A stretch of DNA of 62,264 nt, filler included, from Nemertoderma westbladi (Eukaryota; Animalia; Xenacoelomorpha), in assembly GCA_032718475.1 (NCBI GenBank). It is 3 parts of 3 records of this genome, joined end to end, with 100 filler letters (N's around TTAATTAATTAA, not from the genome) between each part and the next. Parts side by side here need not be neighbours in the genome. Positions count along the whole stretch, not along the records: positions 24,033 to 52,511 come from JAUCBJ010008655.1; 2 more parts are not named here. One strand, written 5' to 3'. Each line of letters begins with the position of its first letter. The first letter of the stretch is position 1. The position numbers and the translations under genes are program-made. The notes below the pieces were generated by a model, which had not been told where the DNA came from, ran no database searches, and was given only the letters and a program-made list of their open reading frames with translations. This document shows positions 1 through 62,264 of this stretch, in pieces.

Positions 1-2
1 AC

Positions 3-767
3 CAACTCAACATACCAATCAATAATGACATCATACACCCCCCCAATAACACCACAAAAGACAACTACCACACAAAGTCCACTAACAAATCTACTGGCAC
101 TGGTATTTATAAAGTGAACCATAACATTATCAACTCAATTAAGCACCAAACTAACCATTGTAGTAAACTGGAGGAAAAACATCAACCATCAAATAAAACA
201 AGAACTGGTTCTAATGCTCACCGACTTGATTCTTCCCAAAGAATTGCCTCTTCGGCTAAAGATACGAGAAAGGCAACATTCACAGAATATAGATCAACAT
301 CTACTTCAAGGCATTACATAGATCACCGCGAGGGCATACTCGAGGGACTGAACACGAAGAAGCCAACTTCCTCTTTGCATTCCAATCATCACGCAGTCTA
401 CAAGCAACCACCAAATAAGTTCTCAGGACAGGACTACCCCTATGCATATCTAACTGTAAAGGGAAAGGTAAATAAAGTTAATACTCACTGCATCAAGGAT
501 TATCTTCAAGACAGGCGTATCCCTGTTCACAGAATATCTCATGTTATGTCTGACAACAACAATATATGTATGAGAGTAACCATTGACCGCGGAAACCGCA
601 CTACATTGCTTAGTCATTCCTTCTGGCCAACTGGTACACAATGTCACGAATTGATTAACTACACCACGGGAAGGTCTGGAGATAACAAATTTGATGATAT
701 AAAGAAGCAGATTTATCCGAGTCACCAATTCGAGACATTCCATCCAAATATGAGGCAGTATGTTTAA
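3..767 (+). CDS. LINE ORF1 protein, C-terminal part
   Basis: The frame is open from the window start. The C-terminus RVTI..SFWPTGTQC resembles LINE ORF1 ends. The stop overlaps the ORF2 ATG region. Confidence 0.6.
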   Translation, partial: QLNIPINNDIIHPPNNTTKDNYHTKSTNKSTGTGIYKVNHNIINSIKHQTNHCSKLEEKHQPSNKTRTGSNAHRLDSSQRIASSAKDTRKATFTEYRSTSTSRHYIDHREGILEGLNTKKPTSSLHSNHHAVYKQPPNKFSGQDYPYAYLTVKGKVNKVNTHCIKDYLQDRRIPVHRISHVMSDNNNICMRVTIDRGNRTTLLSHSFWPTGTQCHELINYTTGRSGDNKFDDIKKQIYPSHQFETFHPNMRQYV

Positions 768-3700
768 CATCAATGATAATGTAGCCCCTAACACAATAAC
801 TTTACAAGCTTGTGATGAATCGATACGGGATATACGTTTGGGAACTTTTAACTGTCATGGTTTCACTTCAAGCAGCGATGCTGTTAAAGACCTTCTCAGC
901 CAGTTGGACGTCCTCGCGCTACAGGAACATTGGTTAGACAAGCTTGAAGCTAAGGAATTACTGTTGGGGCTACATGACGACTTTGATTGTGTCTTCACTA
1001 CTAGAAATAACTCATCTACTGTAATACGTGGCGGAGTAGCATTGTTCTATAGGACTTCAGCCTTCAACAACATAACTCGATTTGACTCTAAGGATGATAT
1101 AGTTTGAATCCGTGCTAATTATTGTAACTACCAACAGCCATTTGTAGTGACATGCTGCTACTTCCCGGACACATCCAAAGACTCCACGCTCTACAATGAC
1201 CACGTTGGGCGGCTCAGTACTATTCTCCAGGTACATAGCGATTCATCACCCGTAATCCTAGCTGACACAAACACAGACTTAGGTAACCTACAAGGTCCTA
1301 GGAAATGCAAACTCAAAATAAGCAAAAGAGGCCGCCTACTTCATAATTACCTCAAAGAATCTGAGCTGGTAGCAATTGATACCTACTCTCCATTTTCCGG
1401 ACCTTGTATTACATTTCGTGGTAATGGTTTCTCATACATAGATCACATTATCACCAATCAACATATGCTCAATTGTGTAACAAAAGGGAAAGTATTTGAG
1501 CACGACTTCCAACTATATTCAGATCATGTACCAGTGGTTGCTCATTTCCACCTTGATAATGTACATGTACATGCTACATCGTCATGCCTGTTAGATTCTC
1601 ATTGTAAAACAAACCATACAATAGTTAAGCATACCACTCAACCTAGGACACTTAAAGTCAAACCACGTATTGCATGGGAAAAGGTAAATTCGACCATGCT
1701 AACTCAATATCAGGAAGAAGTTGTCAGACGACTGAAAGTAACTTATAATGTGCAACCTAGTCAATTATCACAATGGACAATTGCAGATGTTACATTCTTT
1801 GCATCAGATATTGAGAAATCCATTTATGAAGCGGCTGCCCTTCACTTACCTAAACGAACTGCAACTCGACGACATACCAAGAATCTTCGCATCAGAGCAT
1901 CTCCGAAACTAAAGAGCCGTATCAGAACCTGCAGTCAACTATATGACTTATGGAGCAATGATAACAAGAATGAGTCTAGTATTTACAAACCTGCATATAA
2001 CGAATCTCGCCGATCAATTAGACGCTTGAAAAACTTTCTTGCAAAGAGTGCACTGGCCACAAAAGTCAAAAAGGAAGCTGGACTAATGCACAATAACCCG
2101 CGGAGATTCTGGAACTACTTCAATAGCAAAGATAAGCCAATAGCTTCGGAAAAAGCTCAATCCGTTATTAAGGAAGAGATGAAAAACAATAACAATCCTG
2201 ATCTCAAACTCAAGGATGAGCTCAACATACTCAAAGCGAATATACAAGAAACCTGTACCACAACCATTCCACCCATTATTTCTCCTAGAACTGTTGAACG
2301 GGCATTGGAATCTCTAGCGCGTGGCAAACTACCAGATGCTTCCGGTCTAGTTCTAGAGCATTTATTGTGTTTAAATAAAGAAGTTGCCACGTCATTAATA
2401 GCTGACATGTTCAATGTATGTCTCAGATTAGGAGATATCCCAGTTTTGTTTGGGAATACTCTAATAACCAATATTTATAAAGGAAAGAATCGACCAGTAC
2501 TTTCATCTAGATCATATAGACCAATATCCACAATTTGCATTTTCGGAAAGATTCTCGAAGGAGTTATACTACATGAATGCTTCCCAGCCCTATACCAGCT
2601 GATACCGAAGGCTCAGCTGGCCTATCAGGCTAAGATTGGTACGGATCTTATCATAGCATCTATTCTGGAATTTTTAAACCATCAGAGACAAATCGGCCAA
2701 ACAATATACGTCTGCCAGCTCGACATACAAAGTGCCTTCGACAATGTAGATTATGTAATTTTGTTCAATGAGTTATCCAAGCATATTAATCCGCATATTT
2801 GCCTAGTGCTTATCAGCTACTACTCTCACACCGTGGGGTTTCTTAAATGCGGTGACTGTATTGACTTAGAGGGCATCAAACTCATACGTGGCATTAAACA
2901 GGGGTCCCTTCTATCCCCGATATTCTTCAATATTTATACAGGGTGCGTTTTATCCACATTTGAGACACCGGGTGACAGCTCCAACCTTATTAATCTATGG
3001 TTTCAAATAATTGCTTATGCCGACGATATTCTCATATTTGGGAAATCCATAGCAGAATTAGAACATATGATAAGTTTAGTTAATACAAAGCTTGGTGAAA
3101 TCAAACTAAATATTGAGCAATCAAAGACAATCTGGACATTCATATTGGGTAAAAATCAACCTGAAAGTTCAGTGCCACTGTTCCTCAACATTAAACAAAA
3201 CTTGATATTAGCTGATCCGTTTATCTGCTTTCTTGGCTATAAACTGCCAAGAACATCTGGTTCGCAAGTCCTCAACGAAATCGTACAGTCAACTACAAGA
3301 CTAGCCGATGCCTTTCATCGTCGTGGTTGGACTACACGTCATCTGAGTTGCCAAACTGTAGGGCACCTGTGGCGCCTTGTTGCACTACCATCACTCATAC
3401 ATTCTCTAAAGTACACGATCGGAATGATGACAAAAGAGGAATTAGAAAAACTCGATATCTCGTACAGGAAAGCGCTGCGTAGTGTCACTCACTTAGGCCC
3501 ATATGTGGACAATTTGATCATCTACAATTTATTGGACTGTCGGCCATTATCCTGTGAACTGTTTAGGCACAATCTCGGGGCAATCTTACGGATGAGAGAC
3601 TGCCCAAACGTGCTGATACAATCTTCCCTCACTTACCTCGGGCTAACCAGTAACGCGTCAAACAAATACGCTGGGATTTTTTCTACGTATGTTAAATCGA

Positions 3701-3906
3701 CACTCCATTATCCTCTGCCGAAACTCTCATCACTTTTAACCTACAGATACAGCAAAGTATCACTTTTGGGAAGAATAGATCTGAACTCTCTCACCAACCA
3801 ACAGTGCATTGCACGGAATTTTATAGTAGAATGTTACAACTCTTCATTGCCAATAACCTTGAAACATGATCGTATTCTAAATTTTTTTAATGTACATAAA
3901 CGGTAG
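760..3906 (+). pseudogene. LINE ORF2 (APE endonuclease + reverse transcriptase) with one in-frame TGA at 1105-1107
   Basis: ORFs 760-1107 and 1147-3906 share a frame. Endonuclease motifs: TFNCHG, LQEHW, GGVA, IDHI, SDH. RT motifs: YRPIS, LDIQSAFD, GIKQGSLLSP, YADD. Confidence 0.92.
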
Positions 3907-5187
3907 TGTGTCCCAGGTCCCACAAACAATAGTGTCAATAAACTGGTAGATTGTTGCCAGCGAATTATATAGTGTAACTGGTTTTTACTCGCATCGTTGT
4001 TTCTAGGGTTGTTTCCTTGGTTTTGTGTAATATTTGTACATATTTTATTTCATTTTTACTGATAATTCAATTAAATGCTAGCTTGACTAGCGCTTGCGCG
4101 CAATTGGCGCGATAAATAAATAAAATACACATTAAAGACTAAAAATATTTATTATTATGGTATTATGTATTATTATTAAGTATTATTGGTGTTCTAGTTG
4201 ATCGTTTGTACACAGTACATACACCGTGCATATATGGTACTATGCTACTTACTTGTACCGGTGTCTTATGTTGTTAGCACTCCCCCCATCTCAGAACTCA
4301 CCCCGGGAAATATAATAAGCTAACTCCCATTACAGTAGAGCTCCCCCCTTCCGATTGGCATTAGTACAGTGTGGTATGCAGGTTAACAATAAACAAAAAA
4401 TACTTACTTTAGACTACATTGCCACGGGGGGGGGGGGGGGGGGGGGGGGGGGTAGCCATGTTTCTACGTTCTACTTTGCTTCACGGGGACCGTTTGAGGG
4501 AGAGGAGGGGGAGGGGCCGGGGGGAGGGGGGGGGGGGGGGGGGGTGGCGTGAGTAGTTCTAACATGGAACACCTGCCCCGTTCTATATGATTAACATTCC
4601 CGTTTTGACATTCCGTTACTGTAGGGTAGGGCTATGGTTAGCAACACGGTGGCGCGGTGACGTATAAGGTTCTATAACTTGTACATCTACCCACATTACT
4701 TTTTCCATTTTTGAATACAATTTATTATTATGCAGTTGATAATATCGTTGTTTCATTAAGTATTGGAGAAATATATTCTCAGAGTAGACTGGGGACATTA
4801 CAGACAATGTCAATTAATTCATTAATGATATACTATAGATAACGACATTCTATGAACACAAAATAATCTGTAGGTTTCCCACATTGTTAGGCGTGTAAAT
4901 AAATATTGGACTATTGACCTCAATGTAATGTAATGAAGGAATCAGTGATATTATTAATAAATTTCAAGTAAATTGAATCATCGGCTTACTGGAATAGCGT
5001 TATCTGAATACTTAGAAATTGTAAACATTTACTCCAATAAAGTACGTATGCTTTTTGAGTTGAAGCAAAAATAGCTGTACACCAGTTAGTTACCTAGAAG
5101 TATTACTTTATTTTAAGATTCACTGACAATTCAAAAAAATGATTTCGGCTGAATATCATTTATGTATTTATTTGTTACCTCAAACAT

Positions 5188-5990
5188 TTGTAGCACGTTG
5201 TGTAGCACGTTGTGTAGCACGTTGTGTAGCACGTTGTGTAGCACATTGTGCAGCACGTTGTGTAGCACGTTGTGTAGCACGTTGGGTAGCACGTTGTGTA
5301 GCACGTTGTGTAGCACGTTGTGTAGGACGTTGTGTAGCACGTTGTGTAGCACGTTGTGTAGCACGTTGTGTAGCACGTTGTGTAGGACGTTGTGTAGCAC
5401 GTTGTGTAGCACGTTGTGTAGCACGTTGTGTAGCACGTTGTGTAGCACGTTGTGTAGCACGTTGTGTAGCACGTTGTGTAGCACGTTGTGTAGGACGTTG
5501 TGTAGCACGTTGTGTAGCACGTTGTGTAGCACGTTGTGTAGCACGTTGTGTAGCACGTTGTGTAGCACGTTGTGTAGCACGTTGTGTAGCACGTTGTGTA
5601 GCACGTTGTGTAGCACGTTGTGTAGCACGTTGTGTAGGACGTTGTGTAGCACGTTGTGTAGGACGTTGTGTAGCACGTTGTGTAGGACGTTGTGTAGCAC
5701 GTTGTGTAGCACGTTGTGTAGCACGTTGTGTAGCACGTTGTGTAGCACGTTGTGTAGCACGTTGTGTAGCACGTTGTGTAGCACGTTGTGTAGCACGTTG
5801 TGTAGCACGTTGTGTAGCACGTTGTGTAGCACGTTGTGTAGGACGTTGTGTAGCACGTTGTGTAGCACGTTGTGTAGCACGTTGTGTAGCACGTTGTGTA
5901 GCACGTTGCGTAGCACGTTGTGTAGCACGTTGTGTAGCACGTTGTGTAGCACGTTGTGTAGCACGTTGTGTAGCACGCTGTGTAGCACGT
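5188..5990. repeat. 12-bp tandem repeat (TGTGTAGCACGT)n
   Basis: Directly visible array with occasional GGACG variants. Confidence 0.98.
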
Positions 5991-6487
5991 TCTGTGTAAC
6001 ACTTTTATACCCAGGGCGTATAATTTTTGCACTTAAACAATATTACATTTTACAACGGTGCAGATTCCTCCCTTTTAAAAATGAAGCCCGTTCTTCGTAA
6101 AATAATGTTAAAATTAAGTATGAAAGTACATTCTAGAATGTGTAAAATAGTACTCAAACGATTACATAATTATTGTCGTCCCCTTTATAATGACTCGCAC
6201 ATTACTCGCTTATAAAGTTCTAGAATACACACTAGTGTTTAAACGGGAACAGACTTTTCGGGATCGGGACCGGGATCGGGATTATCACTCTTGCGATCCC
6301 GATGTTCGGGATTGCAATTTTGGATTAAATTCCTCAAAGTTAATAGTATATATAGGTGGCGGTTTTGGGTAACACTCACTTTATCTTACACTTATGAAAT
6401 ATTAGTAAGATAAACTTTATATTAAAATTATTTTGAAATTGATTACTGGATGGTTTACTGACATATAAATTCGATATAATCAATAAA

Positions 6488-8822
6488 GAAGAATGTGAAT
6501 TGATACCAACAAACAACACATTCGAAAAGAGTAAGGGGACCTTTCAATACCCTAATGGAACCAAAGCACAACTGGATTACATCCTTATAAACAAAAAGTG
6601 GAGAAATAGCATGATCAACTGCGAGGCATACAGCTCGTTCAACCTAATTGGTTCGGACCACAGAATTGTGACTGCAGAGATCAGACTCAGTTTGAGAGCC
6701 AGCAAACCCAGGACAAGCAAGCAAATCAACTATGACTGGGAGAAACTCAGAACTGACAATGCTGTAAAGGATGCTTATACAGTAGAAGTTCAAAACCGCT
6801 TTGAAGCACTTCAGTCAATGGATGAAGACCAATCCACCGATTCAATATACCAGAATATAATAACAGCCCACAAGCAATCAGCTAAGAGGCATATCCCCCA
6901 GAAACCCAAACGAAAACAGTATGTGCCATGGCAAAACTCTGAGGTTACTTGTAAGAGAGAAGATCTTAAGATAGCCTACAAAGTTAAAACCGAACAACCA
7001 ACAACCGAAAACATTAACAAGGTTGAGAAAGCTAAGGACGATCTTAAATTGGCCTACAACATCAGCCAGGAAAAGTACATACAGGATAAAACAGAAGCAA
7101 TTACAACTGCTCACATACAGCAACAATCAAGACTCACCTGGCAAACTGTAAATGAGGTATCTGGTCGGAAAAGTTGTGCAAAGGGGCGCCTCAAAGCCGA
7201 TAGTCCTGAAGAACGAGTTAGGAAGTGGAAAAACCACTTCAGCAACTTGCTTGGGCAGCCACCAAACATCGAGGTCAGCCCTACAAGGAAAATATATGAC
7301 AAGACACTACCCATAGAAACAGAGGACTTCACACCTGCCGAACTCCAAAGAAGCATTAAAAGCATGTCCAATAATAAAGCGAGTGAATTAGATGAAATCC
7401 CAGCGGAGGTATGGAAAACCGGAGCGCTAAACAGACCATTATTGAATGTTTGCAACCGGATGTTAAAAGGGGAAAAGCCACCACCAATTTGGACTAAAGG
7501 TCAACTAAAGCCTCTCCCCAAGAAAGGAGACCTCGGCATACCAACAAACTATCGCGGGATCTGTCTGCTTGTGGTAGCTGCCAAAATATACAATAAAATG
7601 ATTCTATATAGGATTAGGCCTCACATAGAGAAACTACTGCGTAAGAGCCAAAACGGATTTCGACCAAGTAGATCAACAATAGCTCAGATACTTGTACTAC
7701 GGAGACTGATTGAAGGAATTAAGTCAAAGAATCTCCCCGCAGTCATGACTTTTGTGGACTTCAAGAAGGCATTCGACTCCATCCATAGAGGTAAAATGCT
7801 TGAAATCCTAAGAGCTTATGGAATACCAGAAGTAATTGTTGCTGGCATTGGATTGTTATATTGTGACACAGAAGCGCAGGTACTCTCACCAGATGGTGAA
7901 ACTGAGTTTTTCTCAATCCTGGCTGGCGTACTGCAAGGTGACACATTAGCACCGTTACTATTTGTAATTGTGCTGGATTACGCAATGAGGACGGCCACAA
8001 AGGGTGAAGATCTGGGATTCACACTTCAAGAACGCAGAAGTAGTAGATATCCGGCAACTACAGTCACAGACACCGACTTTGCGGATGACATCGCCCTGCT
8101 CTCTAATACGCTAGCAGATGCACAGCTTCTACTAAATAAAGTGGAGAGGGCTGCTAAGGAGGTTGGATTGCATATAAATGCTACCAAGACCGAATTCATG
8201 ACCTTTAATGTTGATGGAAACTTGACAACCATTGATAATAATCAACTAAGGAAGGTCGATGACTTCCAGTACCTTGGATCATGGATAGAGAGTAGCAAAA
8301 AGGACATAGAAGTTAGGAAAGCAAAGGCTTGGGTAGCTCTATCAAAAATGGATACCATCTGGAAATCAGATCTCTCCAGGCACCTGAAGACTAAGTTCTT
8401 TCGAGCCACAGTGGAAAGTGTATTTTTATACGGGGGTGAGACCTGGACACTGACTAAATCACTTGAACAACGAATTTATGGTTGCTACACAAGACTACTA
8501 AGGGCAGCCCTAAACATCAGCTGGAGACAACACATGACAAACGCCGAGCTTTATGGTACAATACCACCTGTATCAACCACCCTCCGTGAACGCAGATTAA
8601 GATTCAGTGGGCACTGCTGGCGAAGTAAAGACGAGGTCATACCAGATCTACTTCTCTGGCAACCAACTCATGGAAAGCGTAGTCGTGGACGACCGGCCAT
8701 AACATATATAGATCAACTTGAAAGGGATACTGAACTTGGGAGAAACGAAATTGCGACAACTATGGAGAATCGGGAAGCCTGGTGTCCGAGTTCGCTCGAC
8801 CTAGTAGTAGTAGTAGTAGTAG
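6488..8822 (+). mobile_element. 5'-truncated RTE-clade LINE
   Basis: 13-bp TSD TATAATCAATAAA at 6475-6487 and 8823-8835, a (GTA)n tail, and an uninterrupted ORF. Confidence 0.93.
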
Positions 8823-8827
8823 TATAA
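6500..8827 (+). CDS. RTE endonuclease C-terminus + reverse transcriptase (N-truncated)
   Basis: QLDYIL, SDHR, NYRGI, FVDFKKAFDS, GVLQGDTLAP, FADD, FQYLGS, and the RTE-type C-terminus RLRFSGH..RGRP. Confidence 0.93.
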   Translation: MIPTNNTFEKSKGTFQYPNGTKAQLDYILINKKWRNSMINCEAYSSFNLIGSDHRIVTAEIRLSLRASKPRTSKQINYDWEKLRTDNAVKDAYTVEVQNRFEALQSMDEDQSTDSIYQNIITAHKQSAKRHIPQKPKRKQYVPWQNSEVTCKREDLKIAYKVKTEQPTTENINKVEKAKDDLKLAYNISQEKYIQDKTEAITTAHIQQQSRLTWQTVNEVSGRKSCAKGRLKADSPEERVRKWKNHFSNLLGQPPNIEVSPTRKIYDKTLPIETEDFTPAELQRSIKSMSNNKASELDEIPAEVWKTGALNRPLLNVCNRMLKGEKPPPIWTKGQLKPLPKKGDLGIPTNYRGICLLVVAAKIYNKMILYRIRPHIEKLLRKSQNGFRPSRSTIAQILVLRRLIEGIKSKNLPAVMTFVDFKKAFDSIHRGKMLEILRAYGIPEVIVAGIGLLYCDTEAQVLSPDGETEFFSILAGVLQGDTLAPLLFVIVLDYAMRTATKGEDLGFTLQERRSSRYPATTVTDTDFADDIALLSNTLADAQLLLNKVERAAKEVGLHINATKTEFMTFNVDGNLTTIDNNQLRKVDDFQYLGSWIESSKKDIEVRKAKAWVALSKMDTIWKSDLSRHLKTKFFRATVESVFLYGGETWTLTKSLEQRIYGCYTRLLRAALNISWRQHMTNAELYGTIPPVSTTLRERRLRFSGHCWRSKDEVIPDLLLWQPTHGKRSRGRPAITYIDQLERDTELGRNEIATTMENREAWCPSSLDLVVVVVVV

Positions 8828-9093
8828 TCAATAAATTTCAGTTCTGCTTGAACTATTTATTAGATATTAAAAAAATTTACTTTACTATATTTACTTCGGG
8901 ATCCCGTTCCAAAAAATTCGTGATCGGGACCGGGATTGCAATTTTCGCCGGGATCCCGGTTTTTCGGGATCGGGATCCCGTTTAAACACTACAAATAATA
9001 AATTTTTCTATAAAGTTCTTCTTTCAGTACTGCCGGTACGAATAATGGTTAAATAATCTAGTATTTTGGATTTTATTAAAACTTTCCTCTGTA

Positions 9094-9591
9094 ATGGATC
9101 TTCTAAATAAACTGAAGCGAACCTGTTCCATCCCTAACTCCCAAGTCCCTTCGACACAATGGGAGCCCTCGAGCTACTCTGTTCCCGGCGACGATTCGTA
9201 TCAATCGGAACTTCACATGCCTTACAACCAAGATGGAGATTCCAACGACATCAGTACAACTAGCGTGAGCTCGGAAGACCCAGACGAAGGAATTGGTACC
9301 GATATGTCATGCGTGACACCTCCTAGCGCTGGTAGCAAGAAGGAAGCAGCCTTCTCTTGGGAAACTGTTAGAACTTACGCCATACAGGCTAAATCTTACG
9401 ATGTGGTCAGTACCCATGACAACAACGAAAATACGGATGCTACACAAACTGTCACTCGAACTGAAAGTAACAGAGTTACAGAAGTGCGACCTAGAAGTTC
9501 TAGTTTGAAGAAGTACAAGAGATGGGTGGATAAAACCAAATCAGCTTTGATGAACGACGAAGATGTTGACTCATACGACAATTTACTTTAA
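9094..9591 (+). CDS. Hypothetical 165-aa S/T/D-rich protein
   Basis: ATG-to-TAA non-repetitive ORF, more GC-rich than its flanks, with AATAAA downstream (~9763, ~9906). No recognisable domain. Confidence 0.35.
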   Translation: MDLLNKLKRTCSIPNSQVPSTQWEPSSYSVPGDDSYQSELHMPYNQDGDSNDISTTSVSSEDPDEGIGTDMSCVTPPSAGSKKEAAFSWETVRTYAIQAKSYDVVSTHDNNENTDATQTVTRTESNRVTEVRPRSSSLKKYKRWVDKTKSALMNDEDVDSYDNLL

Positions 9592-10330
9592 AATTATTTA
9601 ACAAGTTGGATAATATGATTTCAAATTGTACTGCACCGTTATTGCCACAATTATACTGTACTATCTCTGTACTTTCTTGGACTATCTTTATTGTTGTGGG
9701 GGGGTGGGAGGGGGGGAATTGTTCGCGAAGATAAAAAGTCTCAAATTAGGTATGTAAACGCCAATAAAAAGGGAAGGGAAATATGTTTGTTGTGTTGGTT
9801 AGAAACAGAGTTATTGTTCTTTAATCTGATATTTTCCCCTAATATCCCCTCGTACATTAATTAAATTAATACACGTTGTTTGCTACCACTTTTTCAACTT
9901 TCTTCAATAAAATTTTAAATATCTCTATTATATACGTGGGATTCGCCTGTCGCCATTATAATTCATAATATTTTTAAACATATTGATATTTTAAATAAAT
10001 TGACTTAAAAATAACAAATTGGTTCATATGCAATAAGTTCGTTCAACGTTCAACAGATTAGCTGGCTTACCGAATATTAGCCAAACAGCGTGTTGGATTA
10101 TTACACATTAAGTTCAAATACTTACATTATTGAATTGCTTACAACATTTCATTGGAAATATCGAAATGGGAAATGAAAAATATTTGAGGTGGATTTTCTA
10201 CAATTTGATTATATGAATCGAAAGTCTACCTTAGTAGACGAAGGTCTACGTTGATAAAGTTCAGCAATATTTTGGAATATGCTATACGAGCTGTATGACA
10301 AAAAAAGGTGATAGAAGCAGTTAGTGTTTG

Positions 10331-10847
10331 GTGTACCACAGATGGGTTTACCACAGACGGGTGTACCTCAGATGGGTTTACCACAGACGGGTGTACCACA
10401 GATGGGTTTACCACAGACGGGTGTACCTCAGATAGGTTTACCACAGACGGGTGTACCTCAGATGGGTTTACCACAGACGGGTGTACCTCAGATGGGTTTA
10501 CCACAGACGGTTGTACCTCAGTTGGGTTTACCACAGACGGGTGTACCTCAGATGAGTGTACCACTGCGGCCGATAATGTGTTGTAAATATTCGGCAATAA
10601 ATATTTAAATTGTACCACTGTGTCCTGCAGACGGTTGTACCTCAGATGAGTGTACCACTGTGTCCTGCAGACGGTTGTACCTCAGATGAGTGTACCACTG
10701 TGTCCTGCAGACGGTTGTACCTCAGATGAGTGTACCACTGTGTCCTGCAGACGGTTGTACCTCAGATGAGTGTACCACTGTGTCCTGCAGACGGTTGTAC
10801 CTCAGATGAGTGTACCACTGTGTCCTGCAGACGGTTGTACCTCAGAT
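10331..10847. repeat. Composite minisatellite: 30-bp units (10331-10565) then 40-bp units (10611-10847) sharing CAGACGG/GTACC motifs
   Basis: Directly visible periodicity. Confidence 0.95.
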
Positions 10848-10852
10848 GGTTA

Positions 10853-12060
10853 TGCGAACTTTGTTCCAATTAAGGTAGTTCAACTGCGAACTTTGTTCCA
10901 ATGGTTGCGAACTTTGTTCCAATGGTTGCAAACTTTGTTCCAATGGTTGTGAACTTTGTTCCAATGGTTGCGAACTTTGTTCCAATGGTTGCGAACTTTG
11001 TTCCAATGGTTGCGAACTTTGTTTCAATGGTTGCGAACTTTGTTCCAATAAATGTGAAATTTGTTCCAATAGATGCGAACTTTGCTCCAATGGATGCGAG
11101 CTTTGTTCCAATAGATGCGAACATTGTTCCAATTACCTTTTTTTAATAAATTACCTTTGATATTTCAATTACATAATGATATAATTATAATAAATTGTAG
11201 GCAATATATAATAATGTTTTGGCAGTCAGGAAGCATTAGGGTACTTTTAGAAAGATAAGGAACACGTCTGTGCTAATTGGCCAGTTAAACAGACTGACAG
11301 GAATCAACATGGGGCAATATTACACTGAAGCTGTCTACCACTACTGTCTCGATTCTTAATTAATAAATATGCCGTCAGGGTCTAGCAATTTTCAAAAAGG
11401 TACGTTTAGACTTCAACCGTGTGATAATGATCAGAACCAAACTTGTCGATTCTCTGTAAAGAGAATCTAAGTAGAGTTTCAACTGAACTCTCTTAAGTGT
11501 CTACACCATACGTCTCACTCTCGGGTCTCACTAGGAAATAGTTGGTATATATTCGTTTCGTAATCGAAATATCTTGTTGTTATTCTTATGTTAGTAATTT
11601 AAACCTAAGGGGTAGGGTTCATTGGAACAAAAGTTCGAATCCTATTGGAACAAAGTTCGTAACTATTGGAACAAAGTTCGCAACTATTGGAACAAAGTTC
11701 GCAACTATTGGAACAAAGTTCGCATCCTATTGGAACAAAGTTCGCAACTATTGGAACAATGTTCGCAACTATTGGAACAAAGTTCGCAACTATTGGAACA
11801 AAGTTCGCAACTATGGGAACAAAGTTCGCAAATATTGGAACAAAGTTCGCAACTATTGGAACAATGTTCGCAACTATTGGAACAAAGTTCGCAACTATTG
11901 GAACAAAGTTCGCAACTATGGGAACAAAGTTCGCAAATATTGGAACAAAGTTCGCAACTATTGGAACAAAGTTCGCAACTATTGGAACAAAGTTCGCAAC
12001 TATGGGAACAAAGTTCGCAAATATTGGAACAAAGGTCGCAACTATTAGAACTAAGTTCGT
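10853..12060. repeat. Two inverted arrays of a 21-bp unit (10853-11132 and 11621-12060) flanking a unique spacer; foldback-like element
   Basis: The left unit GCGAACTTTGTTCCAATGGTT is the near reverse complement of the right unit TTGGAACAAAGTTCGCAACTA. Confidence 0.85.
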
Positions 12061-13852
12061 AAGACATGACGGTACTTTGGGTAACGACGGTGAGGGTCCG
12101 GGTGCACCACAGACGGATGTCCTGTAGACGGTTGTACCACATTCGTGTATCACTACAGTACAACGGGTGTTCCACCGACTGGTGTTTCGGCAGATGTTAA
12201 ATCAACTATATACGGGGTTTCCACATTGAAACATCATTTAAAGATTACTTTTACAGTTTTAATGAATAAATGAGAAGATTCGGTTTCGAGATAGACGTAC
12301 CCACACTCTTCGAAATTCCATCCACTTTAAATTGCCTTATAAATTACAGATATTGATGTTTAGCAAATATTCTACTAAGCTGGGTCCGAAATATTAAATA
12401 TGAAAAGGTGATTGCTCTTATCTTTGAATGACTCCAATGATTACTGACGATGACCCATCTGTTCTCTCAATTATTAATAGGTTATAATAATAAACCGTAT
12501 ATTATATATGCCCTACTATATGCTAAATATGCGGTACAGTTTCAATTTGTAAATATCATGGAAAGCTTTTAATGTAGATCAGTGCTACAATGTAGGCCTA
12601 CTCGTTTTAGGTGTGTGGGGCCCTACTTACCCCATATTAGCGAGCACAATACATGAGCCGCACACAGGCAATAAAGGGAATCGAATTTACATTGTAATCT
12701 CATTGATTGTTTACGGTCCTCCTTGAGGGATTTACACTAAACTGCTCAACATTTCACACGCCCCCTCCACTGCCATATAAAACTGAATAATTTATTTTAA
12801 AATATATGACGACGGAGATTACAATTTTTATTACTATTATATAATATATTCTAATACAATTATTACTATTCTGTCGCAATGAAACATCAATATAACCAGC
12901 AAACAAATCCCCTGCACGGTATTTCGAGAAACGTCTCCATTAGAATGGTTTCGACAATTTCTGTCATAAGCTCGTCTACTTGCTAAATGTTAAATATTGA
13001 CATAATAATGAACTACTGTACTCTATAATAGTATTGATAACAATGAAAATAACACCTACTGTTAATACCAACACCAACACATCCCACAACAAGGAATATA
13101 TAGATGGTATTGTTTTGCTCTTGGATTCTTTATAAAATTTTAAATCGGAAAATTTTTTTGAAAATTTTTGTAAGATAATAGACCACTAGACATCTCATAA
13201 ACATGTATTAAAAGTAAACGCATATGTAGCCAATATGATTCATGATTTAAATTAATTATAAACTACTTACCGGTACTGAAATACGATAATTACACAGATA
13301 CACAACGACGGTTTCCGAATTTGATAAGATGTTAAAATAGCTGAGATAATAGATATTATTTTGAAAATATAAGTAAATTATACCACTTAGTCTTATTCAA
13401 TCTAAATTCTTGATAGTGCTCTAATGTTAAATAATATGTTCTAGAATATTTTAAAATAAGTAGCTTTGCGCTGAAGCCGATTCCTAACTTAATTTCGGGT
13501 TTTGGTCGCGTGGTACCGGTACCACAAACAAAACTTACAAGTTTCATCTCGACAGCCTTAAATGACACAAATTATGTGGGGCCAAACTTTGTGGAGCCAA
13601 TATACAACATCCCAGAACACTGAATAATTAGTTATTCTCTTGTATCTATCTGGTTTATACATATGGAGAATGAATAAAAATTGCCTAGTCTGCCACCATT
13701 ACACACTAAAAACTATTTTGTTATGGAAATCCAAATCAACTTTATATTATTATATAACATACACGATGATGTAAATATTTTATAGTACTGCTATTTTTCA
13801 TCCGGAATGCGTAGAATGCTCTGTGTATGGGTGGTTCGGTTCGTAGTACGGC

Positions 13853-14188
13853 TTACAGTGTCGAATGTGGAATTTTCTCATTTAGTAGATATTTAATGTC
13901 GTATTCAATATCCTTTGGCTCTATGGGGGGGTCGTACCTCTTGAATGGTGTTCCTTGTTTATCGACAAGGAACTTTGCAAAGTTCCAATCAACTTCTGGA
14001 CCGGATTTCCCAACCAGACTGTTCTGGAGACACTTCCAGAGAGGATGGGCGCCCGGTCCAATAACTTCAATCTTACTGAACATATCAAACTTTACTCCAA
14101 ATTGTTGTACAAACTTCTTTATTTCGGAGTTTGTTCCGGGCTCCTGCTCTCCAAATTGGTTGCATGGGAACGCCAGGATACTCAACCC
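13853..14188 (-). CDS. GPX: Glutathione peroxidase (GPx4/PHGPx-like), last coding exon
   Basis: GLSILAFPCNQFGEQEPG, KIEVIGPGAHPLWK and WNFAKFLVD motifs. Polypyrimidine tract plus AG acceptor at 14190-14189, phase 0. Confidence 0.95.
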   Translation of the reverse strand, partial: GLSILAFPCNQFGEQEPGTNSEIKKFVQQFGVKFDMFSKIEVIGPGAHPLWKCLQNSLVGKSGPEVDWNFAKFLVDKQGTPFKRYDPPIEPKDIEYDIKYLLNEKIPHSTL

Positions 14189-14875
14189 CTAAATGAAACA
14201 AAGAAATGAAAGATGGATGACATTGATGAAATGTATTAAGAAATTTAATTTATATCTAAGAGCAGTCCAGTAATCAACAAAATAATAACACTCCCTTTTC
14301 CTTTTGAATGAATGACGCTATTTTTGAAATGTGTTAATAATGATGATGTTATGTAAAACAAACACTATTGATGGATGATGGTGTGATTAATAAACCATCC
14401 ACTTACACCATGTCCTGGAATATAGTGTCCTTATTCTGGTACATGGACACCACCCCCAAATTTTTCTACAAATCGTATTGAGATTGCATGAAATTTAAAA
14501 CAGAGTTAATTTCATCTCCCCCCTCCTTAGTGGGTGAGGCAGAATTTTTAATTTTGCGTTCGTTCTAAGCATATCGAAGTTGTGTACTAAAACAGATAAC
14601 ATCATTTTACAATGCTACCAATTATAATAAATAGGAGATTAGATGGATTTTGATTAGCAAATTCTACAAGTCTCTCAATTATTTTGATAGATATCAGCTT
14701 GAGTTAATATGAACAGAGTTGACTACTTTATAAGACTGACTATCTGATGGTGAGTCCAGTAAGTTTAATGAGCTGTGCGCTGCAATGCACAAGATTCTGT
14801 ATAATTATATATAGCAGGCCAGGCCGAAATTATTAATATCTTAATCATATGGGAGATAAAATGTAATGGAAATCG

Positions 14876-15095
14876 CCCATGTGAAGAATACCAGGATTTC
14901 ACTTTTCGGTCGACTTTTTATTGGAATTTTATATATGAAGATTTTTTATTTATATTAATTTATCTTTATTAAGTGTTTTATAGCGCTTATTTCTGTCTTA
15001 TAACCTGTACATATACTAATTCGTTTATTGTTTTGGTTAGATTCAGCCCTTCTGTAACCTGTGGTTTTGTGAAAACCTGGTATTCTTCACATGGG
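14876..15095. mobile_element. Small MITE in GPx intron
   Basis: 27-bp inverted repeats CCCATGTGAAGAATACCAGG(A/T)TTTCAC at both ends. Confidence 0.6.
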
Positions 15096-15212
15096 GGTAA
15101 CTGCAAAGTGAAATATAACGGCAGAAAGTCTGGTATTCTTCACAAGGGCCATGGAAATACTATATAAAGCTTAGGAGGCCGTTTGAATCCTCAGTCTTTG
15201 AATATCCGGAAG

Positions 15213-15572
15213 GCTATGCTATACTATGCTATGCTATGCTTTGCTATGCTATGCTATGCTATGCTATGCTATGCTATGCTATGCTATGCTATGCTATGCT
15301 ATGCTATGCTATGCTATGCTATGCTATGCTATGCTATGCTATGCTATGCTATGCTATGCTATGCTATGCTATGCTATGCTATGCTATGCTATGCTATGCT
15401 ATGCTATGCTATGCTATGCTATGCTATGCTATGCTATGCTATGCTATGCTATGCTATGCTATGCTATGCTATGCTATGCTATGCTATGCTATGCTATGCT
15501 ATGCTATGCTATGCTATGCTATGCTATGCTATGCTATGCTATGCTATGCTATGCTATGCTATGCTATGCTAT
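15213..15572. repeat. (ATGCT)n microsatellite in GPx intron
   Basis: Directly visible. Confidence 0.98.
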
Positions 15573-15921
15573 TCAATGCTTTACATTTTTCGTAAATCTC
15601 CACAATCGGGTAAAGCCTGGAATATTATGTTAATTTTGGATATAATTATTATATATATACATAATTATTATAACTTATATAGTATTATTATATATATATA
15701 TCTTATATAATATTATGGTGCTTAAGTATAGTCTAATATTCTGGTAGGGTAGATTGGGTAGTACAACTGGTACTTAATTTTACATTTTTACTGTGGACCT
15801 TAATTTTATTTAATAATATATGCCAGCTAGACTGGCGCCGTGCGCTTGTCTTGGCGCGAGACCAAAAAAATAGAGAACAACATTCCCATCGATTCTAAAG
15901 TTTATCATTGTTGTAACTTAC

Positions 15922-16092
15922 CCGATCGCCATAGGTGGAGTGCAGGTCCACCAGTTGCTGGTAGTTTGATTCAGTATATTTTCAGTAACTCGCCACATTG
16001 ACAATTAATATAACATTTCCTCGGTATCTCTCAAAATTAACCAGTTCTCCATCGATGTTCTTCGCAGAAAATGAAAAGCAGTTGCCCCCCAT
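15922..16092 (-). CDS. GPX: Glutathione peroxidase first coding exon with in-frame TGA (putative selenocysteine, codon 37, 15984-15982)
   Basis: Manual translation gives MGGNCFSFSAKNIDGELVNFERYRGNVILIVNVASY*KYTESNYQQLVDLHSTYGDR. A GTAAGT donor at 15921 joins in phase 0 to 14188, giving 168 aa. Missed by the ORF track. Confidence 0.92.
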
Positions 16093-16939
16093 ATTTTACT
16101 GTGTAAATAAGTTATCTTATAAATTTGAAGTGTGTCTTAATTAATTAATACATAGATAGTATTTAATAACATTAATAAAATATGAATAAATAAAGAAACG
16201 ATGAAACTTCTAGATTTCTCACTTTTTTTTTATAGTTATAAGTTGGTAGATTAAGTTTGCTAAAAGATTAACCATCCCAATCAAAGCAAGCAAAATCTAA
16301 TCTATCTAATCAAGGTGTAATCTAGAACATTTATAATTATACTTGTTTTTATTAAAATCCATTTCGATGCCCAGACTTATAAAAAAAAGTATCGTACTGG
16401 GAAATGGAAAACATTCGATTTTGCCATGTAGTGATTATTCCTTGGCGTACAATCTGGCACTTAATTTTACAATAATAGACGTTTTAATAGGGACGAGTGT
16501 TCCATGAAGCAAGGAATTAATGTACAAGCTTCTCGCATATGTACTGTATGTTTGCATGAGATGTTATAGCCACTTGTTTGGTGCCAATGAAAGGATAAGG
16601 TAGTTGTTTAATACTAAAGTGCTACCTACCCTATCGCCCCGCCATCGTGATGCCATGGATATATGAATGATATTCGTTATTCGGTTTCGAGAAATCCCAC
16701 TGAATTCTACTGGAAACATATTTGAAACCAAGTTAACGGTAGATCGACACCCGAAAACCAATTTGATGTCTGACTTAGTAGGCCTAATGATTTTATTTAT
16801 TTATTTTAAAATTCATAGTTGTTAATTACTGAATGGGACGATGATGGATGAATAAACAGCAACAAACCATCAGCCACAAGCATAAAATCAAGCAATACCA
16901 GCACAGAGCGACACAAAATGAAATTAAAATTAAACAAAA

Positions 16940-16994
16940 TTGAGTTTCGGCCGGCATCAGGCCTCGTCAGACGCAATGCCACGTGCGTGACACT
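16940..16994 (-). ncRNA. Putative type III hammerhead ribozyme (left arm)
   Basis: GUC-ACGCA[cguggcau]UGCGU-CUGACGA-GGCC[ugaugcc]GGCC-GAAAC. Stem III is weak. Confidence 0.55.
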
Positions 16995-17120
16995 AGATAC
17001 AGAAAGGCCTAGCCTAAACTGTAATAGTCAGTTTGACTATTTTTACTGTTGTGTTTTGGTCTTGTCAGTGTACTGCCATTTGCATACACTTTTTACAGTA
17101 GACTAGGCCTTTCTGAATCC

Positions 17121-17176
17121 AGTGTCACGCACGGGGCAGTGCGTCTGACGAGGCCTGATGCCGGCCGAAACTCAAT
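17121..17176 (+). ncRNA. Putative type III hammerhead ribozyme (right arm)
   Basis: GUC-ACGCAC[ggggca]GUGCGU-CUGACGA-GGCC[ugaugcc]GGCC-GAAAC. Stem III is weak. Confidence 0.6.
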
Positions 17177-17339
17177 TTAGTTTAATTTTATTTTCATTTT
17201 GTATCGCTCTGTGCTGGTATTGCCCGATTTTTTCTTGCGGCTGATGGTTTTTTACTGTTTATTCATCCATCGTCCCATTCAGTAATTAACAACTATGCTG
17301 TAAAATGGATGTCAAACATGACATCTAATTTTATAATTC

Positions 17340-18300
17340 AATTTTAGATTTGTTACCAGTTATTAGCAAGTGTTTTATCTAAAAGCCTCCGTTCGGTTTT
17401 TCTACAGCTGTAAGGAAGCATAGCCCTGCCCTGTAAGCACAACTTAGTAGGCTAAATCTGATCGAATTTGAGTCAGGTTTTCTAAATCGTACACAGCAGA
17501 CACATGCTTTATTAATTTAACGGATATCATTACACTGTATGTAATAATGCAAAGGGTTTATGTACTGGTATGGTAATGTTGGACCTACAAAAGGCATTCG
17601 AATCCGTTGATCATGAAATTTTACTTGGTAAAAATTATGCTTCACTGTAAGAGTTTGTATCTTGCGCACATTTTTTTGAGTTTTCGTTTAAAGGTAAATT
17701 ATGGAACTTCCACTTACCATTATGCACTTTATGAACTTGTTAAAGCGTAGTTACCTAACTCTACTATCTAAGCTATGTGTCCCAGATTAAGAAAACACGT
17801 CTGTATTTGGATGGTGTCTATGTTGGTATACTTTAATAAATCTTACTACTTTATTCTGAGCAATTTGTCTCACGGCGAAAGCAATATCCTGCAAAGCGGA
17901 GGCGGTTCCGTTCAAGTGTCAAGCTAGGGGAGACTAATGAAACACCTCCAAGGTTGCGCTGCGTCGGGAATTGTCACGCTCTTGGAAAGTTGTACAGATT
18001 GTAATTACATTAGGTTTAGGTTAGCATAGTTTTTTTAATGTAATTGTATTTGTAACCAAGTAGGATAAAGAACCTGTGGAAATGAAATGGAACCTATGAA
18101 AATAATATACACACCTGTGGAAAAAAACATATGGAAATAAGCTGAAAAGCTTTGGGTGTAATTTCTACATATACAGTATGCTATGTTGGACAATATCTGG
18201 GTCTATATTCTACATACCTTACATTGCTTGCGCTTGGTGTATTGTTATTGTTTGTACATGTAGAGTAAATACATGATGTATAAATAAAGCTATGTATCTA
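17340..18300 (+). mobile_element. Heavily deleted L2/Crack-like LINE relic containing a short RTE fragment (~17868-17950)
   Basis: RT motif GMVMLDLQKAFESVDHEILL at ~17566-17627. 3' UTR segments (TTGTCACGCTC.., ATGTATAAATAAA) match the reverse complement of 42290-42520. The internal piece matches the RTE at ~47937-48020. Confidence 0.65.
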
Positions 18301-18815
18301 ATTTATTACAGTAAAATTGAGTACTAGAGTAAAACAAACTACATTATATATAAAATATACATTGTCATAGTCATACATGCAACATGCATACATACAACAC
18401 GTTCAACCTATCTACAAGTAGGGTTAATATATCAAGCTTCTAATAAAGGCATAATTTATGTTCCACAGTACATAAATTGCCTTGCAGTGTGTATATTACA
18501 GTATGCTCTGCCTCTAATACAAACATTTATTGATTGAATCAAGCTAAGAGCATAATTGCTAACCACGAGTGACTCCTTTACACCGTGAAACTCATGTATA
18601 TTGATCATTGTTTATAATATACACAGTATTATACTGTACGTGATAATTATATACAGTATGTTCTCAGCTTCAAACTGAATAAGCCTAGCAATTATAGGCC
18701 AATATTCTCTAAATGACTATCGAATGGCTTTATTAATTGGACATGGGGTATGGATAATAAAAATAAAATAGAATATTGAGGGTCTTTAGCTGGTTATATT
18801 ATATTAATTAAAGAT

Positions 18816-18861
18816 ACAGTAGTAAACGTTTTCGACCTATCGGTCTGCATCAGACTACTGT
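18816..18861 (-). ncRNA. Degenerate minimal type I hammerhead ribozyme (Penelope pLTR type)
   Basis: ACAGUAGU-CUGAUGC-A-GACC[gaua]GGUC-GAA-AACGUU-U-ACUACUGU: perfect 8-bp stem I and palindromic stem III, but the core A9 is C. Confidence 0.55.
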
Positions 18862-19229
18862 AATGTACTAGCAACTAACAGTAAGAATAGAGGCTCTATA
18901 TAAATATAAGGTTTAATGGGGAGTATCTGATAGGTAAATTCCAGGAAAGGTAATGTGTAGCTACATTTTTTTTTTTTTTTTTTTTGCCGTGGTGTACTGT
19001 GTATAGTAAGTACACGAAGTGGGGCCTTCGCGCAGCACGTGACTTAAATTTAATTTAAGTACTAATTCGAAAGTATTACTGTATTAGCAAATTTTAAGCA
19101 GATTTCGCCTAATCACTTTTTACCTCTTTCATTTCTATTCAGACACTTCTGACTCTAGCGGTATAGTGAGAACTGAAGATGGATTAGGGTCTCCAGCCCC
19201 ACAAAGACACAGCCTATGGATGAATAGTA

Positions 19230-20345
19230 CATACGTACATCGGCTAAGTTTCATCTTGAATAACGGATAACGAAATGAGAGACGGATCTCACTTTCAGAA
19301 ATTTCGTCGTATAGCGGCAGACCGATTAAATCCCCCCCCCCCCCCCCCCCCCCCACAAAGACGCAGCATGTGGTCCAGAATATATGGCAAGATTCAGCTT
19401 AAACTGATTAAAATCAATGAGACGGGAGAATCTATTCACTTTCAGGCATAAAGTAGTCCTATAGCGGGTGACTGTTGAACTGATTTTCAACAAAACAAAT
19501 TTTCAACTTGGCAGCTTTAAATTCGACAAAGTTATAAGCATGTCAATATCATAACGACGACAACGATTTCACTTTCAGACATTTGGCCCTCTAGCGGCAG
19601 ACTGGAGAACTGCAGATGGATTCGCCTCCTTTGAAAGTCACAGCTAATGGTCTAATACATATCTGCCAAGTTTCAGCTTAAACTGATTAAAAGCAAAGAA
19701 ATGGGAGGGCATTTAATGTTTAGACATGTGGCCCTCTAGCGGGAGACCATTGCACTGATGGTGTCTGAAAGTCTCTCAAAAATCTCAACTTTAGCTCATA
19801 TTGATACCTACAAATTTTCAACTTGGCAGCTTTTAATCCGACAAAGTTATTAGCATGTCAAAATCGTAACGACGACAACGATTTCACTTTCAGACCTTTG
19901 GCCCTCTAGCGGCAGACTGGAGAACTGCAGATGGATTCGCCTCCTTTGAAAGTCACAGCTAATGGTCTAATACATATCTGCCAAGTTTCAGCTTAAACGG
20001 ATTAAAAGCAAAGAAATGGGAGGGCATTTAATGTTTAGACATGTGGCCCTCTAGCGGGAGACCATTGCACTGATGGTGTCTGAAAGTCTCTCAAAAATCT
20101 CAACTTTTGCTCATATTGATACCTACAAATTTTCAACTTGGCAGCTTTAAATCCGACAAAGTTATTAGCATGTCAAAATCGTAACGACGACGACGACGAC
20201 GACGACGACAACGACGACGACAACTATTTGCATAAATTGACCCACCCCCTAACAGTGTCAATTCGCTAAGGCTCCGCCAACTTCGTGGCTCGCCCCACAG
20301 TGTCAATTCGCTAAGGCTCCGCCAACTTCGTGGCTCGCCCCACAA
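19230..20345. repeat. 315-bp tandem units followed by (CGA)n and a duplicated 42-bp end motif; probable non-autonomous element
   Basis: TTTCAACTTGGCAGC recurs at 19501, 19816 and 20131. The end motif GCTCGCCCCACA also occurs at ~54396. Confidence 0.75.
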
Positions 20346-20880
20346 GCCTCATTTATTCACAAAATAATAAAAACCTTCAGAAATACAAACACAATTATAG
20401 GCACTATAACAAACAATTAAAAACAGTAATTACAGAAACGTGGGTAATTTGAATACAAATGGACAACCACCACCAGCCGTATTTGACGGCTGCCTAGCAA
20501 CCAGATTGCTATTTAAACAGTATGTACTGCTGTACTGTGTACTGCACTGCCTACCACTGCACTGCCATTCAGCCTGTTGGGTCCGAGTTTGCATTCGCTT
20601 GTATGTATGACTGTATGGTATAATTGGGTTAGGTAAGTTACACAGGATTATAAGATGGCACCCAAGGATCCTATCAAACTTAGACATTGGACTCCCCGAA
20701 CTAGACTTAAAGACACTAATTATTGTAGCCTTTATTTCGGTGCTGCCTTTATTTCCAGCCAGCCGCAACATTTTCTACATTCTACTGCCGCCGATTTTCC
20801 ACAACATAATTGACATGTTTTTGTAAATATCCTACCCTTCAGAAACACACAAACTATTTTTACATAATAAATATTTATAA

Positions 20881-21397
20881 TAATAATTCAGATGGACTGG
20901 GAATACCTTGTATTCTCATACATGTTACATTTCTAATAATTCAGATGGACTGGGAATACCTTGTATTCATACATGTTACATTTCTAGTAATTCAGATGGA
21001 CTGGGAATACGTTGTATTCATACATGTTACATTTATAATAATTCAGATGGACTGGGAATACCTTGTATTCATACATGTTACATTTCTAATAATTCAGATG
21101 GACTGGGAATACGTTGTATTCATACATGTTACATTTATAATAATTCAGATGGACTGGGAATACCTTGTATTCATACATGTTACATTTCTAATAATTCAGA
21201 TGCACTGGGAATACCTTGTATTCATACATGTTACATTTCTAATAATTCAGATGCACTGGGAATACCTTGTATTCATACATGTTACATTTCTAATAATTCA
21301 GATGGACTGGGAATACCTTGTATTCATACATGTTACATTTCTAATAATTCAGATGGACTGGGCATACCTTGTATTCATACTGTACATGTTACATTTC
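20881..21397. repeat. 51-bp minisatellite, ~10 copies
   Basis: Unit ATAATTCAGATGGACTGGGAATACCTTGTATTCATACATGTTACATTTCTA. Confidence 0.95.
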
Positions 21398-21683
21398 AAG
21401 GCTTGGAAGTAACCATTTATATATTTAGGTCTGACGAATTTAGTTAGGGAAGGTTTACTTGACATTGCATTTGCATTGAACAGAAATAGTTTTGGCACTT
21501 TTTCTGAACTGGAATTTTAATTTTTTAAAACTGAAACTTTAATATTATTAAATAAAAAAAGAAAATAAAGTATTAGATAGTATTAAATATTATTACATTT
21601 TTTGACTATTTTCAATTTCTTTAGCAGAAGTGAAGCGCACGCTAAAAATAGCAAGAGTGCAAAATACAATACAAATAAAAAGA

Positions 21684-21832
21684 AGATCGGAATCTCGGTA
21701 GAAGGAGATCGGAATCTCGGTAGAAGGAGATCGGAATCTCGGTAGAAGGAGATCGGAATCTCGGTAGAAGGAGATCGGAATCTCGGTAGAAGGAGATCGG
21801 AATCTCGGTAGAAGGAGATCGGAATCTCGGTA
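21684..21832. repeat. 22-bp minisatellite, ~7 copies
   Basis: Unit AGATCGGAATCTCGGTAGAAGG. Confidence 0.95.
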
Positions 21833-22742
21833 AAAATTAAATTTATTTATCGCATGGAAATAAAATAGTGCTTTATTTCCGCCTTCCTATGTCCCCGAAT
21901 ATATAATTTACCGCGATCACTATTTACACCACAAAGGTACATTAGGGAACAGGTTTGTTTTATTTTCATATAATACGTAATTTTTCTCATAACACGTAAA
22001 TGTTTTACGTAAGTTTTACTAACACGTAAGTTTTACAGCCTAAAAATTACATATATTTTCATGAAAAATCAATAAATGGCAGTCGGGTTTATCGGTAGGT
22101 TATATACTTCATAAACCTATAAATGTCACCTACTTGTTATGTATTTTGAGACACAGGTTTATTCGAACTGAAACTAGAACTGAAACTGACATTATTACTT
22201 TTTGGGAACTTGATCTGAAAAGATTTATTCGAACTGAAACTGAAACCGACACTACTCTAATTTTGATTCAGTTCGCAGCACTACTGTAGTGACACTTCCA
22301 CGCTCCACGGGCTTTGTGATACGTCGATAGTGATAATTTAGTATATTTAGGCAGGTTTGTTATATTATAAAGATTGGTTAACGCTAAAAAAAATAAGGGG
22401 AAATCTGAAATTAAACTTAAAATAATCAACATTATAATTATTTTTTAAAATTTATTATCATCAATAATTATTATTGAAATCATAAATTATTGCTACTAAA
22501 TGTAATTCAACAATTTGTAACTTGCTTTCAGTTTTATAATTGTTTAACTGTCCATTTACTCAACTCAACTAGGAGAACAAAAATGTGATAGATATCCTCT
22601 CGAGATTCTCCAAATGGAACAATATTTAGTTTACTTTATTCGGGCCGGAGAAAATACGAAATATAGACAGGATAAATCTATCGAGGTAATGGTATAAATA
22701 ACCCGTAGTCGTAGTATGGCAGTGGGAACCGGACCGGTAAAT

Positions 22743-23756
22743 CTATCTCGGCCTTGCCTTTGGCAGCATCATTGCTTCATTATACTTGGAGCCCATCACC
22801 ACGCTTCCATCTTTACCATCGCCTCGCAGTTCTAATATCAGTTTCCAAGCATCTATATAGTTGGCTTTCCATAAACTGACGCAATCATCCACACCAGCGC
22901 TCGCTAATATCGTACCGGTAACATTCCAACATACACGCCAAACAACGCAATCGTCGCGCAGCGGGACCTTACTGAGCAACTGGTAGGGAGTGGGACCGTT
23001 CGTGGGTTTAATGATAAACACCTGGCAACCCTTGGCGCCCGCCACTGCGAGCATAGAGTAGGAGCGCCCCAGATGGGGGGCGAAAGCCAAGTCATTAACG
23101 GGACTCATTAACTCGAGACTTAGGTCGACCGCTATCCACTGCCGCTGCTGACTGCTGTACTCGAATAAGGCGACTCGACAGGCCGTCTGCTGGGGGTTGG
23201 CATTGTCGCTACCAGCAGCGAGAAGCGGCGGGTGTCGCATCGAGCCATTCCACGCGACGCAACTCAACCCCATCTTACACTGTATCTCAGCGTGCATCGT
23301 CCAGTGACTCGGGTTAAGAACATCCGTGGCCTCGTACACGCGGACGTGTCCGTCCAGAGAGCTGGTCGCTAGCATTAAGCCGAGGTGTTTCGGTGCGAAT
23401 CTCACGTCGGTAACCGAGCCGCTCGAGTCGACCAGGTTGCCGCGTTTCAACCAACTCACGTGCGTCTCGCCCTGCGGTCCGCGGCTCACGTGCTGCTCCC
23501 AGACGATAGCGGTTCGATCGAATGAACAGGTCGCCAGCAGCGTGCCGAACTCTGGATGCGCCCAGTTTACCTTCCAGATAGAGCCGTGGTGCGCTTTCCA
23601 CGTTTCCGTAAGATGCCATTCCTTCTCGGAATCTAGACTGAATACCTCCACTGTCTGGTCCGACGAACACGTGGCCATTCTACGGCCATGGTAGTCGAAG
23701 GCCACGTCATGTATGAGGTCTTTGTGAGAGGTTGTAATAGGATTGGAGGAATACAT
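22743..23756 (-). CDS. SEH1L: Nucleoporin SEH1 (WD40; Nup107-160 and GATOR2 subunit), intronless CDS
   Basis: HKDLIHDVAFDYHGRRMATCSSDQ, WAHPEFG, ATCSFDRT, VTDVRFAPKHLGL, VWRVCWNVTGTILAS and WKANY are hallmark SEH1 segments. Complete 337-aa ORF. Confidence 0.96.
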   Translation of the reverse strand: MYSSNPITTSHKDLIHDVAFDYHGRRMATCSSDQTVEVFSLDSEKEWHLTETWKAHHGSIWKVNWAHPEFGTLLATCSFDRTAIVWEQHVSRGPQGETHVSWLKRGNLVDSSGSVTDVRFAPKHLGLMLATSSLDGHVRVYEATDVLNPSHWTMHAEIQCKMGLSCVAWNGSMRHPPLLAAGSDNANPQQTACRVALFEYSSQQRQWIAVDLSLELMSPVNDLAFAPHLGRSYSMLAVAGAKGCQVFIIKPTNGPTPYQLLSKVPLRDDCVVWRVCWNVTGTILASAGVDDCVSLWKANYIDAWKLILELRGDGKDGSVVMGSKYNEAMMLPKARPR

Positions 23757-23932
23757 TATTTATTTCATGGGTATGTCACGATTGCAGGATTGGGGGGTAG
23801 CCTAGGCCTACATATATTTTACATTAACGTTATTTTACAGTATACCGGTAGTGTCAGAACAGGTTGTCCCAGAAGGGTAAATCTTTTCGACCTACGCGTA
23901 GCTACGCGTAGTTTGTAACTTCCATTCTTGTC

Positions 23933-24032
23933 NNNNNNNNNNNNNNNNNNNNNNNNNNNNNNNNNNNNNNNNNNNNTTAATTAATTAANNNNNNNNNNNN
24001 NNNNNNNNNNNNNNNNNNNNNNNNNNNNNNNN
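23933..24032. other. Assembly gap spacer (N run with TTAATTAATTAA linker)
   Basis: The same 100-nt construct recurs at 52512-52611. Confidence 0.98.
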
Positions 24033-25736
24033 ACAGGCCTAATTATTTCAGGCTCATCTACTATAGTAGGGAGTCTTTCTATTTTAATTATTTGGTCTGT
24101 GGGCTCTGTACTACCTACTTTGGTGTTATTTAGTTGCCTTCTAACAGCTGGAGGCAAATCAGGCAATTTCTGCCGGTGGAATGTTCTTTTACGTCTGCTT
24201 AGACGAGATCTATTTCCTTTGCCTTCAGTATCGGTGGTATCGCCTTCTTCAGATGATGTATATCCCTGTCTTTTGGGAGTAGATCGATTCATCATCTGCA
24301 TATTACTAGCTGTTAACTGTTTACTGAAGTCGTCTTGCTTCTCTTGAAGCGTTTCCAACTCCAGTTGGGCGATCTCTTCAGCCGCTCTCCGTTCTGCTTC
24401 TGCTGCTGCCGCTTTTGCCTCTGCCGCTGCCGCTTTTGCCTCTGCCGCTGCTTCTGCTACTGCCGCTTTTGCTCTGCCGCTGCTTCTGCTCTGCCGCTTT
24501 TGCCTCTGCCGCTGCTTCTGCTGCTGCCGCTTTTGCCTCTGCCTCTGCTTTTGCTGCGGCCTTTCTGTCTTCTATACGTTTTTTCCTTACTTGTTCTTCT
24601 TGTTCTCTAACGATGCGGAGTTGTTCATCGAATTTAGCCTGGTTCGCAGCCCTCATTTCCACATCGATGGCATCCAACACAAGCTTGGTTCCTTCACTAT
24701 TAGGGCTAAGTCCCTCTAACCTTCTCCTCAACTCGTCATCACCTAAAAAACGTTGATAGTCTGACAGATAGATGTCAATGGCATCCCTCTTATGCGGTTT
24801 CTCTGCCGTCGCTTCACTTTCCACTTGGGAAAAAGTAGCGTCTGTTGATTCTCCATGGGTTGAGCGCTCCTCCAACTGAGCTTTCCACTGAGCTGCTCCT
24901 TGAACCTGGCGACTCACCCGTTGAAACCAAGTCTTCACGGCAACTTGCAACGACGTGTCTTGTCTTCTTTTAGAAGCCTCTTCGAAGGCGGATAAGATTA
25001 GCCTAATTCGTAGAACTCTTTCTCTAACTTGATAAAGCAGCGATCCCTGCTCTTGAGGTCCTTGAGGTTGTTGAAACAGTTGTCTCTCTACTCGCTCCAT
25101 AGAGCTGAAGAATCCCTGTGCGTATCCGGCTGCGGACCTCTTCCATACAGCTGGATCGATGGTTTCCTTGGCTACTCCCATCCGGTGTATGTCTTCCCAG
25201 GCAGCTTCTGATAAATCAAACGGGAGTCCGGGTCCGGGGAAGTTCCATTGCGACTCGACAATAGACTTCAGTTCTTCTCTCGTGTACCCCGCGTAACTAT
25301 CTCTAGTTGATCGTTGACTCCTCGCCCAATCGATCTGGTGTTCTTCCACCGCGATCAATAACCTGGCGAGCACGGCTGCAGGAAGGATGAGAAGGGGATC
25401 CGTATAAACCGCATCCGTCATCTCTGCTCCGCGCTCGGGTGTCAGCTCTACAGTATCCTCACTACTGGAGCTGCTGGGCCGCTGAGGAATAAGTTCTTGA
25501 CTAGCGGGTTGTTGCTGTTCCGCTGCCTTTTGGTCCCGCTTGACCTGAGCTCGAGTGCCTATGATAGACCTACGATGTTGGACCAGCCTAGGTTCTGTTA
25601 TTACTACTGGAGGGATGACCTTCCTCACAGTGGGAGGTGAACTGGATTTACGACCAGACGGTTGTACGTCTCTATCTGAGTCGCAGATAGTTACATCTAA
25701 TAAACTGTCTGACAGGTTCTGCTTAGTATCAGACAT
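24033..25736 (-). pseudogene. gag-like ORF with Ala/Glu/Lys coiled-coil repeat and a frameshift near 24490
   Basis: The AEAKAAAA repeat continues in the alternate frame into ORF 23981-24358. First ORF after the putative PBS. No zinc knuckle seen before the gap. Confidence 0.5.
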
Positions 25737-27111
25737 GACTATGTATACCGTTGAATGTCTACTGCTGTATTACAGTCTGAGTAAGTCTAGTAACTCAGTA
25801 TTAACTGCTAGCCTAGTAATTAATTACCGGTACTGCTACTCAGTGTAGCGTGATATATATATAATATATTAGAATACCGGTATGCTTATAGTATATATAA
25901 CTATATAAGTATTATTACAGACTAGGTTTATCACAGAATACCGGTATAATTTTAGCACAAATATATATAAATATATAATAGGCCTATCGGAATACCGGTA
26001 TACAGCTTACAGTTTGTAGTATATATAATTCTGGAATAGAATTAATTACAAGTACCGGTATAATTTCAGCCTAGATTTATAGAAATAAGATAATAGGCCT
26101 ATCGTAAATACCGGTATATCAATTATTTTAGAATAATTGAATTTCTGAACTTTAAGGGTTACTTTGTTACTTTACTTACTTTATTACCGTTATTTGAGCA
26201 GTAGTCCAACTGATATTGAGACCTAATGGTTTTATGGTAGGCCTACTATTTATAAATCGTTAGATTTGATTTATAATGTATTTATACCCGTTTTAATGGG
26301 TTTAGTCAATGTTTGAAATAAATGTTATTATTTCTGGGGTAATCACTACACAAAGCGGTGCGCTTTCAGTGAAGTGTTACGTATAGGACACTAAAACAAA
26401 TAATTCTAATTTACCTAAGTTACTTAATACTACAAATTACGTACAATTCGGGTGAGATTACAATCTCTAAATAAACACAAAAATTTACAAAAAACACAAA
26501 ATACGAATTTTTAGGGTAATTTTACAAGAAGTCTACAAACCAGCCTAACAAAGGGTTAGATAACCGGTTATTACAACGGACAGAGTACTACGGTATTTGA
26601 AATAATAAGTAGTAGTAAATACACTGCGTTGTCTAGATAGGAAAATACCACCGCCTGACGACCTATAGCCGTATCGCTATAGGTTCTACGTTATGTATCA
26701 CGGAGTGTTCCTACCTAGAAGTTAATAGAGCTAATCGAATGTGCCTATCAACCACTTTACAACACAGATATAATGTCTACACTAATTACTTCGGAAAGTA
26801 CTGTACACTAAACCCTAAATTAGGTACGAGTACTTGTACAACAGATAATCAGTAGTTAAATATACTTGAACAGCTAAAAGAACCACGGCATCTGCTGGAG
26901 TGACCGATGCACAAAATCACCAGTCTTTACCTACGCCGAGCAGCCCGTGTAGTACCGGGGTTAATTTAACTATAGCGGTATGTATAACAAACACAATTAC
27001 TGTAGGAACAAACTTGGGGAATGAATGTTGCGGATAATCGCATAAACTCTGAATAATAAATATTACGCTACGCGTACAAACTACTCAAACAAAATACAGA
27101 CCGAACACTGA

Positions 27112-27600
27112 CAGACTACTATCAAGCCTAAACAAACTACGGTATATGCAGACTCCGAAATGATTAGGGAGTATGCGCTCTAACCCAGTAGTGCGACTTA
27201 TTCTTTAGTTGGGGGTTTACCTTACAGCGTTCGCTGCCCCTACTTCCTAACCGTACTTAATCGGACAAATGATCTACACACACGGCAATCCGTTCAGACC
27301 TAATAACAGCCAGACAACTATCCAGCCTACAAATTATCTAAATAAAATTATACGCTACCCGTACAGACTTACACAAACAAAGTACAGACTAAACGATGGC
27401 AGACTACTCTCAAGCCTAAATAAACTACAGGACATGCAGACTCCGAAATGATTAGGGAGTATGCGCTCTAACCCAGTAGTGCGACTTATTCTTTAGTTGG
27501 GGGTTTACCTTACAGCGTTCGCTGCCCCTACTTCCTAACCGTACTTAATCGGACAGGTGATCTACACACACTGCAATTCGTTCGGACTTAACAGCAATCA
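27112..27600. repeat. Direct duplication (period ~288 bp) with ~140-bp identical core in the element leader
   Basis: ATGCAGACTCCGAAATGATTAGGG...CTTAATCGGACA occurs twice. Confidence 0.9.
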
Positions 27601-28026
27601 GACAACAGCTCAGCCTACAAATCGTCTGTACAATCTGATCAGGCTTACACGCCTTCTGTTCAATACTGGCCTACAAATAAATAAAACTTGACAGAAATAA
27701 GTAAGCTCCAAAAGAAACAAGGGGTGTACAGTCCCTAATCTCTTAAACAGCCTACCGGTATACAACAATCAAATCGAATAATACTGCTGTACTTATACGG
27801 AAAGTACCGGTTAGGACAGTTAGGCCTACGGACCTACAGAAGTACCGGTTCTAGCGGTTGGGCCTACTGACCTACAGATGTACCGGTTCTAGCGGTTGGG
27901 CCTACTGACCTACAGATGTACCGGTTGACCGGTACTTTCAACTTTATTGCTTACTGCAACAAAGAAGCTATATCCTTTAATGTTCGCGCTTTCAGACCTT
28001 TGGCAGTTTAACCCGCCAAATTAAGA

Positions 28027-29238
28027 TGTCTTCTAGATATTAAATCGCTTTTTAGCCTATGACAAGTATTTGATTCACTACACTAGTCGAAACCAATCCG
28101 TGCGCGACCATTCACCCGCTGGATATTCCCGGGAGATTGGGTTCGACGGTTTAATTTTATTGCTATGTAAGCTTAATGTATTATTCGACTGACAGTATTA
28201 TATAATCTCTGACAATATTATTTACCTTCGGGAATATTAACAGTTCCTTTAGGACGTGGCGCTTTATCTATATAAACAGAGTTATGACTTAAACTACTCA
28301 CAACGATATGGCTTAATTATAATTCACATATATGGCGCATTCTTTAGGAATTGCTTCTTTAACAGACTCGCTCATACGCAATGCTGCACAATACTGCACA
28401 CTAATCTGCCAATCTTCACTGATTTTAGTCACATATAAAAGGAACACAGACTGACTCATGTAGGGTCTATCAAATAACATTAGATTCACTTCAAACCACT
28501 TTAACATAAGTCACAATCGTTATTGGTAACCTTTATCTCTTACCTTCGGTATATCAAGAATATTGGGTGTCGGGGTTATTTCTCGTTATTCCAATATAAT
28601 AATTCATCAACCATATTATGAAGAACTGACAGTAAATAGCAGTATAACAATATAAAAGTATGCACAGGTTGTTTGATTAGGTATGATATGTCAGTTAGCA
28701 GTATGCCGGTCCGCAGATCAATCGTGCCAGTTTGTTTTGATATTTACAGAGTTTAAAGCCAGGTTGTTTGATGCGTAATTGCAGCCAGTTAAAGGATATA
28801 TGTCCTTGTAATTAAACCTACTAGTGTTGAGCTAAAAAGCATAAAACATAAAACACTAAAAGCCGTTCTTTCGTGGCTTTGAAAAACTCGTGACTACTGC
28901 TCTATACGAGGATACCAACTCCCTTATTCCACGAAGCTCCCGTTCAACACAGAGAAAGAGCAGTGAGATAGGAAATTTTCAGTTCAGTGCTCTGTGATAG
29001 GTCGAAATCAAGGCTAACTCAAATTCTATTGGGAGATACAACACAAGGCTATGACGCAACCTCCCTAGGCTTGTTGGCCGATTAAACAGAGCCCAGATGC
29101 CTGCGTATAGCAAATCAGCCAATAAGCTGGTAACTTGCACTATTTTTAACTGTAGATCACTTTGAGAGTATTCTTAGCGACTGGGGGGGAACTGGCCAAC
29201 AAGGCAAACGAATCAGTTATCCCACAAAAGCTTTTACA
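28027..29238 (-). repeat. Putative 5' LTR of the minus-strand element
   Basis: TGT...ACA ends, CCAAT-like boxes near 29030-29125 and a polyA signal at 28161-28156. No second copy in the window to confirm. Confidence 0.45.
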
Positions 29239-29929
29239 GGACTCACAACGGGCTGACAGACCCCTTGCCAAGCCGTACCACTTTCCTGATGACCGATCCC
29301 TTCGGGGTTCGGGAAGGGTGGGACGGACACGCAACGGGGTCGAAAGACAAAGGACCTGACTCTACTGGCCTACCGACTATTCGGAGCAGCTTCTCATCTA
29401 CCGAAGCGACTACGAGCCTGAAAGGGACTCGGAAAACTTAGGTGGTTGGGACCCTGCGATGAACCGACAGACCCTTAGCCAAGCCGTACCGCTTTCCTGA
29501 TGACCGATCCCTTTGGGGTTCGGGAAGGGTGGGACGGACACACAACAGGGTCGACCGACACCGACACTACGGTACCGAGACTAGGACTGAGGGAAAATGG
29601 GGAACATTAGTTATTTTAAAATCTAAAGCGAACAGTGGGTAATTAAATAATGTACTGTAGGAATTTATATGTTCATATATTATTGTGAATATTTGGTGTA
29701 TATTGGTGTGGGGAAGCCCAACTTATTCTCAATCAAGATTCAACTGTAGGAAAGTTACATTAAAAGATTATATCCAACCAATGCAACGTTTTCTCAATTG
29801 CAATCTTGCATCTCAGAAAGGACTCCTTCTCCACTCCCAATATCCGGTGACTGGCCGGAATCCCGTGGTCTGAAAATTCCGCCTCCAGCATCGGCGTTTT
29901 TCCCCATGGTGTCGAGAATAACGGCAACA
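29239..29929 (+). repeat. BEL 5' LTR, 3' portion only (691 bp)
   Basis: Colinear with 40080-40770 with scattered substitutions and no net indel. Ends GGCAACA. Confidence 0.92.
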
Positions 29930-30307
29930 AAATTGAGAATAAGACGCAGCCAACTTCAACTGGTGGAAGTTGGGAATTCTACAGTACTCTTCAAACTCTC
30001 TCCGTGCTTACCCAGCACCCACTACGAGGAAACTCTGGTATTTGATTTAAGACAAAGCTGTGGTTTAATCAACTTACAAACTCAAACTAAAACTCGTAGT
30101 CGGCAGATCATTAATAGAGAGTTGTTAACAGTGAATGGAAGTATCGATTACACCTATTGATATAATCCAAGTTGAGCCAGGAATCTGGCACATTGAAGTC
30201 GAAGTACAAGGAATGAACGTTGGACGATTCAGGATTACCGTTCGGGTAGTCCAGGCTGAATACGAAACCTACGACATCGCATATCTAGCAATAAACGAGG
30301 CGCTAGA

Positions 30308-33300
30308 ATGACGACGAATAACGTCTCCGACACCGACGAAATGGACCTCCACACAGACTCGGAAATCGACGAGGTCCCAAATGTAAAGAACATGGCCCGT
30401 CGACTGGGCGCTCTCAAAGGCAGAGTGACTCGAGCATATCACCGCATCGAGAAACAACTAAAGGGAGCCGAGACCCCCCTCAGCGATATACAGACTCAAC
30501 TACAGAATATCCGAAGTATCCTACAACGATATGAACGGATGATACAGGCATATCAGGAACTCATCTCCGCAACCGATCTGGGAAACTACCCCAGACTGGA
30601 AGAACACGTCGCACATCTGGACGAGTTCCGCAAGCAATATCGGAGGACCCTCAGCCTCGTAAGAGGCTATGAGGAACAGTACTACAAAAGAACTGAAAGG
30701 ACGGATGTGGAATCAGTGCGGACCTCCGGAACCAGGACCGTGGTTCAGCGAAAGAGAACTGGGTCCTAGAGGCACCAGCACTCCAGCGCCAGGAGCGAGA
30801 TATCCGGTTCAGCGCGCAGTTCCCAAGGGGGTCAACCACTCCGAGATCAGCTCTGAGAACAGAGGGCATTGGCCCTTAAAGCTCGAATGGAAGACGAATA
30901 TGTCCAACTGCAGATTGAACAGGATGTACTGGCGGAGGAGAGACATAAACAGGAGGCCGAAATACAGGCCGAGATACGTAAACAAGAGGCCGAACGACAA
31001 AAACAAGAGGCTGAACAACAAAAACAAGAGGCCGAACAACAGGCCGAGATACGTAAACGAGAGGCCGAACAACAGGCCGAGATACGTAAACAAGAGGCCG
31101 AACAACAGGCCGAGATACGTAAACAAAAGGCCGAAATGCGTAAAGTAGAGGCCGAACAACAGGCTGAGATACGTAAACAAGAGGCCGAAATGCGTAAACG
31201 AAATGCCGAGGCCCAAGCGATTCTTATTCACAAAAAGAATGCGGACATTGCTAAACTCGCAGAATACGAGGCCGCCTAATAGAACGGGACCTTCAATTGT
31301 ACGAGGACTGGGAAAGGGGTATCAAACAAGACTATGAACCAATTCCGGTCCCGGAATTAGAAAAGTCATTTACGCCACCGGCTGCGAAACCTCCGAAACC
31401 CGAGTTCCTGCCTACTATACAGTCCACGTTATCGGCACAAGCACCGGTATTCCATCCTCCACCGGTTACGCTTAAGAATGAGGAACCCTATTTCACCTCC
31501 AATCCTACGGCACCGAGCGTTCCCCAGTACGAGCCTGAAAAGGACTCAGAACCACTCGATCCAATAATCCATTCACATCCACACCGAAAATCTGTAACCG
31601 CGTCATCATTAAAACTCCACCTCTCATTGATCCATCATGTATGGGAGAAAGCGTTAGTAACTATAATCCTCCTAGTCATCCCAGTTCGGACGACGTCGGC
31701 ATCATCCGAGCATTAGAGAACCGCCTATCTATGCCCAAGATGGAAATCCGTACATTCGAGGGAGACCCCGTTGATTATCTCGGATTTAAAAAACGGTTCT
31801 TTGCTCAGATCGGATCAACAGACATAACTGATGCGCAAAAACTGGTATATTTATCTCAATACCTGGGTGATAAACCACGCCGAATCGTTAAATGTTTCGA
31901 AGGAGGATCTCACGAAGCGTACCACGATGCGTGGAAAACTCTAGATTAAAGATATGGTAACATGAAATTGGAAAAAAAATTAAATTGAAAATTGGAACAT
32001 CAGAACTATAATCAATAAGACGATTGAAAAACTGATACAGGACGCTGGATCCCTAGGGGACCCACAGAATATCCAAGAGTTTTCGGACTCAATGAAAGAC
32101 GCTTACTACACTTTAAAACCATTAAACAAGGAAGAACAAGTAAACAACATCCTAAACCTCCGACAGATTGCCCGGAAGTTCCCCGGATGGTTGCAAAGCA
32201 AATGGGCGTATAAATGTGTCGATCTCCGATGCAGACACCCGGATCGAGATCCTAGTTTCCTCGAAATGTCGGCATTCCTAGATAACATTTCCGAAGCCAT
32301 GAATGACTCAATGTTCTCCAAGCAAAGTCTCTCCAAGTTAGACGGAATAGAGAACAACTCTAGGAGCAGAGCACCCACTCCGAAACCGAGATTCCGCCCC
32401 CTTCTGGTGAGTACGATGGCCATCACCATGGCCGGGGATTCCGATGACGAGGACTATGAGGAACCGACATCAGCCGAGGAATGGGCGTGTTATCTAGCGA
32501 ATTGGGCACCCAAAAGGGAAGGCACCACAACCTCCCTTCTATGTCTCTTCTGTGGGGAGAAACACAAGGTGGAATTCTGCAGAAAGTTCCAGTTTGCTGA
32601 ACTCGTTCCACGCTTCGAGGCAATAATGAAACACCGAGGATGCTTCCGGTGTCTCAGAACAGGTCACTACGTCCGGGATTGCGACCAAAGTCGCGCGGTC
32701 TGTAACGACCTACGACATCACACACTCCTCCACATTCCTGCTAATTTCGATTTCACTACCCTACCGTTCCGGATCGAATCCAAACGGAGAGGAGAAACGA
32801 ATCACGTCTCCAAGGGTACCCGGATGATTCAGCAGAGGGAAACCAATCCGTTTAAGACCACCGCCGATGTATCACATGTGACCAGTATATCAGCTACGGT
32901 CAATTTAATAAACCGCCGTTATATGGTCTTCGCCAAAGTGATCCCAGTAAGAATCCAAGTGGTCGGAAAATCCTCAACAACACTCGCGTTCCTCGACAAC
33001 GGGTCGGATGGAACCATCATCGACTGGGATTTCCTCGAACAACTAGGCCTAGACTACGAACCTTGCAAGCGGCCCATACAGACTATAACTGACCATAAAG
33101 AACTGGAGTCCGGGGAGGTACAACTCAAGATGGAAGGAGTTATGAAGGGTTACGAGATGGTCAAACTGACGATCAAAAATGCTCTGGTACACACCGATCT
33201 CCGAGTGCGGTTCCGACAATCATCTGAATACGCACCCCTCATACAGTTAGACCGGGAAGATGTGGATCTACGATGCCCACCGTTGGACGTGAACAGAATT

Positions 33301-35165
33301 ACGCTATTAATTGGACTTGATACACCGGAATTACATATACCAACCGGAGACATCGCCCGATCCGTAAAGCCGGACGACGGTTTTTATGCGGAGCGCACCA
33401 TCATGGGATGGACACTCTGCGGCATCAAAGAGGAAACTACCGACACATATACATATCTCCCTAAATGCCAGATCAAAGAGAACGCAACATCTGTGGGTTA
33501 CTGTTCAGTAACAGACCTGGAAGAGGATTTATTGTTGGAAACCGAAAATACCCAACAGGAGATTCATAAAGTCCATGGAAGCGCCACCGTGGAAATCTAT
33601 AGTTGCCTGACCGAGCCTGCAAAGGACTCGGGCAGGCACTATAATGTTGCGACCACTATGCAACCAGCCGCGTCCTTACACCTATTGATAGAGTGAACTT
33701 CCTCGATGAGACATCTTATCCACCACGTCATGACTCTTCGTAACTTCCTGCGGTGGAGGGATAATACACCGATAGTTCGACGAAGTATACGAGAACTCAT
33801 TATTGCGGAGAAATGTATTGTTAAATATGTCCAGAAAGAAAGTTTCCCCGATGAATGGGAACAGCTCAGTGCGGGCAAGACCTTGAAACCGGACAGCCCA
33901 GTCTACCAGTTGAGACCCATGATGGGCGAAGATGGACTGATCCGACTAGATACCCGGATGGCAAACGCCCCGGTCGAATATGAAGTCAAATACCCAGCAC
34001 TTCTGCCCGGAACGTCAACACTAGCCAAGCTATTAATCCAACAGTGTCACGAGGAAAACCATCACGCGGGCCAGAACTGGATTATGGCTAACATCCGGCA
34101 AAGATATTGGATCACCCACATCCAGCCACTGATCCGGAAAGTCTTAAAACGTTGTTTCCCTTGCAGACGATACCTAGCGCCACTGCTCACCCAAAGAATG
34201 GCCGACCTACCGGCTACACGGCTGCAGTCCGATTCACCGCCGTTCTATGTAACCGGAGTAGACTGTTTCAGACCATTTACCATTATCGAGCGACGATCCA
34301 ACATCAAATGCTGGGGAGCCATCTTCACATGCCTTAGGTCAAGGGCGATTTACCTAGACCTCGTGGTAAACCTCACGCAGCACGCCTTTATCAACGCTCT
34401 GCGTCGGTTCGTGGCAAACAACGGATCATGCCGGCATATGTACTCCGATAATGGAACGAACTTCGTGGGAGGAGAAAGGGAACTCAGAGAGGCTATCGAG
34501 GGATGGTTCACTGAAGAGACCGCATCCTAAGTCTGGAAGGAACACCATATACAATGGCACTTCCAAACACCCTTGGCACCCCATACGAGCAGGGTATGGG
34601 AGAAACTCATCGACTTGGTGAAACGATCCATGCGCGTCGCGTTAGGGGATACCCGGGTAACCCACGACACCCTTCGCACTATATTCTGCGAGATCACGGC
34701 CACCCTAAACAACCGGCCCATCGTACCTATCCACGATGACCCCACAGATCTAGAGCCTCTTACACCTAACCATCTACTTGGAAGACCCAAAACCAACATT
34801 CTTCCAGAGGCAATGTTCCCAGATCCCAACGATATCGCGAGACATACCAATTGGAAAAAGGCCCAAGAGCTGGCAGCGCATTGGTGGAGAATCTGGGCCC
34901 AAGAGTACCTCATAACCCTCCGGACCAGGAGGAAGTGGAATAACACCAACAGGAACGTCGCAGTTGGCGACATGGTGCTGGTTAAGGAAGACCTTAAAGA
35001 CCGCGTCCACTGGCCTGTGGCGCGAGTCATGGAAATAACCCCAAGTAAAGACGGACTTGCGAGGACTGTGATGATACGAACGGCATAGGGCCACTACCAA
35101 CGCCCTATCCAGAGGCTGTGCCTTCTTGAAGGCAATGACAGCGGTGACTCCACGAGAAATGATAA
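30308..35165 (+). pseudogene. BEL gag-protease-integrase polyprotein, disrupted by stops/frameshifts
   Basis: BEL gag segment MPKMEIRTFEGDPVDY; three Cys/His boxes CLFCGEKH..C, CFRCLRTGH..C and C..RHHTLLH; protease FLDNGS; integrase H..HH..C..C, GVDCF, SDNGTNFVG, LTPNHLL; C-terminal VGDMVLV..WPVARV..RPIQRLCLL. Confidence 0.93.
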
Positions 35166-35172
35166 GTTCCCT

Positions 35173-36175
35173 ACTCCAGATCCTGCTGCAGACATTGGTG
35201 ACAATGCTAAACCCGTTTAAACCCTTCTCATCCTGTTGACAAACTCTTTTTATATGAGATTTACCAACAATGAATAATGGACCCCCTTAAACCAACTGTA
35301 ACCACGCAATGGTATTTGTGTTTCCTCGTGTGTTATGTGGAGTCCAGCGTCACCCTGCAGATGTTTCAACTGATGCAGGGTAGTTTATGTATTGTTCACC
35401 CTGATTTTGGTCATCCCCTGATTTCACTCCAGATCCTGCTGCAGACATTGGTGACAATGCTAAACCCGTTTAAACCCTTCTCATCCTGTTGACAAACTCT
35501 TTTTATATGAGATTTACCGACAATGAATAATGGACCCCCTTAAACCAACTGTAACCACACAATGGTATTTGTGTTTCCTCGTGTGTTATGTGGAGTCCAG
35601 CGTCACCCTGCAGATGTTTCAACTGATGCAGGGTAGTTTATGTATTGTTCACCCTGATTTTGGTCATCGGGACCAACTCCATTGGATTATTGGAAATGGT
35701 AAAGATTTGAAGTGGAATTCATTGTATCCATTGTGTTGTATTGTGTTGTCCGTTGCGTGTGCAGTTCGGGGCGTAGGTGGTGTAACTAGTCCAGCTGTAG
35801 ATCCCAGATTGCCGCGCAACACCCCCTCTATCACGTTATTCTGGTGGGTCCATGGTGCATCCACATGACTTCGTCGATAGAGGTTTTATGTTTCTCAGTC
35901 GCATTACTCTGGTGGGACCGTTGCGTGGATTTTGGGGCGTAGGCGGTGTAACTAGTCCAGCTGTAGATCCCAGAATGTTGCATAACCCCATGACATGACT
36001 TCGTCGGCTGAGCTTTATGTTGCTGGGAGTGTTATTCTGATGGGTCCCTGGTGCATTCCACGTGACTTCACTTCCAGCGTCTTCATTGTCCATTACGTGT
36101 GCAGTTTGGGGCGTAGGCGGTGTAACTAGCCCAGCTGTAGATCCCAGATTGCCGCGTAACACCCCTTCCACAACA
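35173..36175. repeat. Repeats in the BEL pol-ORF2 spacer: a 253-bp tandem duplication and three copies of a ~60-bp motif
   Basis: ACTCCAGATCCTGCTGCAGAC at 35173 and 35426. GGGGCGTAGG(T/C)GGTGTAACTAG(T/C)CCAGCTGTAGATCCCAGA at ~35768, ~35934 and ~36108. Confidence 0.9.
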
Positions 36176-36689
36176 ACGAAAATTTCCCAAAGAAGATGGT
36201 TGAATGTAGTTTGGAAATGATGAAAAGAAACAGACAACCCTACTATAAACTGAATGATGACGCGTATGATGATGAAAATGTAATGATGCGCACCCTGGTG
36301 CTGCACTTATAACAAATGATGATAGCCGGCCAATGAAATGTGGAAATAAATGAAATGTGGAAATAAATGATGAAATGTGATGAAATAATGAAATGTGAAA
36401 TGAGTAATAAATGAGAAATGAAAAAAGACAAAAAAATTTATAAAATGTAGAAAAGAAAATAATTGGAAAAAGAAGAGGACATAAAAAGTCAAAAAACTGG
36501 TTGGATAATAATGTATAGCTATAGTAACTGTAAATACTGAATGTAGTAGCAATAAGATGGTAGATGCCTATATAGCAATAATAATAAACTGAATAATAAT
36601 AAACTGAATTATTCTGCAGTCACTATAGAATCAGACTTTCTGGATTTATAACTAACTGATTTAAATTTGCAACGGACATAATTTAAAAT

Positions 36690-39289
36690 ATGGACTCAAA
36701 TCGCCAAATTCTCGGCGAATTACGTAACATACTCGATTTACTGGAATATCCACAGCCTGGATCTCCTAACTTTGATACGAAATGGAACGCCCTGATAACA
36801 GAGAATGTGCGAATCATTAAATTCTCCGGGCGGGAGGAACCGGATTCCCATAATCTATGAGAGCTCCGGTTGTCCGATGTCAGTACAAGCCTGAAAAGGA
36901 CTCGGAACGCAAAGGCAACCGGAGGAGAGGAGTTGTCATTCTGGGATACGTTCCGGCGAAGCGTCTACAAATCCCGATGTTTGATATACGACAATGAGGT
37001 AAACGCGACGCCCACCTCGAAAGCGATCACGTTGGCGCGATGCCAAAGTTTTGTCGACTACAAGAGTACATACCTCGCCCACTGGGGAAACCTAGCGGAA
37101 TGTACAGCGACGCTGCGAGAGGAGCGTATATCAGTTATCCAGAACCGCGACGACTACCAGGAGAAGTATGGGACGAAGGAATACGGTCGATCATTAATCG
37201 TCGTCCTCGGAACCCTAGATGGTCTAGTGTTGATATGTCAAATATTCCCAACACCCAAACAGGAGGTGCGGACAGCAGGAGCAGTCTGGCTATTACCACC
37301 GGAGATCCAACAGATCCTATTCGATTTCAATGTTATTAAAATTGGGTCGGATATAAAGGTGGATGTCCGAAACGACTATGCTAACGCTCCCTTCAGAAGA
37401 AACCGTTGAGAAGACCTTAACACCATTAGTCACTTCGTCAACACTCAAACCCTGTTAGCCTGGTTGCGATCCACAGAATTCATGTGTGGATTCCGGGAAG
37501 TGAGACCGATGAAATCCGGTATCGGCTACCTCGTGGTGCTAAACAGCGGTATAGACTTTAAGCCTCAGAAATTCCTGAACTATAATAAGATATATGGTGC
37601 ACACCCGGAATTAGAGATAAAGAATGAGCGAGAGAATCGTTGGAAGGACGTAGAAAGAAAGTGGACGATCCACCAGAAATGGGAGAATCCGGATCGATGG
37701 AACTTTATCTACGTCACAATGGAATCATATACTGTTGCCAAGTTCATCTGTAAGACTCTCGATAAACTCATTAATGAGGTTCCTAGATCCTTTATTGACT
37801 ATGAGTGGAACGAGGTTATCGACCACGCGTTCAAAGCAGAAGAGAATATTCCACCGGGAGATACGAAAACGCTCAACGTCATCGCATCCTGGGATGATAA
37901 CGGACCGTTCGACATCCCTACGATTGTTGATCTCCTCGGTGCGGAGGAACCACTGATATCATCGGACGGGGAGGAATTATGGCTACAGGAAGGTGTCCTG
38001 CTGTCCACCCCAAAACGACAACTTGAACCGGAAGTCGCTTACGAACCAGCAGCCAAACGGGTCGCCGCGGCCGAACCTGTGATGGAAGCAGGCGTATCCA
38101 CCCCACTTGGCTCTGGTAGTCCCGCTAGTGAGTTAGTAACCACCTTCGCGCTGAGTGACTTCGGCGACACATGTCAGAGGTTATCTCCATATCCGTTCCC
38201 GGGAGGAGAAGACTGGTCTTCAGAGATCCTGAGTACCAGCACCCAGCGGACCCGCTCAGTTATACAGGTTGCGAAGGGTCCCAGCGTTGCTCCAACCCCT
38301 ATAGACCTCCTCGGAATTCCCCCGGCGAACGCCCCAGCACCCCTTCGCCGACCGGCTGTGGCAACGGCCCCCTCCGTTCAACAAGACCCTATGCGACTTA
38401 CCCGATGGTACGCCGAACAAACCGAGTGGATCCACCGCCAGAAACAGGCTCCCGGGACGCGACCGGCGGGCTATAAGGAAGGTTATCGTAGCGAGAACAT
38501 ACTCCGCCAAAGCCCAGCATTCCGCGGGCTACCGGCAACTGCGAGTATCCCCAAAAGTGACCGACGGCTGGAGTATTACGCCGGCGTACCGATCCCGATA
38601 TTCTTCGGCCGGGAGATGCAACTGGAGGTGTGCGGAAACTGCGGTTTGGAACAGTGTCCGCGCGGAAGGAGAAATCGGGTTACCGATTCGTGCCTCCAGC
38701 TACTTGGGATACTTTACTGTCCCTATTGCGCGATATCGGGCCACATGTTTCGGTTTGTCCTACCCTTTACAACCTCTGCACAAAATGCGGTTTCCGTGGA
38801 CATTCCGAGAGCCCCCGTTGTAACATAAAGTGTCCTACTAAGGACATAACAGCTATGGGAAATATGGTTATGTTTGAAACCTACGCCAATAACCACATAA
38901 AGACCAAAGTACATAGAAATGCTCGAAATATCGTGCAAGAGATGGCGTGCGGATACTTCTTGTTCCCAGAACGCCTCCATACGACAGCGATGCTACCATT
39001 CCATTATGTGGATCTACTATTGGGCGCTGGATTATTCGGTCCCTTCGAGATCCTCAGGCGCTTATACTCCTACAAAGAAGAATTCGGTGACGGAAAGTGG
39101 TTTCTAGAGGCACGCACTACCGAGTTGGAGAGACGGACGGACATGATCCCGCTACCATCCAAAGGAAGGGCCGCCAGGAGACAAGCTGCAGCGATGCTCG
39201 CGATGGACGTTGACGCTCCCCTACCTGCACTGGCGATCGACGAGAGTAGACGGGTGAAGAGAAGGAAAGCGTATCAGAGTAAGAAATAA
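36690..39289 (+). pseudogene. Extra ORF inside BEL element: putative DEDDy (WRN/EXD-like) 3'-5' exonuclease + CCHC zinc knuckles
   Basis: One frame from ATG 36690 through TGA 36858 and TGA 37407, then a 1-nt frameshift near 38745. Motifs IYDNE, LPPEIQQILFDFNVIKIGSDIKVD, W..FIYVTME, CPYCAISGHxVSVC and CTKCGFRGH. Confidence 0.7.
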
Positions 39290-39466
39290 AGGACCAGGAT
39301 ATTCTATGGACATTTATATCGAACATTTATTTTTATATCTACATAAACTAACTCTAGGAAAAATTAATCAGGACTATGCAATATTAAAATTTGGGTTTTT
39401 TATATGGGGAAATGACCTACGCAAACTTGATCTACCGATAAACCTCACGAAGGTCATTGGGGGGAC

Positions 39467-40770
39467 TGTTCGCGGTATTTCAACTTTTCATAACGCGAGT
39501 TGAATATTTTTTGGATTTATTTATAATGAATATTCCAATATCAGTACTGGGTGCGGGAACATGGAATTTGGGTACATTCAATGGACTGGGGGCGATTCAT
39601 GGGCGAATATTGGGGCGACTTACGGGGCACAGAACTCATATCAGATATTTAAGGGCCAAGGGCGGTAGGCAAAATCAAGCAGTACTCAGGTTTACCTGAT
39701 ACTATTAGGCCTAGCCAATTTCCTGCTGCCTGTAGAGGTGGATTTGGTAACTCGCTAGGCCTAGGGACAAGGACTGCCCTTAGCGGTCCCTGGCCAACAG
39801 CAGTTATTACGAAAACTCGAAAGGACTCGGAAAGTCTACTGATTGTGTCAGGGATTTGCGATGGGAACCGACAGACAAAACCTTAGCGGTCCCTGGTGAC
39901 CGGCAGTTATTACGAGCCTGAATAGGGACTCGGAAAGCTTGCCGACTGCACCGGGGACTTGCGACGGATCGACCGACTAAACGGAGGAAGGGATCGACGA
40001 GGACTGCCTTCCTGGAGTGGGTTCCACGACCGGCATTAGTACGAGCCTGAATAAGGACTCGGAAAGCTACCGAAAGTTGGGACTCACAACAGGCTGACAG
40101 ACCCCTTGCCAAGCCGTACCGCTTTCCTGATGACCGATCCATTTGGGGTTTGGGAAGGGTGGGACGGACACGCAATGGCGTCGAAAGACAAAGGACCATA
40201 CGCTACTGGCGTACCGACTATTCGGAGCAGCTTCTCGGCTACCGAAGCGACTACGAGCCAGAAAGGGACTCGGTAAGCTTAGGTGGTTGGGACCCTGCGA
40301 TGAACCGACAGACCCTTAGCCAAGCCGTACCGCTTTCCTGATGACCGATCCCTTTGGGGTTCGGGAAGGGTGGGATGGACACGCAACAGGGTCGACCGAC
40401 ACCGACACTACGGCACCGAGACTAGGACCGAGGGAAAATGGGGAACATTAGTTAGGTTAAAATCTAAAGCGAACAGTGGGTAATTAAATAATGTATTGTA
40501 GGAATTTATATGTTCGTATATTATTGTGAATATTTGGTGTATATTGGTGTGGGGAAGCCCAACTTATTCTCAATCAAGATTCAACTGTAGGAAAGTTGCA
40601 TTAAAAGATTATATCCAACCAATGCAACGTTTTCTCAATTGCAATCTTGCATCTCAGAAAGGACTCCTTCTCCACTCCCAATATCCGGTGACTGGCCAGA
40701 ATCCCGTGGTCTGAAAATTCCGCCTCCAGCATCGGCGTTTTTCCCCATGGTGTCGGGAATAATGGCAACA
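39467..40770 (+). repeat. BEL 3' LTR (~1.3 kb) with internal repeats
   Basis: Starts TGTT right after the GGGGGGAC PPT and ends AACA. The 3' half matches the 5' LTR remnant. Confidence 0.85.
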
Positions 40771-41529
40771 TTTACAATAAAAAAAACCTATTTTAGAATG
40801 GATTTATTTTCCTATTCAGTAATTTAATTACGCAATTTGGTTTTTTAGTCTATAATGCTTTTCATCTTTGTGGTATCACGAAATCAGTCATTACTGCATT
40901 AGTTAGCATGCCACTACCACTACTGCATTATCTGACTATCAGACAGTGCAGCAGTGGAGAGGTCTCTCATCTCTCTGTCTATCCTCCATCCTGCTATCCG
41001 CTGTTAGCTTCTGGTCGATATAGAATACAGGAATAATAGTGAGCAATATAGGCCAATAAAAAAAAACTTACCAGTATCAATTAGGCAGAGGCAGATAGGC
41101 CTACCCTAATTTTTAACCTGCGGTATTTTTCAGACCACCGTGTTACTCCAAAAGTTAAACACACCCAAGGGGCGTTTTTTTAATGTAAATTTTCATATTA
41201 TAGCTCGTTATAGGTGGTTATAGCTTGTTTATAGGAAGTTATAGCCCGTTATAGATCGTTATACCTTTTAGTACGTACCCATTATACTGCCTTCTGATCC
41301 GCGGACCGAGGTACCCAAATTGCAGATTTTAGTTACCGGTATGTAATATTAACAGTCTGACAGTACATCGGCATAATAGATTTTTGTATAATATAATCAT
41401 GTACAATTAAATACAGAAATATACTGTACCGTAGCGTGGAGTAACATGAGACACTTTTTTCGGAATTTATTTAATATATTTTGATATAATAAGAATAATC
41501 ACTAAAGTTTATTAGTTTTTGAAAGGAAA

Positions 41530-41650
41530 TACACGAGTTGTTTTAGCAAAACAAGTCGTGCGCACGAGTTGTTTCTGAAGTAACAAGTCGTGCGCACGAC
41601 TTGTTTTAGCAAAAAAAAAAATTCGTTGTTGGCCCTTCAGTGCCACCATA
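41530..41650. mobile_element. Terminal fragment of an IS3EU-type element
   Basis: GTCGTGCGCACGA repeats and a ...CCCTTCAGTGCCACCATA end resembling the reverse complement of the terminus at 50760. Confidence 0.5.
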
Positions 41651-42267
41651 GAGATGAGACAATGTGCATATTTTAAAAAAATTTGCCATAAAACAAACCC
41701 CATATATTCAATACATGGATAGTTTGTTTTACAGCAATTTTCATTATTTTTATAACAAAATTAGTGAAGATAAACATAAGATTGTTTAGTTAAGTAGAAA
41801 GTAGACCAATATTAGAAATGTATTATTAACAATTAGACATTATTACTGAATTATATACGGTTCTGACTGCTACAGTAGCTACTTACTGCATTACTACATT
41901 ACAATTATTATTACAAATGTGAATATTAATAAACAGAGTTTTAGTGAAGTTTAAAAAGTAAGTCACTTAAGTTTCTGTGTAGATAAAATAATGGCACCCG
42001 GATTTTTATATACAGTAGAAGTAGACCAATATTAGAAAATTACGCTGCATATTATTCAGTTAAGTAGACAAACATTAGAAATCGTATTATTAACAATTCC
42101 ACCTTATTTATTACTGTATTATGTGCTGCATTATATTACAATTATTGCAAATATGAATATTAAATAAACAAAGTTTTTGTTGAGTTTAAAACCGCAAGCC
42201 TAAGTTATCTTATTTAATTATACTATACATGCGTTCGCGTTGCATTTGTTATCTTACGTGCGTCAAG

Positions 42268-43405
42268 ATAGATAGATAGATAGATAGATTTATTTATACA
42301 TTATGTAAAAACAATAACAAATACACCAAACAATGTACCGGTATAAAGGTATTGTCCAACATAACATATAGGATTACCCCTAAAGCTTTGCAGCTTATTT
42401 CCAAGGGGGTCCTTTATGTTACTTGGTTACAAATACAATATTACACTACGCTAACCTAAAACCAATATAAAACGTAATTACACTATGTACATGTGCAACT
42501 TTACCGAGAGCGTGACAATGTCCTACTCAACGATAAAGATGTAATGTACAGAACAATTTATTATAAAACGTAATTACAGTATAAATAGTAAATAATTAAT
42601 AAACTAATAACTTACTGTAGGACTATTGTACCTATTTTTACATTGCACACGGAGGTGAGATTTAACAGCAGATTTAAAAGAATGTTGATTATTTAGGTTT
42701 TTAATTTCATTAGGCAGAGCGATCCAATTTTTAATGCCGTTAAAAAAGAAAGTATCAGATTCAAAGGATTTACAATTCGGGAGGTATAAGTTTGAAGCAC
42801 TAGCTCTGGTACTGTAAGAGTGTGTATCGCGTACTCTGTTGAATTTTTGTTTTAGGTAATTGGGACATTTACCATTATACACTTTATGCACATGGTTAAG
42901 GCGTAGCTGCTTAACTCTACTACCTAAGTTAAGTAGTCCAGATTCAGAAAAGTCATCTGGAGTTAGGTGGTGCCTAGGTTTGTAGTCTTTAATAAATCGT
43001 ACTACTTTATTCTGAGCTACTTGTAATTTACATTTAAGCTGTTTGGTTAAGCCTTCATACCAAGAAGAGCACGCATAGTCCATGTGACACTGTATTAAAT
43101 AAGAGCAAAGTAACTTGCGGGAGTCGGTGTTTAAACTATTTTTATTTCTGTATAGAAACCTAAGCCTACTGTTAACTTTCGAGAAATATTTTTCACTGTG
43201 CTTTCCCCTGATAAGCAGTTATCCAATGTGGCGCCAAATATTTAACTTCCTTTTTATTTTCAATCTATGTCCATTACTAGTGACTTCAAACTTAGTTACC
43301 TTCTTTAACTTTCTTTTGGAACTAAACAAAATACTTTCAGTCTTACCGTAGTGAATGGATAGCTTATTATCAACCAACCACTCATTACAGGATTCTAGAA
43401 CCATC
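42268..43405 (-). mobile_element. 3' fragment of an L2/Crack-like LINE
   Basis: WLVDNKLSIHYGKTESILF, DYACSSWY, KLQVAQNKVVR, HSYSTR and W.ALPNEIK..FK segments. AATAAA plus a (TCTA)n tail. Confidence 0.85.
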
Positions 43406-44313
43406 AAACCGTCAAACCATTAGTGTCTCAAGTCACCCCAAAATAGAGGTACTGATCAATTATTCGCTGCTAACCTTAAACAAAGAAGAATTGATAGAAA
43501 ACTAAAATCAAATTATAAAGATAAAAGGTTGCTGAATATAATGTAAAAAAACACAACTGAGGAAAGGAATGTGTATCCGTTGCAATCTGAAATTTTTTGG
43601 GCTATTGAAAAGTGGAGTAAAAAACCGAAACTCTTTTTCTCAATTAACTTCGAATAGTGTCTAATATTATGGTAGTAATTAGTATATTTACATAGGCGAA
43701 CTATTTAGCTTTCAGGAAATGCTTTTTCCAACCGCACTGATAATCAACTGTCTTCGCATAATCACACTTCAACATTATTTATAAATTGCTGTCTCAAGTC
43801 TCCCCCTAGTCTCATGTCACCCCACGCTACGGTATATGTTCTTTGCCCACTATAGACTAGATGTTTGAATATTTATAAATTACAACATTGTAAAATGTAA
43901 ATCAGCTATTGTTTTAAAATTCTACAGCTTTACTGTACCGGACCTAAGACCTAACAATAACCTGTGAATAAATCAGATGATGTATGATGAATTACCCCCC
44001 CCCCCCCCCCCCCCCTTTCCCAACATAACATGTAGGGCCTATGTGTTAATATAATATACCCTACATTGATGTGAGGAGCTGTGTAATATAAATATTAGTA
44101 AGCCAGCCCTATGACAGATGTGTACTGTACCATACCTAACATGTTGTTAGATGAAGTGTTAATTAACAGTAATAACCATGTGGTTGTAGTGGCCAGTTGT
44201 AAGTCATCATAAATCTTCGTTTGAGCCGATCTGCTGAACCCCCTCCCTCCCGTCTAATATACCCGAAATAACATGTTCGTGTACCAGCTGTTCTGATGTA
44301 CTAGTACAGTACC

Positions 44314-47300
44314 TGTGAGCTATTGTACATACAGTAGTTTTATTATGCCTTGCTACCTGTAGATGGCGCTAGGCTAGCATTTATTATCTTTAGGTTTTCT
44401 TGCTGTAGTACTGTACACCGCGGCCTACATGAAGCCACGGCCCTACTGTAGTTGGTGTACCGGTACCATATATTATATGCGATATACTGATATGCATGAT
44501 ACATGGCGCAGTAATGTGTAGGATCACCCTACGCAGTTCTCTGAACCCCTCCCCCTCCCACGGGACTAGTAAATAGGGATTAAACCATGCCGGACCCTCA
44601 TGGGTGCCTCATGGCCTTCACTGGTTCCTTCCCTCCCCACTAAACTCATCCGGGGCTGTTAAGGATTTTTCCTCTCCCCGATGCCACACAAGAAACTGCA
44701 GCAAGACCGCAGTGAGCAGGGCTCGATACGATGGTGCCACGGAGGAGGCCGCTGGCTGCGTTGCCCCGCCACTCAACCTGGACTCCCTCGCGCGCATCCT
44801 GCAGGCCCAGTCCGAGGCCGCGGACCCGCGCAGCCGAGTCCGAGGCGCGAATTCTCCACTTCCTGCAGCAGGCGCCTGGCAATGCTGCTATACAGCCAGC
44901 CCACGCCGCGCCCCACGCAACCAACCCACCGAACGCCTTAACACGGCTTAATCGACACCTCGTCGATGGACAAAGTGGACTGCAAGATGTCCTATGCCAC
45001 CTTCCGATGGTGGCGTGCAGCCTGGCAGGTGAACTGCCAGCACCAACAGGTCGACACCTACCCCCGACAGACTCAGGTCTACTCGCTCCTCGCAGCTCTT
45101 GGGGGGGCGATACAGGAAATGATCCGGGTTACCCTCCGGATTGAAATAAATGACTGCTCCCCTTCGGTATAAACCCCTTCGGCCCCTCCTCAGTTCCAGG
45201 AACCAGTTCCTGTGGAACGACGACCATGAGCGGGCGTTTGAAGATACGAAGGCGCGACTCGTGACGACACCCATTCGTGACGACCCGGCACTAGACACGG
45301 TGCTGGAGATGGACTCCTCGCAACTACACAGCCTCGGATACGCGCTGCTCTAGCGCCATGACTCCGACTGGTGACTCATTGAGTGCGGATCTCGGTTCGT
45401 CACCAACACTTAATCCCGGTATGTGATGGTGGAGCTGGAACTGCTCGCACTCGTCTGGGCTGTGGAGAAATGCCAACTATATCTGTTGGGCCTCCCACAC
45501 TTTACCGCGGTTGTCGACCATCAACCCCTCATTACCATAGTGGATAAATATACATAGGACGTGATGGACAATACGCGACTCCAACGGCTCAAAACCCGCT
45601 TGGCGCCGTACTCATTCTCCATGATGTGGTGCAAGGGCAAGGAACACAGAAACCCGGATGCCCTATCCCAGTCCCCCGTCGACGACCCCACTCCCACCGA
45701 CATCGCGGATGATGGCGAGATGGCCGTCTATGTCTGGGCCGTCACCGAGTCTGTCGCTCGCTACCAACCTCGATGATGCCGTCCATGGCCGACTACCAGA
45801 CCCCCTCCTCGTCCAGTTGTCCCGCTTGGCGCACGATGACGACGACTACTGCACCCTAAGATCCGCAGTCGAGTCCGGGTTCCCCAACGCCGCCGCACAC
45901 GGCTCCGGCGTCCGCCCGTATTGGGGCATTCGAGAGGAGCTAACGACCGATGGCGATCTCGTTCTGTACGGCTCCCGCATAGTCGTCCCGGCCATGGCAT
46001 GGCGTGACGCACTCTCGCGCATACACTCCGCTCACCAAGGCATCGAGAAGTCGCTACGATGCGCCGCCAACTCCTATATCTGGGCGCATGCAGCTCATGT
46101 CTGACTCACCACGCCAGCCAACCGAAGGAGCCCCTCATTGCCGACCCTCTCCCGAATCGGCCATTCGAGGAAATCGCGGCCGACTTCTTCAAGCACACGG
46201 GTCGACACTTCCTGGCTGTGGTCGACCGATATTCGGGATGGTCCGAGATTGCCCCATTTCCCGAACCCCCCACCTCGATCACGACCGCGAAGGCCATGCG
46301 AGAAATTTTCACCCGCTTCAGTTTCCCCACCCACTTTCAGTCAGACTTTCAGCCCGTTCGTATCATTCCTCCACAATTGGGGCATCATCAAATGACTTCA
46401 TCGCCGGAATACCCCCAATCGAACGGGCTGGCAGAATCCGCAGTAAAGGCGCTCAAGGGCCTCCTAGACAAGACCAGGGGGGACGTCTCTTCGACACCCT
46501 TCCTAGAAGGCCTCCTCGAACTACGAAACTCACCACGGGAGCACGGACTATCCCCCACTGAAATCTTGTTTGGACACCCTGTCCGCACTCGGGTTCCCGG
46601 ACACCACTCCACCTTCACGCGCACCCACCAGGCAGCACGGACAGCCCTTGACCTCACAATACCCACCATCATGGCAAGCCTCAAACGGACCTACAAACGC
46701 GGAGCCCGGACACTCCCCACCCTCGCAGTCAGCGATCCTGTCCGAATCCAGCACCCACGAACCGGACACTGGGACCGGGCCGGCACCATTGCCAAAACCC
46801 GGCCCCTCCGTAAATACGTAGTCCGATTGCCATCCGGACGTTCCCTTGCCCGGAACCGCCACCACCTGTTGCGGGACACCTCCGCCACATCGGACACCAT
46901 GAGCTCGGACACCACCACCAGGGACACGACGCCGGGCACGGAACCCTCACCCAAGTGTGTCCATTGGTCCCCCACCTTGGTGACCACCAAACCCATCCCC
47001 GTGCGCACCACTCCCACTACTGATCGTTACAAGCGGCGACAACGGCGCCCCCAGCGGCTCTGGGGTACAACCCGTAATTCACGGACTGAAACTGAAAGTA
47101 ATTTGAGCCTTGCTTGTGCTGCGCGATGGACCGAACACGCCAGCACCCGGACTTTCGGACACTTACGGACATTATGATAGCCCCAGAAAAGTATTCCTGG
47201 GACTCGAAAGGGGATGTGAGCTATTGTACATACAGTTGTTTTATTACGCCTTGCTACCTGTTGATAGCGCTAGGCTAGCATTTATTATCTTTAGGTTTTC

Positions 47301-47398
47301 TTGCTGTAGTACTGTACACCACGGCCTACATGAAGCCGCGGCCCTACTGTAGTTGGTGTACCGGTACCATATATTATATGCGATATATGCATGATACA
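44314..47398 (+). mobile_element. Internally deleted Gypsy LTR retrotransposon
   Basis: LTRs 44314-44503 and 47215-47398 (TG...CA), 5-bp TSD GTACC, PBS TGGCGCAGT and PPT GAAAGGGGA. Confidence 0.95.
45150..46900 (+). pseudogene. Gypsy RNase H and integrase remnants (RT and protease deleted)
   Basis: FLWNDDHERAFE, MDSS..LGYALL, ELELLALVWA, DHQPL, NPDALS, HSAHQGIEK, PFEEIAADFF, VVDRYSGW, SSPEYPQSNGLAESAVK. Multiple stops and frameshifts. Confidence 0.9.
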
Positions 47399-47705
47399 GT
47401 ACCCGACCTATCATGCTGTAAGGTCATGTGTAAATGCTTAAATGTGATGAATTAAAGATTAGAGTTAGGCCTAATTAGTTAATCTCTTCAACTACGGAAC
47501 TAAGGCATAGAGTCCACAGGTCAGTCCAAAGTCACCATTAATTAAAAACGTAAACTCTGAATTGAAGCTTAAACTTATAGGCCTACACATCTAGTACAGT
47601 AGTAGGACTACTTCAGTACCGGTACTTCAGTACTACTACTACATCCTCGCTAACGCTCTTATTTTAAAACATGTCGGACTGCTTTCGTGGAGCACAGCTT
47701 AGCTA

Positions 47706-48801
47706 CTACTACTAGGATCGGCATGCTGCATTGCAGCTGCATTTTTAAGAATGCTGTGCCGGCTTATCGACAAAATTGCACCGCCACAACTCCCTATCAC
47801 CCATGACATTTGCTAGATCATCCGCATCTTCAAGGCCAGTGTCCTTTAAGATGCGTCTCAAGAAAGTCATGGGCTGTCCACCATGCTTATTCACTCCATG
47901 AGGCTGCCAAAGTACAAGATTATGCACTGGCTGGTCCTCACGGCGAAAGCAATGTCCTGCAAAGCGGAGGCGATTTTGTTCTAGTGTCAAGCTTGGGGGA
48001 ACCAATGAGACACCTCCAATGTTATATAGTGTCTGGTTGGAGATGTGTGCATTGTACTTGACACAATGAACCCGGCGTAGCATTCTTGTGAATGTGCCAT
48101 CCAGAGATTTGGAGTCCTCAGCAGTTAGAGCCCAGCATGGACTCCCATAGAGGAGTACTGGAACTACTGCTGCTCTAAATAATCGGACCTTAAGTGTCCG
48201 ATTAATTCTTGGTGACTTCCAAATCCTGGAAAGCCTATTCAAGGCTGCCCATGCCTTTCCCTTACGTATTCGAAGGTCCTCACCTGACTTCCGGATCCAT
48301 GATCCCAGATAACAGAAGTCATCCACATGCTCAAGCATACCATCTTTTGAGCTTATGCTCATCCGATCAGAGACTTGCTGAGGACTTTCAAAGTTAACTG
48401 TCAAAATTTTGGTCTTTCTTGAGTTAATAAAAAGACCAACACTAGAAGCTGCATCTTCTAATGAGCTGAGGAGCCATTGGGCTCCCTCTAGTGATTCTGA
48501 GAGTACTCCTAAGTCATCAGCAAAGTCTAGATCAGTTAGGTACTTGGCAGGATTTCCTCGCCTTCTGGAGCCAGTAGGTGGAGTTATCATCACCCCATCA
48601 TCATAATGATGATCTAAGGACATGCGTAGAACATAGTCAACAACAATTATGAACAAGAATGGTGCAAGTGTGTCTCCCTGGAGGACGCCCCATAACACTT
48701 CAAATGGTTCTGTGTCACCGTCAACAGTAGACACAAATGTTGTCGAACCATCGTATACTGATCTGATTGCTGCAATAATTTCATCAGGAACCCCATATAA
48801 T
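47706..48801 (-). mobile_element. 5'-truncated RTE-clade LINE (ORF 47745-48734 region, RT C-half)
   Basis: GVLQGDTLAP, FADD, YLGS and RLRFAGH motifs. 9-bp TSD GCTTAGCTA at 47697-47705 and 48802-48810. (TAG)n tail. Confidence 0.92.
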
Positions 48802-49170
48802 GCTTAGCTAATTCGGTTAAATACAGTAGGCCCTACAGCAGTAGATTGAGCACAGTGGCTGGCTGGCTGCAGATGGTGGTTTGACAGATGGGACCATACA
48901 GCCATAGCCTTGCTTCTATACAAACGTGTATAGAAGGCTATGGATGGGACAGCTATTGTCAGTCAGCCCTTACTACGACTTTTGTTATTGATAGTAACAA
49001 TGTGTTAGCAGGCTGTATTTTTCGAGGTGTTTGTTATTATACAGCTTTCCAATACATTGTTACTATCAATAATACAAATCAGGGGCTAATAAAATATGGA
49101 ATTAATACTCCATATCTCAAGAACCCAAAAACCTAAAATAATGGAATTAATACGCCATATCTCAAGAACC

Positions 49171-49280
49171 TGTGGCTTAGTGGTTGTAGTCTCGACTTCC
49201 ACTTCGAGGTCCCCGGTTCGAATCCGACACCACGCTGATGAGACGAGACCCAGTAAGGTCGAAACGCGTACATCGTTTGG
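49171..49280 (+). mobile_element. tRNA(Gly-like)-derived SINE head followed by hammerhead-like motif
   Basis: A box TGGCTTAGTGG (49173), anticodon-like arm with TCC, B box GGTTCGAATCC (49215), then CTGATGA...GACC/GGTC-GAAACGCGTA. Confidence 0.6.
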
Positions 49281-50759
49281 AGAGATATGAGATATTAATT
49301 TCAAGAAAAATTACGCGATTCCTAAAATTGTACACTACCCGGTTAAAAAGTACGCATGTGATGGGATTAGTCCTACAATTGCGCCAATAAAAGATAAGTT
49401 ATTTTCGGTAAAATAAAGTTATTCGAGGTTAAGACCCCTAGATCCCGTCGTACTGTATAATAAATTACTACGACTGTCTGACTCTATGAACTAAACAAAG
49501 ACTAAAGTTATCCGTTATTATGGTTACATACAGATATACATATTTGTAATTAATTTGAAATTGATTTTTCAATGATCACAGTCCGTAAGAATTTTTTTAT
49601 TTCCGCTGGCTACATTCCAATCGGACACAACAAAACACAAAGCTCTCCACTGTATTTTCAAAAATCAGATAATGGTTGTAAATAATCGCCAGGTTGTCGC
49701 AAAACTTACTAGCTACTGTAGTTGTTCTTTTACAATTTATCTGTGCCCCCTAGCGGAAACCATTTTGGATCGAAACGTTCTCTGCTGTCTTTACAGCACT
49801 CTGGCAACACACCTCTAGCGGGAGTGTTCCCAGATTTTGGATCAAAAAGTTACTAACTGGCCACTCAGTAGTCTCCTTAGTTACCCAATCAGATCACTTC
49901 CTAGAAGGTATTTAAGGGGCTGCTCGGTAAGGGGCCACTTTTTCCTCACTCTCGAGTCGACAACCTGGTTTTTTGGGCGATACAAACCCAGCTGCACAGT
50001 CTACTGATATCATTGTTTACCCCTTTCTGTTTCCTTTATATGATTCACAACATTTAATATGCTCAGTGGTTGCTTGTTTCAAATAAACTTTTTCACGTCT
50101 CTATGTAAAGAAATCTCTAACCTACAACTACATTGGGAGCCGTCACGTAGTTTCACTCCCTTCCCAACTGGCGTTACTATATCGAAGGACTCTCTCAAAT
50201 CTAAAGTGTCTAGTTTTCGCCACAGTTGTGGTGGTGGGGGGGGGGGGGGGGGGGGGGGGGTGGTGGTGTTGGTGTTACGCATAAAAATACACCCCCTACA
50301 TGGAAAAATCGATGTAATAGCAACCAATTATTCTCAAAAATACAATTATAACCTGTTCTATTGACCTTAAGGTTTATTGTTTTGGTTATAATAATGTGCC
50401 ACAGTAACCTACTCCTTTCCCTTAATTAATAATTGAACACAGAGACGAGGTAGTAATTCGCGGGGCATGATTTGCGTTGAACATTTGAACAGGTTGAAAT
50501 AAAACGAGGGCCGTAAAAGTTTTAAAGTGCTAATTATGAACAATGGTGAATCTAATTTTATTTATTTGTGGGGAATTATTTGTAGTTGTGCACTCAAACT
50601 TTCTAGAAGAACCTAATAATGACGCGGTGACATACTGGATATACTGGACATACATAGTAAAATGTATGGCGTAGGGACATACTGAGAAATAATGTCGCAC
50701 TGCGATATAAACTTGGAAAATATGTCGCCCTGGCGATTTGAGAGCGTGAAATTAATTCC

Positions 50760-52511
50760 TATGGAGCCCCTAAAGGGACATGAGAAAAAAAATTTTTTTT
50801 TTGCTAACTCGTGCGAACGACTTAGTATGTCGTGCGAACGACTTACTAAGTCGTGCGAACGACATACTAAGTCGTGCGAACGACTTAACTAACTCGTGCG
50901 AACGACATACTAAGTCGTGCGAACGACTTACTAAGTCGTGCGAACGACTTACTAAGTCGTGCGAACGACTTACTAAGTCGTGCGAACGACTTACTAACGG
51001 TGCGAACGACTTACTAACTCGTGCGAACGACTTACTAAGTCGTGCGAACGACATACTAAGTCGTGCGAACGACTACTAACCGTGCGAACGACTACTAAGT
51101 CGTGCGAACGACTTACTAAGTCGTGCGAACGACTTACTATCTGTACTTTGATTGGCTAAATAATACTGGTAATAAAAGTACAACCTTTTTAGCGGGTTTT
51201 TCAATTCAATCTACAGCATCCATCAATTCAATCTACCATATTGGATATAGGCCTACAAGTATACTCGGATATTTGTCTCCTAAGGAATCCCCACCACGCT
51301 TCAATCCTCTGATTAGCTGTGCTTGCGCCATCGATGTAACAGGTCTGTTGCATATTGTCAGTGTGATCTCTACGGATGAACTTCTGAAAGTCTCGAACGC
51401 GAACATTTTCTGTTCCAAAATCCCCACGAACAATCCGCGGAGCACCCTTGTTCTCAGTTATCGCTTCCAGGAAGTAGCCCCCGATAACTTTACTGTCATT
51501 GTTGGTCTTATATACGTTCAACCAAATCATTTTCCGGGAATATCCATCAATGCACCCACTGGTTTCATTAGGGATGTTACGCATTACTTATTCGAATTGA
51601 AATACGGATACGTTCTTTATTTAAATCGAATATTGTGGCGGAGTCACAATATTGTACAATACTCTAAATAGTAGCACCTATCTCACCTTCCCCCCCCCCA
51701 AAACCTGAGATTTCGATTACAGCTGTTCGATACAATAGTGAGATGGGAATGTTGCTTAGCAACACAGCAACAACACCTGACACTATAATAAGCTTATCTA
51801 ACAGCGCCGACCGTAGATAAGATAATACAGCTACTTAGTGACTTAGTTACAATAAAATTAATATGTTAAAGATATTATACTGAAATAATACTGTTACTTT
51901 ATTTCAAGCCGCGTTGTTTATATAGAACCCCATAATTTACTTTATTTCACGCTTACTTGAAAATAAAATATTCTAATAATATTTAACAAGGAAATTCGTG
52001 ACATCCCTAATGCATAATCCATAAGGTTTCAATTTGTCGTACCCGTCTAGGTGCCAGATAAAATTCGGTCCCCTTAGCAAAGTACTGGCGGCGACGCAAA
52101 CGTCTCGTAGCGCGCCATTGCGATGCCTCAGGATCAAGCATGCGGAGAATGTGACGCACATCTTCCTTTCGCACTCGCAGACCAGCTAATATGCACTTGG
52201 TGTGCATCATGCGATACCCATGCAGGTGTCCCGATCCCTTTACTTTCATTGGAAATGAAATTAATGAATTCTTCCGTATTAGAGTAAACATTTCTCCTGC
52301 CCAAATTCAGTCCACTCAATAAATCTTTAATTTGTCGGACGCTTAGGATACACTTCATTAATCTTAGTTTAAGCAGATGCAATCTGTCCGTATGTTAGGC
52401 CTACAGTTAAAGTACGTCGATATTAACAGAGCGCGTTCAGCCATTGATAATAATATTTTCAACCAATAAGCCATTAACCAACACATGCTGTAGATTGAAT
52501 TGAACAAACGC
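50760..52511 (-). mobile_element. IS3EU-type DNA transposon, degenerate, cut by the gap
   Basis: TATGG terminus, a 21-bp subterminal array at ~50804-51137, and integrase-like transposase pieces GYRMMH, LDPE, GPNFIWHLDGYDKLKPYG, CIDGYSRK, RGDFGTEN and NQRIEAWW. Confidence 0.8.
51566..52012. mobile_element. MITE inserted in the IS3EU transposase
   Basis: 16-bp TIR CATTAGGGATGT(T/C)ACG. It splits the GLCI/SGCIDG motif. No TSD seen. Confidence 0.7.
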
Positions 52512-52611
52512 NNNNNNNNNNNNNNNNNNNNNNNNNNNNNNNNNNNNNNNNNNNNTTAATTAATTAANNNNNNNNNNNNNNNNNNNNNNNNNNNNNNNNN
52601 NNNNNNNNNNN
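52512..52611. other. Assembly gap spacer
   Basis: N run with TTAATTAATTAA linker. Confidence 0.98.
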
Positions 52612-54050
52612 TGGTCCTCAAGGCGAAAGCAATGTCCTGCAAAGCGGAGGCAACTTTTTTCTTGTGTCAAGCTTGGGGGAACCAATGAGACACCTCCAAT
52701 GTTATATAGTGTCTGGTTGGAGATGTGTGCATTGTACTTGACACAATGAACCAGCATGGACTCCCATAGAGGAGTACTGGAACTACTTCTGTTCTAAATA
52801 ATCGGACCTTAAGTTTCCGATTAATTCTCTGCGACTTCCAAATCCTGGAAAGCCTATTCAAGGCTGCCCATGCCTTTCCCTTACGTATTCGAAGGATACG
52901 AAGGAGACTTCCGGATCCATGATCCCAGGTAACAGAAGTCGTCCACATGTTCAAGCATACCATCCTTTGAGCTTATGCTCATCCGGTCAGAGACTTGCTG
53001 AGGACTTTCAAAGTTAACTGTCAAAATTTTGGTCTTTTTGGAGTTAATGAAAAGACCAACACTAGAAGCAGCCTGTCCAAATGAGCTGAGGAGCGGTTGG
53101 GCTCCCTCTGGTGATTCTGAGAGTACTCCTAAGTCATCAGCAAAGTCTAGATCAGGTAGGTACTTAGCAGGATTTCCTCGACTTCTGGAGCCAGTAGGTG
53201 GAGTTACCAAAACCCCATCATCATTATGATGATCTAAGGACATGCGTAGAACATAGTCAACCACAATTATGAACAAGAATGGCGCAAGTGTGTCTCCTTG
53301 GAGGACTCCCCATAATACTTCAAATGGTTCTGTGTCACCATCAACTATATATACTGATACTGATCTGATTGCTGCAATAATTTCATCAGGAATCCCATAT
53401 AATGAAAGTATGCTGAACATACGTGAGCGAGACACTGAATCAAAGGCCTTGAAGAAGTCAACAAAGATAACAGCAGCCAGATGCATGTCTTTCTTTTTTT
53501 GATAACTCTTCAATTATCCTTCTAAGTGCCAAAATGGGCTCCATGGTCCCACGACCTTTACGGAACCCATTCTGATTTCCACGGAGCATTCTCTCAATGG
53601 GATCCCTGATGCAATTTAATAGAATCCTATTGTATAGCTTTGCAGCAATCGAGATCAATGTGGTTCCCCGAAAAGAACCATAGAGTGTTAGGTTGCCCTT
53701 CTTGGGAACTGGCACCAACTTATTTGTTTTCATTTCTCGTGGGACTCTTGTTGTTCTGTACATGTCTACTATGATGGGATAGATGAGCTTTAAACACTCG
53801 GGTATTTTAAAGACCTCAGGGGGAACACCATCTACTCCACTGGCACGATTGGTCTTAATGCTCTTTGCAGCAGCCTTCACTTCTGCAAAGGAGATATCGC
53901 CAATGGGAATATCTGGGAGTACAGACTCAGACACTTTTACTTCTTCCGACAGTCCGATGTATCTGGACTCCAGAAACATCGGAGTGTCGGAAGCTGTTTA
54001 GATGAAGAAGTTGTTTAGATGGCCTTGCCAACGACCAACGACATGAAGAC
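52612..54050 (-). mobile_element. Degenerate RTE LINE copy, same family as 47706-48801
   Basis: Highly similar sequence over the shared part, with frameshifts and internal deletions. FVDFFKAFDS, GVLQGDTLAP and FADD motifs. Confidence 0.92.
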
Positions 54051-56029
54051 GGTACCGGTAACTCTGTACCACTGTGACAGTTAACAGTACCGGTACCGTA
54101 CTGTAATCTCCTAGCAACCAGCTGATGCCAAGCCTAATAATTTTTGGGTAGATTAATTTATTATAACTGTAAGACAGTTAGACAGATGCTGCACGAAGAC
54201 ACCACGCAAATTCAACTTGGAAAATTTCTAAACTTTTGCCGGACTACATATGTAGCAAGTTTGGATATATTTTATCGAGATTTGGCTGAGTTATTAACGT
54301 TTACAATTGGACACAACAGATCAACAGAACAACAGAACAACAGACATACCGATTGAGTTAGTGGTACCTGTATGCTAAGCTCGCTTACTTTCGTCGCTCG
54401 CCCCACAATTCAACATACAAATTGCTGCAATCTTGAATAAAGGATTTGGCCTCTACAATGCAGTGTAAAAGAAGTAAAATGGCTGCACCTTTTATTAAAT
54501 TAATAATTTATTGAATATTAATGTGGCTCCATTTTCTCTATATTATCTTTGTAGGTGCGGTATACAAAAATGGCTTCGATTACTGGATAATTACTTTAGA
54601 GCTTACCAGTATACAGATGGTTGCAATACCAACGTAGTAGTTTTACCGATAATATATATTTTTGACCTATTGCATACTCATGACGTCCAAAAATATTACA
54701 TTTTTTAAAACAGAAAAGTTTCCTATGGAGTCATTTCGCTATACTGATTGTGATTACTGTACTAGTGCTAGGAGAAATAGTAAACTGATTGTGATTACTG
54801 TACTAGTGCTAGGAGAAATAGTAACTTTAGCGCCTAACATACAGTACTGCGGTTGTTAGTGTATGCCTATTGGGATCACCAGTGATTTGCCAATGTTTAT
54901 GGTGTATTTGTCATTAATGTACTGATCTCTTGAGTGCGGGAAACTCAAGAAAAATTGTGACAACAGATTTGAACTCAGCTTACTACTGTATTTCACATCA
55001 GAAACAATGTCCCTCCTATTAATTTACAATATGTAAAAAAAAACTTTTAGTCCAGTAGACGCTCAATAGAGCTCAAGGGAGGACCGTGAACTTGGGTCAT
55101 CACACAATTTTATTTTCTCAATGTCTTCCCTGATAGTAATAATGTAAATATTCACCGGGTGCCAGTTGGGATACCTTGGGGAATTTTTTTTACAGCATAA
55201 AATACAAGTACAAATTATTCAACCTATTCCAAAAATTACATTAAATTATAAACGTTTGTTACTGGAGTAATTGAATTAAGTGTTCTAGAACAGAGATAAT
55301 CAACTACGTATATCTGTATATGTTTAGATCTGAATATACTGTAATTGCAGTATACTTAGCTATGATCTGAAAGATTTGTTTACCCATATTTTGCAAATCT
55401 TTTAACGGTATGTAGGTCTACGCCTATGCTCTTTTGTTTTTTTGTTCACCGCCGTTTCGTTAACCGCTTCGTTTATATATTGCCTACCGCCTCGTAATTT
55501 AACTTGGTTTACACACACACTTTATTGGTGATTAGTCTTATTTATTGAAATGGATATTATAGCTAGTATTTTTATGGCAGCACACAGCGGCACATTTATT
55601 TATAAAATCAAAAAATAATATTACGTTACTTGTTTTGTATTTTACATACTGTAGCTAGTGTTTTTTATGGTTGGCAGCAGTTTTAGTTGTGTTGAAAATG
55701 AATTTAGCTAAATTGAAATTTCTAAAATATTCCAGAATAAGCAAAAACTCTAAATAAAATATTTTGGTGTTTTAGTAAAATTGTTTAATAGCTAGTATTT
55801 TGATAAAAATAGAAGCTAGAATAAAAAATATTATAGAATGTTGATTATGTTCTAGAAAATAATATATAAAAATCAAAGAAGCTTTAGCTCGTGGAAAACA
55901 ATTGGATGGGGGTTTCGACATGACGAACTAGTACCCTATTTACGTTTCAAAAGACGAAAAATGTATAATAATAGGACGATCGAAGGTGAAACCTCCCAAC
56001 ATCATGTACTGTTATTTAATCGGCGCTAA

Positions 56030-57657
56030 ATGATGGATGATTCGTGTCTGTTTTGCCGAAAAACATCTGGAACACTAATCACTGGAGGACCTATTCGCAT
56101 AAAGAACATCATAGCTTGTACTGCAGCCCTGAAAGTGATAACCTCAAAGAGATTCTTCTGCGAAAACTTAATAACGATTCCGAACTGAATGTTATTTTTC
56201 ACAAACAGTGCATTTCTACATAATATACTTCGAATCAACATAGAGCGTGAGTTAAAACGACGACACATTTTACCAGAAATTACCAGAACCACCTGTGAAA
56301 AAATTGCGTTCTGATGTACTTATAAAATATGAGCGCGATTGTGTCATAGTGGTAAAGTTTGTCTAAAGAAAGATGATAGGCATCCTAATCGATTGGAGAG
56401 GGTAGTTCAGTGCAAGACCAAGGTTGTTAAGGAAGAATTACTCCGGGTTTGTGATTTGCGAATTCTAACTCATGGTAATAATTTAGCAGAAACTATCAAA
56501 CTTCGCCTGGAAGGCATAGACCTAACTTCTGTGTCAGCCCAATGTCATAAATCCTGCTATAGTTCATTTCGGGCCCCACGAAGCATTTTAAAAACGTAAT
56601 AAAACCGTAAAAGCGTAATAAATCCAACAGTTATCAACAATATGAACTATCACTAGAAACAATTCTACCTTCCAGAGACATTATTATGAAGTCTGTAAAC
56701 AATAAACAAAATCTTATTCAATTGATGTGTAATTATACAACACATAAATCATTACACCTTGTTGGGGACTCTAATAATATATTCGAACATGAAGAAGCTG
56801 ATGTTACTATTATTAGTTACATATTAAAGTCATCTGATAATGACAACATCAGACATATACAGACATATACATACAGATGATACAGACATTTTCGTACTAG
56901 CAGTAGTATTCTTCTTCTAGCTCTATCAACCAACTGTTCAACTCTCCATACGTAGATTTAATGGAAAAATCATGAATATCAACACCAGCATTTTTATTGG
57001 TTTTCTGGAGCGCTGAATCGATTAAAAGTAGTATAGAAGCCTGAAGACTTAGTGGTTCGCCATTTTTGGTGCACCAAAATTAGGGCGTGGCACTTCAAAT
57101 TTTGAAAAATACGAGATTCGGAAAATACACTAAAGTTTTGATTTGCAAAGCATTTTTATGCATTAACTATATTACTTCCAATCGATTCAGCGGCCCAGAA
57201 AACCCATAAAGATGCGTTGAAATAAAAAAATTAGGGGCATTTTCTGAATATCTAATTTTTCAAAATTTGAAGTGCCACGCCCACTTCTTAGGTGCACGAA
57301 AAATAGCATCCACTTCAATTTTTGGAATGGAATATAATCACATTCGATTCAGCGTCTTGAAAAACCTACTAAATCTAGCCAACACTGCCACACTATTAGT
57401 TTTTAGAAAACGAAAAATTTTGTAATTTTGTCCTGGGACTACTTTTATTTATCATCAAAATTATGAGTCCCTGCTTATGAAATTTTAACTTTTTAAGGTT
57501 TGGTAGTGTTCATCTATAGTTGTTTCACCAACAGCCCAAATTTTGTAGGATTTCATTGGACGACTACAAAAATATAGTGGGTGGGCCGAATCGCCCCCCT
57601 CCCCCCCCCCCCCCAGTGGTGCTAATGGTCAAAACACCCCAGTGGTAATAGGGTTAA
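56030..57657 (+). mobile_element. Degenerate DNA-transposon-like relic with AGGG-TTAA right end
   Basis: Fragments DLTSVSAQCHKSCY and HEEADVTII..(D)DTDIFVL. Internal inverted repeats at ~57000-57300. Terminus ATAGGGTTAA. Left end not found. Confidence 0.45.
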
Positions 57658-57766
57658 GGTTGGTGCGCGGCGAGTTACAACTTCCAATTTATGACTATTC
57701 CAAAAAGATTTTGTCATTGAATGTTCATCTAGAATTGTGGAATGTTTTGAAATAATCACCTTGGGG

Positions 57767-59170
57767 TTAGGTACTGTAATAGAGGGTCATTATTGTGTAC
57801 ATAGAAAAGTTGTTCTTTTTATTCTTTCTAGGCTTGTCTTTTTTTACTTTAAGGGCTTGAAACTGCGTACTGACTGCTGCAGAAGCAAATTGTTGAGCAA
57901 CAATTTTCTCATCCCAGCCTCTCGCGACAAATGCAGAACCATACACAATGAGACTAGAAAAAAGATCTGAATCTAAACTACAATTCCTGCGCAAGCGTAA
58001 AGCTACACCATAAGGGATGTTTTGAATCTGTGAACGAGGATGTGCGCTTGAAGGACACAAATACTGATGTACGTCCATAGGCTTGTGATAATTTTTAGTT
58101 TGGATGTATCCACTGTCATCAATAAAAATAGTTAAATCCAGAAAATTTACTTCTTTACCAAATTGTTCTAACAATCTTTCCGGGAAGTACTGTCTCATTT
58201 AAATGTGTGACTAAATTTGTAACAATATCTTCCGAAAAATTAATTCCAAAGGAAATAATGTCGTCTCGGTATCTTTTGTATTCTTGTGGACTGTTATTAA
58301 AGGAAGACACTGCCGTGTCAATGCATTTGGCTCCCCATATATCGGTGTAGGTACAAGAATAAGAAGGTCCCATAGCTGAACCCCCAGACTGGGTGAAGTG
58401 TTTTCCATTGAAAGCACAACTATTGCTTTCAAGGCAAATTTTAAGAGCTTCTAATATGCATTCATTAGGTGGGTCACCTTCTGCAACAATTGTTCTGTAT
58501 TGTTCCAGAGTTTCCTCAACTGCCACTAAACCCATGCAGTTATCAACTGAAGGGAAGAAATTTGATACATCAAGGCACAAAAAGCTAGAGTTTGGCGGAA
58601 GGGGAGCTAGACGTTCATTGATATCTCGTATCCAAATCAAAACGTCAAATGTATTTTTTAGAAAAGCATCATGTTTGCTACCAAACTCGTGTAAATAATA
58701 TTCAACAAACTTGCCCAAACGGTCAGTAACTGATCCACAGGCGGATGGATTGAATATATCTCAATGGATGATTTTCCTTGTGTGTTTTCACATTTCCAAA
58801 TACTGTACCTGGTTGTGGGTCCTGGCCAATGAGCCAATCCTTGCATTCAATGATTGTTTTCAAATTTTTCCATTTTAAAACAAATTGAGTCACTTTAACT
58901 AAATAATCTACAGAAGGATCCAAATCGTGCTGTTTACCGGGTCACGGTTTTTTTCGTGGATGAAAATCAGGTGCTGTTTCACTTTCAACGGCCTGATCGT
59001 CTTCTCTGTGAACTACTGTAACCCCTAAATTTGTCTTCTTTTCTTGCATGTAATTATCAAATTTTATTCTTATAGATGAAGCAAATTTTATAAAGTCTAT
59101 GTCCGCCTGATACAAATCAGCATGTGGAGGAATTGGGCAAAACGAAGGTCCTTTCTTGAGCAACAAAATT
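57767..59170 (-). pseudogene. Penelope-like element reverse transcriptase remnant
   Basis: LLKKGPSFCP, KTHK..PLR, LDVSNFFPSV, GSAMG, RYRDDI, VNFLDL and YHKP..QYL..SSAHP..IPYGVALRLRRNCS. Frameshifted. No GIY-YIG seen. Confidence 0.88.
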
Positions 59171-59787
59171 GCTGGGTCATCGATTTCTATGTCTTCATAG
59201 TCTTCAGATTTGGCTGCATTATTTAGATATATATATATGGCGATATATATATTCCAATTTTCTTTGAATGATTTAATATTTATGATCCAAATATGTTTTG
59301 GCCTTGTAGAAAATTCCTTTCTCTACGTCTCTTTGAAAAATTAGAAGAAAATATTCAGCTAAATTCGAGACAATGGAAATTGAATAAAGACATATATGAC
59401 GAAGAGATTTGGCTGCATTATTTAGATATATATATATCAAAAATCCTTGAGTACAGCAGGAGTAGCTCAGACCGTTGTGCAGTGCACAGTGAGAGCCACT
59501 ACTGGTGACGTAATGAATGTTGGACACTAGGACACTCCCACATTTTTACTTCGGGTGCTGGAAGTTACTAGTTTGGTCGTAAATTCTGCACATTGCATTA
59601 GATTTATCATGGTCGTTATCATGGGTGCTGTCAATGTAAGAGGGGATATCATTAGAGGCGGCTAAGGTTCCTGTTTCGGTCGGATCAGGAGAAGCAGATG
59701 GTGGTACAACTACTAGCTCAGGAGAAAAATGATAGTATATCTTTGAACATTATTATTGTTTTCACTTATTTCAATTGAATATGTGGC

Positions 59788-59944
59788 TGGTTGCGAGAAA
59801 AGGGACCTGGGGACCACATGGTCGATTTTGCGTTTTTAGGCCTATTAGATGCAGAATTTTCTGGGCTTTCCGAATATCGAACAAGTTTTTTGATATCGTG
59901 TTTAAACAAAAAATTAAAAACGCAGGTCCCTTTTCTCGCAACCA
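59788..59944. repeat. 22-bp perfect inverted repeat (MITE-like)
   Basis: TGGTTGCGAGAAAAGGGACCTG / CAGGTCCCTTTTCTCGCAACCA. Confidence 0.7.
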
Positions 59945-60737
59945 ATGTTAATTTTTTGATCTGGTCCCTTTCTGACGGTCACGGTGGGCCTATCAGTTAG
60001 GAACACAACGCCCGATTTTGTCCTTTTGAATGCCAAAATTTGGCGTTGCCAAAACCAATCTAGCTGCATTTTCCCCATAGACGAACATAGGAAAAAGTGA
60101 GAATGCTAAGCGCATTCGATACAAAATTGTCGCATTTTAAAATTTATACCACTGGATTCCTTGCAAAATATAATGACATTTCACCTCGTAAGAAAAAAAT
60201 TTGCTTACGGCAGTACGGACTGACGGAATGAAAAGTTATCTCACTTTTAAAATATTATCAGAATTAGGCGTAATGGCATGAATGGAACGCCAAATTATGT
60301 CCACAGAAAAAGGAACGCCAGATTATGTCCTTGGAGTGTTTATTGGTTGACAGTCAGACAGATCCTGTGCTGAGCACTGTAATAGGTGCGAGACTGATCT
60401 AGGCTAATTATAAAGGGATGGCTTGGCTATGGCTGGGTTGACTATTTGTAAGGTAGGCCTATAACTTACTGGCGCCCAATGTCTGGGGCAGGTTAATGAA
60501 TAGAGCAGTAGACAGGTAGAGGGCAGATGTGACCTGGCTTTTCTTTCACACCTACAGACTGGGGTATTATGTGTGCAGGTGTGTGCTTGTATTATTATAT
60601 CAATAGATGTTGGTTTGACTATTGGCTGATTGGAGGGGGATCCAATGTTGAGCTTTAGTGTATACCCTCCAGTGGCTTTTCCTTTCCTTACAGCCTATTC
60701 CTGTACAGCTGTAGGCCTATTACAGTACCGGTGTAAC

Positions 60738-60860
60738 AGGAAAATATGCCCCCCCGGGAAATGTGCCCGGGGGGCATATTTTCCTAGGAAAAAATGCCCC
60801 CCCGGGCAAATTTCCCTAGGAAAAAATGCCCCCCCTTAGGAAATTATGCCCCCCCCTGAA
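60738..60860. repeat. Clustered direct/inverted GGAAAA.ATGCCCCCC motifs (probable DNA transposon end)
   Basis: Directly visible. Confidence 0.6.
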
Positions 60861-60894
60861 TTATACAATAAACAAAACTTATTACTACTAAAAC

Positions 60895-61219
60895 TTAAAA
60901 CAATAAACAGTCAATTTACCAAATGAAGGAAAGGAGCAGGTTACAGAGGCATGCTTTTCTAACCAAAACAATAAACGATCATTTAACTAATTGAGGGAAA
61001 GGAGCAGGTTACAGAGGCGGGATTTTCTAACCAAAACAATAAACAGTCACTTTAGCAAATCAGGGAAAGGAGCAGGTTACAGAGACGGGATTTTCTAACC
61101 AAAACTATCAACGATAACATTACCAATTGAGAGAAAGGAGCAGGTTACAGAGGCGGGATTTTCTAACCAAAACAATAAACAATCACTTTACCAAATCAGG
61201 GAAAGGAGCAGGTTACAGA
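60895..61219. repeat. 68-bp tandem repeat, ~5 copies
   Basis: GAAAGGAGCAGGTTACAGA at 60929, 60997, 61065, 61133 and 61201. Confidence 0.92.
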
Positions 61220-61675
61220 CTTAAAAAAGCTTGGAGCTGCTCGGCGCCCACACAACACCACACACTCGCACTGCTGTTATACCAGTACTTACTACAGTAG
61301 CCTACTGACTTAGATACTTCAGTATGCTGTTCTACATCCCTTACTGCCTTACCTGCTTACCTACCGGCAGACCGGTACCGTACTATTCTTCCAACTATTA
61401 CAAGTTCTGCAGTTGGTAGACTAGAGACGGCGTCAAGACGCCGTTAAGCAAGTCGGAAGTCGTCAATCAAAGGTAAGTTCCCTCAACAATGTTTACCTAT
61501 GTTCAGAAGGGAAGTGTTATTTACCTATGGTCAGAGAGAGATCCCACTCTGTAATTTGCAATTGCTCAAATCCATTCAGCTGAATGACTCTGTAGAGTAA
61601 ACTAAAGTAAATTCCCTCAGCCTCAACAGCGTTTGCCTATGGTGTGAAGGGAATCTGACAGAGAATAATCTTAGC

Positions 61676-62264
61676 CACTAAATGTCATTCACCCAACAAA
61701 AAATTTTGAATGCCACAGTGATTAACCCAATACAGATAATAAGCAGTTATTTTTATATTTCAAACTATAATGTTAGTGTAAGCCTTACAGAGTATCAGTA
61801 TGAGGCTGAGTAAACATTCCGCCTTATAAGCATACAGCCTCCACAGTATTAATGTTGGCCGAAAGATTTAAAAATAAAATACAGTGCAATAGTACTCTGT
61901 AACCTACAGTCATTCAGCTTGCACTAAATGTCAATCACCTATAAAACATTTAAACATTTTGAATGCCACAGTGTGTAACCTGATACAGATAATAAGCATT
62001 GATTTTTATGTTTTAAACTATAACGTTAGTGTTAGCCTTACAGAGTATCAGTATGAAGCTGAGTAAACATTCGCCTTATAAGCATACAACCTCCAAAGTA
62101 TTAATGTTGGACGAAAGATTTAAAAATAAAATACAGTGCAGTAGTACTCTGTAACTAACAGTCATTCAGCTTGCACTAAATGTCAATCACCTATAAAACA
62201 TTTTGAATGCCACAGTGATTATTAACCCAATACAGATAATAAGAAGTGATTTTTATATTTCAAA
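61676..62264. repeat. ~250-bp tandem repeat running off the window end
   Basis: CACTAAATGTCA at 61676, 61922 and 62174 with colinear downstream sequence. Confidence 0.9.

Follow-up and report, generated by a model that had tools for sequence, protein, structure and literature searches.

A deleted BEL/Pao-type element with a third open reading frame

The third gene of BEL/Pao retrotransposons has so far been catalogued only as env. In an element of Nemertoderma westbladi (assembly GCA_032718475.1), the place of env is taken by a long open reading frame, here called ORF3, and this raises the question of what the frame encodes, whether it belongs to the element and what it might do there. The window, that is, the whole stretch of DNA that was analysed, comprises 62,264 nucleotides, filler included; the element and all of its features lie on the plus strand. 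A sequence-only reading of this DNA had proposed that the frame encodes a captured DEDDy 3'-5' exonuclease with zinc knuckles.

The element spans positions 29239–40770 and measures 11.5 kb without RT and RNase H. Only the 3' part of the 5' LTR is present (29239–29929, 691 bp, with a CA end), and it is 95.9% identical to 40080–40770, with 28 differences and no gaps over 691 bp; the missing 5' part matches nothing else within the window. The 3' LTR (39467–40770, ~1.3 kb, TG...CA), which matches the 5' LTR over its last 691 bp, most likely starts at the TG at 39467, as judged from this TG and from the polypurine tract (PPT, 39459–39466), a G-run directly 5' of it. BEL/Pao elements have a PBS for tRNA-Arg or tRNA-Gly after the 5' LTR; here no canonical TGG start of a PBS was seen by eye directly after 29929, and the window contains no tRNAs. 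Rfam gave no matches in 29000–41000; a hairpin in the LTR was considered as a hammerhead, a reading given up since the hairpin forms nothing but a plain stem.

The gag region (approximately 30260–32750), which is broken by stops and frameshifts, encodes a coiled coil, a DUF1759 domain (Pfam, E = 1.1e-4, under the gathering score) and a zinc knuckle (zf-CCHC, E = 0.0015, 32635–32688). It is followed by an aspartic protease (32962–33126; Asp_protease_2, E = 0.0011) and by an integrase with one internal stop (34018–35088), which comprises an H2C2 zinc domain (Pfam Integrase_H2C2, E = 1.1e-9), the core and a C-terminal DUF5641 domain (Pfam, E = 3.4e-23). DUF1759 and DUF5641, which we take to be BEL/Pao markers, are thus combined with gag knuckles, a protease 5' of the integrase, TG...CA ends and a PPT ahead of the 3' LTR. 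The RT and RNase H that BEL/Pao elements carry between protease and integrase are missing: the pol frames of this copy have no Pfam match to RVT_1 or Peptidase_A17, and the distance of ~0.9 kb between the protease match and the integrase zinc match leaves no room for them. The approximate junction is placed at 33557–33571, where contigs of sister copies part from the window copy; contig X2-10 aligns up to 33557 and continues with ~290 unlike letters, and contig X2-11 aligns from 33571. The window copy is a deleted, non-autonomous, dead element, and we word its class as 'BEL/Pao-type' because it has lost RT and RNase H. The sequence-only reading had mentioned neither this loss nor the truncation of the 5' LTR. 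Downstream of the integrase lies a 1.6-kb non-coding spacer (35089–36689) with short internal repeats and a 243-bp tandem duplication (35173–35415 and 35426–35668, 99% identical).

Layout of ORF3

ORF3 (36690–39289, about 865 codons) occupies the env position, in sense orientation between the integrase with its DUF5641 domain and the PPT and 3' LTR, exactly where the sequence-only reading had put it. The frame runs from an ATG at 36690 to a TAA at 39287–39289 with 864 sense codons and is broken in this copy by TGA codons at 36858 and 37407 and by a single-base frameshift near 38755. The first frame (36690–38756) contains 2 stops, far below the mean of 31.6 and the minimum of 15 in 1000 shuffles, which bears out the earlier reconstruction of three pieces into a single frame.

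Residues ~82–386 (36933–37847) make up a likely DnaQ/DEDDy-like domain, delimited by homology to the protein P0004, by motif scans and by profile comparison. It is followed by the Pro/Ala-rich linker of the earlier description (37848–38609), which is defined by composition (residues 386–640, 12% P and 10% A), and by a Cys/His cluster (38631–38821) consisting of a CX2CX4C group, an interrupted CX2CX4H knuckle and an intact CX2CX4HX5C knuckle. The two knuckles reported from the sequence differ in standing, the CX2CX4HX5C knuckle being intact (38777–38821) and the first one (CPYC, 38718) readable only across the frameshift; an additional Cys cluster (CGNC, 38631) precedes both. The sole Pfam trace in the knuckle region is zf-CCHC_4 (E = 0.079). 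The C-terminal 177 residues reach at best 0.85 in the ESM Atlas, to hypothetical giant-virus proteins, and such matches are leads only.

Judged by family matches and hydropathy, ORF3 does not look like an env gene, whose product would have a signal peptide, a fusogen ectodomain and a C-terminal TM anchor. No such family was matched, and the hydropathy maximum of its C-terminal part is 1.24. The sole hydrophobic window, 19 residues long, is internal (residues 168–186, Kyte-Doolittle mean 2.16) and aligns to the β2-β3 hairpin of DEDDy domains, so it is probably no TM helix, in agreement with the earlier remark that no TM segment was visible.

ORF3 is a long-resident gene of the element

Over 864 codons, 2.04 new stops are expected from half of the LTR divergence, and 2 are observed; because the observed stops are about as many as expected after insertion, the frame was intact until about that time. 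The RSCU values of ORF3 correlate with those of the element's pol (r = 0.76), and the correlations of three other, unrelated ORFs in the window with the same pol are 0.44, 0.04 and -0.18.

Sister copies were represented by contigs of three samples (X1–X3) from three studies of one organism, one sample possibly being the source of the window. The comparison covers 32 pieces, selected for length among >26,000, and some of them are probably the same copy in two runs. The 10 pieces wholly within ORF3 (79–92% identity) differ from the window by 453 substitutions and 8 gap letters, the 18 gag/pol pieces by 923 substitutions and 107 gap letters, and the 4 pieces touching non-coding DNA by 333 substitutions and 62 gap letters. 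The sister ORF3 pieces are at least as frame-preserving as the gag/pol pieces, unlike those touching non-coding DNA, and the frame is very probably not the one-off insertion that the earlier reading had considered as a possible refutation. At the 10 ORF3 sites that were listed, 6–36 contigs per site were counted in X1–X3, and the ratio of contig depth in ORF3 to that in gag/pol, which does not equal a ratio of copy numbers, is 0.63 (X1), 0.68 (X2) and 0.30 (X3). Eight of the 10 best-supported ORF3 difference sites fall at codon positions 1 or 2; this fits private decay of the window copy and is uninformative on selection in the family.

An element-specific hairpin motif of 19–20 nt lies within ORF3 (36887–36905) and recurs at 29414, 31531, 33613, 39914, 40043 and 40255. 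All seven copies are on the plus strand and within the element, none was found in 30 shuffles, and the frame in which the motif is read in ORF3 differs from that in gag/pol.

From the stop count, the pol-like codon use, the frame conservation in sister pieces and the embedded hairpin motif, we conclude that ORF3 has long been resident as an accessory gene in a multi-copy family of BEL/Pao type. An alternative would be that ORF3 is a neutral passenger, namely a host gene fragment gained once by one copy lineage, in favour of which it can be said that none of the 32 listed pieces among the >26,000 spans both sister ORF3 and gag/pol. We consider this highly improbable, as the frame holds even in sister pieces of only 79% identity, the stop count fits decay only since insertion, the codon use and the hairpin tie ORF3 to the element, and neither word-index searches nor a full HMMER scan found a close cellular gene.

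Searches for homologues of the ORF3 protein

Direct searches did not assign the ORF3 protein to a family. Its exonuclease part (P0001/P0002) matched no Pfam family at E ≤ 10, the PF01612 profile included, so that the Pfam comparison by which the exonuclease claim was to be checked came out negative. Nothing relevant to the ORF3 protein was found in PHROGs, NCBIfam or PDB sequences; PDB sequence matches to DJ-1 and calcium-channel beta (E of at least 0.16) were judged to be chance. Home-made bacterial DEDDy HMMs did not match P0002, and word-index searches yielded no homologue among 2484, 1780 and 7997 candidates. Scans of loci brought up no relative either, whether in two sets of metagenome stretches (54 and 97), in two sets of viral contigs (3 and 33) or in the phages searched.

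A single homologue, P0004, was retrieved (E = 3e-5) when 1.84 billion representative proteins were scanned in full with HMMER. It is a singleton, shares 33% identity with residues 155–383 of the query (pairwise E = 2e-13) and aligns with window-protein residues 156–389, a span that covers its ExoII motif, G-L-x-x-L helix and ExoIII motif. P0004 has the DEDDy motifs in order, with D176-x-E178, D252 (K-x-G-x-x-I-x-x-D) and Y351-x3-D355 (L-T-x-x-Q-x-x-Y-x3-D). Although P0004 has no relevant Pfam match, the ESM Atlas places its core near PF01612 clusters with a score of 0.94 (24 of 30 matches, 183 of 256 features); the top match, at 0.95, is an unnamed cluster, and the score is uncalibrated for part-proteins.

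A probable DnaQ fold with a partly altered motif set

To place the catalytic motifs, we used a PSSM from a control profile of 51 bacterial DEDDy domains, comprising 38 of 40 stand-alone PF01612 proteins and 13 of 30 RNase D loci, from which sequences failing a motif filter were left out. The 40 stand-alone proteins, chosen as WRN-like, turned out to be short RNase D-like proteins, presumably of the NrnC type, and the control profile is therefore not the ideal subfamily. With this PSSM, the ExoI, ExoII and ExoIII placements in P0004 were equalled by 1, 2 and 58 of 1000 shuffles, and those in the ORF3 protein by 61, 12 and 621. For the G-L-x-x-L helix block, 199 of 1000 shuffles did as well in the ORF3 protein and 212 did so in P0004; in the latter, the expected site ranked second.

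The motifs on which the exonuclease claim had been built, YDNE, KIGSDIKVD, SGIGYL and FIYVTME, are all found in ORF3, and they fare differently as members of a DEDDy set. The clear one is ExoII, KIGSDIKVD, whose D225 (37362) aligns with D252 of P0004 and with the invariant aspartate of the bacterial proteins; on this alignment, D225 is securely placed as the predicted ExoII aspartate. The SGIGYL motif is at 37515. The ExoI candidate YDNE (D101/E103, 36990–36998) is the best placement available, yet its register is uncertain, as 130 of 2000 shuffles did as well, or 409 of 2000 under free local alignment. D101/E103 lies 66 residues upstream of β2, whereas the distance in P0004 is 17, so that ~49 inserted residues would be needed, and both MAFFT and hhalign set a non-acidic stretch at ExoI instead of YDNE. 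ExoIII goes unrecognised by the profile, the PSSM placing no canonical Y-x3-D in the ORF3 protein; the candidates are D335 (37692) and E345 (37722), corresponding to W331-x3-D335 in the BLAST register and, within FIYVTME, to Y341-x3-E345 in the MAFFT register, both of them non-canonical.

Profiles were also compared by hhalign. Against the bacterial DEDDy profile (E = 0.0016, probability 15.9%), the pair of ORF3 and P0004 outscored all 200 column shuffles and all 200 block shuffles, with a thin margin of 24.9 versus a maximum of 24.1. The ORF3 core alone beat 99 of 100 shuffles, and for P0004 alone 42 of 100 block shuffles did as well.

For the structural check suggested by the sequence-only reading, two models were built. 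An unguided two-sequence AlphaFold model had a pLDDT of 27 and no usable fold. A model guided by an alignment of P0004 and 27 bacterial sequences (mean pLDDT 49.5) matched DnaQ-fold chains with Z of at most 5.7, rmsd of 4.5–5.4 and 164–177 aligned residues, every Foldseek E-value exceeding 0.001. Foldseek ranked RICE, EXD2 and Egalitarian, and VIA ranked Nibbler, RICE, EXD1 and WRN, at or above NrnC/RNase D, the source of the alignment. Because the fold is imposed by the alignment, these matches are circular and a mere subfamily lead, and the proposed membership in the WRN/EXD2/Nibbler/Egl subfamily shrinks to a weak, alignment-guided hint.

Taken through P0004, the sequence evidence makes it quite likely that the N-terminal domain of ORF3 has the DnaQ fold. 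A conserved accessory gene whose N-terminal domain is not DnaQ-like, with motif matches due to chance, would account for the lack of a direct family or structure match and for ExoI and ExoIII being individually non-significant in the ORF3 protein; we regard it as unlikely, given that P0004 has the three motifs in order and its high Atlas score to PF01612 clusters, and that the alignment between the two proteins spans ExoII, the G-L-x-x-L helix and ExoIII. Within a DnaQ-like domain, catalysis is uncertain and stands at roughly even chances, since the predicted ExoI is displaced and ExoIII altered, although ExoII is intact. Placement of the ORF3 protein in an active DEDDy family is not established.

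Possible role of ORF3

The reading that we put forward, with about as much confidence as doubt, is that this long-resident accessory gene combines a divergent DEDDy-fold domain with RNA-binding knuckles and acts on the element's own RNA. As a separate gene downstream of pol, ORF3 would depend on a spliced or subgenomic RNA for its expression, by analogy with ORF3s generally (PMC5408684). The C-terminal knuckles would hold the protein on RNA, and contact with RNA 3' ends would fall to the DEDDy-like domain, so that in the ribonucleoprotein particle the 3' ends of the element's own RNA would be trimmed if the enzyme is active and shielded or capped if it is inactive. A catalytically dead domain would be a 3'-end-binding module resembling EXD1, which the discussion of PMC5408684 gives as an example of 3'-end binding; 3'-end processing is proposed in the same paper for the rotifer DEDDy ORF3. 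The element's own RNA is the simplest target, but its choice is tentative, the chance falling slightly short of even. The repeated hairpin, a separate observation, may be a candidate binding site for the protein.

In the main alternative, the ORF3 protein would be a counter-silencing factor that degrades, mis-trims or sequesters host piRNA or siRNA or competes with host DEDDy factors such as Nibbler, Mut-7, EXD1 or Egalitarian. The guided model, in ranking RICE, EXD2, Egalitarian, Nibbler, EXD1 and WRN at or above NrnC/RNase D, speaks for it, as does the abundance of the family in the host (the 6–36 contigs per listed ORF3 site), and a silencing role is discussed for the rotifer ORF3s (PMC5408684). 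The same model, however, has low pLDDT, weak Foldseek E-values and Z-scores and a fold imposed by its alignment, and in the rotifers small RNAs covered every type of ORF and copy numbers did not clearly rise (PMC5408684). On balance, we find a counter-silencing factor rather doubtful, and action on the element's own RNA remains our preferred reading.

A bolder synthesis would have a BEL/Pao lineage independently gain an EXD2/Nibbler-type DEDDy domain fused to knuckles that read the element's repeated hairpin in the LTRs, gag, pol and ORF3. Together these would form a system distinguishing self from non-self RNA, in which own transcripts are protected and host silencing RNAs are trimmed or sequestered. 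We regard this as quite improbable.

Comparison with known systems

In PF01612 proteins, the ExoII motif has the family spacing K-x-G-x-x-I-x-x-D. The ORF3 protein resembles WRN-exo, EXD2, Nibbler (Mut-7), EXD1, Egalitarian and RICE, which belong to this family, in the order and spacing of ExoII, in the G-L/I-x-x-L helix and in the β2-β3 hairpin. It differs from them in lacking a PF01612 match, in an ExoI that is displaced by ~49 residues or lost and in an ExoIII that reads Y-x3-E or W-x3-D; the canonical full set of these proteins is also present in P0004.

Among mobile elements, Dada DNA transposons carry a DEDDy domain that has been proposed to act in 3'-end processing (PMC3706591), and they share with the window element a domain of the DEDDy 3'-5' exonuclease type. 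According to the available part of that description, the Dada domain lies within the DDE transposase and keeps the four acidic residues (PMC3706591), whereas the domain here belongs to a separate ORF of an LTR retroelement.

The ICTV profile of the Belpaoviridae lists gag, pol and env only and gives a size of 4.2–10 kb, which the window copy exceeds even without RT and RNase H (PMC8742986). Env-bearing BEL/Pao elements (roo, Tas, Atlas and elements with chuvirus glycoproteins) likewise have a third gene between the integrase and the 3' LTR, but the ORF3 cargo here is not a fusogen.

Juno and Vesta are gypsy-like. In these LTR elements of bdelloid rotifers, ORF3s for putative DEDDy exonucleases, with a DEED motif, were gained at least twice, as described by Rodriguez, Kenefick and Arkhipova in 2017, who also report such ORF3s as common to Athena/Terminon elements (PMC5408684). 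The available parts of PMC5718144 and PMC6431247 repeat this account, and that of PMC6338049 treats a DnaQ-like exonuclease as a well-known accessory domain in LTR elements. The cargo is less novel than the sequence-only reading assumed, being known from LTR elements, though not from BEL/Pao, for which no exonuclease case was found in our literature search. Its scope was open literature, with subscription journals, Repbase and GyDB outside it, so that earlier cataloguing is possible. The main text, as far as available, of the metazoan BEL/Pao survey (PMC3118150), of surveys of molluscs and annelids (PMC6238403, PMC8556966) and of PMC13524379 does not contain the word 'exonuclease'.

ORF3 was set beside the rotifer ORF3s by description only. 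Like them, it is an ORF of its own, not an env gene, that follows pol in an LTR element and takes the env position, with a DEDDy-type domain, an altered catalytic motif and no env-like TM anchor, and its function, as in Juno and Vesta, is merely predicted. The window element differs in being of BEL/Pao type, with DUF1759 and DUF5641. Against the rotifer DEED motif, ORF3 keeps the ExoII aspartate, and the altered motif is ExoIII; the long linker and C-terminal CCHC-like knuckles found here are not described for rotifer ORF3 in the available part of PMC5408684.

What is likely new is thus the same type of cargo in a BEL/Pao element, with a function that we infer, and by analogy the window element may work as the rotifer ORF3-bearing elements do. 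With this case, enzyme-type ORF3 cargo is no longer confined to the gypsy-like elements of rotifers but reaches a second LTR superfamily, which suggests that LTR elements recruited DEDDy-type domains repeatedly and convergently. If recruitment was convergent, its selective benefit, be it processing of own RNA or defence against small RNAs, becomes a general question. The homologue-poor ORF3 sequence points to a branch of DEDDy-like proteins that sampling has so far missed, and the ORF3 family and P0004 are natural material for testing that benefit.

Repeated signals and structure of the BEL/Pao-type element

A motif of 19–20 nt occurs seven times in the window (at 29414, 31531, 33613, 36887, 39914, 40043 and 40255, all on the + strand) and is confined to the sense strand of the BEL/Pao-type element, where its sites lie in both LTRs, gag, pol and the accessory frame ORF3. 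Six of the seven copies fold into short hairpins that contain a bulged A and have loops of 4–6 nt (−6.9 to −12.4 kcal/mol), while the copy in ORF3 (36887) folds more weakly (−3.4 kcal/mol). Because the motif is in another reading frame in ORF3, its role appears to be that of a signal in RNA or DNA, perhaps one for packaging.

The LTR also contains a 95-nt unit that is present twice (29255–29349 and 29466–29560), with counterparts in the 3′ LTR at 40096–40190 and 40307–40401. When folded computationally, these units form an extended stem with z values of −4.5 and −2.1, and an Rfam scan of 29000–41000 returned no match.

The RT and RNase H regions are absent from the window copy at 33557–33571. 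At this site, contigs of other copies continue as sequence unlike the window, which suggests that complete relatives of the element exist.

ORF3 is spanned nearly whole by contigs of run X5 (36750–37436 and 37416–39345). This run carries the label ‘DNA?’, and has a loose end at 40917. The loose letters there resemble a cDNA template-switch adapter, a hint that X5 may be a cDNA library. P0004, the only homologue found for the ORF3 protein, is a 472-aa singleton from a 2.2-kb contig; its DEDDy motif set looks canonical, and it had no match in Pfam.

Other genes and mobile-element remains

Further mobile-element remains lie at 1108–3903, 6443–8824, 47748–48803, 52884–53997, 45625–47174 and 58158–58760. 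They include two long LINE RT frames (RVT_1, E = 2e-24 and 6e-35) and, as judged by eye, additional RT-like fragments as well as one fragment each of a gypsy-like integrase and a Penelope-like RT. Two long overlapping frames of 463 and 196 codons (23984–25769, − strand), which contain coiled-coil repeats and adjoin an assembly gap, had no Pfam match and are possibly a gag-like gene from another element.

An intact, intronless frame of 338 codons (22746–23759, − strand) lies in a repeat-rich region and matched only WD40 families in Pfam. It resembles the nucleoporin Seh1 and may be either a retrocopy or a gene with a single exon.
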